Below, piece after piece: positions 1 through 64,000 of a stretch of DNA of 64,000 bases. Positions within the stretch are counted from its first letter, which is position 1. Every line of letters begins with the position of its first letter. The DNA is from an uncultured Candidatus Rokubacteria bacterium (lineage in GTDB: Bacteria; Methylomirabilota; Methylomirabilia; Rokubacteriales; CSP1-6): positions 832,001 through 896,000 of the forward strand of contig CAVYTA010000005.1 in the NCBI GenBank assembly GCA_963771355.1, written 5' to 3'. Below the pieces are notes generated by a model, which was given only the letters and a program-made list of their open reading frames with translations, was not told the DNA's origin and did no database searches. The translations under genes were made by a program, and so were the position numbers.

Positions 1-357
1 TATGAGTGGGTGCAGGCGGTGGGCAAGGTGCCGGTCCGCACCAAGGACTCCACCGCCTTCATCGTGAACCGGCTGCTGGTGCCCTATCTCCTCGACGCCA
101 TCCGCGTCTACGAGGGCGGACTCGCCACCCTCGAGGACATCGACGCCGCCATGAAGCTGGGCTGCGGCTATCCCATGGGCCCGTTCACCCTGCTCGATCT
201 CGTCGGGCTCGACACCACCATGTTCGTGGCCGAGGTGATGTTCGAGGAGTTTCGCGAGGCGCGCTACGCCCCACCCCCTCTCTTGAAGCGCATGGTCATG
301 GCCGGCCAGCTCGGACGGAAGACCGGCAAGGGCTTCTACAGCTACCCGGCCAAGTAG
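1..357 (+). CDS. 3-hydroxyacyl(butyryl)-CoA dehydrogenase, C-terminal part (5' truncated by window)
   Basis: [33 protein letters not shown] motifs of the 3HCDH C-terminal domain. Confidence 0.9.
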
Positions 358-373
358 GGTGGACACGACCACC

Positions 374-1538
374 ATGCCCCATGACCTCTGGTACCTCGAC
401 GATCGAGCAGCGGGCCATCCGGGACCTGGCGCGGGAGATCGCGCGGGAGCGCATCGCCCCCCTCGCCGCGCGGGTGGACGAGACCGAAGAATATCCCGCG
501 GAGCAGATCCAGCGGCTGGGCGCCCAGGGGCTGATGGGGCTGCACGTCCCCGAAGAGTACGGCGGCAGTGATGCCGGCGCGCTGGCCTTCTGCCTCGCCG
601 CGGAGGAGATCGCCGCCGCCTGCGCCGCCACCTCCACCATCTTCCTCGTCCAGAACCTCGGCGGGTACCCCATCATCCTCGCCGGGAACGCCGAGCAGAA
701 GAAGCGCTTCCTTCCCCGCCTGGCCGCCGGCGAGATCACCGCGGCCTTCTCGCTGTCCGAGTCCGGCTCCGGCTCGGACGCGGCGGGGATGCAGTGCGCG
801 GCGGTGCGCAAAGGCGACCGCTACGTCGTCAACGGCTCGAAGATGTGGGTGACCAACGGCTCGCACGCCGGCGTGCTCACCGTCTTCGTGAGCACCGACC
901 GGGGCCGGCGCGGCCGCGGCGTGACCGCGCTGCTGGTGGAGCCCGGCACCAGGGGCTTCAGCGTGGGGAAGCACGAGAAGAAGCTCGGCATCCGCGGCAG
1001 CCCCACCGTCGCGCTGCACTTCACCGACTGCGAGATCCCCGTGGAGAATCGCCTGGGCGAGGAGAACGAGGGCTTCCGCATCGCCATGCGCACGCTGGAG
1101 CAGTCGCGTCCCACCATCGGCGCGCAGGCGGTGGGTATCGCCCAGGCCGCACTGGACGCCGCGGTGGGCTATGCCCGGGAGCGCCGTTCCTTCGACCAGC
1201 CCATCGCCGCCTACCAGGGCATCCAGTTCATGCTGGCGGACATGGCGATGGCGGTGCATACCTCGCGGCTCGCCGTCCACCACGCGGCGGCACTGATGGA
1301 TCGGGGCGCGGCCGGCACCGCGTTCGAGGCGTCCGTGGCCAAGTGCATGGCCTCGGACACCGCGATGAAGGTGACCACGGACGCGGTGCAGATCTTCGGC
1401 GGCTATGGCTACACGCGGGAATTCCCGGTGGAGCGCTACATGCGCGACGCCAAGATCACCCAGATCTACGAGGGGACCAACCAGATCCAGCGTCTCGTGA
1501 TCGCGCGGGAGCTGCTGGGCGAAGGAGACCAGAGATGA
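374..1538 (+). CDS. acyl-CoA dehydrogenase (probable 1-nt frameshift near 403, or start at 381)
   Basis: [66 protein letters not shown] (374) joins EQRAIRD in another frame. Confidence 0.9.
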
Positions 1539-2814
1539 GCCGGCCCAAGGGCATCACGCGAGTCCCCCGCCGCAACTTCCTCAAGGGCGCCGCCGCCGGC
1601 GCCGCCGTGCTCGGTTTCCCGATGCCGCTGCGCGCCCAGGCCCCCGTCTTCAAGGTGGGGGTCGTCCATCCCGTGACCGGCCCGCTCGCGGAGCCGGGCC
1701 AGGCCTGCCGGCTGGGCGCCACCATGGCCGCGGAGGCCATCAATGCCGCCGGGGGCATCAAGGCCATGGGCGGCGCGAAGCTCGAGCTGATCTTCGGCGA
1801 TACGCAGACCAAGCCGGATATCGGGCGCACCGAGGCGGAGCGCGTCATCAATCAGGGCGCCCAGATGCTCATGGGCTCGTTCGACTCGGGCAGCACGGCG
1901 GCCATGGTGCCCGTGGTCCAGCAGCGGCGGGTGCCCTTCCTGGTGGACATCGCCGCCGCCGATCCCATCACCGCCAACGTGGCCAAGGCGGTGAAGGAGG
2001 GGCAGCAGAAGGTCCAGTACGTCTACCGCAACTTCCCCACCGGCATCTCCTTCGGGAGCAAGGCGGTGACATACTTCACCGAGATCTTCAAGGAGGCCGG
2101 CGTCGCGCCCAAGCGGGTGGTGCTGATGTACTGCAACGATCTCTTCGGCCAGAACGACGCCAAGGGGTTCCAGGCCGGGTACGCCGCCGCCAAGCCCGTC
2201 GTGGGAGATCGTGGACGTGATCCCGTGGCCGGAGCCGCCCGCAGGATCTCTCCACCGAGGTGTCCCGCGCCAAGGCGGCCAGGCCCGACATCATCGCGCC
2301 GATCACGCGGCCGGCCTCGGCCCAGCTCCTGCTCCCCGAGATCCGCAAGCAGCGGCTGGAGATCATGGGCATCGTGGGCCCGGGCAGCCCGGGCCTCTAC
2401 GAGGCGGGCCAGCTCGCCGTGCTCAAGGACGATCTCGAGCTCGTGATGGCCGCATGCCATGGGCGAACTTCAAGAATCCGCGGACCCAGCGGGTGGCGGA
2501 GGAATATCAGAAGCGATCGAGCGGGAAGACGTTCGACACCAACTCCGGCTACTCCTACGACGGGATGTTCGTCATCGCGGACGTGCTGGAACGGGCCAAG
2601 TCCACGGATCCCGACGTCATCGTGGACGCGATCAAGAAGACCAACTACGGCGCCGGCCTGATGCAGTACGCGGGCGCCGATCGTCTTCAACGACCTCGGC
2701 GACAACCCCAATGCCGTCACCACCATGATCCAGATCCTCGGCCAGAAGCCGGTCGCAGTGTGGCCCAAGGAGGCGGCGCTGCAGAAGTTCGTGTTCCCGC
2801 GTCCCAAGCGTTGA
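1535..2814 (+). CDS. Liv-type ABC transporter substrate-binding protein with Tat signal; several apparent frameshifts (~2198, ~2240, ~2453, ~2678)
   Basis: RRNFLK Tat motif; [20 protein letters not shown]; coding signal continues across ORFs 794, 2211 and 2260 to ...[15 protein letters not shown] overlap with upstream gene. Confidence 0.8.
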
Positions 2815-2841
2815 CGGGTCGCCGTCGCGGGACCCGCTGAG

Positions 2842-3713
2842 GTGGACCCGACCCTGATCGGGCAGGGGCTCCTCAGCGGGCTCCTCTTCGGGGGCGTGTA
2901 CAGCCTCATGGCGGTGGGGCTGACCCTGATCTTCGGCGTCATGCGCGTGGTCAACTTCGCGCACGGCGACATGATGGTGTGGGGCATGTACCTGGCCTGG
3001 ATGCTGTCCACGCGGCTGGGCCTCGACCCCTACCTCGGCTTCGGCCTTTGCGCGGGGCCCTGTTCGCCCTGGGGTGGGCGATCCAGCGCGGGCTGGTCCA
3101 CCGCATCGTGGACGCGCCCCACGAGATGCAGATCCTTCTCATGCTCGGGGTGGCGCTGGTGCTGGAGAACCTCGCCCTCGTCGCCTTCGGTCCCGACCCC
3201 CAGCGCGTGCGCTCGCCGCTCACGGCCGCCACGGTGTGGCTGGGCCCCATCTTCGTGGACGTGGCTCGCCTGGTGACCTTCGGGCTGGCGCTGGCGCTCA
3301 CGCTGGCGCTCTGGTTCTTCCTCGCCCGCACCGACCTCGGGCAGCGGATCCGCGCCGCCGCCGACAATCCCTACGGGGCGCTGGTCATCGGCACCGACGT
3401 CGGGCGTGTGTACGCCGCCGCCTTCGGCATCGGGGCCGCCTGCGTGGGCGCGGCGGGGGCCCTCGTCTCCCCCATCCTGCCGTTCCAGCCCGCCGGCGGG
3501 CTCACGCTCTCGGTGGCCTCGTTCAACATCGTGATCATCGGCGGGATGGGCAGTCTCCTCGGCGCCTTCGTGGGCGGGCTGCTGGTGTCGCTCGCGGAAT
3601 CCCTGGGCGCCGTGTTCCTGGCTCCCTCCATGAAAGAGCTGGTGAGCTTCTCGCTCCTCATCGTGATCCTGCTCTTCCGTCCCGCCGGCCTCTTCGGCAA
3701 GCGCGGCGCATGA
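2842..3713 (+). CDS. branched-chain amino acid ABC permease (LivH-like), frameshift ~3055
   Basis: GLTLIFGVMRVVNFAHG; IIGGMGS; LFRPAGLFG. Confidence 0.85.
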
Positions 3714-4672
3714 GGGGCAGGGGAATCGCCGCCGTCCTTGCCGTGGTCATCCTCGCCGCCCTGCCCGCGCTGCTCAGCTCCTACGCGATCACGGTGTTCA
3801 TCTTCATCTTCTTCTACGCCTATCTGGGCCAGGCCTGGAACATCGTGGGCGGCTACGCGGGCCAGCTCTCCGCCGGGCATGCCGCCTTCGTGGGCGTGGG
3901 CGCCTACACCTCCGCCATGCTCTCCATGAAGCTCGGGCTCACGCCCTGGATCGGGATGTTCGTGGGCGGGCTCGCGTCCGCCGCGCTCGGCGCCCTCATC
4001 GGGTTCCTCGGTTTCCGCTTCGGCCTGCGCGGCTTCTACTTCGTTCTCCTCACGGTGGCCTTTGCCGAGATCTGCCGCATCGTCGCCCTCAATACCGACG
4101 CGGTGGGGGGCGCCCTCGGGCTCTACATCACCTTCACCGGCAACCCCCGCCAGTTCCAGTTCCAGGACAACCGCGTCTACTACTACGTGGCCCTGGGCCT
4201 CATGCTCGCCGCCACCGGCCTCGTGGCCGCGCTGGAGCACCGGCGGTTCGGCGAGTACCTCACCGCCATCCGCGAGGACGAGAACGCCTGCGAGGCGCTG
4301 GGCGTCAACACCTTCAAGTACAAGATGCTGGCCATGGTGGTGTCGTCCTTCCTCACCGGGATCGGCGGGACCTTCTACGCCTACTACCTCTTCTCGCTGC
4401 AGCCGAACTCGGTGTTCGGGATCCCGCTCTCGGTGGAGATCATCATCCGGCCCATCGTGGGCGGAGCGGGCACCGTGCTCGGGCCCATTGTCGGCTCGTT
4501 CATCCTCAGTCCGCTGGGCGAGATCTCGCGCATCTACCTCTCGCAGGGCGGCTGGAGCGGCCTGCACCTCATCGTCTACGGGCTCCTGCTCATCGTGGTG
4601 GTGCTGTTCTTCCCGCAGGGCGCCTACCCGAGTTTGGTGAAGCTGGGGGCGCGCGTGCGCAATCGCCCATGA
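3710..4672 (+). CDS. branched-chain amino acid ABC permease (LivM-like)
   Basis: WNIVGGYAGQLSAGHAAF, AIREDENA..ALGVN, GGAGTVLGP; ATGA overlap. Confidence 0.9.
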   Translation: MRGRGIAAVLAVVILAALPALLSSYAITVFIFIFFYAYLGQAWNIVGGYAGQLSAGHAAFVGVGAYTSAMLSMKLGLTPWIGMFVGGLASAALGALIGFLGFRFGLRGFYFVLLTVAFAEICRIVALNTDAVGGALGLYITFTGNPRQFQFQDNRVYYYVALGLMLAATGLVAALEHRRFGEYLTAIREDENACEALGVNTFKYKMLAMVVSSFLTGIGGTFYAYYLFSLQPNSVFGIPLSVEIIIRPIVGGAGTVLGPIVGSFILSPLGEISRIYLSQGGWSGLHLIVYGLLLIVVVLFFPQGAYPSLVKLGARVRNRP

Positions 4673-5406
4673 GCGCCTTGCTCGAGGTGAAGGGGCTCTC
4701 GAAGCGCTTTGGCGGTCTCCAGGCGGTGGACGGCCTGTCGCTGTCCATGACCGCCGGCGAGATGCTGGGGCTGATCGGACCCAACGGCGCCGGGAAGACC
4801 ACGGTCTTCCATCTCCTCTCGGGGTTCCTGGCCCCCGATGCCGGCGACGTGCGCTTCCGGGAGCGGAGCTTGGTCGGGCTCAAGCCCCACGCCATCTGCC
4901 GGCTCGGGCTGGCCCGCACCTTCCAGATCGTGCGGCCCTTCCCCCACCTCTCCGTGCTGGCAAATGTCCGCGTGGGCGCGCTGGGCCGGCACCCCGACGC
5001 GCGCGAGGCGCGGGAGCGCGCCCGCCAGGTGGTGGAGCGGGTAGGACTCGGCGCCAAGGCGGAGACGATCGCGGGCAGCCTCACGCTGTCCGACCGCAAG
5101 CGGCTGGAGCTGGCGCGCGCCCTGGCCACCGAGCCGACCCTCCTGCTCCTCGACGAGGTCATGGCCGGGCTCACCGCCACCGAGACGGCCGAGATGGTCC
5201 GGCTCATCTCCGGCATCAACCGCGACGGGGTGTCCGTGCTCCTCATCGAGCACAACATGCGCGCGGTGATGACGCTCTCGCACCGCATCGTGGTGCTCTC
5301 CTTCGGCGTGCGGATCGCCGAGGGGCTGCCCGCGCAGGTCGCCAACGATCCCCGCGTCATCGAGGCCTATCTGGGAGAAGAATATGTCCACGCTCCTCCG
5401 GCTTGA
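4669..5406 (+). CDS. ABC ATP-binding protein (LivG-like)
   Basis: GPNGAGKTT, RTFQ, LLLDE, IEHNM, VIEAYLG. Confidence 0.92.
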   Translation: MSALLEVKGLSKRFGGLQAVDGLSLSMTAGEMLGLIGPNGAGKTTVFHLLSGFLAPDAGDVRFRERSLVGLKPHAICRLGLARTFQIVRPFPHLSVLANVRVGALGRHPDAREARERARQVVERVGLGAKAETIAGSLTLSDRKRLELARALATEPTLLLLDEVMAGLTATETAEMVRLISGINRDGVSVLLIEHNMRAVMTLSHRIVVLSFGVRIAEGLPAQVANDPRVIEAYLGEEYVHAPPA

Positions 5407-6097
5407 GGGGATCGAGGTGGGCTACGGCGCCCTCACCGCAGTGCGGGAGGTGTCGCTGGAGGTCGACGTGGGCGAGACGGTGGCGCTCATCGGCTCGAAC
5501 GGAGCCGGCAAGACCACCACGCTCAAGGCCATCACCGGTCTGCTCCCCCTCCGGCGCGGGACCGTCGCGCTGGACGGCGAGCGGATCGACGGCCTGTCTC
5601 CCGCGCGCGTGGTGGGGCGGGGCATCGCACACGTGCCCGAGGGGCGACAGCTCTTTCCCACCATGAGCGTGCGGGAGAACCTCGAGCTGGGCGCCGCCGG
5701 CCCCGACGCGCGGGCCCGGCGTGCCGATACGCTCGAGTGGGTGTTCCGCCTCTTTCCCCGGCTCGCCGAGCGGACCCGTCAGCTGGCGGGCACCCTGTCC
5801 GGGGGCGAGCAGCAGATGTGCGCGATCGGCCGGGGCCTCATGGCCCGCCCGCGTCTCCTCATGCTGGACGAGCCCAGCCTCGGGTTGGCCCCGGTGGTGG
5901 TGAAGCAGATCTTCGAGGTCCTGGCCCAGATCAATCGCGACGGCACCACCATCCTCCTGGTGGAGCAGAACGTGGCCAGGGCCCTCGGGCTCGCCCATCG
6001 GGGCTATGTCCTCGAGAATGGGCGCATTGCGCTCTCGGGCCCCCGCGACGCGCTGCTCGCCAGCGGCCATATCAAGCAGGCTTACCTCGGCTTGTAG
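5384..6097 (+). CDS. ABC ATP-binding protein (LivF-like)
   Basis: GSNGAGKTT, VPEGR, LSGGEQQM, LDEPSLGLAP, VEQN. Confidence 0.92.
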   Translation: MSTLLRLEGIEVGYGALTAVREVSLEVDVGETVALIGSNGAGKTTTLKAITGLLPLRRGTVALDGERIDGLSPARVVGRGIAHVPEGRQLFPTMSVRENLELGAAGPDARARRADTLEWVFRLFPRLAERTRQLAGTLSGGEQQMCAIGRGLMARPRLLMLDEPSLGLAPVVVKQIFEVLAQINRDGTTILLVEQNVARALGLAHRGYVLENGRIALSGPRDALLASGHIKQAYLGL

Positions 6098-6122
6098 AAC
6101 GCACGGTAAACTGGATGGGACA

Positions 6123-9100
6123 ATGACGGAACCCGCCTACGAAGCCCTGGTCCGACGGAACCGCGAGCTCGAGGCCCTCAACGCCGTGTCGGCAACCATC
6201 GGCCGCGGCGCCGATCTCGAGACCACCGCCGGCGACGCGCTGGACGTGGTGCTCGGGCTCACCGGCATGCGCGTGGGCTGCATCTTCCGCAAGGAGGCCA
6301 CCGCGGACGAGCTCGTCCTCGTCGCGCATCGAGGTCTTCAGGCGACCGATGCGGCCTTGCTGGGCGTGCGACCGCTGCACGGCACCCAGGTCGGGGACGC
6401 GGTGCGCACCGGCCGGGTGGATATCGCGCTCCTCGACTCGCCGCCGTCGGGCAGCGCCGCGCTGCGGGAGATGGCGGCGCGGATTCCCATCCGCACCCAG
6501 ATCACCTTGCCCATCCCCCTCAAGGGCGGAATCTGGGGCGCCATGGTGCTGATGGTCCGGGACCAGCGCGCCTTCGACGCGGAGGAAGTGCGGGCCCTCG
6601 AAGCGGTGGCGGCGCAGATCGGGCTCGCGGTGGAGCGCGCCGCCCTCCTCACCGAGTCGCGGGACAAGAGCCGTCGGCTGGAGGCGCTGCGCGAGATCGA
6701 GGGGCACATTTCCGCCCAGCTCGACGTGGACGCGCTCCTGGCGGTGGTGGCGGAGTCGGTGCGGCGGCTCATCGGGAGCGCCACCGCCGTCGTCTATCTC
6801 CGCGAGGGCGACGCCCTCCGCCCGCGCGCCTGGACGCCGGACGACGCCTGGTATCGCGGCGTGCTGACGCCCATCGGCACGGGGGTCGTCGGCACCGCGG
6901 CGGCGCGCCGGCTGGGCGTGATCGAGAACGACTACGCCCGATCACCCCTGCGCCTCGAGACCTTCGTGGGCCGCTATGCCCGGGTGCTCGCCCAGCCGCT
7001 CCTCGCCGGCGACCGCGTGGTGGGGGTGCTGGTGGTCAACCGGGCCGGGGACACGCCGCCCTTCACCGACGACGATCTCGCCGTGCTCGCGGACTTCGCC
7101 AGTCGCGCCACCGTGGCGGTGGAGAACGCGCGCCTCTTCGGCGAGGCCCGGGGCCGCGCCGCCGAGTATCGCGCGCTGTTCGAAGTGGCCGGCATCATCA
7201 GCTCCACCCTCGACGTGCAGCGCGTGCTGGACGTCATCGTGGAGCGCTGCCGGGCGCTGCTGGACGTGGGCGCGGCGGGGATCTTCCGCTTCGACGCCGA
7301 CCGCGACGCGCTGGTGTACGAGCGCGGGGTCGGCCTGTCGGCCGAGTTCATCGAGTCGGTGGTCATCCGTCCGGGGGAGGGGACGACCGGCCGGAGCTAC
7401 CTCGAGGGCCATCCGGTCTGGACGGCGGACATCCTCGCGGATGCGGAGGTCTCGCTGCCCGAGACCATGCGGGCCCGCATCACCCGCGAGGGCTATCGCG
7501 CGGTCCTCTCCGTGCCCATCCGCATCAAGGGCGAGGCGTACGGAGTGCTGGCGGTGTACTGGTGGGAGGCGCGCTCGCCCGACGCGCTCCAGATCGAGCT
7601 GCTGAGCGCGCTGGCGGGCCAGGCGGCCATCGCGCTGGAGAACGCGCGGCTCTACCAGGCCGCTACCAATCGCGGCCGGCGGCTGGCTGCGCTGACCCGG
7701 CTCACCGAGACGCTCACCGCCACCCTCAGCCTCGAGGAGGTGCTGGACCGCGTGGTGCGCTCGGCGGTGGACCTCTTCGGATCGAGCGTCTCCCGCGTGT
7801 GGCTCCTGGATCCGGACGGTCGCGCGCTGTCCCTCCGCGCCAGTGCCGGCGCGGTGTCCACGGTCGCCGGCCGCACCCGCTTCGCCGCCGGGGAGGGGCT
7901 CATGGGCCACATCGTGGCCACCCGCGCGCCCCTCCTGGTGCCCGATCTCCGCGAGGATGCGCGCCCGGGGAACGTGGACAGCATTCGCGCGGAGGGCATC
8001 ATCTCGTTCGCGGGCGTGCCGCTGACGCTCGGTGATCGCGTGCTGGGGGCGCTCTCGGTGTCGGTACGCGAGCGTCGGCCCTTCGACGAGGAGGACCTGA
8101 GCCTGCTGCAGTCGCTGGGCAGCCAGGCGGCGGTGGCCATCGGGAACGCGAGCCTCTACGCGGAGACCAGCCGCCGGCTCGACGAGACCCGCGCGCTCCT
8201 CGAGGTGGCGGCGATCCTGAACTCGACCCTCGAGCCGCAGCGGCTGCTCAAGCAGGCGGCCATCCGCATCGCCCAGGTCTGCGGGGTGGACCGCTGCACC
8301 ATCGAGCGCTGGGAGGGGGACCGGGTGTTCCCGCTCATGTCCCAGTTTGCCGACGGACGCCGCGCGCCCGCCATGTGGGAGGCCTTCACCAACCTGGCGC
8401 CCTACGCGCCGCTCGAGGTGCCCGTCCACGCCCGCGCGTTCGCCACCCGCCGCCCGGTGGTGATCGACGACGCGGAGGCCAGCGATCTCATCCCCGCCCG
8501 GTGGCGGCAGAGCTACGGGCTCAAGAGCTGCATGGCGGTGCCGCTCCTCCGCGGCGACGAGCTGATCGGCATCATGAACCTCGACTGCTGCGACCGGCGG
8601 ATCACCTTCGCGCCCTGGCAGGTGGATCTCGCGATGGCCATCGCGGGCCAGCTCGCGCTGTCGCTGGAGAACGCCCGGCTCTACGCGGAGGCGCAGGAGC
8701 GACTCCGCGAGACGAGCGCGCTGCTCGCGGTGGGACAGGTGCTGTCGCAGCCGGGGACGCCCGCGCAGGTGCTGCGGCGGGTGGCGCGCGAGGCGGCCCG
8801 GGCCTTCGGCGCCGACATGGCCGGCGTCTATGCGCTCAATCCGGCGCGCGACGCGCTGGTGCCGGTGGCCGGGTATCGCGTGCCCAAGGAGCTCCTCCCA
8901 CACTTCCTCAGCCAGGCCATGGTGCTCGCGCGCATGCCCGAGCTGGCGGCGGCCTGGCGCGCGGGGCGCGCGGTGTGGACGGCGGACATGAAGGGCGACG
9001 CGCGCTTCGACCCCGCGCTGGTTCAGGGGCTCGACCCGGCGGCCACACTCTTCGCCCCCACCCTCGTTCACGGCGAGCCGATGGGCGCGCTGTCGCTCGT

Positions 9101-11378
9101 CTGGTGGGGGTCGGGGCGGGAGCCCCAGCCCGCCGAGATCCGCCTCCTCGAGGGCATCGCGGCCCAGATCGGGCTCGCCATGGAGAACGTGGAGCTCGTC
9201 CAGCAAACCGCCCGCAAGCTGCGGGAGACGGAGACTCTGCTGGCGGTGAGCCGCACGGTATCCTCCACACTCGATCTCGACCACATGCCGCGCGAGTTCC
9301 TGCGCCACGTGGCCCGCTCGCTGGGCGCGAGCACCACCGGCATCTGGCTCGTCGACGAGTCGGGCGAGTGGCTCGAGCCCTTCATGGCCTATCACCTCCC
9401 CACCGGGCCGCGCGAGGCGAATCGCCACCTGCGCCTGCGGGTCTCCGCGCACGAATTCTACGCGGAGGCGGGGCGCACGCTGCGGTCGGTAGTGTCCACC
9501 GACGTGATGAACGACCCCCGTATCCCGGATGCCGTGCGTCAGCTGGTCCCCCACCGCACCCAGCTCTTCGTTCCTATCGTCGCCAAGGACCGGATGGTGG
9601 GTGGCTTCGCCATCACGTGGCGCCACCGCGTGCGGGTCCTCGACGACGGCGAGCTGCGGATGATGGAGGCGGTGGCGAGCCAGGCGGGGGTGGCGCTGGA
9701 GAACGCGCGGCTCTTCCGCGACAACGCGCGGCGCGTGGCGGAGCTGTCCGTGCTCCACGAGCTGTCGCGCGCGGTGACGGGACGGCTGGACCGCGAGGAC
9801 CTGGTGGCCACCATCCAGCAGCAGGTAGGGCGGGTCCTGAACGTGAACTACCTGGTCCTCCTCCTCCACGACGAGGCGGCGGACGAGCTGGAGGTGGTGC
9901 TGCGCGTGGTGGACGGCGCCGTCGACGCCGCCGGGCCGCGCCGCTACCCGCGCCATGGCGTGGGCCTCATGTCGGTGGTGCTGGATACCGGGCGGCCCAT
10001 CCGGACCACCGACTATCTGGCGGAGTGCGCCCGGCGGGGTGTGGACGTGGTCCCGCGCGCGGCGGAGGTACGCCACTGGCTGGGTGTGCCCATGCGGGCG
10101 GGGGACCGGTCCCTCGGCGTGTTCGTGCTGCGGAGCGCCCAGCGCGAGTTCACCGCCGCCGACGAGCATCTCCTCGGCAATATCGCCGACCTCGCCGCCC
10201 TCGCGCTCCGGAGCGCGCGGCTGTTCGAGGAGCGGACTCGCGCCTACGGCGAGCTGGCCGCCGCCCAGGACCAGCTCGTCCGCACCGAGAAGCTGCGCGC
10301 GATGGGCGAGATGGCGTCGGGGGTGGCCCACGACTTCAACAACGTCCTCGCCACCATCGTGGGCCGCGCCCAGCTCCTCCTCAATGAGGTGCGCGACCCC
10401 AAGCACCGGCGCTGGCTCGAGGTGATCGAGCGCTCCGGCCTGGACGGGGCGCAAACGGTGCGGCGGCTCCAGGAGTTCACCCGCATCCGTCGCGACCAGC
10501 CGGTGGTGGCGGTGAGCCTCAACCGGGTGGTGGAAGAGACGCTGGAGAGCACGGAGTCGCGCTGGCGCGACGAGCCCCGGAGTCGGGGCGTCGCGGTGGA
10601 AGTGCGGACGGCGCTCGCCCCCGATCTTCCGCCGGTGGCGGGTGATCCGGCCGAGCTGCGCGAGGCGCTGATCAACCTCATCCTCAACGCGGTCGACGCG
10701 ATGCCGGAGGGCGGCACGCTGACCTTGTCCACTACCGCCGACGCCGACGGCCGGGCGGAGCTGCTGGTGGCGGATACCGGGACGGGGATGCCGGAGCATG
10801 TCCGGCAGCGCATCTTCGATCCGTTCTTCACCACCAAGGGGCCGCGCGGCACCGGCCTGGGGCTCTCGATGACCTACGGTATCCTCTCGCGGCACGGCGC
10901 CCAGATCGGCGTGGAGAGCGAGGAGGGCCGGGGGACGCGCTTCCGGCTGCGCTTCCCCGGCACGACCTTGACGGAGGCGGCGGACCCGCGCACGCCGGTG
11001 CCCGCCGCGGCCGACCGGCTGCGCTGCCTCGTGGTGGACGACGAGACCGCGGTGGGCGAGGTGCTGGGTGACATCATCGAGGCGGCGGGGCATGGGGCGG
11101 TGGTGGTGGATAGCGGCGCCGCCGCCCTCGAGCGCGTCCGCGCCGAGCCCTTCGACGTGGTGTTCACCGATCTCGCCATGCCCGGGATCTCCGGCTGGGA
11201 GGTGGCTCGGGAGGTCACCAAGCTGCGGCCGGGGGTGCCCGTCTTTCTCGTGACCGGCTTCGGGGTGGAGCTGTCCCCCCAGGAGCTGGCCGCCCACGGC
11301 GTGCGGACCGTGCTCACCAAGCCGCTCGACATGCATGAGACCATCGCCCTGCTGGCCCGGCTCCGCCGGTCAGAGTAG
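6123..11378 (+). CDS. cytoplasmic hybrid sensor histidine kinase with 8 tandem GAF domains, HisKA, HATPase and C-terminal receiver
   Basis: Eight GAF-ending ENARL-like linkers; H-box AHDFNN, N-box NLILNAVDAM, DTGTGM, FDPFFTTK, GTGLGL; REC VVDDE..TDLAMP..KP. Confidence 0.9.
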   Translation: MTEPAYEALVRRNRELEALNAVSATIGRGADLETTAGDALDVVLGLTGMRVGCIFRKEATADELVLVAHRGLQATDAALLGVRPLHGTQVGDAVRTGRVDIALLDSPPSGSAALREMAARIPIRTQITLPIPLKGGIWGAMVLMVRDQRAFDAEEVRALEAVAAQIGLAVERAALLTESRDKSRRLEALREIEGHISAQLDVDALLAVVAESVRRLIGSATAVVYLREGDALRPRAWTPDDAWYRGVLTPIGTGVVGTAAARRLGVIENDYARSPLRLETFVGRYARVLAQPLLAGDRVVGVLVVNRAGDTPPFTDDDLAVLADFASRATVAVENARLFGEARGRAAEYRALFEVAGIISSTLDVQRVLDVIVERCRALLDVGAAGIFRFDADRDALVYERGVGLSAEFIESVVIRPGEGTTGRSYLEGHPVWTADILADAEVSLPETMRARITREGYRAVLSVPIRIKGEAYGVLAVYWWEARSPDALQIELLSALAGQAAIALENARLYQAATNRGRRLAALTRLTETLTATLSLEEVLDRVVRSAVDLFGSSVSRVWLLDPDGRALSLRASAGAVSTVAGRTRFAAGEGLMGHIVATRAPLLVPDLREDARPGNVDSIRAEGIISFAGVPLTLGDRVLGALSVSVRERRPFDEEDLSLLQSLGSQAAVAIGNASLYAETSRRLDETRALLEVAAILNSTLEPQRLLKQAAIRIAQVCGVDRCTIERWEGDRVFPLMSQFADGRRAPAMWEAFTNLAPYAPLEVPVHARAFATRRPVVIDDAEASDLIPARWRQSYGLKSCMAVPLLRGDELIGIMNLDCCDRRITFAPWQVDLAMAIAGQLALSLENARLYAEAQERLRETSALLAVGQVLSQPGTPAQVLRRVAREAARAFGADMAGVYALNPARDALVPVAGYRVPKELLPHFLSQAMVLARMPELAAAWRAGRAVWTADMKGDARFDPALVQGLDPAATLFAPTLVHGEPMGALSLVWWGSGREPQPAEIRLLEGIAAQIGLAMENVELVQQTARKLRETETLLAVSRTVSSTLDLDHMPREFLRHVARSLGASTTGIWLVDESGEWLEPFMAYHLPTGPREANRHLRLRVSAHEFYAEAGRTLRSVVSTDVMNDPRIPDAVRQLVPHRTQLFVPIVAKDRMVGGFAITWRHRVRVLDDGELRMMEAVASQAGVALENARLFRDNARRVAELSVLHELSRAVTGRLDREDLVATIQQQVGRVLNVNYLVLLLHDEAADELEVVLRVVDGAVDAAGPRRYPRHGVGLMSVVLDTGRPIRTTDYLAECARRGVDVVPRAAEVRHWLGVPMRAGDRSLGVFVLRSAQREFTAADEHLLGNIADLAALALRSARLFEERTRAYGELAAAQDQLVRTEKLRAMGEMASGVAHDFNNVLATIVGRAQLLLNEVRDPKHRRWLEVIERSGLDGAQTVRRLQEFTRIRRDQPVVAVSLNRVVEETLESTESRWRDEPRSRGVAVEVRTALAPDLPPVAGDPAELREALINLILNAVDAMPEGGTLTLSTTADADGRAELLVADTGTGMPEHVRQRIFDPFFTTKGPRGTGLGLSMTYGILSRHGAQIGVESEEGRGTRFRLRFPGTTLTEAADPRTPVPAAADRLRCLVVDDETAVGEVLGDIIEAAGHGAVVVDSGAAALERVRAEPFDVVFTDLAMPGISGWEVAREVTKLRPGVPVFLVTGFGVELSPQELAAHGVRTVLTKPLDMHETIALLARLRRSE

Positions 11379-11401
11379 AATCGGGCCGAGGCTCGAACCC
11401 C

Positions 11402-12484
11402 ATGACCAATCCCATCATCACCGAGGCGGTGCGCGCCCTCGTCGACCGCCGCGATCTCACCCGCCTCGAGGCGGCGGCGGCGATGGAAGCCATCATGTCG
11501 GGCGCAGCCACCAACGCCCAGATCGCGGCCTTCCTCACCGCGCTGCGCATGAAGGGCGAGACGGTGGAGGAGCTGATCGGCTTTGCCCAGGTCATGCGGG
11601 AGAAGGTGGTGAAGGTGCGCCCGCGGGCCGGCGACGTGGTGGGGGCCACCGGCACGGACCGCGAGATGCTCATCGATACCTGCGGCACCGGGGGCGACGC
11701 CTCCGGCACCTTCAACGTGTCCACCGCCACCGCCTTCGTGGTGGCGGGCGCCGGGCTCCGGGTGGCCAAGCACGGGAACCGTTCGGTGTCCTCCCTCTGC
11801 GGCTCGGCCGACGTGGTGGAGACTCTCGGCATCGACATCGAGCTCTCGCCCGCGCAGGTGGCGAGCTGCATCGACGAGGTGGGCATCGGCTTCCTCTACG
11901 CGCCGCTGCTCCACACCGCCATGAAGCACGTGATGGCGACACGCCGCGAGATGGGGGTCCGGACGGTGTTCAACATGCTGGGCCCGCTCACCAACCCCGC
12001 GGGCGCGAACGCGCAGGTCATCGGGGTCTACGCGGCGGCCCTCACCGACCCCCTCGCGCGCGTTCTGGCCGAGCTGGGCACCCTGCGTGCCTTCGTGGTG
12101 CACGGGGCCGACGGGCTCGACGAGATCTCCAACACCGGCGAGAGCCACATCTCCGAGGTGCACGAGGGCGTGGTGCGGTCGTCCACCGTGCGGCCCGAGG
12201 ACTTCGGCATGCCGCGCGCGGCGATCCGCGACCTCCAGGGCGGCGACCGGGAGGAGAATGCCCGCATCATCCGCCAGGTGCTGGGCGGGGAGACGGGGCC
12301 GCGCCGGGACATCGTGCTGATGAACGCGGCGGCCGCGCTGGTGGTCGGGAACAAGGCGGAGGACCTCAAGGAAGGGGTCGCGCTGGCCGCCGCCGCCATC
12401 GACGAGCGCTCCGCCGCGGGCAAGCTCGAGGATCTCATCGCGCTCTCGCGCCGTCTGGGATCCCCCCGCCGCACCCAGGGCTAG
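11402..12484 (+). CDS. trpD: anthranilate phosphoribosyltransferase
   Basis: DTCGTGGD, FNVST, KHGNRSVSS.CGSAD, RTVFNMLGPLTNP, GLDE. Confidence 0.95.
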   Translation: MTNPIITEAVRALVDRRDLTRLEAAAAMEAIMSGAATNAQIAAFLTALRMKGETVEELIGFAQVMREKVVKVRPRAGDVVGATGTDREMLIDTCGTGGDASGTFNVSTATAFVVAGAGLRVAKHGNRSVSSLCGSADVVETLGIDIELSPAQVASCIDEVGIGFLYAPLLHTAMKHVMATRREMGVRTVFNMLGPLTNPAGANAQVIGVYAAALTDPLARVLAELGTLRAFVVHGADGLDEISNTGESHISEVHEGVVRSSTVRPEDFGMPRAAIRDLQGGDREENARIIRQVLGGETGPRRDIVLMNAAAALVVGNKAEDLKEGVALAAAAIDERSAAGKLEDLIALSRRLGSPRRTQG

Positions 12485-12513
12485 CGGGCTCGTCGCCCGC
12501 CGGCCCCACCGCC

Positions 12514-12531
12514 GGGGGCCTGGAGGCCCCC
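12514..12531 (+). terminator. GC hairpin after trpD (possible weak terminator)
   Basis: GGGGGCC-TGGA-GGCCCCC followed by TT. Confidence 0.35.
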
Positions 12532-12561
12532 TTGACCGTGCCTGTGACGGGGCAGTACTAT
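12532..12561 (+). promoter_or_regulatory. putative sigma70 promoter for the gntR-etf-mutase operon
   Basis: TTGACC-18 nt-TACTAT. Confidence 0.5.
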
Positions 12562-12680
12562 GTGGGCGGCTGGTCGTTGTAAGTGCCCGCCCTGCCGCGC
12601 CGATTTCCGTTCGGGTGCATGACGACGGCATCGTGGGGCCGGCGCAGTTCTAGAACACCGACGTTCCGGAGGCTGGTCGC

Positions 12681-13439
12681 GTGAAAGGTCGTCCACCGCG
12701 CTATCACCAGATCGCCCAGAGCTTGCGCGAGCGCATCGGCTCGGGGCAGCTCGCGCCCGGTGTGCGCCTGGACAATCAGCGCCGGCTCGCGCAGGAGTTC
12801 GGCGTCACCCTCATGACGCTGCGCCATGCCCTCGAGGTGCTGGAGCGCGACGGCCTCATCGCGCGGCGGCACGGGCTCGGCACCTTCGTGTCCACCCGCT
12901 CCGTCGAGTACGACATCTTGCAGCTCCGCACCTTCGCCGGCGACCTCTCCGCGCAGGGCGAGGACGTGGCGACGCGCTTTCTCCGTAGCCAGTTCGAGAG
13001 TGCCGATCGCGGCGTGGCCCGCGCGCTCGGCGCGCCGCCGGGCGCCCGCGTGCTCGCGCTGGAGCGGCTGCGCCTGGTGGCGGGCCGGCCCACCAGCTTC
13101 CAGGCTTCCTATCTGGCGCCCGGGCTCGGCGAGGAAGCGGCCAAGGCCGACCTCCGCGTCACCCCGCTGCGCCAGGTGCTGGCCTTCAAGCTCGGCATCG
13201 AGATCGCCTCCGCGCGCGAGACGGTGTCCGCGGTGCCGCTGGAGGTGCGCGCGGCGCGGGAGCTCGGCTGCCCCGCGGGCATGGCCTCGTTCCGCTCCGA
13301 CCGGGTGTCCGTCGCCGCCGACGGCACCGCGGTAGTCTACGATCGCGTGTTCATTCCGGGTGACCGCTTCCGGATCACCCGGGACCTTCGGTACGGCCAG
13401 GTCAACCGCGGCGACAGCCCAGAGGAGATCGAGTCTTGA
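12681..13439 (+). CDS. GntR family regulator (HutC/UTRA type)
   Basis: PRYHQIAQSLRERI, LAQEFGVTLMTLRHAL, GLGTFV; UTRA-like C-terminus. Confidence 0.9.
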   Translation: MKGRPPRYHQIAQSLRERIGSGQLAPGVRLDNQRRLAQEFGVTLMTLRHALEVLERDGLIARRHGLGTFVSTRSVEYDILQLRTFAGDLSAQGEDVATRFLRSQFESADRGVARALGAPPGARVLALERLRLVAGRPTSFQASYLAPGLGEEAAKADLRVTPLRQVLAFKLGIEIASARETVSAVPLEVRAARELGCPAGMASFRSDRVSVAADGTAVVYDRVFIPGDRFRITRDLRYGQVNRGDSPEEIES

Positions 13440-14218
13440 AGATTTTCGTGATGGTGAAGCAAGTGCCCGACACCGCCACCCAGATGAAGATCAGCAGCGG
13501 CGATCCCAAGGCGATCGAGACCGCCGGCATCACCTGGATCGTGTCTCCCTACGACGAGTTCGCCATCGAGGAGGCGCTCCGCATCAAGGAGAAGCGCGGC
13601 CAGGGCGAGGTGGTGGCGGTGACGCTGGGGCCCGACCGGGCGAAAGAGGCGCTGCGCTCCTGCCTGGCCATGGGCGCCGACCGGGCTGTCCACCTGCTCG
13701 ATTCCGCCTGGGACGGGGGGGACACGCTGACCACCGCGCGCGCGATCGCGGCGCTGCTCAAGCAGGAGGGGCCCGCGCTGGCGGTGTTCGGCCGGCAGGC
13801 CATCGACGACGACATGGGCGCGGTGCCGGCGCAGGTGGCGGAGCTCCTGGGCTGGCCCTGCGCCTCCTGGATCATGGAGGAGGCGGTGGACGCGGGCGGC
13901 ACCTCGGTGCGCGTGGCGCGCCAGGTGGAGGGCGGTCTCGAGGTGTTCGACCTGCCGCTGCCCGCGGTGGTCTCGGCGCAGAAGGGGCTGAACGAGCCCC
14001 GCTATCCCACGCTGAAGGGGATCATGGGCGCCAAGAAGAAGGAGATCAAGGACGTGAAGGGGGCCGATCTCGGGCTCGCCCCGGAGCCGCCGGCGTTGAC
14101 CGTGGTCACCCTCGAGCCGCTGCCCGCGCGGCCGCCGGGACGGATCATCCAGGGCGAGGTCGCCGACGCCGCCAAGGAGCTCGTCCGCGCGCTGCGCGAA
14201 GACGCCAAGGCCATCTGA
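13436..14218 (+). CDS. etfB: electron transfer flavoprotein beta subunit
   Basis: KQVPD, PYDEFAIEEAL, AMGAD, GRQAID, LNEPRY. Confidence 0.93.
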   Translation: MKIFVMVKQVPDTATQMKISSGDPKAIETAGITWIVSPYDEFAIEEALRIKEKRGQGEVVAVTLGPDRAKEALRSCLAMGADRAVHLLDSAWDGGDTLTTARAIAALLKQEGPALAVFGRQAIDDDMGAVPAQVAELLGWPCASWIMEEAVDAGGTSVRVARQVEGGLEVFDLPLPAVVSAQKGLNEPRYPTLKGIMGAKKKEIKDVKGADLGLAPEPPALTVVTLEPLPARPPGRIIQGEVADAAKELVRALREDAKAI

Positions 14219-14293
14219 GAACGGTAATGGTGATGCGGTGACCAACCGCAACGTGAACAAACTCGACATCTAAGCGAGGCGAAAGAGACAGAC

Positions 14294-15283
14294 ATGGCAG
14301 GCGCGTTCTGGGGCATCGTCGAGGACGACCGGCAGGGGAATCCGAAGAAGGTGATGGCCGAAGTGCTGGGCGAGGCCGGGCGCCTCGCCGCCAAGGCGGG
14401 CGGCCAGGCGGAAGCGGTGTGGCTCACCGACAAGGCCACCGAGGCGGGGCTCAAGCAGCTCGGGGAGTGGGGCGCCAAGCGCGTGCTGCTGCTCGAGGGC
14501 GCGCCCTTCGCGCCGTATCGCGGCGAGGTGTGGGCGGCGGCGCTGGCCGATCTCGCGGGCACGGAGTCGCCCAAGGCCATCCTGGCGCCCGTGAGCACGC
14601 GGCTGCGCGAGCTGATGGCGCGCCTGGCGGCGCGGCTGGGCGCGGGGCTGTCCGCCGACTCCACCGCCCTGACGGTGGACGGCGACAAGATGGTGGCGAC
14701 CCGGCCCGTCTACTCCGGCAAGCTCCTCGCCAAGATGACCTGGGCGAAGACGCCGTGGCTGGCCACGCTCCGGCCCAACGTGTTCCGGCCGGGCGATCCC
14801 CAGCCGGGCGCGGCGCCGGCGGTGGAGAAGCCGAGCGTGACCGCTGCCGCCGCCGTCCTCAAGTTCGTGGAGCGCCGGGAGGAGTCGGCCACCGGCCTGC
14901 CCGAGCTCACCGAGGCGGAGATCGTGGTCTCCGGCGGGCGCGGGCTCAAGGGTCCCGAGAACTTCGTCATCCTCGAGTCCCTCGCCAAGGTGATCGGCGC
15001 CGCGGTGGGCGCCTCGCGGGCGGCGGTGGACGCGGGCTGGCGGCCCCATCGGTTCCAGATCGGCCAGACGGGCCGGACGATCTCGCCGAAGCTGTACCTC
15101 GGGTTCGGGATCTCGGGCGCCATCCAGCACCTGGCCGGCATGCGGACCTCCAAGGTGATCTGCGCCATCAACAAGGATCCCGAGGCGCCCATCTTCAAGA
15201 TCGCGGACTACGGCATCGTGGGGGACCTCTTCGAGGTCGCCCCCGCCCTCGAGCAAGAGTTCAAGAAGCTCCTGGAGAAATAG
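14294..15283 (+). CDS. etfA: electron transfer flavoprotein alpha subunit
   Basis: SGGRG, GASRAAVDAGW, QIGQTG, GISGAIQHLAGM, AINKDPEAPIF. Confidence 0.95.
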   Translation: MAGAFWGIVEDDRQGNPKKVMAEVLGEAGRLAAKAGGQAEAVWLTDKATEAGLKQLGEWGAKRVLLLEGAPFAPYRGEVWAAALADLAGTESPKAILAPVSTRLRELMARLAARLGAGLSADSTALTVDGDKMVATRPVYSGKLLAKMTWAKTPWLATLRPNVFRPGDPQPGAAPAVEKPSVTAAAAVLKFVERREESATGLPELTEAEIVVSGGRGLKGPENFVILESLAKVIGAAVGASRAAVDAGWRPHRFQIGQTGRTISPKLYLGFGISGAIQHLAGMRTSKVICAINKDPEAPIFKIADYGIVGDLFEVAPALEQEFKKLLEK

Positions 15284-15303
15284 TTGATCTGGACTGAGAG
15301 GGT

Positions 15304-16455
15304 ATGAATTTAGAGCTGACGGAAGAGCAAAAGGCGATCCAGAACGTCGCGCGGGACTTCGCCGAGAAGGAAGTGCGTCCGATCGCGGAGGCCATCGACC
15401 GCGAGGCCCGCTTCCCGACGGACACCGTGCGCCGCATGGGCGAGCTCGGGCTCATGGGCCTCTTCATCCCCGAGGACTGCGGCGGCAGCGGGGCGGACAT
15501 CGTGTCCTACGCCCTCGCGGTGGAAGAGCTGGCGCGAGTCTGCGCGTCCCATGCCGTCATCATGTCGGTGAACAACTCGCTGTACTGCGAGCCCGTCTAC
15601 AAGTTCGGCACGCCCGAGCAGAAGGCGCGGTTCCTGGCGCCCTACGCCTCGGGGAAGAAGCTGGGCTGCTTCTCCCTCACCGAGCCCGAGGCGGGGTCGG
15701 ACGCCACCAACCAGAACGTGTCAGCACGTCGTGAGGGCGACCAGTATGTGATCAATGGGCGGAAAGTGTTCGTGACCAATGGCCGCGAGGCGCACGCCGC
15801 GCTCATCTTCGCCCAGACCGACCGGACCCGGAAGAGCCGGGGCATCAGCGCCTTCCTCATCGAGAAAGGGACGCCCGGCTTCAATGTGGGGAAGACCGAG
15901 GACAAGCTGGGCATCCGGGCCTCGGACACCGCGGAGTTCGTGTTCGAGGACTGCCGGGTGCCCGCCGCGCACCGGCTGGGCGCGGAGGGCGAGGGCTTCA
16001 AGGTGGCGATGGTGGCCATCGACGGCGGCCGGATCGGCATCGCGGCCCAGGCGCTCGGCATCGCGGTGGGAGCGTACGAACGCTCGGTGGCCTATGCGCG
16101 CGAGCGGAAGAGCTTCGGGGTGCCCATCGGCCAGCATCAGATGGTGCAGTGGATGCTGGCGGACATGGCGACCGCGATCGAGGCCGGGCGCCTGCTCATC
16201 CTGCGCGCGGCCGCGCTGAAGGACGCCGGCCGGCCCTTTGCCCCGCAGGCGGCCATGGCCAAGCTGTTCTGCTCGGAGGCCGCGATGAAGATCGCCACCG
16301 ACGCGGTGCAGGTGCACGGCGGCTACGGCTTCATCAAGGAATACCAGGTCGAGCGCTCGTTCCGGGACGCCAAGATCACCCAGATCTACGAGGGCACCTC
16401 GCAGATCCAGAAGCTGGTGATCGCCCGCCATCTCCTGGCCGGCCCGGACGCGTAG
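15304..16455 (+). CDS. short/branched-chain acyl-CoA dehydrogenase
   Basis: [39 protein letters not shown]. Confidence 0.93.
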   Translation: MNLELTEEQKAIQNVARDFAEKEVRPIAEAIDREARFPTDTVRRMGELGLMGLFIPEDCGGSGADIVSYALAVEELARVCASHAVIMSVNNSLYCEPVYKFGTPEQKARFLAPYASGKKLGCFSLTEPEAGSDATNQNVSARREGDQYVINGRKVFVTNGREAHAALIFAQTDRTRKSRGISAFLIEKGTPGFNVGKTEDKLGIRASDTAEFVFEDCRVPAAHRLGAEGEGFKVAMVAIDGGRIGIAAQALGIAVGAYERSVAYARERKSFGVPIGQHQMVQWMLADMATAIEAGRLLILRAAALKDAGRPFAPQAAMAKLFCSEAAMKIATDAVQVHGGYGFIKEYQVERSFRDAKITQIYEGTSQIQKLVIARHLLAGPDA

Positions 16456-16467
16456 CGGAGGACACGA

Positions 16468-18120
<1,653 letters not shown>

Positions 18121-18135
18121 GAGGGAGAGAGAGCC

Positions 18136-19206
18136 ATGGCAACCGATCCGATCCGCGTGAGCAAGACGACGACGCCCAAGAAACACCCCAAGGACGGCGA
18201 GCTCGGCTTCGGCCAGATCTTCACCGACCACATGTTCCTGGCCGACTTCCAGGAAGAGAAGGGCTGGTACGATCCGCGCGTCGAGCCCTACGCGCCGATC
18301 CCCCTCGACCCCGCGGCGGCGGTGCTCCACTACGCGCAGGCGATCTTCGACGGCCTCAAGGCCTTCCGCGGCGTGGACGGCAAGGTCCGGCTCTTCCGCC
18401 CCCAGAAGCACATCGAGCGAATGAACAACTCCGCCCGCCGTCTGAACATCCCGCCGCTGGATCCCGAGCTCGCGCTGCGCTCCCTGGTGGAGCTGGTGGG
18501 GCTGGACCGCGAGTGGGTGCCGAAGACCATCGGCACCTCGCTCTACGTGCGGCCGGTGATCATGGCCAGCGAGCCGTTCCTCGGCGTGCGCCCGGCCAAG
18601 TCGTACATCTACTACGTGATCCTGTCGCCGGTCGGCGCCTACTATCCGGAAGGCATGGCGCCGGTGAAGATCCGGGTGGAGGAGAAATACGTGCGCGCGG
18701 TGGACGGCGGGCTCGGCGCTGCCAAGACCGGTGCCAACTACGCGGCCAGCCTCGCCGCCGGCGAGGAGGCCAAGCACGAGGGCTTCACCCAGGTGCTGTG
18801 GCTGGACGGCGTGCATCGCAAGTACATCGACGAGGTCGGGACCATGAACATCATGGTGAGAATCGGGGACGAGGTGCTCACCCCCGAGCTGGGCGGCACC
18901 ATCCTGCCCGGTGTCACGCGCGATTCGGTGCTCACCCTCCTCCGCGAGTGGGGGGTGAAGGCCACCGAGCGGCCGGTCACCATCGAGGAAGTGGCGGAGG
19001 CCCACCGGAATGGACAGCTCGCGGAAGTGTTCGGCACCGGCACCGCCGCCGTCATCTCGCCGGTGGGCGAGCTGGCCTACCAGGGCCGGCGGATGGTCAT
19101 CAAGGACGGCGGCATCGGGCCGCTGACGCAGCGACTCTACGACGCCATCGTGGGCATCCAGTACGCGCGGACGCCGGACCCGCATCGCTGGACGCTCGAG
19201 GTCTAG
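18136..19206 (+). CDS. ilvE: branched-chain amino acid aminotransferase
   Basis: FTDHM, LHYAQAIFDGLKA, AKTGANYA, EVGTMN, ILPGVTR, FGTGTAAVISP. Confidence 0.95.
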   Translation: MATDPIRVSKTTTPKKHPKDGELGFGQIFTDHMFLADFQEEKGWYDPRVEPYAPIPLDPAAAVLHYAQAIFDGLKAFRGVDGKVRLFRPQKHIERMNNSARRLNIPPLDPELALRSLVELVGLDREWVPKTIGTSLYVRPVIMASEPFLGVRPAKSYIYYVILSPVGAYYPEGMAPVKIRVEEKYVRAVDGGLGAAKTGANYAASLAAGEEAKHEGFTQVLWLDGVHRKYIDEVGTMNIMVRIGDEVLTPELGGTILPGVTRDSVLTLLREWGVKATERPVTIEEVAEAHRNGQLAEVFGTGTAAVISPVGELAYQGRRMVIKDGGIGPLTQRLYDAIVGIQYARTPDPHRWTLEV

Positions 19207-19219
19207 CCAGGGAGATCCC

Positions 19220-19630
19220 ATGGATTGCGTGTTCTGCAAGATCCGGGACGGGCAGATCCCCTCGTTCAAGATCCACGAGGACGAGCGCACCCTCACGTTC
19301 ATGGACATCAACCCGCTCAACTCTGGACACTGCCTGGTGGTGACCAAGGCGCACGCGGCCACCATCCACGAATCCGACGTGGAAGACCTCAAGGCGATCA
19401 TGGTTGCGGCCAAGAAGGTGGCGGCGGCCATCCAGCACGCGCTCAAGCCGGATGGGCTCAACCTGCTCCAGGCCAATGGGGGCGCCGCCTTCCAGTCGGT
19501 GGCGCACTTCCATCTCCACCTCATCCCGCGCTGGAACGGCGACGGCAAGGGCTTCGACTGGAAGCTCGTGCCCGGCAACCGTGACCAGATCATGAAGACC
19601 GGGGAGCGTTTGCGCGGGCTCCTGAAGTGA
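19220..19630 (+). CDS. HIT family hydrolase
   Basis: [25 protein letters not shown]. Confidence 0.93.
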
Positions 19631-19644
19631 CGAAGCGCCGACGC

Positions 19645-20049
19645 ATGACCGAGCGCAAGGTCCGGGTGGTGGTGGCCAAGCCGGGCCTCGATGGCCACGA
19701 CCGCGGGGCCAAGATCGTCGCGCGCGCGCTGCGCGACGCGGGCTTCGAGGTCATCTACACCGGATTGCACCAGACGCCGGAGCAGATCGTGGCGGTGGCC
19801 GTCCAGGAGGACGTGGACGCCATCGGGCTCAGCGTGCTGTCCGGGGCCCACAACTACCTCTTCGGGCGCGTGCTGGAGCTCCTGCGCGAGAAGGGCGCCG
19901 ACGACATCGCGGTGTTCGGCGGCGGCATCATTCCTCAGGAAGACATTCTGGCCCTCAAGGCCCTGGGGGTGAAGGAGCTCTTCACCCCCGGCACGTCCAT
20001 CCAGGACATCGTCCGCTTCGTCCGCGAGAACATCCGGACCGCGGTCTGA
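19645..20049 (+). CDS. icmB: cobalamin-binding small subunit of acyl-CoA mutase
   Basis: [13 protein letters not shown] (DxHxxG), [15 protein letters not shown]. Confidence 0.85.
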
Positions 20050-20065
20050 TCGCCGAGGGGCCGAG

Positions 20066-21211
20066 GTGGATTTCGAGCTGACCGCCGAGCAGAAGGAAGT
20101 GCGCGCGCTGGCGCGGGAGTTTGCCGAGCGCGAGGTGGCCCCCGTCATCCGCGGGTACGACGAGACGCACGAGTTCCCGCACGAGATCCTGAAGAAGCTC
20201 GGCGGCACCGGGCTCCTGGGCGCGCTGGTGCCCGAGCAGTACGGCGGCGCCGGGCTGGACTACGTCTCCTACGCGCTGGCGGTGGAAGAGCTCAATCGCG
20301 TGGACGGCTCGGTGGGCATCACCATGTGGGCGCACAACTCGCTCTGCACCAACCACATCACGCTGTTCGGCTCCGAGGCGCAGAAGGCGCAGTATCTGCC
20401 CCCCCTCGCCCGGGGGGAGGTGCTCGGCGCCTGGGCGCTCACCGAGCCCGGCTCGGGGTCGGACGCCGCCGCCATGAAGACGCGCGCCGTCCGCGACGGC
20501 GATCACTTCGTGCTCGACGGCACCAAGGCCTTCATCACCAACGCGGGGGTGGGGAAGGTGGCGGTGGTGATGGCGGTGACCGATCCCGACCTGGGCCAGA
20601 AGGGCATCTCCGCCTTCATCCTCGAGAAGGGCCTGCCCGGCTTCAGCGCGGGGACCCCGTACCGGAAGCTCGGCCTGCACGCGTCGAACACCGCCGAGCT
20701 CGTGCTGGAGGGAGTGCGGGTCCCTGCCTCGAGCCTGCTCGGCGAGCCCAACATGGGCTTCGTCAACACCATGCAGGTGCTGGAAGGGGGGCGCATCGCC
20801 ATGGCCGCCATGGCGGTGGGGCTGGCGCAGGGCGCGCTCGACCAGGCCGTCCGCTACCTGAAGCAGCGCAGCGCCTTCGGCCGGCCCCTGGCCGAGTTCA
20901 ACGGGCTCCAGGGCATGCTGGCCGACATGGGCACCGAGGTGGAGGCGGCGCGGCTCCTCACCCTGCGCGCGGCGGGGCTCAAGGACGCGGGCAAGCCCGC
21001 CAAGGTGGCCGCGTCCATGGCCAAGGTGTTCGCCTCCGAGGTCGCGATGAAGGCCGCCACCAAGTCGCTCCAGATGCACGGCGGGGCCGGCTACATCACG
21101 GAGTTCCCCATCGAGCGGATCTTCCGCGACGCCAAGCTGACCGAGATCGGCGAAGGGACCTCCGAGATCCAGCGGATGGTCATCGCGCGCGAGATCCTGA
21201 ACTTCCGCTGA
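20066..21211 (+). CDS. acyl-CoA dehydrogenase
   Basis: [36 protein letters not shown]. Confidence 0.93.
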
Positions 21212-21229
21212 GCGGTGAGGGGAACGAAC

Positions 21230-22018
21230 ATGGCGGGGCCGGCGGTCAACTACGTGGTCAAGGACTCGGTGGCCACCATCACGCTCAACCGTCCCGAGGT
21301 GCTGAACGCGCTGAACCTCACGCTGTCCGCGGAGCTGGCGGAGGCGGCGGAGGCGGCGGCCAAGGACGACGCGGTGTGGGTGGTGGCGGTGCGCGGAGCG
21401 GGGCGCGCATTCTCCTCGGGGATGGACCGCAAGGCGCTCTCGGCGGGCAAGATCGGCGAGCCCTTTTACCGGAACTGGGTCCGGGCCCTGAATGTTCTGG
21501 AGGATATGGACAAGCTCTCGGTGGCGGTCCTCCACGGCTACTCGATCGGCGGCGGGCTCCAGCTCGCGGTGGCCTGCGACGTGCGGCTGGCGGCCGAGGA
21601 CGCCATCATCGGACTGGGCGCCACCCAGCATGGCCTCATCCCCGACGGCTCCGTCCTCCGGCTGGCGCGGCTGGTCGGCCTGGGGCGTGCCAAGGAGCTC
21701 ACCCTGCTGAACGACCCGGTCACGCCCCGGGCCGCGCTGGCCATGGGGCTCGTGAACTGGGTGGTGCCCGCGGCCGATCTGGACCGGGAGCTGGCCGTCA
21801 TCGCGGCCAAGGCGCTCGGCTCCTCCCGCACCGCCACCGGCCACGCCAAGCGCCTCCTGCACGCCTCCTTCCACACCGATCCGCGCGCGATGATCGAGGA
21901 CGTGATGCGGGCGCAGGCGGCCTGCATGACCTCCTGGGAGATCGAGGAGGCCAACCGGGCCTGGGACGAGAAGCGCGAGGCCCGCTTCGCTCCGCCGCCG
22001 GCTGACGGCGGACGCTGA
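21230..22018 (+). CDS. crotonase-fold (enoyl-CoA hydratase/isomerase) protein lacking the canonical catalytic glutamates
   Basis: LNRPEVLNAL, AFSSGMD, GGGLQLAVACD, GLIPDG. Confidence 0.85.
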   Translation: MAGPAVNYVVKDSVATITLNRPEVLNALNLTLSAELAEAAEAAAKDDAVWVVAVRGAGRAFSSGMDRKALSAGKIGEPFYRNWVRALNVLEDMDKLSVAVLHGYSIGGGLQLAVACDVRLAAEDAIIGLGATQHGLIPDGSVLRLARLVGLGRAKELTLLNDPVTPRAALAMGLVNWVVPAADLDRELAVIAAKALGSSRTATGHAKRLLHASFHTDPRAMIEDVMRAQAACMTSWEIEEANRAWDEKREARFAPPPADGGR

Positions 22019-22770
22019 TGGCCGCCGACGTCATCCTCGAGACCGAAGGCCTCACCAAGGAGTTCCGCGGCTTCGTCGCGGTGAAGGACGTCCGCCTCCG
22101 CGTGCGCCGCGGAACCATCCACGCCCTCATCGGCCCCAACGGGGCCGGCAAGACCACCTGCTTCAACCTGCTCACGCACTTCCTCGCGCCCACCCGGGGC
22201 CGCATCCACTACAACGGCCGCGACATCACCGGCAGCAGCCCCGCCGACATCGCCCGGCGGGGCCTGGTGCGCTCGTTCCAGATCTCCGCGGTGTTCCCCC
22301 ATCTCACCGTGCTGGAGAACGTGCGCATCGCGCTCCAGCGCAAGCGGGGATCGTCCTTCGACTTCTGGCGCTCGGACCGGGTCCTGGAGGCCCTCAACGC
22401 GCGCGCGCTGGAGCTGATCGCCGACGTGGGGCTCACCGACGTGGCCGGCACCCCGGCGGTGGAGCTGCCCTACGGCCGCAAGCGCGCGCTCGAGATCGCG
22501 ACCACGCTCGCCCTGGAGCCCGAGATGCTGCTGCTCGACGAGCCCACCGCGGGCATGGGCCACGAGGACGTGGCGCGCATCTCTGCGCTCATCAAGCGGG
22601 TGGCGGCGAACCGCACCGTGCTGATGGTCGAGCACAACCTCAGCGTGGTGGAAAGCCTCTCCCACACCATCACCGTGCTGGCGCGCGGCGAGGTGCTCGC
22701 CGAGGGCGACTATGCCGCGGTGTCGCAGAATCCCGACGTGATCCAGGCCTACATGGGGACGGCGGCGTGA
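22018..22770 (+). CDS. ABC ATP-binding protein (LivG-like)
   Basis: GPNGAGKTT, RSFQ, LDEPTAG, VEHN. Confidence 0.92.
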   Translation: MAADVILETEGLTKEFRGFVAVKDVRLRVRRGTIHALIGPNGAGKTTCFNLLTHFLAPTRGRIHYNGRDITGSSPADIARRGLVRSFQISAVFPHLTVLENVRIALQRKRGSSFDFWRSDRVLEALNARALELIADVGLTDVAGTPAVELPYGRKRALEIATTLALEPEMLLLDEPTAGMGHEDVARISALIKRVAANRTVLMVEHNLSVVESLSHTITVLARGEVLAEGDYAAVSQNPDVIQAYMGTAA

Positions 22771-23468
22771 CGGATCTCCTCACCGTGCGGGGACTCGAGG
22801 CCTGGTACGACGAGTCCCACATTCTCCACGGGGTGGACTTCGACGTGCGGGCGGGCGAGGTGGTGACCCTGCTGGGCCGGAACGGGGCGGGGAAGACCAC
22901 CACGCTCAAGTCCGTCATGGGCATCGTCACCCGGCGTCGCGGCTCGGTGCGCTTCGGCGCCCACGAGCTGATCGGGCGGCCGTCCAATGTCATCGCGCGG
23001 CTGGGGCTGGGCTTCTGCCCCGAGGAGCGCGGCATCTTCGCCAGCCTCAACGTGGAGGAAAATCTCCTGCTGCCGCCCGAGGTCGCCCCCGGGGGGCTGT
23101 CCACCGAGACGATCTTCGGTCTCTTTCCGAACCTTCGCGAGCGGCTGCGGAGCCAGGGGACCAAGCTGTCGGGCGGCGAGCAGCAGATGCTCGCCATTGC
23201 CCGCATCCTGCGCACCGGGGCGCGCCTCCTGCTCCTGGACGAGCCCACCGAGGGGCTGGCCCCGGTGATCGTCCAGCAGATCGGCGCCACCATCCGGCGC
23301 CTCAAAGGGGAGGGCTTCACCATCCTCCTCGTCGAGCAGAACTTCCGCTTCGCGGCCACCGTGGCCGATCGTCACTACGTCATGGAGCACGGCCGCGTGG
23401 TGGACATGATTCCCAACGCGGCGCTCGAGGCCAACATGCCGCGGCTGCACGACTACCTCGGGGTATAA
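22767..23468 (+). CDS. ABC ATP-binding protein (LivF-like)
   Basis: GRNGAGKTT, LSGGEQQM, LDEPTEGLAP. Confidence 0.92.
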   Translation: MTDLLTVRGLEAWYDESHILHGVDFDVRAGEVVTLLGRNGAGKTTTLKSVMGIVTRRRGSVRFGAHELIGRPSNVIARLGLGFCPEERGIFASLNVEENLLLPPEVAPGGLSTETIFGLFPNLRERLRSQGTKLSGGEQQMLAIARILRTGARLLLLDEPTEGLAPVIVQQIGATIRRLKGEGFTILLVEQNFRFAATVADRHYVMEHGRVVDMIPNAALEANMPRLHDYLGV

Positions 23469-23515
23469 TGCGGCGCTCGCAGCACTCACCTCACCGATTG
23501 AAAGGAGCAGCATCC

Positions 23516-24724
23516 ATGCGTCACCGCTTCCTCATCGCGCTGACCGCCGTGGCCCTCGCCGCGGGCCCGTCGGCCGCCGAGATTTCCGACGGCACGATAA
23601 AGATTGGCGTCCTCAACGACCAGTCCAGCCTCTACTCGGACCTCGCCGGGCAGGGGTCGGTGGTGGCCGCCCGCATGGCGGTGGAGGACTACGGCACCGC
23701 CGCCAAGGGCCTCAAGGTCGAGATCATCTTCGCCGACCATCAGAACAAGGCCGACGTCGGCTCCGCGATCGCGCGGCAGTGGTACGACGTGGACAAGGTG
23801 GACGCGATCGTGGACGTCCCGAACTCGGGCGTCGCGCTCGCCATCAACCAGATCACGCGCGACAAGGGCAAGGCCTTCATCGTGTCCTCGGCGGCCTCCT
23901 CGGATCTCACCGGCAAGGCCTGCTCGCCCAATACCGTCCACTGGACCTACGATACCTGGGCCCTCGCCAACGGCACCGGCAATGCCATCACCAAGACGGG
24001 TGGCGACACCTGGTTCTTCATCACCGCCGACTACGCCTTCGGGCTGGCGCTGGAGCGTGACGTCGAGGCGGTGGTGCTCAAGAACGGCGGCAAGGTGCTC
24101 GGCAAGGTGCGCCACCCGCTCAACAATCAAGACTTCTCCTCGTTCCTCCTCCAGGCGCAGGCGTCCAAGGCCAAGATCGTCGGGCTGGCCAATGCGGGCG
24201 GCGACACGACCAACTCCATCAAGCAGGGGGCGGAGTTCGGCATCGTCAAGGGCGGCCAGAACTTCGCCGGCCTCCTCGTCTTCCTCACCGACGTGCACGC
24301 GCTCGGCCTGCCCGCCGCCCAGGGGCTCATCTTCACGGAGACCTTTTACTGGGACATGAACGACAAGACCCGGGCCTTCGCCAAGCGCTTCGCCGAGCGG
24401 AACCGGGGTATCCATCCCACCATGATCCACGCGGGGGTCTACGCGGGCGTGACCCACTACCTCAAGGCGGTGGAGGCGCTCAAGTCGGATGAGGGCGGCA
24501 AGGTGATCGCCAAGATGAAGGAGCTCCCCACCGACGATCCGCTCTTCGGCAAGGGGACCATCCGGGTCGACGGGCGAAAGGTCCACCCCGCCTATCTCTT
24601 CGAGGTCAAGAAGCCGGCGGAGTCCAAGGGGCCCTGGGACTACTACAAGCTCCGCGCGACGATCCCGGCCGAGCAGGCGTTCCGGCCGCTGGACCAGGGC
24701 GACTGTCCCCTCGTGAAGAAGTAA
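23516..24724 (+). CDS. Liv-type ABC substrate-binding protein
   Basis: AAAGGAG RBS; signal peptide; KIGVLNDQS, ADHQNKAD, TADYAFG, DFSSFLLQAQAS. Confidence 0.92.
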   Translation: MRHRFLIALTAVALAAGPSAAEISDGTIKIGVLNDQSSLYSDLAGQGSVVAARMAVEDYGTAAKGLKVEIIFADHQNKADVGSAIARQWYDVDKVDAIVDVPNSGVALAINQITRDKGKAFIVSSAASSDLTGKACSPNTVHWTYDTWALANGTGNAITKTGGDTWFFITADYAFGLALERDVEAVVLKNGGKVLGKVRHPLNNQDFSSFLLQAQASKAKIVGLANAGGDTTNSIKQGAEFGIVKGGQNFAGLLVFLTDVHALGLPAAQGLIFTETFYWDMNDKTRAFAKRFAERNRGIHPTMIHAGVYAGVTHYLKAVEALKSDEGGKVIAKMKELPTDDPLFGKGTIRVDGRKVHPAYLFEVKKPAESKGPWDYYKLRATIPAEQAFRPLDQGDCPLVKK

Positions 24725-24749
24725 CGGTCGGCGCGGACCTGGGGCGGCG

Positions 24750-25637
24750 ATGATTCCGATTCTCGGCATCCCGCCCCAGGCCCTCTTCGGCCAGCTCCTG
24801 ATCGGCCTGATCAACGGCTCCTTCTATGCCCTCCTGAGCCTCGGCCTGGCCGTCATCTTCGGCCTGCTGAACATCATCAACTTTACCCACGGCGCCCAGT
24901 ACATGATGGGCGCTTTCGTGGCGTGGTTCCTCCTCCAGCACGCCGGGCTCGGCTACTGGTGGGCGCTCCTCCTGGCGCCCATCGCGGTCGGGCTCTTCGG
25001 GATCCTGCTCGAGCGCACCATGCTCAAGCGCCTCTATCAGCTCGACCACCTCTATGGCCTGCTCCTGACGTTCGGCCTCGCGCTCATCATCCAGGGACTC
25101 TTCCGCAACCAGTACGGCTCCTCCGGGTTGCCCTATGCCATCCCCAGCCAGCTCCAGGGCGGGCAGAACCTGGGCTTCATGTTCCTGCCCAACTATCGCG
25201 CCTGGGTCATCGTGTTCTCGCTCGTGGTCTGCCTCGGTACCTGGTACGTCATCGAGCGGACGCGCCTGGGCTCCTATCTGCGCGCCGCCACCGAGAACCC
25301 CACCCTCGTGCAAGCCTTCGGCATCAACGTGCCGCGGATGATCACGCTCACCTACGGCTTCGGCGTGGGGCTGGCCGCGCTCGCCGGCGTGATGGCCGCG
25401 CCCATCTACCAGGTCAACCCGCTCATGGGCGGTGACCTCATCATCGTGGTCTTCGCGGTGGTGGTGATCGGCGGCATGGGCTCCATCATGGGCTCGATCG
25501 TGACGGGCTTCGGGCTGGGTGTCGTCGAGGGTCTCACCAAGGTGTTCTACCCGGAGGCCTCCAACACTGTCATCTTCGTCATCATGGCGGTGGTCCTCCT
25601 GGTGAAGCCCGCCGGACTCTTCGGGAGAGCCCAGTAG
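24750..25637 (+). CDS. ABC permease (LivH-like)
   Basis: GLAVIFGLLNIINFTHG, VVIGGMGS, KPAGLFG. Confidence 0.92.
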   Translation: MIPILGIPPQALFGQLLIGLINGSFYALLSLGLAVIFGLLNIINFTHGAQYMMGAFVAWFLLQHAGLGYWWALLLAPIAVGLFGILLERTMLKRLYQLDHLYGLLLTFGLALIIQGLFRNQYGSSGLPYAIPSQLQGGQNLGFMFLPNYRAWVIVFSLVVCLGTWYVIERTRLGSYLRAATENPTLVQAFGINVPRMITLTYGFGVGLAALAGVMAAPIYQVNPLMGGDLIIVVFAVVVIGGMGSIMGSIVTGFGLGVVEGLTKVFYPEASNTVIFVIMAVVLLVKPAGLFGRAQ

Positions 25638-26573
25638 ATGGAGCCGGCTCGGCTCGGCCACCAGTGGATCGCCTTCGCGGTGATGGTGGCCGTCCTCGCG
25701 GTGGCGCCCTTCGTCGTCTACCCCGTCTTCCTCATGAAGGCGCTCTGCTTCGGCCTCTTCGCCTGCGCCTTCAATCTCCTCATCGGCTATGTGGGCCTGC
25801 TGTCCTTCGGCCACGCGGCCTTCCTGGGCTCGGCCGGCTACGTGACCGCGCACGCCGCGAAGGTCTGGGGCTGGGGACCCGAAGCCGCCATCCTCGCGGG
25901 CGTGGCCGCCGCCGCCGTCCTGGGCCTCCTCATCGGCGCCCTCGCCATCCGGCGTCAGGGCATCTACTTCGCCATGACCACCTTGGCGCTGGCCCAGATG
26001 ATCTACTTCTTCTGCCTCCAGGCGCCCTTTACCCACGGCGAGGACGGCATCCAGTCCGTGCCGCGTGGCCGTCTCCTGGGGGTGCTGGACCTCAACCACA
26101 CCCTCACGCTCTACTTCGTCGTCCTGGCGATCTTCCTCGCCGGGTTCCTCATCATCTACCGCGCCATCCACTCGCCCTTCGGTCAGGTGCTCAAGGCCAT
26201 TCGCGAGAACGAGCCGCGCGCCATCTCGCTGGGCTACAAGGCCGACCAGTACAAGCTCATCGCCTTCGTGCTGTCCACCGCGCTCGTCGGGGTGGCCGGC
26301 GGCACCAAGGCCCTGGTCTTTCAGCTCGCCTCCCTCACCGACGTCCACTGGACCATGTCCGGCGAGGTGGTGCTCATGACCCTCCTGGGCGGGCTGGGGA
26401 CGGTGTTCGGCCCCGTGGTGGGTGCCTTCATCGTCATCACGCTGGAGAACTACCTGGCCCAGCTCGGCGCCTGGGTCACCGTCGTGCAGGGGGCCATCTT
26501 CGTGGTGTGCGTGCTGACCTTCCGGCGCGGGGTGGTGGGCGAGCTGGCGCGGCTGATTCGCAAGCCGCTGTAG
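25638..26573 (+). CDS. ABC permease (LivM-like)
   Basis: GYVGLLSFGHAAF, AIRENEPRA..LGY, LGGLGTVFGP. Confidence 0.92.
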   Translation: MEPARLGHQWIAFAVMVAVLAVAPFVVYPVFLMKALCFGLFACAFNLLIGYVGLLSFGHAAFLGSAGYVTAHAAKVWGWGPEAAILAGVAAAAVLGLLIGALAIRRQGIYFAMTTLALAQMIYFFCLQAPFTHGEDGIQSVPRGRLLGVLDLNHTLTLYFVVLAIFLAGFLIIYRAIHSPFGQVLKAIRENEPRAISLGYKADQYKLIAFVLSTALVGVAGGTKALVFQLASLTDVHWTMSGEVVLMTLLGGLGTVFGPVVGAFIVITLENYLAQLGAWVTVVQGAIFVVCVLTFRRGVVGELARLIRKPL

Positions 26574-26583
26574 GGCGGATCCC

Positions 26584-27090
26584 ATGACGGACTTGACGTA
26601 TCGCTCGCCAAAGACGGAAGTGCGCGAGAGCCCCATCCAGGGACGGGGCCTGTTCGCGAAGCACGCCATCGCGCGGGGAGAGATCGTGGCCGTCAAGGGC
26701 GGCCATGTGCTGACCCGGGGGGAGTGGACGGCACTCGAGGGGCAGCTCGGGCCGGCGGAGATCCAGATCTCGGAGGATCTCGTCATCGCGCCGGTGAACA
26801 ATGAGGAGCGCCACGGCGCCATGCTGTATAGCAACCATTCCTGTGATCCCAACATCGCCATCCAGGGGCAGATCGTGCTCGTGGCGATGCGGAACATCGC
26901 GCCGGGTGAAGAGCTGACGCATGACTGGGCGACGACCGACGACGGAGACTACCAGATGGAGTGCCGGTGCGGGAGTCCCCGTTGCCGCCGCGTCGTCACC
27001 GGAAAGGACTGGATGAAGCGGGAGCTGCAGGCGCGATACCAGGGCTGGTTCTGCTGGTTCCTCCAGCGGAAGATCGACGCGGGCCGGTGA
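26584..27090 (+). CDS. SET domain protein with post-SET Cys motif
   Basis: SPIQGRGLFA, NHSCDPN, GEELTHDW, CRCGSPRCR. Confidence 0.9.
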   Translation: MTDLTYRSPKTEVRESPIQGRGLFAKHAIARGEIVAVKGGHVLTRGEWTALEGQLGPAEIQISEDLVIAPVNNEERHGAMLYSNHSCDPNIAIQGQIVLVAMRNIAPGEELTHDWATTDDGDYQMECRCGSPRCRRVVTGKDWMKRELQARYQGWFCWFLQRKIDAGR

Positions 27091-27109
27091 GCGGCCGGGA
27101 CCCGCGCGC

Positions 27110-27577
27110 ATGAAGACGAGCGCCGGGCTCCTGCTCTATCGTGACGCCTTCGGTCGGCTCGAGGTGCTCCTCGTGCACCCGGGCGGGCCGTTCTGGGCGA
27201 AGAAGGACGCCGGCGCGTGGTCCATTCCCAAGGGCGAGATCGGGGCGGGGGAAGATCCCCTCGCCGCCGCGAAGCGCGAGTTCGAGGAAGAGACCGGGAC
27301 GCGGCCGCCGGGCGAGGCCATCGCGCTGCCACCGCGGCGCCAGGCGGGCGGGAAGCTCGTCCACGCGTGGGCGGTGCGGGGAGATCTGGATCCCGCCGCG
27401 CTGAAGAGCACGACCTTTACCCTGGAGTGGCCGCCGCGGTCGGGCCGCCGGCAGGAGTTCCCGGAGGTCGATCGCGCCGCCTGGTTCACGCTGGACGAGG
27501 CGCGGGACAAGATCCTGAAGAGCCAGGCGCCGTTCCTGGACGACCTCGAGCGGATCGCCGGGCGCTCCTCAGGCTAG
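27110..27577 (+). CDS. NUDIX hydrolase
   Basis: LLVHPGGPFW, WSIPKG, AAKREFEEETG, FPEVDRA. Confidence 0.9.
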   Translation: MKTSAGLLLYRDAFGRLEVLLVHPGGPFWAKKDAGAWSIPKGEIGAGEDPLAAAKREFEEETGTRPPGEAIALPPRRQAGGKLVHAWAVRGDLDPAALKSTTFTLEWPPRSGRRQEFPEVDRAAWFTLDEARDKILKSQAPFLDDLERIAGRSSG

Positions 27578-27634
27578 GGCAGGAGGACGCTCCCGGCGAT
27601 GCCGGCCCGCGCGCGCTTTCTTGGCGGCGATAGC

Positions 27635-28000
27635 TTACTTGGCTGCTGCGGTCTTGAGCACTGCGGATGCGCAGGCCTCGGCTACGTCTCGATTGGGGTC
27701 CGCTTGCCCCGGGAACGTCGCCCAGCCGGTCTTCATCACGAACTCCGTCTGTTCCCACGACGAGGTGATGGCGGTGAGCTCGCCCAGCTTCTTGGCGCGG
27801 CCCACATCGGCCTTCTGCCCGGCGAGACAGATCGGGACCAGCGCCGCCGTGACCGCGGCATCCGACTGCTTCTGCGCCACCTGGCGCGCGGTGCTACCCG
27901 TCGTCCAGCCTCCCCAGCTGAAACCTACGATCATGGTGAGAATGCTGCCCACGACAACGCCCCAGACCCCTGGCTTGAACCACGCCCGTAGCAATTGCAT
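27635..28000 (-). CDS. hypothetical membrane-anchored protein
   Basis: N-terminal TM ending GFSWGGW, two Cys, purine-rich RBS. Confidence 0.7.
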   Translation of the reverse strand: MQLLRAWFKPGVWGVVVGSILTMIVGFSWGGWTTGSTARQVAQKQSDAAVTAALVPICLAGQKADVGRAKKLGELTAITSSWEQTEFVMKTGWATFPGQADPNRDVAEACASAVLKTAAAK

Positions 28001-28100
28001 GACGTACCCCCTGATATTGTGGATTGGTAGGCTCAAGTGTAAGGAGTTGCTTTCGGGCCCGATATTGGACCAAAGTCCACCATGATTTCGCGCTGGCGCC

Positions 28101-28256
28101 GTGAGGAGCCGCGCTGACGTGGCGCTCCGGCACCTGGGCTTCATCGATCTGCCCGCCCACGCCACGGCCGGCGGATTCGATCATGCCGCGGTGCACGAGC
28201 CGACGGGGCGGATCTACGTGGCCCACACCGCCAACGACGCCGTGGACGTGATCGCG
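28101..28256 (+). pseudogene. 5' fragment of a YncE/YVTN beta-propeller protein
   Basis: GFDHAAVH...RIYVAHTANDAVDVI then similarity stops abruptly. Confidence 0.55.
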
Positions 28257-28294
28257 CCGCCTATGAGGACGACGCGTGACGGTGGTGACCGCCA

Positions 28295-28327
28295 GGTGGC
28301 CGCGGCGGCGCGCGCCGCCGGGCCACC
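28295..28327. terminator. long GC inverted repeat after haloperoxidase-like gene
   Basis: GGTGGCC-G-CGGCGGCGC / GCGCCGCCG-GGCCACC. Confidence 0.45.
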
Positions 28328-28364
28328 CCAGGTGACGAGGTCGCCCGGCGGCGCTTGACCGCGT

Positions 28365-29690
28365 CTACTTCCGCGGCTGCAGGTAGAGCGCAGCGGCCCG
28401 CTGTCCGACTTTCCGTCCGAGAGCGAGTCCGTCCTCGCACGCGCTGCGGAAGTGGATGCCGGCGTAGACGCGCGAATCCGCGGCCTCCCGCGCGGCCTGG
28501 GAGAAGCTCGTGAAGGACCGCGTGATCCCTGGGAAGGGCCTGTCGCTCGTGAAGCTGAAGTTGGCCTGATCGCCCAGGACAGTGGCGAGCACTACCGCGG
28601 CGGCACCGCTGAACGTGCTTTGCGTGGACGGATAGTCGGAGACGGCGGGGGTGTTCTGATGACTGTCCCAGGTCGGGTCACCCACAGTGGCATCGTTGCC
28701 GTCGTTGTCGCCCTCGCGGATGGCGGTGATCGGGCGCCACAGGTCATACACGTAGCGGATCTTGAAGCCCGCGATGTAGGCGTCCGCCATTGCCATGCTC
28801 ATGAGGGCGAGGAGCCGGGCGCTGTCCCTGAGGTCGAGGTTGCGCGAGGTCGCCACCGTGCGCGCGATGGTGTTCCAGGTGCCCGGGCCTTCGAACCAGA
28901 AGCGCGCGATCTCCGTCTGGTCGGGCGTGCGGACGGTGCTGACCTTGCCGCCGAGGTTCTTCACCTCGTTGTAGTCCCGCGCGTAGGTGGCGCTGTTCAA
29001 TGCCGGCGGCCCCGGAAGCCAGTACTGCGAGGACGAGAGCAAGGTGAACGGGGTGACATTGCCCCAGCCCGGAAGGGTCGAGGCGAGGTACCCGCGCGCC
29101 GCGTCCGGATTGGCGATGGGCGGATTGGCGGGATCGGGGTTCGGATGGGGCCGCCACTTGCCGGGACCCACGCCCGGCGTATAGGGCGCGTCGCGGGAGA
29201 CGCCGTCATCCTTGCGCAGCGTCAGCATCGCGGCACCGGCCGCGCGGCCGACGGCCACGCCCTGGTTCCGGGCGGGGCTGGCGGTGACTCGAGCGATGGA
29301 CGTGACATAGGCCTGCTCGACCAGGGCGAGCGCGGCGCCCTTCTGAGCGGGCGTGCCGAAGCTATTGACGACACCGACCAGCACCGTGTGGGCAGCCGCG
29401 GCGACGGCGACGTCGGGCGACGCGGTCGCGTCCGCGGGCCCCTCGAAGTAATAGGCGTCGTACTTACGGTTGATCGCGTTCAGCGCGTCGTGGATCGCCC
29501 CGTTCATCATCGCGAGGGTGCGGGTTGACACGATGGTGTTCTGGCCGTTGGCGTCCATGAACTTCTTGGCCGTCTCGTTCCACTGGACGACCTCGTTGGC
29601 GGCGGCGGGGGTAGCGAGGGCGAGACTCAGGAGACCGGCGACCAGAGCGGTGGGGACGGCAAGTCCGATGATTCGGGCCATACGCATCAT
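28365..29690 (-). CDS. secreted vanadium-dependent haloperoxidase / PAP2-superfamily protein (copy 1; PSTQ variant)
   Basis: Signal peptide; VVQWN, YARDYNEVK..G, RYVYDLWRP, DYPSTQS, SRVYAGIHF; GGAGG RBS. Confidence 0.85.
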   Translation of the reverse strand: MMRMARIIGLAVPTALVAGLLSLALATPAAANEVVQWNETAKKFMDANGQNTIVSTRTLAMMNGAIHDALNAINRKYDAYYFEGPADATASPDVAVAAAAHTVLVGVVNSFGTPAQKGAALALVEQAYVTSIARVTASPARNQGVAVGRAAGAAMLTLRKDDGVSRDAPYTPGVGPGKWRPHPNPDPANPPIANPDAARGYLASTLPGWGNVTPFTLLSSSQYWLPGPPALNSATYARDYNEVKNLGGKVSTVRTPDQTEIARFWFEGPGTWNTIARTVATSRNLDLRDSARLLALMSMAMADAYIAGFKIRYVYDLWRPITAIREGDNDGNDATVGDPTWDSHQNTPAVSDYPSTQSTFSGAAAVVLATVLGDQANFSFTSDRPFPGITRSFTSFSQAAREAADSRVYAGIHFRSACEDGLALGRKVGQRAAALYLQPRK

Positions 29691-29744
29691 AGGCAATCCT
29701 CCCTCGGCAACGAATCGTTCACATCACCCGCGGAGCCCGTGCCA

Positions 29745-30794
29745 TCACGGGTTCTTGGCTTCCCAATCGCGCGCGGCATCGACCATCGACTCGAAGGCCG
29801 CGCCATACTTGAGCAGCGCCGCCTTGAGGGCCGGGTCGATATCCTTGTAGAGTCCCGCATCGTCGAGCGGCATCTTGTCCTCGCGCACCGACTGCATGAT
29901 GCGCTTGATCTCGCCCGCCGCGTGCGCGGGCGTCTGCATCAAGACGAGCCGCTTCATCGCGGTGTAGTTGTCGGGGGCGTGGCATTGGTGGCAGGTGCCC
30001 TTGCGCAGCTCGCCCGCCAGGTCCTTGAAGGCCCCTTCGAGCTGGCCCAGGTAAGGGTTGTTGCTGCGCAGCAAGCCCACGAAGAGGGTCGGGCGGGGCT
30101 GGCTCTGCCCGTTGGCATCCGTCCACATCCACTTGCCGTCGAATGCCGGCGGCGTATGGGGCAGGCTGGTCAGGCGCGGGTCGGGCTTGCCCCGAGCGGA
30201 GAATTGCATGATCACGACCTTGACCTTGGCCGGGTCGACCCAGAACGTCAGCTCGTTGGCGGCTTGATAGTCTGCCCATTTCTTGGCGTCGTGCCAGAAC
30301 GGGTACGGATACTGCCCGGGGTCCAGGGCGTTGCGGAACAAGGCGGGCGCCCGGACGCGGTAGAGCCGTTCCGTCGGATCGAAATTGATCTCGTAGTCCC
30401 CGGTGAACATGAACATCGGTAGGTACAATCCTGACATGACGTCCGGCGCGAACTGGGTGAGGTTGGTGTCCCTCAGCCGTTTGCCATCTGGATTCGGTCG
30501 GCCCCAGAGCACGATCGGCGCGATGCCTCTCCGGAACGCCGAATCTCCATACAGCGTGGCTCGGCACCGGTCGAGGGCGGCTTGATCGGCGGGACTCGCG
30601 AGAGGGCAGGCGGTGGCCGTCTGCCGGATCAACGTGCCGATGAAGTGCTCGACGGCGCCCCGCTGGGACTCCTGGGCGTCGACGCTGATGGCCATCAGCG
30701 AAATCAGCGCGCCGGCGCACAGCAGCAGGCCGCGGCGGGCGCATGCGCGTCCGAGCCCCCAGCCTCGCCCGGCGCTCGACATCAAGGTGCCCAT
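29745..30794 (-). CDS. exported protein with C-terminal c-type heme motif (CHQCH)
   Basis: Signal peptide; CHQCH and downstream KMP (candidate Met ligand); AGGAG RBS. Confidence 0.75.
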   Translation of the reverse strand: MGTLMSSAGRGWGLGRACARRGLLLCAGALISLMAISVDAQESQRGAVEHFIGTLIRQTATACPLASPADQAALDRCRATLYGDSAFRRGIAPIVLWGRPNPDGKRLRDTNLTQFAPDVMSGLYLPMFMFTGDYEINFDPTERLYRVRAPALFRNALDPGQYPYPFWHDAKKWADYQAANELTFWVDPAKVKVVIMQFSARGKPDPRLTSLPHTPPAFDGKWMWTDANGQSQPRPTLFVGLLRSNNPYLGQLEGAFKDLAGELRKGTCHQCHAPDNYTAMKRLVLMQTPAHAAGEIKRIMQSVREDKMPLDDAGLYKDIDPALKAALLKYGAAFESMVDAARDWEAKNP

Positions 30795-30804
30795 CTCACG
30801 TCTC

Positions 30805-32142
30805 CTACGGTCGATATGGCTGCAGGTACTGGGCGAAGGCCTGGCGTCCGATTTGCTCGCCCTGGAGGATGCCGGCCACGGTTGAGCTCCGGAAGTGGAT
30901 CCCGGAGTACACGCGCGAGTCGCCATTCTCTTCCTGAGCCTCGCTGAAGCTCTTGAACGAGCGGGTGAGTCCCGCAAAGGGTGGGCCGCTGGTCATCGTG
31001 AAGCTGAGTTGATCGGTGCCGAAGAAGCGAGACATCACGACCGCGGCCGCCCCGCCGAGCACGCTGTGTGTCGATGGATACTCGGGGAGCGGCGGCGTAT
31101 TCATGAAGGTCTCCCAGGTGGGATCTCCCACCGTGGCATCGTTTCCATCCGCGTCGCCCGTCCGGATGGCCGTCACCGGCCGCCAGAAGTTGTAGAGGTA
31201 GCGTGTATCGGCCCCCGCGATGTATCCGTCGGCCATCGCGGCGTTCAGGAGGCCAAAGAGGCGGGCGTGCTCCCAGCGGTCGAGGGCGCGTGGACCGGCG
31301 ATGACGCGGGCGATCCGATTCCAGCCCTGGAGCGAGCCTTCAAACCAGAAGCGCGCGATGTCCGCCTGCGCGGCTGTCCGCACGGTGCTCTGCTTGCCGC
31401 CGAGCCGTTTCACCTCGTTGTAGTCGCGCGCGTAGGTGTCGCTGGTGAGCGCCGGGGGCGGCCGCAGCCGAAATTGCCAGGGCGCGCGCATCGTGAACGG
31501 CATCATCTGGCCCCACTGCGGGAGCATGGCCGGCCAGTTTCCGACCGCCAGGACTGCGTCGGCGATGGGCGGGTGGGCGGGCACGGGATTCGGATGCGGG
31601 CGCCACTGCCCGGGTTGTGTCCCCGGAGTGTACGCCACCTGCGCGGTGGCGCCGTCGGCCTTCCGAAGAGCCAGCATGGCCGCGGCCGCAGCTTGCCCCG
31701 CGGCAATTCCATCCTGCTTCGGGCGGCCGTGAGGAATTTCCGCGAGGGCGGCAGCATAGGCCGCCTCTGCCCTCTCCCGTCCCTTGGCCTGCTGCTCGGG
31801 TGTGCCGAAGCCGGTCAGCGCCCCGACCAGCACGTCGCGCATGGCGGCCGCCACGGCGGCCGCGGGGGTCGCCCCGGGCTCTGCTCGCGCGTCATACAGA
31901 TACGGTTCGTAGCGCCGATCGATCGCATTGAGGGCGTCGTGGACAGCCAGGTGCGCCATGGCGAGCCCGCGGGTCATCACGACGGGGTTCTGACCGCCCA
32001 GGGCAAGGACATCGATGGCGATCACGTTCCAGTCGGTGATCTCGTCGGCGCGAGCGGATACGATCCCCGCAAGAGCCATGAACCCCCAGAGCGTCAGGAT
32101 CACGAGGGCGAGTCTGAGGAGTCGACGTCGTCGTCCGTCCAT
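30805..32142 (-). CDS. secreted vanadium-dependent haloperoxidase / PAP2-superfamily protein (copy 2; PSTH)
   Basis: Signal peptide; ITDWN, RYLYNFWRP, EYPSTHS, SRVYSGIHF; GGAGG RBS. Confidence 0.87.
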   Translation of the reverse strand: MDGRRRRLLRLALVILTLWGFMALAGIVSARADEITDWNVIAIDVLALGGQNPVVMTRGLAMAHLAVHDALNAIDRRYEPYLYDARAEPGATPAAAVAAAMRDVLVGALTGFGTPEQQAKGRERAEAAYAAALAEIPHGRPKQDGIAAGQAAAAAMLALRKADGATAQVAYTPGTQPGQWRPHPNPVPAHPPIADAVLAVGNWPAMLPQWGQMMPFTMRAPWQFRLRPPPALTSDTYARDYNEVKRLGGKQSTVRTAAQADIARFWFEGSLQGWNRIARVIAGPRALDRWEHARLFGLLNAAMADGYIAGADTRYLYNFWRPVTAIRTGDADGNDATVGDPTWETFMNTPPLPEYPSTHSVLGGAAAVVMSRFFGTDQLSFTMTSGPPFAGLTRSFKSFSEAQEENGDSRVYSGIHFRSSTVAGILQGEQIGRQAFAQYLQPYRP

Positions 32143-32214
32143 GGGGGACCTCCGGAGAGGAGCTCCATCCTTCACGCGAGTGCCACTGGATCAGCAACGG
32201 GGAGAATGACCATC

Positions 32215-32243
32215 AGACTAGGAAACTTCGGGAGGAGAGTCAA
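32215..32243 (-). promoter_or_regulatory. putative sigma70 promoter of the haloperoxidase-like operon
   Basis: TTGACT-17 nt-TAGTCT on minus strand. Confidence 0.55.
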
Positions 32244-32310
32244 GTTACCCCTGTGCTTACTCCGTGCGGAGGGCTGCGAATCTGAGGATCATGCGCACTT
32301 TGCTCGGAGC

Positions 32311-32345
32311 CCCACGAGCGCCGAGGTGAGCTCGACGCTCGTGGG
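32311..32345. terminator. stem-loop downstream of merR/small Cys protein operon
   Basis: CCCACGAGCG/CGCTCGTGGG 10-bp stem plus CGAG/CTCG. Confidence 0.5.
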
Positions 32346-32359
32346 CGAGGTCCAGGGGA

Positions 32360-32533
32360 TCAGATCTTCGTGAGCTGACCGGAGTGGATCAGCTCCACCA
32401 GCAGGTTCCACTCTTCCTTCTTGAGCACGGCGAGGTTGCCCGCCTCCCCGATACGGACCTCGTCACCGACCGCCTCGACGTCGGGGCACTGCCCGCAACC
32501 GGCTGGGCACAGGGTCACTTTGAACGTGTTCAT
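32360..32533 (-). CDS. small Cys-rich protein (57 aa), putative metal binder
   Basis: CPAGCGQCP motif; GGAGG RBS; follows MerR gene. Confidence 0.7.
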   Translation of the reverse strand: MNTFKVTLCPAGCGQCPDVEAVGDEVRIGEAGNLAVLKKEEWNLLVELIHSGQLTKI

Positions 32534-32538
32534 CTTGT

Positions 32539-32982
32539 TCACCTCCTCTCCGTTCTGACTGATAGACCTTTCTGACTGATAGACTTTCGATACAGGGACA
32601 GACCGCGGCCGGGCGATGGCGGGCTGGACCTCCACGACCGGAGCAATCCGCGGAGCTGCCCGCGAACCTGCTCCAGATCGGTCAGCACCCGCTCGATGTT
32701 CTCAAGCTTGACGTTGACGAGACGCAGGACGTGCGTGCACGGGGTCTGCCCGGAACGCTTGAGCGCCGCAATCTGCTTGATCTCATCCAGCCGGAAGCCG
32801 AGCCGCCGCGCCTGAGTGACAAACACGAGCAGCGCCAGCGTGTCGTCGGTGTAGACGCGATACCCAGCGGCCGTGCGGCGGGCGGGAGGTAAGATGCCGG
32901 CTCGCTCATAGAGGCGAAGCGCCTTGCGGCTGACGCCACTCTTCGCCGCTACCTCACCGATCAGCAGCCCGCTCCTCGCCAT
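32539..32982 (-). CDS. heavy-metal-responsive MerR family regulator (frameshift ~32622; 3' end approximate)
   Basis: IGEVA..GVSRKALRLYE, GYRVY, LGFRLDEI, PCTHV; AAVCPCIE lies in a shifted frame. Confidence 0.85.
   Translation of the reverse strand: MARSGLLIGEVAAKSGVSRKALRLYERAGILPPARRTAAGYRVYTDDTLALLVFVTQARRLGFRLDEIKQIAALKRSGQTPCTHVLRLVNVKLENIERVLTDLEQVRGQLRGLLRSWRSSPPSPGRGLSLYRKSISQKGLSVRTERR
32553..32584. repeat. tandem direct repeat, 15 nt unit at 17 nt period
   Basis: TTCTGACTGATAGAC at 32553 and 32570. Confidence 0.8.
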
Positions 32983-32988
32983 GAATGG

Positions 32989-33020
32989 AGGGTAAACCCT
33001 GCCCCCGAGGGCAAGGTCAA
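32989..33020 (-). promoter_or_regulatory. MerR-type promoter/operator with 20-bp spacer, apparently leaderless transcript
   Basis: TTGACC-TTGCCCTCGGGGGCAGGGTT-TACCCT with CCTTGCCC..GGGCAGGG dyad; ATG 6 nt after -10. Confidence 0.75.
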
Positions 33021-33159
33021 GGGGGTTTGTAAGTTACGGCGAGCCGCCCCGGTCGGTGCCCGCCTCGCCGTGACCGGGGAGAAGGAGTATATTGCGTTCG
33101 GCGGCCTCGAGAAGGCTAGCAGATCAGTACCGGCCGGCGGCAACACGGAGGGGCCCAAC

Positions 33160-33324
33160 ATGCCGCACTATGAGTTCCACTGCGAGCGGTGCAAGAAGGA
33201 CGTGGTCCTCCCGTTGTCCATCAGGGACCGGGAGCGGGGGGACTACACATGTCCCGGCTGCGGAGGCAAGAAGCTGCAGCCGCTGATGGCCACGTTCTTC
33301 TCCCAAACGTCCAGAAAAGCGTGA
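33160..33324 (+). CDS. FmdB family zinc-ribbon protein
   Basis: MPHYEFHCERC...CPGCG. Confidence 0.85.
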   Translation: MPHYEFHCERCKKDVVLPLSIRDRERGDYTCPGCGGKKLQPLMATFFSQTSRKA

Positions 33325-33334
33325 GGAGGAGCCC

Positions 33335-33862
33335 ATGAACTTGAAGGGTAAGCGGATTGCGATCCTGGCCGAAAACCTCTACCAAGAGATGGAGCTATGG
33401 GTGCCGTATTACCGCATGAAGGAGGAGGGGGCCGAGGTCAAGGTGGTGGGCGCCGGCGGGAGCCGGTCCTACACCTCCAAGCACGGTTACCCGGTCACGG
33501 TTGATGTCCAGGCCGACGCCGTGACCGCGGTGGAGTTCGACGCGGTGATCGTGCCGGGCGGGTATGCGCCGGACATGATGCGGCGGCATGATGCCATGGT
33601 GAAGCTGGTGCGGGAGGCCGCCCAGGGAGGCAAGGTGGTTGCGGCCATCTGCCATGCGGGGTGGATGCTGGCCAGCGCGGGGGTCATCAAGGGCAAGAAG
33701 GTCACCTCCTTCTTCTCCATCAAGGACGACATGGTGAACGCGGGCGGTCAGTGGTCGGACAGCGAGGTGGTGGTGGACGGCAACTTGATCACCTCGCGGA
33801 AGCCCGACGACCTCCCCGCCTTCTGCCGCGAGATCGTCCGGGCGCTGAGCAAGGCCGGCTAG
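33335..33862 (+). CDS. PfpI/DJ-1 family protein
   Basis: YQEMEL, VPGG, AICHAG, VVVDGNLITSRKPDD. Confidence 0.93.
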   Translation: MNLKGKRIAILAENLYQEMELWVPYYRMKEEGAEVKVVGAGGSRSYTSKHGYPVTVDVQADAVTAVEFDAVIVPGGYAPDMMRRHDAMVKLVREAAQGGKVVAAICHAGWMLASAGVIKGKKVTSFFSIKDDMVNAGGQWSDSEVVVDGNLITSRKPDDLPAFCREIVRALSKAG

Positions 33863-33882
33863 CCTTCGTTCGCCGAATCCGA

Positions 33883-33921
33883 CCCCCTCGCCCCGCCGGC
33901 CGGCCCAGGCGGGGCAGGGGG
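33883..33921. terminator. GC-rich stem-loop after pfpI-like gene
   Basis: CCCCCT-C-GCCCCGCC ... GGCGGGGC-AGGGGG. Confidence 0.4.
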
Positions 33922-33952
33922 CCGGACCTCACCCCCCACAGGAGGAGACTCC

Positions 33953-34426
33953 ATGAACCAGCTGGCAACAGTCGCCGCGATGCTCGTCGCGCTCGTCACG
34001 CTCATGCCGACGGCCGGGAGCCCCCAGGGCCACGGTGACCACGTGATGGTCACCCCGGCGGACCTCAAGTGGGCCGATGTGCCCTCGCTGCCGCCCGGCG
34101 CCAAGGTCGCCGTGATCGAGGGACCGATGAACGAGGCCAAGCCCTTCACGATGCGCCTGCGGCTCCCTGCCGACTACCAGGTCCCTGCGCACTTTCACAG
34201 CGCGATCGAGCACGTCACCGTGATCAGCGGCACCTTCAACATGGGCACCGGCGACAAGCTCGACACCAAGGCGACGCGGGCCCTCGGAGCGGGCAGCATC
34301 GCGATCATGCAGCCCGGCACCCGCCACTTCGCATGGACCAAGGAGGAAACCGTCGTCCAGGTCCACGGCGTGGGTCCGTGGACGGTCACCTACGTGAACC
34401 CGGCGGACGACCCGCGCAAGAAGTAG
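33953..34426 (+). CDS. exported cupin-domain protein
   Basis: Signal peptide; PAHFH..EHVTVISG, HFAW, QVHGVGP. Confidence 0.85.
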   Translation: MNQLATVAAMLVALVTLMPTAGSPQGHGDHVMVTPADLKWADVPSLPPGAKVAVIEGPMNEAKPFTMRLRLPADYQVPAHFHSAIEHVTVISGTFNMGTGDKLDTKATRALGAGSIAIMQPGTRHFAWTKEETVVQVHGVGPWTVTYVNPADDPRKK

Positions 34427-34429
34427 CAA

Positions 34430-34476
34430 CGGCGCGCGCCGGGCGGCCCGCGCACCCCGGTCGCCCGGCGCGCCGC
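34430..34476. terminator. inverted repeat between convergent genes
   Basis: GCGCGCCGGGCGGCC / GGTCGCCCGGCGCGC. Confidence 0.5.
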
Positions 34477-34480
34477 AGCC

Positions 34481-34786
34481 TCAGCGGAGCATCCAGGGCA
34501 TCACCCAGAGCGCTAGCGAGGCCGGCGTAGCGATCCAGAGCATGACGCGCTGCTGGTGCCCCCCAGCGCCTCGACGGTATGCGAAGTAGTGCCCGAGGGC
34601 GAGCGAGGCGATCGACACGGGAATCAGGACGATCTGCAGCTCCGCCATCCTGGCGGCGAGAGCTCCGCTCGCCACGCCCAGCACTCCGAGCGAGGCGGTC
34701 AGGAGCGTCGCCGGTCAGAGAACCCAGAGGAACGCCGAGCCAGCCGACAGCCCGCTTGACCATCCCACCTTGTGATCATTCAACAT
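34481..34786 (-). CDS. small MerT-like membrane protein with in-frame TGA (codon 24), candidate selenoprotein
   Basis: GAAAGGA RBS, ATG 34786; MLNDHKVGWSSGLSAGSAFLWVL-TGA(34717-34715)-PATLLTASLGVLGVASG continues in frame into ORF 34481..34684; three hydrophobic segments. Confidence 0.65.
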
Positions 34787-35450
34787 GTGCGATTCCTTTC
34801 TTGGTCCACGTGTCAGCGTCTGGGACTCGCCCACCGGGGGTGGGCTGGGCTATGCCGCGATAGAGGTACGAGCCCACCCGGGGTCCCGCAATGTAGCCCC
34901 GATTCACCTCCAAGGCTTCGAACCCACCCGATCGCAAGAGCCGGTCGATCGGTCGGTTCCAGTGGCAGCCACCCGCCACCCTCCGCCAGAGCGGCGTGAG
35001 CCGATCTTGCCACCGGACAACTGTCGGATCCGGCGAGCGTCCATGCTCGATGAAGATCAGCCGGCCCTGGGGCCGTAGCACACGACGCACCTCCTTGAGA
35101 GCCGCCACGGGATCCGGGATCGTGCAGAGCGTCCAGGTTGTAACGACGTCGTCCACCGACCCGGCCGCAAGCGGAATGGCCTCTGCCGGCCGGCAGAGGA
35201 ACTCCACCGGGAAGGCCGCGCCCTCCGCCCGCGAACGGGCCATCCGGAGCAGCTCCTCCGAGGGGTCCAGCGCGTAGAGCTTCAGCACCTCTCGGCTGTA
35301 GATCGGAAGGTTGAGTCCCGAGCCCACTCCGACCTCGAGGACCACACCTCTCGCCAGGGATACCCAGCGCGCCCGCTCGGGGCGGAGCGTACGGCTCCGC
35401 ATGGCGAGATCGGTGAGCGTCGGCAACACATGCTTGCGGTAGAGACCCAT
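34776..35450 (-). CDS. class I SAM-dependent methyltransferase
   Basis: VLEVGVGSG, AEAIP, TWTLCTIPD, RRVLRPQG, FIEHG, GGCHWNR. Confidence 0.9.
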   Translation of the reverse strand: MGLYRKHVLPTLTDLAMRSRTLRPERARWVSLARGVVLEVGVGSGLNLPIYSREVLKLYALDPSEELLRMARSRAEGAAFPVEFLCRPAEAIPLAAGSVDDVVTTWTLCTIPDPVAALKEVRRVLRPQGRLIFIEHGRSPDPTVVRWQDRLTPLWRRVAGGCHWNRPIDRLLRSGGFEALEVNRGYIAGPRVGSYLYRGIAQPTPGGRVPDADTWTKKGIAHVE

Positions 35451-35475
35451 CAGCCACCTCCTAGTAGCCAACCGC

Positions 35476-36181
35476 TCACCGGTGCATCTCCTGGCCCAAG
35501 GCTGCGACCAGCATCTGCACTACGGTGTCCTGCGCTACTCGCGGGTCGAACGGCTGCGGAGACGGATCCCAGTGGCGATGAACGGCCCAGAAGACCAGCG
35601 TCTCGATGATGAGCCGGGCGGCCACCATCGGGTCTGGGACCGGGCGCAACCGCCCCGCCCGGATGCCCCGCTCGAGGTATTGGGTCAGCAGGACCAGCAA
35701 CGCCTCGCGCCCCTGCGTGAACCAGAGCTTCGCGAGCGCCGGGTATTCAACCGCGCATCGGTCGACGAGCTTGATGCCGGTCCTGTTCCGCGCCATGGTT
35801 TCGTAGAGCTCACCCAGGATCCTGGTCAGCTCGGTCGCGTCCCCGGCGCCTCCGTGCCGCCTGAGTGCGACGAGGAGCGTCGGGCTCGCCGGCTGCTCGC
35901 GCGAGCCGCTGCTTGACCCACTGAAGAGTCCGGCCGCGGGCAGGCGTGCGGACCGGCAGACTTGGCGGCAGCGCGATCGGGCGCGGCGCGTCAGCGGAGC
36001 GGAGCACCGTGTCGAAGAGGGCGTCCTTGCTCTTCACGTAGAGGTAGACCGTACCCTTCGCCAGGCCCATCGCTTCGGCGATGTCACTCATCTGGGTGCG
36101 TCGGTACCCCTGGGCAATGAAGACACGCGTCGCAGCGTCGATGAGATCCTGAAAGCGCGAAGCGGGCACCCTGCGTGGCAC
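35476..36181 (-). CDS. TetR family regulator (frameshifted ~35810-35900)
   Basis: AATRVFIAQGY..TQMSDIAEAMGLAKGTVYLYVKSKDALF; C-terminal part in ORF 35476..35796. Confidence 0.8.
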
Positions 36182-36188
36182 GGCTCCG

Positions 36189-36216
36189 ACTTTACATGAC
36201 CGACCCGGTCAGTCAA
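36189..36216 (-). promoter_or_regulatory. promoter overlapped by a TetR-type palindromic operator
   Basis: TTGACT-16 nt-TAAAGT; palindrome TGACCGACC-C-GGTCAGTCA (36197-36215). Confidence 0.65.
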
Positions 36217-36261
36217 CTAGATTTTTCGAGGCCCCCGCTCGCCGGGGCTCTCTCGCCCTTC

Positions 36262-36693
36262 TCATCCGTCGCCCGCTCTGGCCGCCCGATCAGCGGCGAT
36301 GGTCTTCAACGAATCCTGTTCCAGCTTGAGCACGTGCTTGGCTACTACCCGGTAGGTCCACTGGTTGGGTGCGGTCTCACTGTTGAACTGCTCGTCGGTC
36401 AGCCCGATGAGTGAGCCGATCAGTCGCGCCCGCTCGGCGAGCCACTCGGCCAGGAGGCGTTGCATTGGCGACGCCGTGATCCGCGCCTCGTAGCGGCCCT
36501 CGAGGATCTGCGCGGTATGGATCTTTTCGTGATCGATATCGTTCGTGATGAGGGTCCAGACGTCCTTTCCTTGCGCGCAAGAGTGCGAGGATGGCGCCGC
36601 GAGCTCCCGATCGGACGCCTCGAGCAGGGCGTCCATGGTAGTCATCGTCTGCTCCATCAGCTCACGGATCGCACTGTGGACAGTCGCTGCCAT
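36262..36693 (-). CDS. DinB-like protein
   Basis: Helical; HEKIH and WTYRVVAKH DinB-type motifs; GGAGG RBS. Confidence 0.6.
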   Translation of the reverse strand: MAATVHSAIRELMEQTMTTMDALLEASDRELAAPSSHSCAQGKDVWTLITNDIDHEKIHTAQILEGRYEARITASPMQRLLAEWLAERARLIGSLIGLTDEQFNSETAPNQWTYRVVAKHVLKLEQDSLKTIAADRAARAGDG

Positions 36694-36741
36694 AGTTGCC
36701 TCCTGTCGGAGAGTCACCGCTTCGCCAGGGTCCAGAGGCCG

Positions 36742-37680
36742 TCATCGCCTGGTCGGTGCCTTTGCGTACGATACCGCGGCTCGACCCGGACCGCCGGCCG
36801 CTTCAAGCAGGTCCACGAAGGCTCGTCCGCTCGCCCCCAGCGTTCGGGCCTCGTTGTGGATCACGTGAAAGTGACGTCGAATGCGATGCCCACGAAGCCG
36901 GAGCGCGGATAGCTGCCCGGTTCGGAGCTCGCCGACAATCGCGTGCGACGACACGAACGCGACGCCCAAGCCCGCCATCACCGCCTGCTTGATCGCCTCG
37001 GTGTGGCCCAGCTCCATCGTGGGTCCGATTCGGGCGCCGACGTGCTGCAGCGCTCGCTCGGTGACCTGACGACTGGCCGACCCCTCCTCCCGGATGAGCA
37101 GCCGTTCCGCGCCGAGCAGGTTGGGGGCGATCTCGCGGCGTCGGCTCCAACGATGCCCCGGCGGCACAATGAGCACCAGCTCATCACAAATTCCCTTGGC
37201 CAGGCATTCCTCGCCGGGGGGGAACCCGTGTCCCCCGACCACGCCGAGATCGAGCTCGTTGGCGCGGATCTGTGCCTCGATGTCGGCTGAATTGGCGATC
37301 CGCACGCGCAGGGTGATCCCGGGGTACTGCCTCTGGAAGCGAGCGGCGAGGTGAGGGAGAACGTAGATCCCGGGAGTGGTACTGGCGCCGATCAGCAGCG
37401 AGCCGCGCTTCAGCCCCTCGAGCTCGGCGACGGTCTCGCGCGCGCTGGCAAGGGTCGCGAGGACACGTTGTGCGTGCTCCTCGAAGATTCGCCCGGCCTC
37501 GGTGAGAGCGACTCGCCGATTGAGCCGGTCGAAGAGGCGGGCGCCCAGCTCTCGTTCGAGCTCCGCTACGTGCTGAGAGAGGGCCGGTTGACTGAGGTGC
37601 AGAACCTCCGCCGCGGCCCGGAAGCTTCCGGCGCGCGCCACCGCGAGAAATACCTCGACCTGCCGGAGGGTGATCTGCAT
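36742..37680 (-). CDS. LysR family regulator (CysL/CmpR-like)
   Basis: SFRAAAEVLHLSQPALSQ, IGASTTPG, REEGSASR, TEAIKQAV.AGLG. Confidence 0.92.
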   Translation of the reverse strand: MQITLRQVEVFLAVARAGSFRAAAEVLHLSQPALSQHVAELERELGARLFDRLNRRVALTEAGRIFEEHAQRVLATLASARETVAELEGLKRGSLLIGASTTPGIYVLPHLAARFQRQYPGITLRVRIANSADIEAQIRANELDLGVVGGHGFPPGEECLAKGICDELVLIVPPGHRWSRRREIAPNLLGAERLLIREEGSASRQVTERALQHVGARIGPTMELGHTEAIKQAVMAGLGVAFVSSHAIVGELRTGQLSALRLRGHRIRRHFHVIHNEARTLGASGRAFVDLLEAAGGPGRAAVSYAKAPTRR

Positions 37681-37690
37681 AAGCCAGGCC

Positions 37691-37705
37691 TTATCGAACG
37701 GATAA
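37691..37705. promoter_or_regulatory. LysR-type T-N11-A palindromic box
   Basis: TTATC-GAACG-GATAA between divergent lysR and desaturase genes. Confidence 0.55.
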
Positions 37706-37751
37706 CAACACGCGATTGGAGCTTAATCAAGCCTGCCCTTAGCTTCGAGGT

Positions 37752-38580
37752 GTGGATCTCGTTGCGCAGGAGCCCACGGTTCGGGTGGCAATCTTCGCCG
37801 CGGCCTTGAGCTTGGTCGCGGCCGGCGAGATCGTGGCCCCGCGGCGCCCCCTCACCGTCCCCCGCCGGTCTCGATGGCCCAGCAACCTCGCCATCGTTCT
37901 TCTCAACACCCTCTTGGTGCGGGCGTTGCTCCCCGTGACCGCGGTGAGCATGGCCATGCTGGCGGAGGAGCGAGGTTGGGGACTCTTTCACGCGTCCGGA
38001 CCCTTACCCGCCTGGCTCGTCGTTCCGGTTACCGTGGTCTTCCTGGATCTCGCCATTTACCTCCAGCACGTCCTCTTTCATGCCGTGCCTATTCTGTGGC
38101 GGTTGCATCGCATGCATCACGCCGACCTGGACGTGGACGTGACCACGGGCGCGCGGTTCCATCCCCTCGAGATCGTGCTTTCGATGCTCCTGAAGTTCGG
38201 GGTGATCGCCGCGCTCGGAGCTCCGCCGCTCGCCGTCCTCGTGTTCGAGCTCCTTCTCAGTACCGGCTCCCTGTTCAACCATGGAAATCTTCGTCTGCCG
38301 CTTCCGAGCCGACGGAATCCTCCGCTGGATCGTCGTGACCCCCGATATGCATCGCGTCCACCACTCCGTTGCCCCGGGGGAGACCAATCGCAATTTCGGG
38401 TTCACGTTCTCCTGGTGGGATTGGATCGGCGGAACCTACCGGGCGCAGCCAGCCGGCGGCCACGCCCGAATGTTGCTCGGGATCGCTCAGTTCCGGGACG
38501 TGAGCGACCTACGCCTTGATCGCCTCTTGCTCCAGCCTCTTCTCGACGGCCCGGGGTCGTCGATAGGTACGGGCCGCTAG
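37752..38580 (+). CDS. sterol desaturase / fatty-acid hydroxylase family (frameshift ~38305)
   Basis: His boxes HVLFH, HRMHH, RFHP, HRVHH, NFG. Confidence 0.85.
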
Positions 38581-38611
38581 TGTTGGCCTGGTCCCGTCCC
38601 GACCGGTCGGG

Positions 38612-38735
38612 CAATCCCCCGATCCAAGACCTCCCCGGTCGCCTTGGGCACGAAGCGAACGCGTTCCGCCTGTGCCGCCTTGTTCTTCATGGCGAGCTCG
38701 ATGAGTGTCGGCACATACTTAGCGTAGACGCCCAT
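38612..38735 (-). pseudogene. 5' fragment of a methyltransferase paralogous to 34776..35450
   Basis: MGVYAKYVPTLIELAMKNKAAQAERVRFVPKATGEVL aligns with MGLYRKHVLPTLTDLAMRSRTLRPERARWVSLARGVVL and stops at the Gly-rich motif. Confidence 0.7.
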
Positions 38736-39856
38736 CCCCCTCCTCTCGCCGGGATGCTTCGTAGCGTTGTCTAATGTCGGCCTCGGTCACTGGATACGCC
38801 GGTACAAGATCGCCATCGAGATTGCGGCGGATCACTCCGCTGTCGATTGCTCGCTCCTCCGCTCTGGCCTTGTCGTCGCTCGACCATCCGCGCGTCACCG
38901 GTAAACGCGAGAACTTCCCATAGTGAACGAGCGATTCCACCCAGGCCACCTCTTCGCTTCCCAGCCGTTCTCTCGCGCACTGGAGAAGCTCCTCGGAGGC
39001 CATCTCCAGGCGGCGCAATACAAAGCGGCCCGGTATCGCGAGGTCCGCATACTGCTCGAAAGCGTCTCGCATACCGTCGGAGGATCGTGCCGCGCGTCGT
39101 GATCCGCCCCACCCCGGTATCCCGCCCCGCCTTCCGTCACTTGCTCCTGGCGATGAAACACCGCCAGGAATGATCCGTCCACGACGTAGAACTTCTGGTG
39201 GATCCGATCCCGCTCGAGAACCATGACGTCTATCCCGTGTTCTTCGATATCGCGCCTGACGATCTTCAGCCCATGGGCGATGACCTCGTCGAGATCGACC
39301 ACTCGACGGTAGGTCACTCCGGCACCGAGCCGGTCGCTCAAGGTCGCCCAGAACGACGCCACCTGCGGTAGTCGAGGGGACTTGCTGACCGCCACGATGG
39401 TCCGGCGGGCCTGCCCCATGGCCTCACAAATCAACTGCGCAAACTCATCCGTCGTCGCGGCGTCCCACTCGTGGTGGGCGAGCGCCGCTGCGAACGGTCG
39501 ATGAGCCGGCTGGCGACCGCGATGATCTCATCGCATATGCCGTCGCAGAATGTCCCGCCGGCATCGCCTCGTTAGTGCGCCATAGCAGCTCCGAGCTCAG
39601 GGACCGCCAGGCGATGTTCGGACTGATCGCATAGTACTGACGGCGTCGCAATCTCCGATACACACTGCCGACAAGACCCCGTTCCTGTAGCTGCCGCAGC
39701 GCACTGCCGACCTCGGTCGAGCACTCCGCTGAGCATCGACACGATCGCTCTCTTCGGCACCGGACCGCACGTCAACACGACCCCATACACTTGGGTCGCG
39801 GTCCGATCGAACCCGAGCTCGCTCATGAGCTGAAACAGCCGCACTCTATCGTCCAA
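38719..39856 (-). CDS. TrmB-like regulator (N-terminal HTH plus PLD-like domain), multiply frameshifted
   Basis: LMSELGF...QVYGVVL, YYAISP, GVTYRRVV, HQKFYVVD in successive frames. Confidence 0.5.
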
Positions 39857-39885
39857 CCCGTCCCCGCCTTTCGCCCCTGAGCATA

Positions 39886-41061
39886 TTACGAAGTGCTTCG
39901 AGCGCGGCTCGCCGCCCGTGGCCCAGAGCGCGGCCGCGGCGAGCGTGCCGATCACGCCCGCCGCGCCCCCCGCCGCGAAGCCCACGACATACCCATGCTG
40001 CGTGATGATGGGCCCCAGCCCAAAGGAACCGAGCGCGAACCCCAGATAGAGGGACGTGCTATAGCCCCCCATGACGAGCCCCCTGGTCGCGGGCGTCGCG
40101 GCGGACGCCAGGGCTACGCCAACGGCGACAAACGCGATCCCGCTGACCGCACCGAAGACGGCCACCAGCAGGAGCAAGGGCGTCTGGCCACCGACGTGAG
40201 GCAGAAGAATCGTCGCGACAGATGCGACCAGGACGCCAACGATTGCGCAGGGAGCGGGCCGCCCGGTGCGATCCACGAGCCAGCCCGCCGGCAACCGGGC
40301 CACCGTGTTGGCGAGCCGAGGACGAGGAATACGAAGCCGATGGCTGCGGGCGTGAGTCCTCGATCATGGCCGAGCAGCGGAAAGAAGCTGAAGACGACAC
40401 CCTGAATGAGAAGGCCGCTGATGGACAGGATCCACCCGGCCCAGACGGCGGCATTGCCTCTGATGTCGGTAAACGTTGCGCCGGATCGAGAGGTCGGAAG
40501 GGCGGGGGGCCGAATGGGGAGGACGAGGCCAACGATCAGAGCGAAGGCGACGCCGACGGCGCTCGTAACGAATGCGGCACGGTAGCCCCACCATTCGGCA
40601 GCGAGGCCGCCCAGGTACGGCCCGACTCCAATCGCTGCCATAGTGCGCCGTCGAGTACCACGCGAAGGCGTGTCCAGCCCGGCCCGGAGCCGCCGCGTCG
40701 CCCACCAACGAGAGGGCGCTCGGTGTGAACGCCGCCACTCCGAGACCCGCGAGGCCATAGATTGCCATCAGGGCGAGCGGATCTCGACCAGAGGGAGGAG
40801 CAGGGAGGTCCCGATGCTGACGATCATTCCTCCTAGCAGGAACCGGCGCCGGCCCCAAACGTCCGAGGCACGACCGAACGGGATGGAGCCGACCGCCGCC
40901 ACCATCATGTGCGCACCGAGGATCAGCCCGACCCCCGTGGCGGAGGCCCCGTGGGTGACGGCATAGAGGGGCAGGATCGGACCACGCATCTGCGCCGCGG
41001 CGTAGTGGAGGAACGTAAGCAGGCAAACGACGGCGAGAACGCTAAGAGGATTCGACGCCAA
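39886..41061 (-). CDS. MFS transporter, frameshifted
   Basis: PILPLYA, GRASDVWGRRR, GWLVDRTGR, TRGLVMGGY across frames. Confidence 0.8.
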
Positions 41062-41210
41062 GGCAAAGTCCCCCTGTCAACAGCTTTGAGGGACCTTACA
41101 GTCGCGGGCCTGGAGGCCCACGAACCCGTGGATCGAGGAGCGACCCACATCATTCCCTAACGTCGCCCTCGACAATAGTCTTCCATCGGACGTTCGTCAA
41201 GCTAAGCGGT

Positions 41211-41480
41211 CTATCGTTCTTCCGCTGCGTACGCCCCATACGCGAACGTCCGACGGTACGTGCGACCACAAGATCGAACCGTATCACCCGGCTACCGGGA
41301 GGCCACGTCATCGCAGGCGGGGCAGTCGCCCGGTGAGCGAGCGTCGCGGACCAGCGACCGGCGTCTTCTACACGCGCAGAGCGTGTCCCGCGCAGTGTGG
41401 GCACTCCACCAGGTCCCCCGACCGGGTTCCGTCGGGCAACGCGATCAGCGCGCCACAGTCGGGGCAGCCACTACCGGCAT
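41211..41480 (-). pseudogene. degenerate Cys-rich zinc-ribbon-like protein
   Basis: DCG..ECPHCAG..CPACDD..DTVRSCGRTYRRTFAYGAYA; C-terminal half matches 46173..46325. Confidence 0.6.
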
Positions 41481-41695
41481 CACCGAATCCCAAGAGCCGC
41501 TGCAGCCGTCGCGGTCAAGCCGACGACAACTCGTCGTCTACGGTGATGACGGGGACTGCATCGCCCGGTTCGCGTGATGAGCTCATCGCGCGTGCGGATC
41601 TCGGAACGTTTTGGCGTGAAGGCGAGGCATGAGAAAGAAACTCTTTCGCGCTGAAAGCTGTAGGTGAGAATGACGGTGATCTGCCGAGTCGCCAC
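41480..41695 (-). pseudogene. degenerate glutaredoxin/NrdH-like protein
   Basis: Fragments in shifting frames: AKEFLS, DELITRTG, VPVITVDDE, RLQRLLG; active-site region unreadable. Confidence 0.55.
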
Positions 41696-41696
41696 G

Positions 41697-42362
41697 CTAG
41701 TATCTCGTGAGCAAGCCCCCGAAGATCCAGTGGCCGATCTTGAACGCTTCCGTGACGGTGGCTCCAGAGCCTTGAGCGGCCGGGTTCGCGTCTCGCCAGG
41801 CCCTCAGATGTTCTTCCGACCGGAAGAAGTTGATCGTCGTTCAGAGCGAGTCGAAGGCCTTGCACGGCTCGTCACCGCGCGCTCCGAACCACACCATCAG
41901 CCCTTCGGCGGTCCCCACCACTCCGTCCGGCGTTGTGGCGATCTTCAGCGGTTCACCGCAGTGATGGCAGGACGACGTGATCTCGACGGGTTCTCCGACC
42001 ATCGGCGCGATGCCGAGTGCGTCGGTCGCGCAGCAGGCGTAGCGCTCGCGGGCGCCTGACAGACGCAGGCGAAACGGCGTTGCCGCGGCCGAGAACGGGT
42101 AGGCGACGTCGATCCGACCAGTGCGGATCCGGATCAGGTCGTCAGCATCGAGCGCGACGAGGGCATCGTGGACCGCCTCGGCCCGACGGTCAGGCGAGCC
42201 GGCGACGATGTCCTCGACGGGAATCGGCCCGCCTCGCTGCAGAAAGGTCCGGAGGATGAGCCGGACGAGAGGCTGCTGCCGAGCCGCCCGGCGAGCGGCC
42301 TGCCGCTCAAGCGGATCGAGGGCCTTCAATTCGTCAGCCGTCAGGATCACCAGGTTTGCCAC
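41697..42362 (-). CDS. merB: MerB-family organomercurial lyase homologue with in-frame TGA (codon 174), candidate selenoenzyme
   Basis: [14 protein letters not shown] (Cys96/Asp99 equivalents), SSCHHCG; FDSL-TGA(41843-41841)[15 protein letters not shown]...[18 protein letters not shown] matches the MerB SFCCHVHFFAS region. Confidence 0.85.
41811..41828 (-). promoter_or_regulatory. candidate bacterial SECIS hairpin
   Basis: 12 nt after TGA: UUCUUCC-GGUC-GGAAGAA, perfect 7-bp stem with G-first GGUC loop. Confidence 0.7.
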
Positions 42363-42389
42363 GATCGGCCTCCCCTCTCACTCGAACCG

Positions 42390-42420
42390 AGCGTAGAGTC
42401 TGTAGTAGCTCCAGACTCAA
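42390..42420 (-). promoter_or_regulatory. MerR-type promoter/operator (19-bp spacer) driving merB
   Basis: TTGAGT-19 nt-TACGCT with GAGTCTG...CAGACTC dyad. Confidence 0.8.
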
Positions 42421-42446
42421 GGATTATTTCAGAAGGGGGCAAGGGC

Positions 42447-42879
42447 ATGGCGGACACGGGGCGGATCGCCATCGGCGCGCTGTCGAAGCGGACCGGTACC
42501 AATATCGAGACCATCCGCTACTACGAGCGCGTCAGGTTGCTGCCCGCTCCGGCTCGGAGCTCGGGAGGCTACCGCCTGTATGGGACTGGGCACCTGAAGC
42601 GGCTGAGCTTCATCCGCCGGGCGCGCGCGCTCGGGTTCTCGCTCGCCGAGGTGCGAACCCTGCTGGCTCTTGCAGATCAGCGACGGCGCCCGTGCGCCGA
42701 GGTGCGGGTGGTGGCGGCGGCTCACCTTGATGACGTGAAAGGAAGATCGCGACTTGAAGGCGATGGAACATGCGCTGGCAGAGACCATCGCGCGCTGTGA
42801 GGCGGGTAGCGGCTCGCACTGTCCGGTGATCGACGCGCTATGTACCACCCGAGGCTACCCAGCCCAGAAGCGCGGATAG
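42447..42879 (+). CDS. MerR family metal regulator (three-Cys MerR/CadR/PbrR type), frameshift ~42745
   Basis: IETIRYYER, GGYRLY, FIRRARALGFSL, PCAEVR, RCEAGSGSHCPVIDAL. Confidence 0.85.
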
Positions 42880-43195
42880 AGCTCCCGGAGTTGCCAAGAC
42901 CAACCGGACGTCTGGGCGGCGGCGCTCGGTCAGATAGCGCTCCCGCACCGTCGGATCGCTCAGCGGCGTGCCGCTGGCGCAGCACATGATGGAGCGCGCG
43001 TCGTCGGTATGCGGCAGGCCCACGGCGTGGCCCAGCTCGTGGCCGCCCACCTCGACCAGGAGCGGCTCCGACTCCGGGTGGACGCCCCCAAGAGGCAGCA
43101 TCAGGTCGATGCGCACCGGGCGCTTGATCGCCCCGAGATCGTCGTGTTCGAGGTAGGTCCGGTTGGGCACCTGAGGAAACCTCTCAGGGACGAGA
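42838..43195 (-). pseudogene. 3' fragment of a matrixin/metzincin zinc metalloprotease
   Basis: HELGHAVGLPH plus SIM Met-turn; 5' part replaced by the czcA fragment. Confidence 0.65.
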
Positions 43196-44334
43196 TTCTC
43201 CTCTCGGGCACCCGTGCCCAGATTGCCATCAAGCTCTTCGGTGCCGATCTCGGCATCTTGAGAACGAAGGCGGGCGAGATCCGCGACGCGATGGCCAGGG
43301 TCGCCGGAATCGTGGACCTGCTCGTCGAGCCTCAGGTCGGAGTGCCCCAGGTCCAGATCAATCTGGACCGGCGCGCCGCGGCGGCGGTCGGGCTTCGCGC
43401 GGAAGATCTCACGGAGACGGTGGAGACCGCCTTCAGCGGCCACGTCGTCTCCCAGGTGCTGCAGGAACAGCGAAGCTACGACATCCTCGTGCGCCTGGAC
43501 GACACCGCCCGGGAATCGGTCGGACGATCCGCCGAACCCTCATCGACACCCCCAGCGGTGCTCGCGTCCCCATCGGCCAGCCCGCCGGAGGTCCGGGTCG
43601 ATGCGGGACCGAACACCATCAACCGGGATAACGTGCAGCGGCGCATCATCGTGCAGGCCAACGTCACGGGCCGGGACCTCGGCAGCGTGATCGCCGAGGT
43701 CCGGCAGGCGATCGCCGCGCGGGTCGCGCTGCCGCAGGGATACTTCGTCCAGTACGGCGGGCAGTTCGAGTCGCAGGAGCGGGCGGTTCGGCAGATCGCG
43801 CTGCTTTCTGCCGCGGCCATCGGAGGGATCTTCCTCCTCCTCTACCTGGCGCTCCGTTCCAGCCGTTTGGCCACGCTCGTGATGGCCAACTTGCCGCTCG
43901 CGCTGATCGGCGGGGTCGTCATGGTGTTCGTGGCGGGCGGCACGCTGTCGATCGCCTCCCTCATCGGATTCATCGCGCTCTTCGGCATCGCGACCCGGAA
44001 CGGCATCATGCTCATCACCCACTACCGCCACCTCATGGAGGAGGAGGGCGTGGGCTTTCGGGACGCCATCGTTCAGGGATCGATGGAGCGGCTGAGCCCC
44101 ATCCTCATGACGGCGCTCGTCACCGGTATCGGCCTCGTTCCGTTGGCGCTCGGCGCCGGTCAACCGGGGAAGAGATCCAGCAGCCCATGGCTATCGTGAT
44201 CCTGGGCGGGATTGCCACCTCGACGGCGCTCAACATGATCGTCATTCCTGCGCTCTACCGTGAAGTTCGGACGCGCGGAGGCGCGGCGGACGCGCGAGGA
44301 GCCGGCCGTAGGTACGGCCGCTCTCAGCGGCTAG
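43196..44334 (+). pseudogene. C-terminal fragment of a CzcA/CusA heavy-metal RND pump
   Basis: LSGTRAQIAIKLFG, GPNTINR, YGGQFE, GIATRNGI, ERLSPILMT; N-terminal ~two thirds absent; frameshifts. Confidence 0.8.
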
Positions 44335-44363
44335 CTGCCGGCTCATCCGGGCAGCACATCACC

Positions 44364-44555
44364 ATGCTGCTGCGGAGCATAGTCGCGCTTGGCGTCGTGG
44401 CTACCATCGCGGTGCTGATCGCGTGGGTGCTTGTTCGGCTGATGTGGTCGCCGCCCTCGTCTACCGCCGCTCGGGCAGCGCTGGTCTGCACTATTCTCAT
44501 CCTGACCGCTATTGGCCTGTGGGTCTTCTTCGTGCTGCCCGCATACTGGGACTGA
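44364..44555 (+). CDS. small 2-TM hypothetical protein
   Basis: Two hydrophobic segments; weak RBS. Confidence 0.45.
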   Translation: MLLRSIVALGVVATIAVLIAWVLVRLMWSPPSSTAARAALVCTILILTAIGLWVFFVLPAYWD

Positions 44556-44691
44556 TCTCGGAGGGCGGATTGAGCCGGTCACACGGAGCGACATATCCAC
44601 GCTGTGCGCCGCCGGGAGCGAGGAGCCCGCGCGCGGGGCGACCGCGGTCGCCGGCGATTGATCTGCTGGACCCTCCGCGAGGAGATTCCTG

Positions 44692-44860
44692 ATGGATAGC
44701 GTCTCCTTTGAGATGGTACTCATCGCGCTCGGCACCCTGGCCAATGGGTTCTTCTTCGAGTCCGAGTTCGCCCTGGTATCTCGCGCATCAGCCGGCTGGC
44801 CCAGCTGCGCGAGCAGGCCGTGCGGGGCGCGGCTGCCGCGATGCGCCTCAAGGAGAAGCC
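44692..44860 (+). pseudogene. 5' fragment of a hemolysin/CNNM (DUF21) protein
   Basis: GGAG RBS; LANGFFFESEFALVS motif, then disrupted. Confidence 0.6.
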
Positions 44861-44861
44861 C

Positions 44862-44973
44862 CTGCTCGTTCGTAGAGGCGAAGCGCCTTGCGGCTGGCGC
44901 CGTTCTTCGCCGCCATCTCACCGATCAGCAGCCCGTTTCTCGCCATGACTGGAGGTAAGTCCTGCCCCGCGGG
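44862..44973 (-). pseudogene. truncated duplicate of the merR at 32982 (first ~29 codons plus half promoter)
   Basis: MARNGLLIGEMAAKNGASRKALRLYERAG vs MARSGLLIGEVAAKSGVSRKALRLYERAG; upstream GGGGCAGG..TTACC remnant. Confidence 0.8.
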
Positions 44974-45069
44974 ACTCCGAGCGCTCCGTCTCGAAGCAGG
45001 AAGTAGCAGAAACACAGCACATGCTGCCCGGAGGCGGCAAACGACCTCTTGAAAGGAGCGCACTTCCTC

Positions 45070-45399
45070 ATGGCTTCGGTGATCAACTCGATCGTGCTCT
45101 TCCTGGTGGCGGGCCTCTGCGAGATTGGGGGCGGCTACCTCGTGTGGCAGTGGTGGCGTAACGGGAAGTCGGCGTTCATCGGTGCTCTAGGAGCCGCGGT
45201 GCTCGTCCTCTACGGCATCGTGCCGACATACCAGCCGCAGCACTTCGGGCGTGTCTACGCGGCCTACGGCGGCGTTTTCGTCGTCCTCTCGGTCATCTGG
45301 GGTTGGGGCGTGGATGGCATCGCGCCAGACCGCTTCGACATCCTCGGCGGGCTCATCTGCTTGATCGGCGTCGCGGTGATCATGTACTGGCCCCGGTAG
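45070..45399 (+). CDS. YnfA (UPF0060) family membrane protein
   Basis: [33 protein letters not shown]. Confidence 0.9.
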
Positions 45400-45440
45400 G
45401 CCGCCCGGGAGGCTGCGATCAGCGCGGGCATGCCTACCTC

Positions 45441-45764
45441 CTAGCGCGTCGGCGGCGGCGCTCCCGAAGGCGGAGAACCCTTCGTCGACGCGCGGAACCC
45501 GAGGCGATCTATAGCCTCGATCATCTGCGGGACCGCCACCTGTGCGGGGTCGAAGGTCACGACCGCCTCCTTCGCCCTCAGGCTCACATCTGCCCGACTC
45601 AGACCCCTCAGCCCTTCCAGGGCCTTCTTCACTCCAACGGGGCAGGCGCCTCAGGTCATTCCGTCCACCGTGAGGACCACCGTGGACGTCGCGGCCTACA
45701 ACGCGGTGGATGCAACGACCAGCAGGCCCAGTAGCACGGCGACGACCGACACCCATCGATTCAC
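45441..45764 (-). CDS. merP: MerP-like periplasmic HMA protein with GMT-TGA-GAC (UxxC), candidate selenoprotein; also a TAG at codon 23
   Basis: AGGAGG RBS, GTG 45764; signal peptide ..TAL-TAG(45698)-AATSTVVLTVDGMT-TGA(45653-45651)-GACPVGVKKALEGL..AVVTFDP..GF. Confidence 0.75.
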
Positions 45765-46163
45765 TGCGTTCCTCCTATGGTGTGGCCGGTGTGAGACTGA
45801 TCAGCGGTCATCACGTACGCCAGCAGATCGGAGGTGAACTCGGGGAAATGATCGAGCACGATGGTCGTAGCGACGACCAGGCTCGCCAGGATCAGCAGCC
45901 CGAGCGTGATGCGACTGCCTGCCGTCCGGCAGGCTGGCCAGCGCGTCACAGCGCCGCCGCTCCCGCCGGTACAGGACGAAGCCGGCGACGATGCCGATGA
46001 TCCCGGCCGGGACCAGCAGCCAACGGTACTGCATCGTCGTCGCCATGAACGCGCCACTCCCAAGCCCAAGCACGATCACTGCGAGAGGGAGAAGACAGCA
46101 GAGCGAGGCGAGCGCCGCCCCCATCCACGCGACCAAGCCAGCAGCGAGCGCTGCACGTTTCAT
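45761..46163 (-). CDS. merT: MerT-family mercury transporter (frameshift ~45930)
   Basis: AALASLCCLLPL..LGLGSGA, YRWLL, YRRERRRC; GTGA overlap with merP. Confidence 0.75.
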
Positions 46164-46172
46164 AGTGTCCGC

Positions 46173-46325
46173 CTACCCTTCTGCTGGGGCGTACGCCCCA
46201 TACTCGAACGTCAGACGGTACGTGCGACCGCAGCATCGAACCGTATCTCCCGGCTTCACGTCGTCGGGGAGGGTCAGTACGTCATCGCACTCGGGGCAAC
46301 TCACCCGACAAGCGAGCGTCGCTCT
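46173..46325 (-). pseudogene. 3' half of Cys-rich zinc-ribbon-like protein
   Basis: RVSCPECDD..DTVRCCGRTYRLTFEYGAY; begins directly at the promoter without its 5' half. Confidence 0.6.
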
Positions 46326-46336
46326 CACCTGAGCTG

Positions 46337-46367
46337 AGGGTAGAGTCTGTAGTAACTCCAGACTCAA
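46337..46367 (-). promoter_or_regulatory. second MerR-type promoter/operator (19-bp spacer) driving merT-merP
   Basis: TTGAGT-19 nt-TACCCT with GAGTCTG...CAGACTC dyad. Confidence 0.8.
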
Positions 46368-46392
46368 GGACTATTCGGGGGGGGGCAAGGGC

Positions 46393-46798
46393 ATGGCGGA
46401 CACGGGGCGGATCGCCATCGGCGCGCTGTCGAAGCACACGGGGACGAACATCGAGACCATCCGCTACTACGAGCGCGTCGGGTTGCTGCCCGCTCCGGCT
46501 CGGAGCTCGGGAGGCTACCGCCTGTATGGGACGGGGCACCTGAAGCGGCTGAGCTTCATCCGCCGGGCCCGCGCTCGGGTTCTCGCTCGCCGAGGTGCGA
46601 ACGCTGCTGACTCTGGCAGATCGAGCGACGGCGCCCGTGCGCCGAGGTGCGGGTGGTGGTGGCGGCGCACCTTGATGACGTGAAAGGGAAGATCGCCGAC
46701 TTGAAGGCGATGGGGCATGCGCTGGCAGAGACCATCGCGCGCTGCGAGGCGGGGAGCGGCTCCCGCACTGTCCGGTGATCGACGCGCTCGATGCTTAG
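46393..46798 (+). CDS. MerR family regulator, near-identical paralogue of 42447..42879 (several frameshifts)
   Basis: MADTGRIAIGALSK.TGTNIETIRYYER...CPVIDALDA. Confidence 0.8.
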
Positions 46799-46813
46799 GG
46801 GCCAGCTCGTCAC

Positions 46814-47444
46814 CTAGGGGATCGTTAGCGGACGCAGGGCGCGCCTCGCTTCGCCGATAATCCTGATGGCCGAGGTAGCGAACATTGCGGCGGATCAGGA
46901 GACCCACCGCGATGTCCGGCCACGCGGAGCCCGTGAGGGCGACCCCGCCCGCCGCCATCAGCACTCCGGCATTGGCCATCACATCATTCCGGGAGCAGAG
47001 CCACGCGGAGCGCATGTTGATGTCGTCACCCCGACGCCGCCAGAGCAGGAACAGACAGATCACGTTGGCGGCCAACGCGAGGAGGCCGATGCCCCCCATG
47101 AGCCCGGCGGCCGGGACGATACCTCGGGCGATTTTCAGGATTGCTTCCAGGAGGACGCCGAGGCCGAAGATTGCCATCACGGTCCCTTTGAGCAGCGCCG
47201 CGCGCGCCTGCCAGACGCTACCCCGGCTCACGACATAGAGGCTGAAGCCGTACACGAGCGCGTCCCCGAGCATGTCCACCGAGTCCGCCAGGAGGGCCGT
47301 CGAGCCGGCGAGAAGCCCCGCACCAAACTCCACCAGGAACATAGCGGCATTGATACACAGGACGATCTGGAGCACCCGGCGCTGCCGGGCGGGAACATCA
47401 ACCATCACCTCACAGCAGTCTTTCACGGCACATTCATTATGCAT
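46814..47444 (-). CDS. cation diffusion facilitator (short Co/Zn/Cd/Pb type), frameshift ~46893
   Basis: KDCCE, STALLADSVDMLGD, NMRSAWLCSRND, WPD. Confidence 0.85.
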
Positions 47445-47550
47445 GAGGGGCCCGGCTCGGAGCCACGCTTGCGGCGATGCGACCCGACGGCGGGACCGTC
47501 CCGCCTTCGATCGGAGAGCATGGAGTGCTGTGCGGGCACGTCTTCGTGTT

Positions 47551-48749
47551 TCAACTGGATGGCGTGTTTCCTAGTGCTCTCCGCCCGGAGGAGGAAGCTG
47601 CCCTCGGTGACCACCCTCTCCCCGGGGTGCAGCCCGGACACGACCGCATAGAACTCGCCCACCGGGACCCAGGCGTACCGTGCGCTGGATGAACTCCCCT
47701 CCTCGTCCTGGCGGCCACGAAGACCACCTGGCGCCCGCCGAGCGTCTGGACGGCCGCCTTCGGCACCAGCCGCCGTCGCCCGCCGCGGTCCGAAGACCAC
47801 GGTCACGAACATCCCCAGCCGAAGCCGCCCTCCGGGTTCGGCACCTCGACCCGGACCTTGGCCGTCCGCGCCTGGGGGTCGACCCGCGGGTCGATATAGG
47901 TCACGCGGCCCCGGAGCGCGTGCCGGGGTAGGCCGGCGTCTGATGGCGGCCTCGGAGCCGACGCCGACGCCGCGAAGTCCTGCTCGTAGAGATCGCCGAC
48001 CACCCAGACCTCGAGAGGTCGGTCACGACGAAGAGCTCCTGCCCATGCCGACCACCTGGCCGGGATTCGCGGACCGGCCGGTAATGACGCCGCCGATCGG
48101 CGCCGGTACCGTCACTTGGAGATGACCTGAGTGGACCTCGGAGGCCTCGACCTGTTCTGCCGTAGCCCGAGCAGCAGCAGCCGCTGGCGCGCGGCCGCGA
48201 CCTCGGTCGCGTGGCTGGCATGGACCGCCGTCACCTCCTCGAGCTCCTGACGGCTCGCCGCGCCGATCGCCGCGAGCGCCTGCGTGCGTTCGCGCTTCTG
48301 GTGGTCGGCCTCCAGCATGGCCCCCATGGAGAGATACTTCGTCTGGGCGTCGGCGAGCTCCGTGCTGAAGACGTGGCGAGCGGCTGCCGCGCCCCACCGC
48401 CGCGCCCAGCTCGACATGCACCTTGCGGACGATGCCGGCCGCGACGGGCGTGACTTTGGTCTCCCGGTAGGCGTTCGCCACCACACTGCCGGGCACGATG
48501 ACCTCCATTACGTGGAGCCGGCCGTCACCGGCGCGGTCTTGATCCCGGCTCGCGTTACCGCCTCGGGGTTCAGCACGACTCGACGTCCGCGGCGGCCGCC
48601 GGCGATGGCCGGCCGTCACGGGAGCCGCCGCCGGGGGGCGGCGGCCGATCGACACCCGAGCGGCGCGCCACCACAGTGCCGGCAGCCCCGAGCGCCGTGA
48701 AGCCGAGCGCGCCGCCAACCCAGAGAAGCGCGGCGACCGATCGGCTCAC
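47551..48749 (-). CDS. RND efflux periplasmic adaptor (CusB/CzcB-like), heavily frameshifted
   Basis: N-terminal TM; VPAPIGG, GRVTYIDPRVDPQARTAKVRVEVPN, GLHPGERVVTEGSFLL in shifting frames. Confidence 0.75.
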
Positions 48750-50039
48750 GATGCTTCTCCGATGGCTCGCTCGATCTCCACCGCGGCGTCATAGACCTGC
48801 TTGAGCACCTCCGTATACCCGTCTCGACCTCGATGAGCGGCGCTGCTCGGCGATGACGTCGAGCAGCGGACCGCGGCCGAGCCGTAGGCTCTGGCGGACG
48901 ACGTCGAGATTCTGCCGCGCCACGTCCCGCACGCCGCGCTCGTAGAGTCTCGAGCGAGCGCCGGGCCGCCTCGTACTGGGTGAAGGCCGCGGCGACCTCC
49001 TGGCGCACCATGAGCTCGAGCGAATTCCCGCCGCCGCTCCGGCCGCTCGCGCCTCGGCCTGCGCCGCCGCGATGTTGCCCTCGTTGCGGTTGCGCACGGG
49101 CAGGGTGATCGTGACCCCGCCGCCGACAATAATGGAAAGACGTCCTGGATCGGGCGCGTCGCCCCGCGGTCGTCAGGCCGCTCAGGTCGAAGCCGAAGTC
49201 CTGGCGCTGGTAGCCGACGTTGACGCTGGCGTCCCAGCGCCCCTCGGCCTCTTCCTTCCGGATCCGCGCCCGCGCCATCGCCGACCTCGGCCCGGGCCGC
49301 GCGGAGGTCGGGCCGGTCGGCGAGCGCCTGCGCTCGAGGCCCTCGTCGCGGTCGATCCGCACCGCCGGCGGCGTCCAGCTCGCCCCGCCGACTCGAGCGG
49401 CTCTCCGGCGGCAAGCCCGGCGAGCGCCTGAGCTGGAGCGTGCAGCACCTCGACCCGGCTCCAGGACTGCTGGGCTGGCCTCCAGGCGATTGACCTCGAC
49501 GAGCAGCAGGTTCTCGTCGAGCGGGGGCGCCGCCCCGCGGCGCACGCGCTCCCCGACGAGGCCGAGCGCCTGCCGGTTCGCCTGCGAGCAGCTCTCGCGT
49601 GACGGCAGGTTGCGCCGCGCGGCCAGCAGCTCCCCGGCCTTGAGCCGGATCTCGGCCCGCAGCCGCCGCTCCCGCTCGGCGAGCTGCGCCTGCTTGACCC
49701 CAGCTCGCGCTCGGCCACCCGACGCGGCCCTCCTTCCGGCCGTTCAGGTCGAGCGGCAGCGTCACGCCCACCGATGAGGTTGTTGTCCGGGCCCGGTGAC
49801 GCTTTCTGGCCCGCGAGGTCGAGCATCGGGTTCGGGCGAAGCCCCGCCTGCTGGACGCGCGCCGCGCGCCGCCTCCACCTCGGCGCGCGCCGCCTGCAGC
49901 TCGGGGTGTTCCGCGAGCGCCCGCGCGACGAGCTCGTCGACCGTGACTCGCGCCGCGGTCGGCGGCGCTCTGGGCCGACGCCACGACGGCGATCGCCACC
50001 AGGAGCAGCAGGACGGGCTCCCGCCGAGCGTCGCATCAC
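48746..50039 (-). CDS. TolC/CzcC-type outer-membrane factor, heavily frameshifted
   Basis: QAGLRPNP, VTLPLD..GRKEGR, RPDLRAA, RNRNEGNI, LLDVIAEQR. Confidence 0.75.
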
Positions 50040-50047
50040 GGCACCTC

Positions 50048-50455
50048 CTAGCGCACCGGCACGGAGAACCGCGTCGAGCCCTTCCCCGCCGGCCCGTCCC
50101 AGGTCACCGTCACCTGCCGCGCGCCGCTGTCGGGGAAGCTGATCGTCCCCTGGTAGCGGCCCGGGCGCTTGTCCGGCGCAGCGTGGCCCCGGCGATCATC
50201 GGCGCCATGCCCGGCATCGCCATGCTGGTGCTGAGGCACCTTGCCGGCATCGACCGGCTTCCCGTCTTGGCCGAGGTGAACTCCAGCGACGAAGTGTTCT
50301 TCCCTGCGTCCACTGCCCGGACTCGCTCGCAGCGTCACGCACGTCCTTGGTCTTCTGCGTCTGGATGGCCTTGAGCTCGGCCCCCGGCCGGGCCGAGCGA
50401 GCCCGCCAGCGATCAGCAGACCGATCACGACACTCAGCACGATTGCACGTGTCAT
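50048..50455 (-). CDS. exported FixH/YtkA-like Met-rich accessory protein, frameshifted
   Basis: Signal peptide; SMAMPGMAPM, PGRYQGTISFPDSG. Confidence 0.6.
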   Translation of the reverse strand: MTRAIVLSVVIGLLIAGGLARPGRGPSSRPSRRRRPRTCVTLRASPGSGRREEHFVAGVHLGQDGKPVDAGKVPQHQHGDAGHGADDRRGHAAPDKRPGRYQGTISFPDSGARQVTVTWDGPAGKGSTRFSVPVR

Positions 50456-50467
50456 TCGTCCTCCTTG

Positions 50468-53400
50468 TCATGGATGATCCTTCCTGTTCGATGCCGGCTG
50501 CTCGGGGCTCGGCTCCGTCCTGCGCCTCGCCTCGTCCCGCCGGAGCTCCCGCTCCCGAAGCCAGTAGAAGATCACCGGCGTCACGAGCAGCACGTGGCCA
50601 GCGAGCTGACCATGCCGCCCAGCACCGGCGTGGCCAGCGGCTTCATGACTTCGGCGCCCGTCGAGTGGCTCCACATGATCGGCAGCAGGCTCGCGACGAC
50701 GGTGGAGACCGTCATCACCTTGGGCCGCAGCCGCAGCAGCGCGCCCTCGGTCACCGCCTCCAGGAGCGCCGCCCGCGTCAGCCGCCCGCCCAGCGCCTCG
50801 CGCTTTGCGCGCCACGGCCTCTTCGAGATAGATCACCATCACCACCGCGGTCTGCACGGCGGTGCCGAAGAGCGCGATGAAGCCCACCCAGACGGCGACC
50901 GAGAAGTTGTAGCCCAGCGCATACAGCAGATAGATCCCGCCGGAGAGCGCAAAGGGCACCGCCAGGAGCACATGGGCGGCCTCGAGGAGCGAGTGGTAGG
51001 TGAGGTAGAGCAGGAGTAGATGACGCGAGCACCACCGGGATGACGATCTGGAGCCGCTGCGCGGGCGCGCACCTCGTTCTCGTACTGGCCGCTCCACTCG
51101 ATGTAGGAGCCCTGGCGGCAGCGTGACCGTCTCGGCGACGACCTGCCGGGCCTCCTCGACGAAGCTGCCGACGTCGCGCCCGCGGACGTTCAGGAGCACG
51201 GTGACGACGAGCAGCCCGTTCTCGCTGGCGATCATGGCCGGGCCGCGCGACCGGCCGGATGTCCGCCAGCTGCGCCAGCGGCACCTGCGTGCCGTTCGGC
51301 GCGGCGACGAGCACGCTCGCCAGCGCCTCGGGATGGCGCGGTACTGCGGCGCATAGCGCACGCGCACGGGGAAGCGCTGGCGCCCTTCGATGGTCAGGGT
51401 GAGGTTCGTCTCGCCGACGGCCGTCTCGATCACGTCCTGGATGGCGCCGACCGTGATGCCATAGCGCGCCGCCGCCTCGCGGTTCACGCGGATGTCGAGG
51501 TAGGGCGCGCCGGTCACCTGCTCCGGGTAGACATCCGCGGCGCCCGGGATGCTCCGCAGCACCTCGGCGACCGCCCGCGCCCGCTCCTCGAGGACCTTCA
51601 GATCGCTGCCAAAGATCTTCACGCCGACCTCGGAGCGGATGCCGGTGGTCAGCATGTTGATGCGGTTGATGATCGGCTGGGTCCAGATGTTCGCCACGCC
51701 GGGCAGGGTCGCGGCCGCATCCAGCTCGGCGATGAGCTTTTCGCGCGTCATCCCGGGCCGCCACTGCGGACTCGGGCTTGAGGTGCACGATCCGTCTCGG
51801 TCATGTTCACGGGCGCGGGGTCGGTCGAGGTCTCGGCGCGGCGCGATCTTGGCCACGACCACGGCGACTTCGGGAACCGCTGCGATGGCGGCGTTCTGCT
51901 TCTTCGTGATCTCGATGGCCTGCGGCAGCGAGATCGCCGGGTCGGTGACCGGCATGAACATCAGGTCGCCCTCGTTCAGCGGCGGCATGAACTCCCGGCC
52001 GATGCGCGGGCACGAGCGAGACGCGCGCCCGCGAAGACCAGGACGCGCCGCGCCGAGGGTCAGCGACGCGGTGCCGCAGCGCCCAGCCGAGCAGCGGGCC
52101 GATAGAGCCAGACGAGCGGCCGCATCACGGGATTGTCGTCCTCCCGCGGATCCGCCCGCCGAGGAGGAGCGTGCAGAGCACCGGCACCAGCGTCACGGCG
52201 AGCAGCGTCGCCCCATCATCGCGAAGGTCTTGGTGAAGGCGAGCGGATGGAAGAGCTTGCCCTCCTGGCCGGTGAGCGCAAAGACCGGGACGAAGGCGAG
52301 AATGATGATCGCCATCGAGAAGAAGATCGGCCGGCCGACCAGGCGCGTCGCGTCGAGCACGGTCGCGGCCAGACGCGCCGGCGGTCGCGGGGGTCGACCC
52401 CGCGCTGCTCGATGAAGCGGAAGGCGTTCTCGGTCACCACGATGGCCGCATCGACCAGGACGCCAATGGCGATGGCGATCCCGGCCAGCGACATGATGTT
52501 CGAGCTGATCCCGAGATAGCGCATGAAGAGAAACGCCGCCAGGACGGCCAGGGGCAGCGGGAGCGTGACGATCAGGACCGAGCGCAGATGCAGCAGAAAG
52601 ACGATGTGCACCAGCGTGACGATGAGGATCTCCTCGATGAGCGCGCGCTTGAGGGTGTCGACCGCCCGCTCGATGAGCGTCCGAGCGGTCATAGAAGGGC
52701 ACGATCCTCACGCCCGGCGGCAGCCCGGCCTGCGAGCGGCCTCGATCTTCTCCTTGACGCGCGTCGATGACGTCGACCGTGCTCACCCCGTAGCGCGCGA
52801 CCACGACGCCGCCCACCGCTTCTTCCGTGCCCTTCGACGAGCGCAGCCGCCCGGAAGGCGTCGCCGATCTTCACCGTCGGCGACCTGGCGGAGGAAGATC
52901 GGCGCGCCGTTCTCGGCGCCGATCACGATCTGCTCGATGTCGCTGACGCGCTCGATGAGCCCCAGGCCGCGCACGACGGACCAGGTGCCGCTGGCCTCGA
53001 CGACGTTGCCGCCGACGTTGCGGTTGCTCCGCATCACCGCCTCGACGACCGCGGAGAGCGGGATGCGGAAGGCGCGCAGCCGGTTGGGGTCGACATCGAT
53101 CTGGTACTGCCGGACCGCGCCCCCGACGCTGGCCACCTCGGCCACGCCCGGCACGGCGTTGAGCTGATAGCGGATAAACCAGTCCTGGAGCGACGCGCAG
53201 ATCGCGCAGGGCGTAGCCCTGGCCCCTCCACCGTGTACCAGAAGACCTGCCCGACCCCCGTGGCGTCCGGGCCCGAGGGTCGGCACGACGCCCGGCGGCA
53301 GCGACTTGCGAGCAGGTTCAGCCGCTCCAGGACGCGCGTGCGCGCGAAGTAGAGGTCGACGGCGTCCTCGAAGATGACGTTAATCATCGAGAAGCCAAAG

Positions 53401-53661
53401 GCCGAGGACGAGCGCACCACCCGCACGCCCGGCAGTCCCTGCAGGCTGACCGTGAGCGGATAGGTGATCTGGTCCTCGACTTCCTGCGGCGAGCGGCCCG
53501 GCCAGTCGGTGAAGACGATGACCTGGTTGTCGGAGAGGTCCGGGATGGCGTCGATCGGCGTGGTGAGCAAGCGCCCAGTAGCCCCAGCCCCCAAGCAGCA
53601 GGAAGACGACGATCACCAGGAAGCGGTTGCGCAGCGAGACCTCGATCAGCCAGTTGATCAT
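50468..53661 (-). CDS. CusA/SilA-type heavy-metal RND efflux pump, multiply frameshifted
   Basis: [89 protein letters not shown]. Confidence 0.9.
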
Positions 53662-53775
53662 TGGCTCCCCTGGGGGCTCCCCTCGCCCGCGCCATGGATC
53701 GCTGTCCGCCTAGAAGTGGGCGGACGAGGACCGGCGCAGGCGACTCCGACAGCTAGGACGTGGAGCTAGAGCGCG

Positions 53776-54036
53776 CTACAGCGAGGAGGGAGCGAGTTTC
53801 GGGGGAGCGTCGAGAACGTGACCGCTATTCAGAGGTAGATGCCCATCGAGGCTGGATCCGACCCAGCGCACGGGCGCTTCGGACGCGACGGCAGCGGGTA
53901 TTTGCATGGCCGCGCTCGTGGTCCCGCAAAGCGCGTCGCAGCCGTCCATCCCGGCGCACGAAAAAGCCATGCCCACGGGTCCGAGAAGGACCCAGAGAAC
54001 CATGACCATCACGGTGACGAGCCGTCGCCGACTCAT
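53776..54036 (-). CDS. small Cys/Met-containing ORF preceding the RND operon
   Basis: Signal-like N-terminus, CAGMDGCDALC, C-terminal DAPPK. Confidence 0.6.
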   Translation of the reverse strand: MSRRRLVTVMVMVLWVLLGPVGMAFSCAGMDGCDALCGTTSAAMQIPAAVASEAPVRWVGSSLDGHLPLNSGHVLDAPPKLAPSSL

Positions 54037-54046
54037 GAGTGTTCCG

Positions 54047-54075
54047 AGTATCACAGGCGAAACGGACACCGTCAA
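54047..54075 (-). promoter_or_regulatory. putative sigma70 promoter of the RND operon
   Basis: TTGACG-17 nt-GATACT. Confidence 0.5.
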
Positions 54076-54214
54076 CAATTCAAAATCGCCTCTACAGCGC
54101 CACCCGCCGCAGCCGCAGCGACCACGATATCCAGAGGTGACTCAGCCCACCGCGCTCGCCATGATTGGGCTCAGGACGGCCAGGGCCGCATCGGAGATAG
54201 GCGCGAGTCACGGG

Positions 54215-55882
54215 CTAGGCCACCTTGGCCTCGATGACGACCTCGATCAGATGCGGACGTTTGGCCGCGATCGCTCGCGACAGGGCTCCAGTCAGCTCAC
54301 CGGGTGTCGTGATGCGCTCCGCCGAGAGCCCGAGCCCACGGGCGAGATCGAGGAAGCCCAGCCTCGGCTTCCCGAGATCCATGTGGAGGTAGGGGCGTTC
54401 GGGCTTGGCCCCGAAACGCTGCCGGTACACGTCCATGTTGTGCTTGAGGATGCGGTACTCGCCGTTGTTGAGGATGACGAACACGATGGGTAAATCGTGG
54501 TGGGCGGCCGTCCACAGGGCCTGGATGCTGTACATGGACGAGCCGTCACCCGAGATGGCCACCACCGGCCGGTCGGGGCAAGCGACCTTGACGCCGAGCG
54601 CCCCCGGCAGAGCCTGTCCGATGCCGCCGCCCCGCGCTCCAAAGTAGTCGCCCGGCTTGCTGAAGCTCAGCGTGCGGGCGAGATCGGGGCCCGCCGTGAT
54701 CGCCTCGTCCACCACGATGGCGTCGGCGGGCAGCGCCGAAACGATGTCGGCCATGAGCCGGGGCATGGAGATGGGAGTGTTGTCCCAGCGCTTTTGGGCG
54801 CGGGCTCGTTGGGCCGCGGCGTCTTGGTCCTTGAGCCCCTTGAGCGCCTGGTTGCGCCGGGCGGCCGCCTCACGGTATGCCGCCGAAGCCTTGCCATTCA
54901 CCTCGGCCAATAGCGCCGCGAGCGTGGCCTTCGGATCACCAATCAGCCCCACCTCCACGCCGTGGTTGTACGACAGCCGATGCGACGAGACCTCGACCTG
55001 GATCAAGGCCGCGTCCTTGGGGAACGGAGACCCCGGAGAGAACCACACCTCTTCAAAGAAGGGGCCGCCGACGAGCAAAATGGCATCGGCACCCTCCAGC
55101 GCCTTCCGGATCGACAGGGTGTCGAATCCAAGCGCCAGCCGGAAGTTGGGGTGGTTGCTGGGAACGGAAGCGTGCATGCGGATGCCCTCGGTCCAGATCG
55201 CGGCTCCCATCGCCTCGGCCAGTGCCACGACCTCGGCTCCCGCTCCGAAACGCGCCACCTCGTCCCCTACGACGATAACGGGGTTCTCCCGGCCCGCCAG
55301 GAGGGCGGCGGCCCCGGCGACTCCGGCGGGTGCCGCGGGGCCCGCCCGGTATAGCTTGCCGGGGGCCACGGGCTCGTTCTCCGACTCCTGCTCCAAAACG
55401 TCGATGGGCAGGGCCACGAACACGGGACCGGCGGGCGGATCATTCGCCACTTTGAACGCGCGATGTAGGAGCAGTGGCAACTCGTCGGCTCGCTCGGCCT
55501 GGACACTCCACTTCGTCACGGGGGCCGCCATGGCGACCAGATCGTGCCCCAGCAGGGGATCGCGGAGACGCATGCGCGTGTCCTGCTGCCCGGCGGTGAC
55601 CACGACGGCAGCATTCGCCTTGAGCGCGTTGTACATCATGCCGATAGCGTTACCGAGCCCAGGCGCCACGTGAACGTTCACGACGCCCGTTTTGCCGCTG
55701 GCCTGCGCGTAGTAGCTAGCCGCGCCCACGGCCACCCCCTCGTGGAGAGCCTCAATGTAATTGAGTTGGGGGTAGTCGAGCAGGCTGTCGATGATGGGGC
55801 TCTCAGTGGTCCCCGGATTGCCAAAGATGTAGCTCACGCCATGAGCTATGAGGCTTTCCATCAGGATCTGTCTACCGAGCAT
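54215..55882 (-). CDS. ThDP-dependent enzyme, benzoylformate decarboxylase-like
   Basis: FGNPGTTE, LHEGVA, HVAPGLGN, GDGS...LNNG. Confidence 0.88.
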   Translation of the reverse strand: MLGRQILMESLIAHGVSYIFGNPGTTESPIIDSLLDYPQLNYIEALHEGVAVGAASYYAQASGKTGVVNVHVAPGLGNAIGMMYNALKANAAVVVTAGQQDTRMRLRDPLLGHDLVAMAAPVTKWSVQAERADELPLLLHRAFKVANDPPAGPVFVALPIDVLEQESENEPVAPGKLYRAGPAAPAGVAGAAALLAGRENPVIVVGDEVARFGAGAEVVALAEAMGAAIWTEGIRMHASVPSNHPNFRLALGFDTLSIRKALEGADAILLVGGPFFEEVWFSPGSPFPKDAALIQVEVSSHRLSYNHGVEVGLIGDPKATLAALLAEVNGKASAAYREAAARRNQALKGLKDQDAAAQRARAQKRWDNTPISMPRLMADIVSALPADAIVVDEAITAGPDLARTLSFSKPGDYFGARGGGIGQALPGALGVKVACPDRPVVAISGDGSSMYSIQALWTAAHHDLPIVFVILNNGEYRILKHNMDVYRQRFGAKPERPYLHMDLGKPRLGFLDLARGLGLSAERITTPGELTGALSRAIAAKRPHLIEVVIEAKVA

Positions 55883-56345
55883 GGGATCTCCTAGCGTGCC
55901 GGAGTTGGCCGCGGGTGGCGCTCTGCTGCGGCCGGCGGACCCCATGGTGCCACTACTCGCATCCGCTTGAAAAGCAAACTTCGAACAGGGCGCTGCCAAG
56001 AGGCGAGAACGCTTGGAACGTCTATCCAGACAACCCTGGCGGCTCCGGGAGGTCAAAAACGGGTAGTTTGGATGTGTGTCGAATTTGAAGTTGGACCCCG
56101 GATTTGTGCCCGACCCAAAGAAAGTTGAAGAGACGGCCCGCTTCAATGAGGAGTTTGGCAAGGCCGGCCGAAGGCCCGGTCGGACACCGAGGCGCTCGAG
56201 GTGTGGGTCTAAGTCTCGGCCTGCACCTATCCGGACGGCACGCCCGTGCTGTCCGGGAAGCCTGGGCGCGTTCAGGTCATCCGGTGGGAGTTGCTCTCGA
56301 ACGCCATGTTGCTCGATGCGTCGCCGAAGGTCGGCTCCGGAGGAG

Positions 56346-57320
56346 TCATTCGATGACCTGATCTGCGCGCTGGATCAGCGCCGGCGGGATCGTCAGGCGG
56401 AGCGCCTTGGCGGTCTTCAGGTTGATCACCAGCTCGAAGCGCGTCGCCTGAAGCATCGGCACTTCGCCGACGGCCTTTCCGTCGAGGATGCGCGCGCTTT
56501 GATCTGCGGCCAGCCGGAACATGTCCGTGTTATTCGCGCCGTACGACATCAGGCCGCCGACATCCACGAAGTCACGGAATGCGTACATCGACGGGAGCCG
56601 CTGCCTCAGCGCGAAATCGACGATCCGCTGCATCTCCATGAACGCGATCGGGTCGGGGTAGACGAACAGGGCGTCGGGCCGCTCCTGCGCGACGGCGTCG
56701 AGCGCACGGGGCACGTCGCTCTTGGACCAGAAGCCAACGGTGGGCAGCTTGATTCCGAGCCGGGGAGCTGCATCCTGCGCACGCTTGAGGCCGGAGGGCG
56801 AGTCCTCAGGCTCGGAGAAGAACACGATACGCGAGGCCATCGGCACGGCTTCCTTGAACACTTCCAGCCGTTTGGCGGTCAGTTCCGACGTCATACACGT
56901 CACGCCGGTTACGTTGCCCCCATGTCTCGCCAGCTGAGACACATGGTCGAAGGCATCGCATGAGTACACGACGAGCGGTGTCTTCCTGACGACGCTCTGG
57001 CTGAGCCGAGCCATCTTCGAACCGGGAGCAAAGATCACGTCGACGCCACTGCGCTCCAGCTCGGATATGAGCGCAGGCACGCGCTGGTAGTCGTCACCGG
57101 CCCACCGCGGCTCGAATGTGACGTTCCGTCCCTCCACGTAGCCGCGCTCGGCGAGGCGCGCCTTGAACGCCTGCCACGACGGATTCAGCTGGGGAGACGC
57201 CGAACCAAGGGCCACCCAGCCCACGCGATACACCTTGTTGCCAGCCTGGGCCGCGACCTCGCCAGCCTGGGTCAGCACACCAAGCACGAGCGTGAGAACC
57301 AAGACTGTGCTCCGGGCCAT
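56346..57320 (-). CDS. ABC substrate-binding protein (ABC_sub_bind family)
   Basis: GYVEGRN, GGNVTG, KRLE, GGLMSYG, FELVINLKTAKAL..IP..RADQVIE. Confidence 0.9.
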   Translation of the reverse strand: MARSTVLVLTLVLGVLTQAGEVAAQAGNKVYRVGWVALGSASPQLNPSWQAFKARLAERGYVEGRNVTFEPRWAGDDYQRVPALISELERSGVDVIFAPGSKMARLSQSVVRKTPLVVYSCDAFDHVSQLARHGGNVTGVTCMTSELTAKRLEVFKEAVPMASRIVFFSEPEDSPSGLKRAQDAAPRLGIKLPTVGFWSKSDVPRALDAVAQERPDALFVYPDPIAFMEMQRIVDFALRQRLPSMYAFRDFVDVGGLMSYGANNTDMFRLAADQSARILDGKAVGEVPMLQATRFELVINLKTAKALRLTIPPALIQRADQVIE

Positions 57321-57660
57321 GGGCGATCCTCCCTGACAGCAATCGTGTTTCGATGATGCCCTGCGCCAAGTGGGACCCTGCTCGTCGTTACTGTCTCGAA
57401 ACCTATTCAAGATGCGCCCGGAGCGTCAAGGCGCGCTGCGATAGAGCTCAACTGAGCCCTTGGAGCGGGGACGGATATGTGCCATCGGTGCTTACGGCTC
57501 CTAGGCGGCGGTGCCCCCGGCTGCTAGGGCGGCCAGCCTGATCCTCGGCGCCGTCGTCCCGGCCCTCCGCCGCCGCTCGCCCCGCTCGGGCCGGACGGCA
57601 GCGGAGGAGCCAGGTCGGCGGTGGCCCAACCGCATTCGCACCCATGCTACAGTCCCGGGA

Positions 57661-58452
57661 ATGCCGATGCTCAAACTCATGATCGGAGCGATTGCCATGG
57701 CTGCCCTCACCTCCTGCGCCTCCACGCCGCCCGTACCCCCCGCGGCGAAGGCCGAGCTCACGCCCACCGGCAAGCTGCGCGTGGGCATCAACTACGGCAA
57801 TGTGCTCCTCGCCACCAAGGACCCGGCCACCGGGGAATTCCGCGGCGTGGCCCCCGACCTCGCGCGGGAACTGGGACGCCGCCTGGGGACGCCCGTGGAG
57901 TGGGTCGGCTACGAGTCCGCCGGGAAGATGGCCGAGGCGGTGAAGACCGGCGCCTGGGACGTCGCCTTCCTCGGCGCCGAGCCCGCCCGCGCCGGCGAGA
58001 TCGCCTTCACTCCGGCCTATCTGGAGATCGAGGCGACCTATCTGGTGCCGGCCGGGTCGCCGCTCCGCAGCGTCGCGGACGTGGACCGCGAGGGGATCCG
58101 CATCGCGGTGGCCGACAAGGCGGCCTACGAGCTCTATCTCACGCGCACTCTCCAGCGCGCCAAGCTGGTGCGCGCCCCGAACCTCGCGGCCTCGTACGAG
58201 CTCTTCGTGACCGAGAAGCTGGATGCCCTCGCCGGCCTCAAGACCTTTCTCCTGGTGGAAGCGGCGAAGATCCCCGGCTCGCGGGTGCTCGACGGCCGGT
58301 TCACAGGGGTGCAGCAGGCCATCGCCACACCCAAGCCCCGCGCGGCCGGCGCCCAGTACCTGCGCGAGTTCGTCGCGGACGCGAAGGGGTCGGGGCTCGT
58401 GGCCCAGGCGATCGAGAAGCACGGCGTGCGCGGGGTGTCGGTCGCGCCGTAG
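57661..58452 (+). CDS. solute-binding protein family 3, lipoprotein
   Basis: LTSC lipobox; PTGKLRVGIN.GN, WDVAF. Confidence 0.85.
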   Translation: MPMLKLMIGAIAMAALTSCASTPPVPPAAKAELTPTGKLRVGINYGNVLLATKDPATGEFRGVAPDLARELGRRLGTPVEWVGYESAGKMAEAVKTGAWDVAFLGAEPARAGEIAFTPAYLEIEATYLVPAGSPLRSVADVDREGIRIAVADKAAYELYLTRTLQRAKLVRAPNLAASYELFVTEKLDALAGLKTFLLVEAAKIPGSRVLDGRFTGVQQAIATPKPRAAGAQYLREFVADAKGSGLVAQAIEKHGVRGVSVAP

Positions 58453-58482
58453 CGGCTGAGATCCCTCGAAGACCGCGCCGTC

Positions 58483-58887
58483 ATGGGGGTGACGATTGGC
58501 CGCGTCGCGCTGCTGGTGCGCGACTACGACGAGGCGATCGCGTACTTCACGGGACGGCTGGGGTTTTCCCTCCTCGAGGACACCGCGCTGGGGGGCGGCA
58601 AGCGATGGGTGCTCGTCGCGCCGCCGGGAGGCGCCCGGCCCGCGTTGCTTCTCGCGAAGGCGGTGACCGCGGAGCAGGAACGCCGCGTGGGCGACCAGAC
58701 GGGCGGCCGCGTCTTCCTCTTCCTCGAGACGGATGACTTCTGGCGTGACTACCGCGACATGCGATCGCGCGGGGTGAGCTTCGCGGAGGAGCCGCGTCGG
58801 GAGGCCTACGGCGCGGTGGCCGTCTTCACGGATCTCTACGGAAACAAGTGGGACCTGGTGGAGCGAAGCGCTAGAGCTGGCCCTTGA
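58483..58887 (+). CDS. VOC/glyoxalase family protein
   Basis: LLVRDYDEAI, GDQTGGRVFLFL, DLYGNKWDL. Confidence 0.9.
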   Translation: MGVTIGRVALLVRDYDEAIAYFTGRLGFSLLEDTALGGGKRWVLVAPPGGARPALLLAKAVTAEQERRVGDQTGGRVFLFLETDDFWRDYRDMRSRGVSFAEEPRREAYGAVAVFTDLYGNKWDLVERSARAGP

Positions 58888-60274
58888 GTATCTTGCCGGT
58901 CGCGCTCTTGGGGAGCTCGGGGACCACCGTCAGGCGCCGAGGGTACTTGTAGCCCGCCAGGGCCTCGCGGCAGTGGGCAATCAGCGCCGCGGGATCCGCC
59001 GCCGCGCCCGCGTGGAGCGTGACGAATGCCGCGACTTCCTCGCCGAGATCGGGATGCGGCACGCCGACCACGGCGGCCTCGGCCACCGCGGGGTGCGTGA
59101 GCAGCACGGCCTCCACCTCGGCCGGCACCACGGAGTAGCCCCCGCGCAGGATCAGCTCCTTCTGCCGTCCCGCAATGGTGACGAAGCCCTCGGCGGACAC
59201 GGTGGCGAGGTCGCCGGTGCGGAACCAGCCATCGACCAGGACCGCGCGGGTTTCTTCATGCGCCTCGAGATAGCCCTCCATGACGGCGGGGCTCCGGATC
59301 CAGAGCTCGCCCGTCTCGCCGGCGGGCCGCGGGCGGCCCGCATCGTCCACGATGCGCAGCTCGACGCCGGGCACGGGCCGGCCGATGGCGTCGGGCACGT
59401 CCACCGGATCGTCGGCGCGGAACGAGATCGGCCGGAAGAGCTCGGTCATCCCGTAACCGCGCAGGATGCGCACGCCGGTGCGCGCGCGCCACTCCTGCGC
59501 GAGGTCCCAGGGGCAGGGCGCGGCGCCCGAGACGGCAAGGCGGAGGCTCTTCAGGTCGGCCGGATCCAGGGCCGGCGCATCGAGCAGGCGCCGGAACATG
59601 GTGGCCACGCCGGGGAACACGGTCACGCCGTGCCGCGCGATGGCGGCCAGCGCGCCGGCGGGCGTGAAGGGCTCCACCATGGCCACGCGCGCGCCGCCCA
59701 GGATCGGGGCCAGCAGGGCGCCGTTGATCCCGAAGGAATGCGACAGCGGCAGCGCGGCCAGCACGCAGTCCGTGCCGGTGAGCCCCATCACCGGGCCCGC
59801 CCAGGATACGAGCGCGGCGTCCAGCGCGGCGTGCGAGAGCACGGCGCCCTTGGGCCGGCCCGTGCTGCCGGACGTGTAGAGGATGAGCGCCGGGGCGCGC
59901 GGCTCCAGCGGACGCGACCAGTCGGCCGTCTCCTCGCCGATCGCGTCCAGGACGATGCGCGGCCGCAGGTCGGCGAGGATGCGGGCGCGCTCCGCCGCTG
60001 CCAGCACGGGATTGAGCGGGCTCACGGTGGCTCCCGCCATGAGCCCGCCCAGCAGCGCGACCGCGAAGCGCCAGCCATTGGGCAGGAGCAGCGCCACGCG
60101 ATCGCCCGGTTTCAGCCCCTGCTCCACGAGGCGCCGGGCCACGCCGCCGGCGCGCTGGACGAGCTCGCGCCACGTCAGGGTCGTGTCGGGGGCGAAGAGA
60201 GCGGGCGCGTTTCCACGGCGCTGAACCGTTCGCTCCAGCGCGGTCAGCAGCCGCGGGACGCGCGGGGCGGGCAC
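58871..60274 (-). CDS. AMP-dependent acyl-CoA synthetase/ligase (start approximate)
   Basis: [40 protein letters not shown]. Confidence 0.88.
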
Positions 60275-60279
60275 CGCGG

Positions 60280-61635
60280 CTAGAGCCCGAAGGCCTTGAG
60301 GTCGATGCGCTGCGCGACCTCGGGGGGCACGCGGTGCCGCGGCGTGTAGGCGGCGAGGGAGGGCTTGGCGGTGGCGTCCACGCCCCATTTGGCGGAAAGC
60401 CCGTCCTCCTTGGTGGAGGGGTCCAGGTCCGAGCCGCGCGCCTGCGTGATCACGGTGATGTCGCGGTCGGGCTGGCAGCGGGTGGCGAGGGCCCAGTTCA
60501 CCTGGCGGTCATCGAAGACATCGACGTCGTGGTCCACCACCACCACGCGCTTCATGTAGAGGTCGGCGCCCAGCACGGCGAGAATGGCGTTCTTGGCCTG
60601 GCCGGGCAGGCGCTGCTCGATCGAGACGTAGCAGGTGAAGGGGCCCGGCACGCGCACCGCCTTGACGGAGGGGATCATGGCCCGGACGGCCCGGTAGAGG
60701 TTGGCCTCCATCGGGATCGTGGACAGCAGCAGGTGATCCAGGTGGGCCACCGTGATGTCCTGGAACCACGCGCCGGCGCGATGAGTGATGGCCTTGACCT
60801 TCACCACCTCACGGTCGCGCTGTCCCAGGCTATAGCCGGTGAACTCGCCGAAAGGACCCTCGGGCGTGCGCGCGCCGGGCAGGATCTCGGCCTCGATCAC
60901 CATCTCGGCATGCGCGGGGACCAGCACGTCCGACGTCTCGCACTTCACCAGCTCGAGGGGCTCGCCGAGGAGCGCGCCCATGATGGCCCGCTCGTCCTCG
61001 TCGATGGAGCCGATGGCGAGGGAGCCGAGAGCGATGGCCGGGTGCACGCCGATGGCGAAGGCCACCGGGAGCGGCTCGCCGCGCGCCTCGGCGATGCGCT
61101 GGAACTCCCAGAGGTGCTTGCCCAGCGTGAGGTGGATGGAGGTGGTGTCGCGCCCCTTGATCATGAGGCGGTTGTAGGCGCAGTTCCACGTCTCGCTGGC
61201 GGGGTCCTTGGCGAAGGAGATGGCGGAGGTCAGATACACGCCGGCGTCGCCCTCGTGGTGGACGATCTGGGGCAGATCGTGGAGGTCGATCTGGTCGCCC
61301 TTGAGGATCACGTCCTTGACCGGGCCCTTGGCGACCACCCTCGGGGGGATCGGCTTGTCCATGGCGGCCAGGTAGGTGCGGAGCATCTGGTCCGGCGCGC
61401 AGCGCATGGCGGCGGCCAAGCGCGAGCGGCTCGCGTGGAGATTGGTCAGCACCGGGAAGCGCGTGCCCTTCACCTTCTCGAAGAGGAGCACCGGCCGCTT
61501 CTTCGCCTCGCGCTCCAGCTTGACCACGATGGCGGTGATCTCGAAGGCGGGATCCACCTCCTGGGTGACGACCTGGAACTCGTCGGGCTTCCGCCGCTTG
61601 ACCGCGTCGAGATAGGTGCGGAGGTCCTGGGCCAT
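60280..61635 (-). CDS. UbiD family (prFMN-dependent) decarboxylase
   Basis: YNRL, EGPFGEFTGY, VVVDHDVDVFD, WALATR, LDPS, GVDAT. Confidence 0.92.
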   Translation of the reverse strand: MAQDLRTYLDAVKRRKPDEFQVVTQEVDPAFEITAIVVKLEREAKKRPVLLFEKVKGTRFPVLTNLHASRSRLAAAMRCAPDQMLRTYLAAMDKPIPPRVVAKGPVKDVILKGDQIDLHDLPQIVHHEGDAGVYLTSAISFAKDPASETWNCAYNRLMIKGRDTTSIHLTLGKHLWEFQRIAEARGEPLPVAFAIGVHPAIALGSLAIGSIDEDERAIMGALLGEPLELVKCETSDVLVPAHAEMVIEAEILPGARTPEGPFGEFTGYSLGQRDREVVKVKAITHRAGAWFQDITVAHLDHLLLSTIPMEANLYRAVRAMIPSVKAVRVPGPFTCYVSIEQRLPGQAKNAILAVLGADLYMKRVVVVDHDVDVFDDRQVNWALATRCQPDRDITVITQARGSDLDPSTKEDGLSAKWGVDATAKPSLAAYTPRHRVPPEVAQRIDLKAFGL

Positions 61636-61644
61636 GGCGGACTC

Positions 61645-62661
61645 CTAGAAGCCGTAGAGGCGGCGGCAGTTGTCCCCGAGCACCTTCTGCTTCTGCGCGT
61701 CGGTCATGTCGCCGCGCATGCGGATCTCGTCGATGTTGCCGGGATAGGAGTTGTCCCAGTGGGGGAAGTCGGAGGCATAGACGATCTGGTTTTCCCCCAC
61801 CAGCTTGAGCGCCTGGGGCAGCATCCACTCGTCCGCCTCGCAGGAGAAGTAGATGTTGCCGCTGCGGCAGTAGGCGCTCGGCTCCTTCTTGAGCGCGGGG
61901 GCCTCGGCGGCGCGCTTGGCATACTCGTCGTCCATGCGCTCCATCCAGTAGGGGGCCCAGCCGCAGCCCGCTTCCAGGAAGGCCAGCTTGAGCCGGGGGA
62001 AGCGCTCGGGCACGCCCTCGAAGATCATGGAGGTGAGCTGCCGCATCTGCCCGAACGCATGCGAGCAGGTGTGCGCCTGGATGAAGCGCGGGAAGAGATC
62101 GAGGCCGGCGCCGCCCAGATGCGAGCCGGAGGCGTGTATCCCCAGCGGCACGCCGAGGCGCTCCGCCTCCGCGTAGACGGGGTCGAAGGCGGCGTCCCCG
62201 AGCAGGTGAGTGCCGTCGGCGGCGAGCATGGCGCCGGAGAGGGCCAGCTCCTTCACCGCGCGGCGCAGCTCCCCGGCGCACGCGGCGGGGTCCTGCACCG
62301 GCAGCAGCGCCACCGCCTTGAGCCGCGGGCTCTTGGTGACGAACTCCTCGTGGAGCATGGTGTTGTACGCCTTGCACAGGGCCACCGCCCACTCGCGATC
62401 CTTGAGGAAGCTCATGAACAGGCCGAGCGTGGGATAGAGCACGGTGAGCTCCATCCCGCCCTTGTCCAGCGCGCGCAGCCAGGATTCCGCGTCGCCGGCG
62501 GCGTCGCCCAGGGTGCCCAGGAGCCGGCGGTCCCAGCCGTCCCAGGGGTAGAAGGAGAAGGTGTGCGGGCGCTTCTTGTGCTGGTCGTCCAGATATTTCG
62601 CCACCTGCTCCTGGGACTCGGTCACGTGGCCGTCGGCGTCGAGGATGGCGTGGGCGCTCAT
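61645..62661 (-). CDS. amidohydrolase family 2 protein
   Basis: DADGH, LYPT, IH, FLEAG.GW, ASDFPHWD. Confidence 0.9.
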   Translation of the reverse strand: MSAHAILDADGHVTESQEQVAKYLDDQHKKRPHTFSFYPWDGWDRRLLGTLGDAAGDAESWLRALDKGGMELTVLYPTLGLFMSFLKDREWAVALCKAYNTMLHEEFVTKSPRLKAVALLPVQDPAACAGELRRAVKELALSGAMLAADGTHLLGDAAFDPVYAEAERLGVPLGIHASGSHLGGAGLDLFPRFIQAHTCSHAFGQMRQLTSMIFEGVPERFPRLKLAFLEAGCGWAPYWMERMDDEYAKRAAEAPALKKEPSAYCRSGNIYFSCEADEWMLPQALKLVGENQIVYASDFPHWDNSYPGNIDEIRMRGDMTDAQKQKVLGDNCRRLYGF

Positions 62662-63665
62662 GGCTTGCCCCTCCAGCGGGCGACGGCATCGGGGTTGACG
62701 GCATGGGCGGGGGGCTCACCACGTCCCACCGCGAGGATCTGGTCGAGGGCCAGGCGCAGGTTGGCCCGCCGCCCCGCCTCGCTGTGCGCGATATTGTGGG
62801 GGGTCAGGATGAGCCGCTCGGGATCGATGTTCCGATAGGGGTGGTCCGCCGGCATCGGCTCCTTGACGAAGGCGTCCACCGCGGCGCCGGCTATCCATTG
62901 CTCGCCGAGCGCGCGCGCCACCGCCTCTTCGTCCACCACCTCGCCGCGGGCGGTGTTGACGAGGATCGCGGTCGGCTTCATGCGACGGAGCTCCTTCTCG
63001 CCGATGAGATTGCGCGTCTCGTCGGTGAGGGTGCAGTGCAGCGACACGATGTCGGCCTCGGCGAGGAGGGTGGGCAGGTCCAGGAGCGTCACGCCGAGCT
63101 TCGCGGCGCGGTCGGCGGCCACGTACGGGTCCGCGGCGACCAGCCGCACGTCCCACCCCGCCAGTCGGCGCGAGACGTGGGTGCCGATGCGGCCCAGGCC
63201 GATGAGGCCCACCGTCTTGCCGAAGAGGAAGTCGCCGCGATCCTCTCGCTTGGCCCACTCGCCCCGCCGCAGCTTGGCCTCGTTGTGCTTGATGCGCTTG
63301 AGCAGCATCAGGATCACGCCCACGGTGGCCTCGGCCACCGCCACGAAGTTCTCGGCGGTGGGGCTATTGGCGACCAGGATGCCCAGCCGGGAGGCGGTGG
63401 GAATGTCGATCTTGTCCGTCCCGATGAAGGGGACGATGACCAGGCGCAGGCGCGTCGCGGCCTGGAGCACCGCCGGCGAGAAGGTCTCCAGATGGGAGGC
63501 CAGCACGACGTCGGCGTCGCGGCAGGCCTCCGCCAGCTCGGCCTCGCTATAGGCCCGGCGCCCGGGCATGTCCAGCGGCCGGCCGATCACGACCTCGTGG
63601 CCGGCGGCGCGAAGCGCGTCCAGCTCCTCGGCGGGGCCGCTCGGTCCGGTGGCGAGGATCTTCAT
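62658..63665 (-). CDS. D-isomer 2-hydroxyacid dehydrogenase
   Basis: GLIGLGRIG, VNTARG, FVKEP, LTPH. Confidence 0.9.
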   Translation of the reverse strand: MKILATGPSGPAEELDALRAAGHEVVIGRPLDMPGRRAYSEAELAEACRDADVVLASHLETFSPAVLQAATRLRLVIVPFIGTDKIDIPTASRLGILVANSPTAENFVAVAEATVGVILMLLKRIKHNEAKLRRGEWAKREDRGDFLFGKTVGLIGLGRIGTHVSRRLAGWDVRLVAADPYVAADRAAKLGVTLLDLPTLLAEADIVSLHCTLTDETRNLIGEKELRRMKPTAILVNTARGEVVDEEAVARALGEQWIAGAAVDAFVKEPMPADHPYRNIDPERLILTPHNIAHSEAGRRANLRLALDQILAVGRGEPPAHAVNPDAVARWRGKP

Positions 63666-63678
63666 GGCGTGTCCTCCG

Positions 63679-64000
63679 CTACGGCTTCTTGCAGATGATG
63701 TTGACCAGGGCCTGGCGCTTCTCGTTGCGCACCACGTCGAGGGCTTTCTTCAGCACGCCGGGCAAAGCCGCTGGATCTTCGACCTTTTCCCCCCAGCCCC
63801 CCGAGGCGCGACACACCATCTCGTAGTCGGGCGCGGGGTCGAGCTGATAGAGCGGCATGGTCTCGGCGCGCATGGCCCAGCCGTCCTTGGCGAGGGAGGC
63901 CACGGAGCGCTTCACCGCGTTCCAGGCGCGATTGTTGAAGACCACGAAGAGCGCGGGGATCTGATAGGCCCGCGACACCCAGTGGCTGGCCGTCGGGCTG
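63679..64000 (-). CDS. ThDP-binding enzyme, C-terminal part (cut by window)
   Basis: VVFNNRAW, PDYEMVCRASGG, EKVEDP. Confidence 0.75.
   Translation of the reverse strand, partial: SPTASHWVSRAYQIPALFVVFNNRAWNAVKRSVASLAKDGWAMRAETMPLYQLDPAPDYEMVCRASGGWGEKVEDPAALPGVLKKALDVVRNEKRQALVNIICKKP

Follow-up and report, generated by a model that had tools for sequence, protein, structure and literature searches.

The closest described relatives of the locus studied here are the Tn21/Tn501-type mer operons (merR-merT-merP-(merF/merE)-merA-merB) and the SAO system of anaerobes, whose MerB-like protein SaoL (NF040728) carries selenocysteine (Sec, U) at the Cys159 position (Haft & Gwadz, bioRxiv 10.1101/2022.07.06.499078). 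The UxxU metal-binding (seleno)protein family NF041115 is listed in Table 1 of PMC13188914 and appears in PMC9312934 as a putative UxxU mercuric reductase; the tables of these two papers do not give its operon context. Surveys of MerB screen for Cys159, and PMC8261052, which includes one Rokubacteria genome with MerB in its Table 1, also cites a glutaredoxin-dependent MerA-like enzyme. GbsMerA is a tested Hg(II) reductase that lacks the C-terminal Cys pair, and its Y437F variant is inactive (PMC10587081). The largest bacterial selenoproteome predicted so far is that of Methylomirabilota (PMC13188914), which makes a high density of Sec by itself less surprising in this lineage. Single Sec families are already known; no published account of the operon described below was found in main texts, and Haft & Tolstoy 2025 or Deng et al. 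2026 may cover parts of it.

The window, a 64,000-nt stretch from an uncultured Candidatus Rokubacteria bacterium, contains a split copy of a conserved, Sec-rich variant of the mer operon, present as two diverged pieces, A and B. The two pieces share 92.6% identity over 470 bp, which rules out an assembly duplication. The first-pass annotation had treated merB and merP as one unit; here they belong to different copies, as follows.

41211-41480, minus strand: double Zn-ribbon (LysW-like) protein, copy A; small deletions break the gene in the assembly
41481-41695, minus strand: glutaredoxin, copy A (UxxC in relatives); many 1-nt deletions, Sec codon also gone
41697-42362, minus strand: MerB-like protein, 221 aa, TGA at 41843-41841
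42390-42420, minus strand: MerR-type promoter A, -35 TTGAGT, 19-bp dyad spacer, -10 TACGCT
42447-42879, plus strand: MerR-family regulator 1, with three Cys placed much as in MerR; a probable read error shifts the frame near 42746
45441-45764, minus strand: MerP-like UxxC protein (NF041115 family), copy B; a pseudogene with TGA at 45653-45651
45761-46163, minus strand: MerT-like transporter with a CC pair, copy B; frameshift from a 4-nt insertion near 45935
46173-46322, minus strand: second half of the double Zn-ribbon gene, copy B, brought up against promoter B by a deletion of merB, grx and its own first half
46337-46367, minus strand: MerR-type promoter B, 19-bp spacer
46393-46817, plus strand: MerR-family regulator 2, frameshifted in the assembly

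Copy A (merR-merB-grx-ribbon) has no intact linked importer. It is probably intact itself, and its indels look like read errors; the deletions in its glutaredoxin gene are likely long-read errors, as a contig from run X2 over 41329-41698 differs from the assembly by 2 letters and 29 gaps, and the integrity of glutaredoxin and ribbon is judged from this one contig summary and from comparison with relatives. Copy B is decayed by the deletion, the merT frameshift and an in-frame TAG in merP (45698-45696), which lies in the signal peptide, 15 codons upstream of the TGA. Over 45632-46276, a contig assembled from short reads of another sample shows 0 differences, so copy B is broken in life, and merP, previously taken for a working gene, is a pseudogene in the window, preceded by an equally interrupted merT-like gene. 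Its protein nevertheless passes the NF041115 cut-off of 95 (102.6; 113.5 for an intact relative). A CDF transporter and pieces of RND efflux genes, the latter labelled from sequence, surround the two copies.

In relatives, the full order is merR, merB(Sec), glutaredoxin(UxxC), double Zn-ribbon (with Sec in some), merF/merE, merT-like and merP(UxxU). Sec-encoding merB, grx and merP genes share one contig in 13 of the 57 genomes fetched, and at least two of the three do so in 31 (12 and 29, respectively, without the unpublished genomes G149 and G008); these counts are not frequencies, because loci were chosen by matches. Among the same 57 genomes, the Zn-ribbon contains Sec in 12, MerF occurs in 16, a MerE-like protein in 5, and MerR accompanies a core gene in 23, with an ECF sigma and anti-sigma factor taking its place in some lineages. 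MerF passes NF033565 and MerE passes PF05052. The 30 distinct Sec-bearing MerP sequences comprise 21 UxxU, 5 CxxU, 3 UxxC and 1 SxxU forms, the operon merT is fused to a Sec-HMA domain in four genomes, and some loci reach 6-7 Sec residues over five proteins. Many merB(U) genes in the genomes fetched are solitary, and the operon extends beyond Rokubacteriales to other families of Methylomirabilota. The earlier proposal of a MerR-linked, mer-like cluster using Sec thus holds for merB, merP and Sec at several steps; its gene membership was wrong, and the glutaredoxin and double Zn-ribbon had been overlooked.

Read through its TGA, the MerB-like protein matches PF03243 with 102.8 bits (cut-off 27). 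Its residues C111, D114, C132 and U174 correspond to Cys96, Asp99, Cys117 and Cys159 of MerB; the first three are invariant in 30 sequences, and position 174 is either U or C. Among the listed matches spanning this residue at E<=1e-17, 95 of 98 have a single TGA there and the other 3 have Cys (93 of 96 without G008 and G149), and TGA was present in every merB locus fetched. Weak matches (E about 1e-8 to 1e-12) were left out of this count; five such paralogs in the fetched loci form a second, more canonical family, with Cys in both members inspected. The AlphaFold model (pLDDT 87) finds MerB2 and MerB as its best Foldseek matches (TM 0.64-0.72), at 22-25% identity to solved MerBs. The active-site residues and modelled fold place the protein with MerB, with Sec replacing Cys159, and a lyase activity is predicted. 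It scores below the NCBIfam MerB equivalog cut-offs (NF009710, 76.9 vs 193; NF033555, 56.4 vs 200). Membership in SaoL/SAO was rejected on the NF040728 score (53.6 vs cut-off 140), the LU rather than CU motif and the mer-type neighbours. The Sec-merB clade comprises 95 full-span matches listed in one order, and 603 database proteins, the top ones nearly all truncated.

Both merB and merP had been placed under MerR-type promoters, and promoters with 19-bp spacers do lie at 42420-42390 and 46367-46337, each with a divergent MerR, as in canonical mer. A sigma-70 scan, which allows only 16-18 bp spacers, misses both. Across the genome, the operator dyad CTGTAG-N3-CTACAG occurs twice, once at each copy. 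For all three full-length regulators scored, the best model is Hg-MerR (TIGR02051; 126-134 bits vs cut-off 150.85), with CueR and CadR/PbrR close behind.

Taken as a whole, the operon is best explained as a detoxification system for mercury compounds, with a rough probability of 0.6, and mercury itself is favoured as the substrate by a similar, modest degree. This reading builds on codon positions and their conservation, Sec machinery, gene order, family assignments, and the MerB fold and active-site mapping; from the genes we infer Sec insertion, the inducer, the substrate and the glutaredoxin hand-over. In the proposed scheme, the three-Cys MerR would switch on the 19-bp-spacer promoter, and in the periplasm a UxxU MerP would bind Hg(II) for importers of the MerT/MerF/MerE types. 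Sec-MerB would cleave the Hg-C bond. From MerB, the UxxC glutaredoxin may then relay Hg(II) either to the Zn-ribbon protein, rich in Cys and Sec, or to a flavoprotein reductase without a C-terminal Cys pair; this hand-over could do the work of NmerA and of the C-terminal Cys pair in MerA. A point against mercury is that taking up Hg would carry a high cost where no reductase is present.

As noted before, the window has no merA, and none exceeds the cut-off elsewhere in the source genome, which has neither the canonical nor the GbsMerA type. Of 183 genomes of the order, 5 have canonical MerA, judged on 8 candidates in each, and 38 have the GbsMerA type, mostly unlinked to the operon; no MerA with a C-terminal Cys pair was seen in the fetched operon loci. 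Some loci instead end in reductases without this pair. In G239, the operon runs straight into a flavoprotein gene whose product matches GbsMerA (8k40, E 1e-141). Reductases of the same type follow a Sec-HMA gene twice in G122 and also in G140, and in G212 one is found some 1.3 kb away from merP. In G160, G161 and G177, the gene adjoining the cluster encodes a CxxxxU flavoprotein. A more ambitious possibility is that Rokubacteria and their relatives run a complete selenium-based mercury pathway, with Sec-MerP capture, Sec-MerB demethylation, a Sec-glutaredoxin/Sec-Zn-ribbon relay replacing NmerA and the MerA C-terminal cysteines, and the CxxxxU flavoprotein as the first Sec-dependent mercuric reductase. 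We regard this as doubtful. In most CxxxxU reductases of the operon type, Phe occupies the position of the Tyr that GbsMerA requires, and of the 18 f2 genomes with such a reductase, 15 show no cluster gene within 1.5 kb of it; the tree, which kept 14 of 21 rows and none of the f2 CxxxxU rows, is silent on those.

A rather unlikely alternative, although the strongest, is that the operon handles soft metals or organometal(loid)s in general (Cd, Pb, Cu, Ag, organo-lead/tin/arsenic) with parts taken from mer, in which case the MerB-like protein would be a metal binder or a broad organometal lyase. The close CueR and CadR/PbrR scores would fit such a module, as would the operator dyad, which we take to resemble CadR/PbrR operators more than the Tn21 mer dyad. 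The CDF and RND surroundings of the window copies, the rarity of canonical MerA and the binding of other metals by MerB (bioRxiv 2022.07.06.499078, PMC8261052) also favour it. However, MerF, MerE-like, MerT-like, MerP-like and MerB-like genes co-occur, the full MerB signature (C96/D99/C117/C159) is kept, Hg-MerR is the best regulator match in 3 of 3, and GbsMerA-type reductases are linked to some loci.

It is less probable still that mercury is captured and not reduced, the Sec sites in MerP, MerB, Grx and the Zn-ribbon acting as a stoichiometric Hg(II) sink without formation of Hg(0). Selenols have a higher affinity for Hg. Most loci, like the source genome, lack a linked reductase, some loci are especially rich in Sec, and about half of the merB genomes in a published survey have no merA (PMC8261052). 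Nevertheless, the cluster is joined by reductases of two unrelated types, depending on the lineage, and a sink that consumes Sec proteins would be costly.

The third TGA gene had been counted as part of the same mer system. It belongs to a separate unit, composed as follows.

34481-34786, minus strand: MerT-like three-helix membrane protein with a lone Sec (LUP), TGA at 34717-34715
34776-35450, minus strand: class I SAM methyltransferase, overlapping the start of the 34717 gene; constant neighbour
35476-36181, minus strand: TetR-like regulator, head of the unit, labelled from sequence only; frameshift near 35901, absent from contigs of two runs

Likeness of the 34717 protein to MerT is weak (NF033560, E 4e-5; 23.9 vs cut-off 130), and hhalign against a MerT-HMA fusion gives 93.6%. 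There is no Pfam match, scores fall below the PF02411 and NCBIfam MerT cut-offs, and the TM1 Cys pair is missing; remote homology to MerT is nevertheless supported. That merB, merP and this gene form one working Sec-mer system is very improbable. Three conserved TGAs within 11 kb, the likeness to MerT, and a Sec-HMA fragment adjoining the 34717 gene at one metagenome locus (L188) speak for such a system, whereas among 52 other loci the gene adjoins the methyltransferase in 48 and accompanies merB or grx in none. The gene lacks a MerR operator, and the merP TAG and merT frameshift are both present in the independent contig. A single three-gene unit was rejected on the neighbourhoods in relatives, and the gene encodes an independent MerT-like protein in a TetR-methyltransferase unit outside the merR operon. 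In RNA run X19, small contigs cover the 34717 gene and merB, which is evidence of presence only, not of transcription.

All three TGAs very likely encode selenocysteine. In each gene, an AGGA/GGAG-type ribosome-binding site precedes the start and family-typical sequence continues past the TGA. The source genome has selC (C7:111447) adjoining selA and selB, and selD on contig C4; selA occurs in 155 of 183 genomes of the order. With this machinery and the conservation of TGA in relatives, the placement of the TGAs is not due to chance. TGA is conserved at all three sites. The merB exceptions carry Cys; the 34717 gene has TGA in 50 of 50 loci covering the site, a close Cys homologue in 0 of 73, and a Cys counterpart only in distant MerT CC pairs. 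One genome (G102) has a Cys-MerB and no selA match, yet it carries other TGA genes and is therefore not usable as a case of Sec loss. The expected truncation by stop-to-stop gene calling is also evident, since 116 of the best 120 database matches to the merB alignment end at 169-175 aa. Bacterial Sec insertion depends on a hairpin just 3' of the UGA, with a rule for spacing and for a G in the loop, and candidates were found in all three genes.

34675-34692, minus strand: candidate SECIS hairpin core of the 34717 gene, loop about 28 nt past the UGA
41812-41827, minus strand: candidate SECIS of merB, 6-bp stem, GGUC loop 19 nt past the UGA; codons fixed across 37 sequences
45610-45624, minus strand: candidate SECIS of merP, at a position that would serve both UGAs of UxxU relatives

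Against synonymously recoded controls, the hairpin was present in 27 of 28 merP sequences (5.3 expected, maximum 11), 26 of 26 for grx (3.9 expected), 19 of 19 for the CxxxxU flavoprotein (1.9 expected) and 29 of 31 for the 34717 gene (15.3 expected, maximum 21). For merB (35 of 37; 31.3 expected), the test is non-discriminating, since the amino-acid sequence almost dictates the stem; the Arg codon is nonetheless fixed in 35 of 35 sequences and the Ser codon in 37 of 37. Single-sequence folding after the TGA was better than shuffles for the 34717 gene (z -2.84) and no better for merB (z 0.22) and merP (z -0.14). Indels are frequent in the region and copy B has decayed, but sequencing errors or true stops in pseudogenes are a negligible explanation, ruled out by the same TGA codon across about 100 genomes and 50 loci, exceptions that carry Cys, conserved post-TGA sequence and the Sec machinery. 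In a crude genome-wide scan, 36 of 200 TGA candidates had a Cys-type motif, a lower bound because the scan missed all three genes; with Sec so abundant throughout the lineage, its use need not be specific to mercury.

If active, the Sec-merB clade represents hidden demethylation potential in soils, and a complete selenium-based pathway, if true, would mean that an abundant soil lineage breaks down methylmercury on a large and so far uncounted scale. For the puzzle of merB without merA, the operon suggests a testable solution, in which glutaredoxin relays Hg(II) to reductases that have no C-terminal Cys pair. A chemical question arises as well, because selenol holds Hg so tightly that its release would be difficult.

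As for known systems, the 119-family table of PMC13188914 has no entry for the CxxxxU flavoproteins, the LUP membrane protein or the Zn-ribbon with Sec. The Sec MerT families (the PF02411 C/SxxU form, the CU-motif MerT and the NF045683 MerT/CopZ fusion) share Sec in the first membrane helix with the 34717 protein, which differs in its lone LUP without any other Cys or Pfam match and in its TetR and methyltransferase neighbours. The window copy of NF041115, in contrast to the UxxU family form, has UxxC and a TAG in the signal peptide. The G239 reductase shares CxxxxC-D, the C-terminal Tyr and the absence of a CC pair with GbsMerA (PDB 8k40; PMC10587081), whereas the CxxxxU reductases of G160, G161 and G177 and of the source genome (C6:100973) are other subfamilies. 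SaoL is likewise MerB-like, with Sec at the Cys159 position in a metal locus of several selenoproteins, but its motif is CU and its locus an ABC-import system of nine genes, in place of the LU motif, mer transporters and MerR found here. With Tn21/Tn501-type mer, the operon shares the divergent three-Cys MerR, the 19-bp-spacer promoter, the MerP/MerT/MerF/MerE types and MerB C96/D99/C117. It is a variant of mer that has Sec at MerB Cys159 and a UxxU MerP, adds a UxxC glutaredoxin and a double Zn-ribbon, lacks canonical MerA, usually places merB first and, in some lineages, replaces MerR with an ECF sigma and anti-sigma pair.

In-frame TGA codons lie on the minus strand at 34717-34715, 41843-41841 and 45653-45651, each in a gene with a good ribosome-binding site upstream. 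The first-pass annotation had read these genes (MerT-like, merB-like and merP-like, respectively) as one candidate mer-like system based on selenocysteine (Sec, U). The source genome, G000 (5.5 Mb, 8 contigs, 99.8% complete), whose nearest named relatives are Rokubacteria/Methylomirabilota MAGs, encodes the Sec machinery on which this reading depends: the tRNA-Sec gene adjoins selA and selB, and selD is located elsewhere. Across the order, selA was detected in 155 of 183 genomes. A crude whole-genome TGA scan of G000 gave Cys-type motifs in 36 of 200 candidates, and many candidates resembled, by eye, Prx, Trx, DsbA, AhpD/CMD, rhodanese, UGSC and SelW-type selenoproteins. One Methylomirabilota MAG with 63 predicted selenoproteins is described in PMC13188914.

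The merB-like read-through protein (221 aa) matched PF03243 (102.8 bits), and its C111, D114 and U174 align with Cys96, Asp99 and Cys159 of solved MerB. These sites and C132 (Cys117 in MerB) were invariant in 30 MerB-like sequences, with U or C at 174, and the predicted structure (pLDDT 87) had MerB2 and MerB as top matches. The protein scored below the MerB equivalog cut-offs. SaoL was rejected as its identity (score 53.6, cut-off 140). Some merB match was present in 134/183 genomes of the order. By our own count, one TGA occurred in 95 of the 98 matches listed outside G000 (E<=1e-17, residue 174 spanned; 43 weaker matches fall outside this count), or in 93/96 without the unpublished genomes G008 and G149; the other three have Cys at residue 174. 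The TGA position was U174 in every fetched merB locus. Stop-to-stop calling does truncate these proteins, as anticipated: 116 of the best 120 of 603 MerB-like database matches (E<=1e-20) stop at 169-175 aa. A second, more canonical Cys-MerB was found in or beside some Sec operons (L100:9648, L102:10134, L142 and L144), with an NF009710 score of 189.9 against a cut-off of 193.

The merP-like protein scores above the cut-off of NF041115, an already described UxxU family. Its 30 distinct Sec-bearing relatives carried UxxU (21), CxxU (5), UxxC (3) or SxxU (1). In the window, merP contains a TAG at 45698-45696 and the preceding merT-like gene a 4-nt insertion; both are real, because a contig of another run showed zero differences over 45632-46276.

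The TGA of the 34717 gene was kept in 5/5 other genomes and in all 50 loci covering the site (52 examined), and none of 73 database homologues had Cys there. The most remote homologues of its product are MerT proteins and MerT-HMA fusions. If positions are counted to the following Gly, the U may fall on the second of the two paired MerT Cys, a placement that MAFFT leaves ambiguous by three residues. A methyltransferase gene preceded it in 48/52 loci, usually with TetR upstream, and neither merB nor grx (glutaredoxin) accompanied it in any of the 52; the 34717 gene belongs to a separate unit. TGA conservation held for all three genes, but the proposed three-gene system did not. At L188:2173, a Sec-HMA fragment (SxxU) has recombined into a cupin gene adjoining a 34717-type gene.

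Bacterial SECIS elements are hairpins whose loop, 16-37 nt downstream of the UGA, contains a G. Hairpins fitting this rule were counted against synonymously recoded controls, giving 27/28 for merP (5.3 expected), 26/26 for grx (3.9), 19/19 for a CxxxxU flavoprotein (1.9) and 29/31 for the 34717 gene (15.3). For merB, 35/37 against 31.3 expected gave no discrimination; the codons building its GGUC loop are fixed, and E. coli fdhF likewise has a GGUC loop. Single-sequence folding energies supported the 34717 hairpin alone.

The window holds two diverged pieces of one mer-like operon, with 92.6% identity over 470 bp. Copy A (42879 to 41211) comprises merR1, promoter, merB, grx and a double Zn-ribbon gene, and copy B merR2, promoter, half a ribbon gene, merT and merP, with merB and grx deleted. 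Relative to relatives, grx and the ribbon gene of copy A show approximately 30 small deletions. In a short-read contig over 41329-41698, 2 letters differ and there are 29 gaps; 41292-41671 is missing entirely from other contigs. We infer that the long-read consensus over two alleles failed here, so copy A is probably intact. A copy approximately 83% identical to copy B, likewise UxxC and broken upstream of the HMA domain, occurs in a bin labelled Acidobacteria (L025, QHVJ01000423.1), and is possibly misbinned or transferred. Other genes of the window are as follows:

28365-32142, minus strand: two vanadium haloperoxidase-like genes (VCPO_N/PAP2) around a 349-aa CxxCH-motif protein
32360-32982, minus strand: third MerR-family gene, then a 60-aa Cys-rich protein
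43009-44199, plus strand, and 46515-53286, minus strand: RND efflux pieces (CusA/CzcA-, CusB- and TolC-like, by eye) and a CDF transporter (PF01545)

The RND/CDF genes flanking both copies form a metal-resistance island with many frameshifts. The pair at 32360-32982 also follows merP in the G084 and G120 loci.

In relatives, merR diverges from merB(U), glutaredoxin(UxxC), double Zn-ribbon, often merF, merT-like (CC) and merP(UxxU). Among 57 genomes (66 contigs, picked by hits), merB and grx occurred together in 24, at least two of the core Sec genes (merB, grx and merP) in 31 and all three in 13; G008 and G149 contribute 2, 2 and 1 of these, respectively. Also present are MerF (16/57), MerE-like proteins (5/57), MerR (23/57) and ECF sigma with anti-sigma (4/57); the operon MerF and MerE score above their family cut-offs. 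Other families of the phylum keep the content in variable order. The Zn-ribbon bears Sec in 12/57 genomes of the order and in Methylomirabilales, with 1-3 Sec (CPNU, CPGU; L102:6582-6851, L103, L106 and L263-L272), and is apparently an unlisted selenoprotein family. At L263 and L271 (G236 and G237), the opposite strand encodes another UxxU HMA protein, which bears a signal peptide, approximately 2 kb away from the operon.

From gene content and residues, we infer a mercury pathway, to which as a whole we give a probability of about 0.6. Hg(II) would activate MerR, MerP and MerT/F/E would import Hg, and Sec-MerB would cleave R-Hg; Grx(UxxC) would then take Hg(II) off MerB and pass it to the ribbon protein or to a reductase that does without the Cys pair. 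PMC8261052 cites a MerA-like enzyme that depends on glutaredoxin. The operon regulators have three Cys and score highest on Hg-MerR, yet under its cut-off. In the promoter, the dyad spacer is 19 bp long, a length described for both MerR and PbrR promoters (PMC3431237). Action on other soft metals or organometals is a less likely reading, though one to be taken seriously.

No MerA above cut-off was found in G000, in line with the first-pass reading of the window, and canonical MerA occurred in 5/183 genomes. Instead, the operon is linked to two kinds of reductase that lack the C-terminal Cys pair, the G160-type CxxxxU flavoprotein and a GbsMerA type. The CxxxxU flavoproteins are:

L102:5177-6511 (G160), L117, L120 and 15 more genomes of group f2: G160 type, F/Y-P-T tail, GGUC-loop hairpin
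G000 C6:100973-102304 (L016), minus strand: class I flavoprotein disulfide reductase, unlinked, CxxxxU, His-Pro-Ser tail, no CC pair

The G160 type (18/21 f2 genomes) is directly adjacent to the Sec-mer cluster in three of them, G160, G161 and G177. Most of its members have Phe at the Tyr required in GbsMerA, which counts against Hg reduction by these proteins. The C6 protein is 36% identical to it, and its TGA falls on the second active-site Cys; relatives occur in 54/183 genomes, most with TGA and none with it in genus g12. GbsMerA is a tested Hg(II) reductase (PMC10587081). Reductases of its type occur in 38/183 genomes, mostly unlinked; in G239 one terminates the operon, in G122 and G140 they come after a Sec-HMA gene, and in G212 one is close to merP. 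Neither the G160 nor the GbsMerA type was found in G000. Capture of Hg without reduction appears improbable.

Published lists already contain Sec-bearing versions of Grx and of MerB-like (SaoL), MerP-like and MerT-like proteins (bioRxiv 2022.07.06.499078, PMC9312934, PMC2398784 and PMC13188914); the C6-type flavoprotein is absent from the 119-family selenoprotein table of PMC13188914, as far as the accessible part of that paper goes. A literature search of main texts found no paper on a Sec-mer operon. The Sec-mer operon is real, and is a variant form of the mer operon.

Follow-up and report, generated by a model that had tools for sequence, protein, structure and literature searches.

A predicted selenocysteine at the catalytic mercury-ligand site of a MerB-family protein in Rokubacteria and their relatives

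The 64,000-nucleotide stretch of Candidatus Rokubacteria DNA analysed here (hereafter the window) carries on its minus strand (41697..42362) a gene for a MerB-family lyase of 221 aa, whose in-frame TGA codon (41841..41843, minus strand) is predicted with near certainty to be read as selenocysteine and, as Sec174, aligns with Cys159 of MerB. Judged by its sequence profile, the encoded protein is a member of Pfam family PF03243 but of neither curated family within reach, canonical MerB and SaoL. The gene likely heads a mercury-induced operon, and in many relatives this operon appears to encode two more predicted selenium proteins and usually no mercury reductase. The clade unites a predicted Sec at the catalytic mercury ligand of MerB with a mer-type regulator and predicted Sec-containing partners.

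A sequence-only reading of the window had carried the 173-aa open reading frame through its stop codon to a TAG, and the translation bears this out, giving 173 aa, the TGA, a further 47 aa and the TAG. Its placing of the TGA at MerB Cys159 was also borne out, phmmer against the PDB pairing KAFDSL-U-TTINFF with VRQSF-C159-SHVHFF, and the same search aligned YACCATD with the Cys96/Asp99 motif, so that the other catalytic pair is intact, as had been said. All five matches of the read-through product among solved structures are MerB or MerB2 (3f2g and 5c17 among them). The alignment places C111 and D114 of the motif C110-C111-x-x-D114 (42021..42035, minus strand) at Cys96 and Asp99, and Cys132 (41967..41969, minus strand) at the structural Cys117; in the homologue alignment C110 is an additional cysteine typical of the Sec-MerB clade, and an N-terminal extension, a CC motif and a CHH motif are clade-specific. 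The first three members of the canonical residue set (Cys96, Asp99, Cys117, Cys159; PMC8261052) are present, and position 159 is the TGA/Sec.

Against Pfam MerB (PF03243, gathering score 27) the read-through product scores 102.8 bits versus 58.8 for the truncated ORF, and residues 175-221 alone match positions 87-126 of the model with 27.2 bits, just over that threshold. This stretch beyond the TGA, which the earlier reading had singled out for comparison with the MerB C-terminus, aligns with the MerB structures as well as with the Pfam model. The scores stay below the NCBIfam cut-offs for canonical MerB (NF033555 / PRK13239), with 56.4 versus 200 and 76.9 versus 193. An AlphaFold model built on an 88-sequence alignment has a mean pLDDT of 93.5 and resolves residues 163-174, which had a pLDDT below 50 in an earlier model built on 9 sequences; with Foldseek, 11 of 11 matches at E<=0.001 are MerB structures, with TM about 0.66-0.68.

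The TGA at codon 174 occurs in all eight GTDB loci found (57-82% identity), seven of them from Rokubacteria or Methylomirabilota and one from Acidobacteria. Matches at E<=0.001 are present in 156 of 251 phylum genomes, tallies that include a few unpublished genomes, and each of the 43 best phylum matches has one TGA. Among non-redundant homologues with at least 170 bits (n=53), 50 have TGA at the site and 3 have Cys; such homologue counts are not independent events, because the homologues are kin. In databases the clade is mostly represented by fragments of ~173 aa, 119 of the 120 best database homologues ending at columns 168-173. Short-read contigs of two other runs (X2 record 1, X4 record 11) span the TGA codon, with no difference listed there. 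The catalytic Asp is retained at column 114 of the clade, and Leu173 precedes Sec in 45 of 50 main-clade genes.

Downstream of the TGA lies a predicted SECIS hairpin (41811..41828, minus strand) with a 7-bp stem and a GGUC loop 19 nt after the UGA, spanning codons F179-E184. The perfect hairpin that had been reported 12 nt past the TGA, TTCTTCC-GGTC-GGAAGAA, was found at that place, and its likeness in the GGUC loop to the E. coli fdhF SECIS proved accurate, since fdhF folds with a GGTC loop 18 nt after its UGA. Both elements share the GGUC apical loop at 18-19 nt from the UGA, whereas the stem of fdhF is bulged and longer in its lower part, and the element described here has a perfect 7-bp stem and a variable lower stem. 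All four features of the published bSECIS model, as set out in excerpts of PMC13188914, are found in the hairpin (GGUC loop, 7 bp, 19 nt, -8.1 kcal/mol).

Taken by itself the hairpin is within chance. Its folding significance is low (z = 0.69 over 64 nt), a stem of at least 7 bp follows 206 of 1809 ordinary terminal TGAs of the genome under a loose SECIS model, and a scan of this genome gave no genome-wide excess of GGTC hairpins at matching distance after TGA; the background to these statistics is a genome of 70% GC. Rfam returned no relevant family in the 41-47 kb part of the window. The case for recoding holds because the hairpin is conserved in homologues and not because of the hairpin alone. 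We compared codons and stems in a non-redundant set of 92 genes that span the site, drawn from loci chosen among the matches, with two unpublished loci left out. The codons of F179, F180, R181 and S182 (TTC TTC CGG TCG) are 100% identical in 50 of 50 TGA genes. At 48 other conserved columns the commonest codon has a mean share of 0.65, though 3 of these columns reach 0.95 too. A stem of at least 6 bp occurs in 48/50 main-clade Sec genes, 12/19 other Sec genes and 4/23 Cys genes, and a GGTC/GTAC tetraloop in 0/23 Cys genes. Conservation of the hairpin in TGA-bearing homologues, on which the earlier reading had staked its claim, is thus observed: the GGUC hairpin is kept in 48 of 50 TGA forms and lost in the three Cys forms. 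One of the Cys-bearing genes (L047) retains the FFRSED peptide with codons that disrupt the stem. Remoter Sec clades have different stems with a G-first loop, such as CTTCTTCT-GTAC-GGAAGAAG in family f13 and TGCTC-GGTC-GAGCA in a clade with the motif HT-U-P.

The genome (99.8% complete) holds tRNA-Sec, SelA, SelB and SelD, and SelB is found in 223 of the 251 phylum genomes. Of the three Cys carriers, G170 (98% complete) has neither SelA nor SelB, in keeping with recoding. Against recoding, the other two keep both, and a TGA copy and no SelB match are found in six genomes (G180, G083, G092, G157, G169, G189), which are MAGs 69-95% complete. Among 24 in-frame-TGA candidates of the genome picked by eye, this gene included, 22 have a G-loop stem of at least 6 bp. 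In-frame TGAs occur genome-wide in redox motifs, three Mo-oxidoreductases carry EHQAR-x-U-HS, and the closest FdhF homologue has Cys. Peroxiredoxin-, AhpD-, DsrE-, TlpA-, DsbA- and rhodanese-like motifs mark numerous other candidates for selenoproteins.

Sec at the MerB Cys159 site has already been published, as Sec162 of SaoL (Haft and Gwadz, bioRxiv 10.1101/2022.07.06.499078, in the part available), so that what is new here is the clade with its operon and not the site. SaoL, with the motif CU, figures in passages of two reviews as the only MerB-like selenoprotein family (PMC13188914, PMC9312934). Like the clade, SaoL (NF040728) has the MerB fold, Sec at the Cys159 site and the Cys96/Asp99 equivalents, and its database entries too are truncated ~50 aa before the end. 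It differs in having CU (or CC) where the clade has L-U, and in lying in a nine-gene SAO locus instead of a MerR/glutaredoxin/zinc-ribbon/merT/merP context. The SaoL HMM gives our protein 53.6 bits versus a cut-off of 140, while the positive controls P0371, P0376 and P0380 score 187-201, and none of the 251 phylum genomes passes this model. With three of the eight partner models, run with no positive control genome, there was no match for SaoC and SaoB in the genome and none above cut-off for SaoP. In a 73-row tree the clade has a support of 100/100, SaoL is nested among Cys proteins and at least eight Sec/Cys changes are required; the clade and SaoL stand two supported branches apart, with an AU p of 0.14 for joining them (the tree including 3 truncated SaoL rows) and of 0.75 in a quick tree. 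An origin of Sec independent of SaoL is not supported by these values, since in neither case does the AU test reject a joint clade.

Compared with MerB (plasmid R831b; PDB 3F0O, 3F2F, 1S6L) and MerB2 (5C17), the protein shares full-length PF03243, the structural similarity already given (TM about 0.66-0.68), the Cys96, Asp99 and Cys117 equivalents and a MerR-type promoter. In contrast, the clade carries Sec in place of Cys159, has a Thr where MerB has Cys160, places an additional Cys directly ahead of Cys96 and usually has no MerA; our protein is ~24% identical to MerB and falls below the NCBIfam MerB cut-offs. At least four other MerB-like clades have TGA at the same site (L137-L138, L145-L155, L085; P0382, P0383, P0385, P0388-P0390), among them the HT-U-P clade, f13 (with P0301, a truncated protein from Ca. 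Methylomirabilis lanthanidiphila named 'Alkylmercury lyase'), a clade with CGFE and Glu for Asp99, and one with IVFT-U whose database members end at the site.

Upstream of the gene lies a MerR-type promoter (42390..42420, minus strand) composed of TTGAGT, a 19-bp spacer with the dyad CTGGAG-N3-CTACAG, and TACGCT, followed by a divergent MerR-family regulator gene (42447..42879, plus strand). The latter has a frameshift near 42740-42749 that is probably an assembly error, because the bases lost here are present in a short-read contig (X5 record 18). A near-identical dyad, CTGTAG-N3-CTACAG, precedes merT in plasmid merT-merP-merBA operons, and intact relatives of the regulator share 60-64% identity with the regulators that control mer operons in Alphaproteobacteria. 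The regulator itself stays below every NCBIfam cut-off, MerR being best with 139 versus 151, just under TIGR02051. A Cd/Pb/Zn-type operator, our first guess from HMM scores of the partial protein, was dropped since regulator and dyad match mer operons.

The operon was followed in the 44 main-clade genes that the MerB query retrieved, smaller denominators (42, 43, 39) being the genes with enough flank. A glutaredoxin gene lies directly behind merB in 15/44, 14 of these with TGA in YWSxT-U-QxC, and in relatives it is often followed by a zinc ribbon, merT and MerP(UxxU). A divergent MerR is present in 12/42, merT adjoins 10/43 homologues and a MerP-like gene 7/39, mostly with GMT-U-G-x-U-P. The remaining 29 of 44 main-clade genes have no operon partner at all and stand amid metabolic genes, for instance beside ORFs labelled from their sequence as pyruvate-dehydrogenase-like and rhodanese-like. 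The operon resembles the alphaproteobacterial merR-merT-merP-merBA plasmid operons (Aminobacter pSR2, Bradyrhizobium pBbPL7HG1) in its regulator (~60-64% identical), dyad, 19-bp spacer, merT and HMA partner; in contrast to these, the clade has merB first, unfused to merA, and no reductase, adds a Sec glutaredoxin and a zinc ribbon, and has a UxxU or UxxC MerP. In L022, L025, L029, L033, L035 and L087-L100 the second UGA of the UxxU MerP-like genes lies inside a TGACC-N6-GGTCA stem, after which comes a GCCCT-GGA-AGGGC hairpin; the UxxC form of the window keeps only this second one.

No MerA was found in this 99.8% complete genome (best score 377 versus a cut-off of 454), and MerA is above cut-off in only 8 of the 251 phylum genomes. 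In G209 the operon of a related Sec-MerB, from the HT-U-P clade, also includes a true merA (L137). According to an excerpt of PMC8261052, cells that have MerB but no MerA should be harmed by it. The genome also encodes a MerA/glutathione-reductase-like flavoprotein (G000:C6:100973-102304, minus strand; L045) with GGTCVNWG-U-IPKK and a hairpin after the TGA, and a like flavoprotein lies three genes downstream of Sec-merB in G228 (L114:5177-6379). Its predicted Sec stands as the second Cys of a CxxxxC redox pair, and it has no C-terminal CC; it is a possible stand-in for MerA.

By a modest preference, we read the gene product as a mercury-induced Sec organomercurial lyase that would hand Hg(II) to selenium glutaredoxin or thiols rather than to MerA; the sequence basis of this reading is the TGA with its conserved hairpin, the Sec machinery, the Cys96/Asp99/Cys117 equivalents, the MerB fold and the MerR-type promoter. 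The mer-like regulator and operator, the merT and merP neighbours of some homologues and the merA beside a related Sec-MerB in G209 speak for the link to mercury; against the reading stand the scores below the NCBIfam MerB and MerR cut-offs, the 29 of 44 genes with no operon partner, the rarity of MerA and the broken merT and merP of the window. In canonical MerB, as outlined in part of PMC10114901, R-Hg is bound by Cys96 and then by Cys159, whose proton is relayed through water to Asp99 for protonation of the carbon, and Hg(II) is then channelled to MerA. For the clade we propose that the divergent MerR would sense Hg(II) and switch on merB, the glutaredoxin and the zinc ribbon (in relatives also merT and merP), and that SelB would bind the GGUC hairpin for Sec to be inserted at codon 174. 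The Cys111 thiolate would bind R-Hg+, the Sec174 selenolate would join to give S-Hg-Se, and Asp114 would protonate the carbon with release of R-H. With a pKa near 5, the selenolate would already be ionised, which should allow faster capture of trace organomercury and means that Sec174, unlike Cys159 in the published path, would be no proton donor; the solvent, in place of residue 159, would then supply the proton, and the product would be bound more tightly. Because the genome is without MerA, we propose that the UxxC glutaredoxin or thiols would strip off the tightly held Hg(II), with Cys110 perhaps as an intermediate. That Cys110 and the Sec glutaredoxin release Hg(II) where MerA is missing seems to us somewhat better than an even guess.

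On a wider scale, it is conceivable, if on the doubtful side, that Rokubacteria and their relatives run a MerA-less selenium mercury system in which UxxU MerP and MerT would import organomercury, Sec-MerB would cleave it, and Sec glutaredoxin and zinc ribbon would remove Hg(II), with an Hg-Se or Hg-thiol sink as the end point. If true, there would be a widespread soil demethylation capacity uncounted so far, which could also account for the long-noted genomes with merB and without merA.

It is rather unlikely, yet deserves the most attention among the alternatives, that we are dealing with a selenoenzyme of MerB fold that acts mainly on something other than mercury and whose mer-like operon is a secondary recruitment, the substrate being another organometal or metalloid, or the reaction a housekeeping one on metal-carbon or metal-thiol bonds. 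The 29 of 44 main-clade genes that stand alone are what this reading would expect, as are the matches in 156 of 251 phylum genomes when MerA is in 8, and the clade-specific N-terminal extension, CC motif and CHH motif; on like grounds Haft and Gwadz, in a passage of bioRxiv 10.1101/2022.07.06.499078, question whether SaoL acts on Hg. However, the whole Cys96/Asp99/Cys117/159 set is retained, operator and regulator of this copy resemble those of plasmid mer operons, and a related Sec clade sits beside merA (L137).

We consider it improbable that the protein is instead a selenium-based mercury trap, which, after cleaving or binding a single organomercurial, would keep Hg(II) on its Sec and make MerA unneeded. 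Such a trap would suit the absence of MerA here and in most carriers and the Sec-rich operon partners, and selenoamino acids chemically demethylate methylmercury to HgSe, as stated in part of PMC10114901; yet the co-encoded Sec glutaredoxin (14/15 with TGA) suggests recycling, the catalytic Asp is retained, and stoichiometric use of Sec would presumably be costly. Finally, a true stop or a sequencing error, leaving a 173-aa truncated protein or a pseudogene in an island whose neighbouring genes (34-54 kb) are full of frameshifts, is very improbable even though the hairpin alone is not significant, given the TGA in 50 of 53 homologues, the conserved downstream frame and frozen codons, the agreement of short-read contigs on the TGA, the completion of the Pfam domain by the downstream segment and the presence of the Sec machinery.

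The Sec-MerB clade and its operon are not described in the literature searched, a search outside which most subscription papers lay, and BSepDB may already file some clade genes under MerB-like/SaoL. Haft and Gwadz found no selenoprotein in mercury resistance, according to an excerpt of bioRxiv 10.1101/2022.07.06.499078. Published merB surveys, as far as their excerpted methods go, retain only sequences with Cys96, Asp99 and Cys159 (PMC8261052, PMC12484752); since gene callers truncate the clade genes and surveys demand Cys159, these genes would be discarded, and the methylmercury-degrading potential of soil Methylomirabilota may be undercounted. The clade offers a handle on the question of merB without merA, and its natural Sec and Cys versions, at ~48% identity, make sulfur versus selenium at a MerB active site directly testable.

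Several of the partners encoded in the window are damaged. Behind merB lie a garbled YruB-like glutaredoxin gene (41480..41695, minus strand; YWSxT-U-QxC in relatives), its SECIS-like hairpin still visible, and a garbled double LysW-like zinc-ribbon gene (41211..41480, minus strand), an intact homologue of which matches PF21344. In the glutaredoxin region contig X3 record 9 shows 28 gap letters, and a loose end of X2 reads YWSST-TGA-QAC. The damage to the glutaredoxin, zinc-ribbon and merR genes is probably assembly error, because short-read contigs contain the lost bases. The merT and merP genes lie 3.4 kb from merB behind a second MerR-family regulator (46393..46683, plus strand, ORF as called with frame breaks) and a second copy of the MerR-type promoter (46337..46367, minus strand), which is followed by the C-terminal half of a zinc-ribbon gene (46173..46328, minus strand).

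The MerT-like transporter gene (45764..46163, minus strand) has a frameshift near 45935, its letters identical in the independent short-read contig X1 record 7 (0 differences, 0 gaps). The gene for a MerP-like HMA protein (45441..45764, minus strand) has the motif GMT-U-GAC with TGA at 45653-45651, and an in-frame TAG in the signal peptide (45698-45696) that is present too in contigs X1 record 7 and X5 record 22. Because independent contigs show both the frameshift and the TAG unchanged, merT and merP of the window look truly broken, and mercury uptake may therefore be lost in this strain. The MerP-like protein passes the model for UxxU metal-binding (seleno)proteins NF041115 (102.6 versus 95), so that catalogues already include Sec in proteins resembling those of mercury transport; another named family near it is the MerT/CopZ selenoprotein NF045683, and Sec MerP-like proteins are on record in part of PMC2398784. 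In the literature searched we found no operon that joins an NF041115-type protein with a Sec-MerB.

In contigs of runs X5 and X6 the end of merB runs straight into the half zinc-ribbon gene before merT (window 41671 and 46254), a strain variant without most of the glutaredoxin. The surrounding region of the window (34000-54000) is a metal-resistance island with two CusA/CzcA-type RND genes, a CDF transporter and YnfA, together with a third MerR-family gene (32539-32982) and a LysR whose nearest family is NF040786, of selenium metabolism (231.8 versus 250). The genes of the 34-54 kb part are full of frameshifts, which are partly assembly error, and the flanks are intact.
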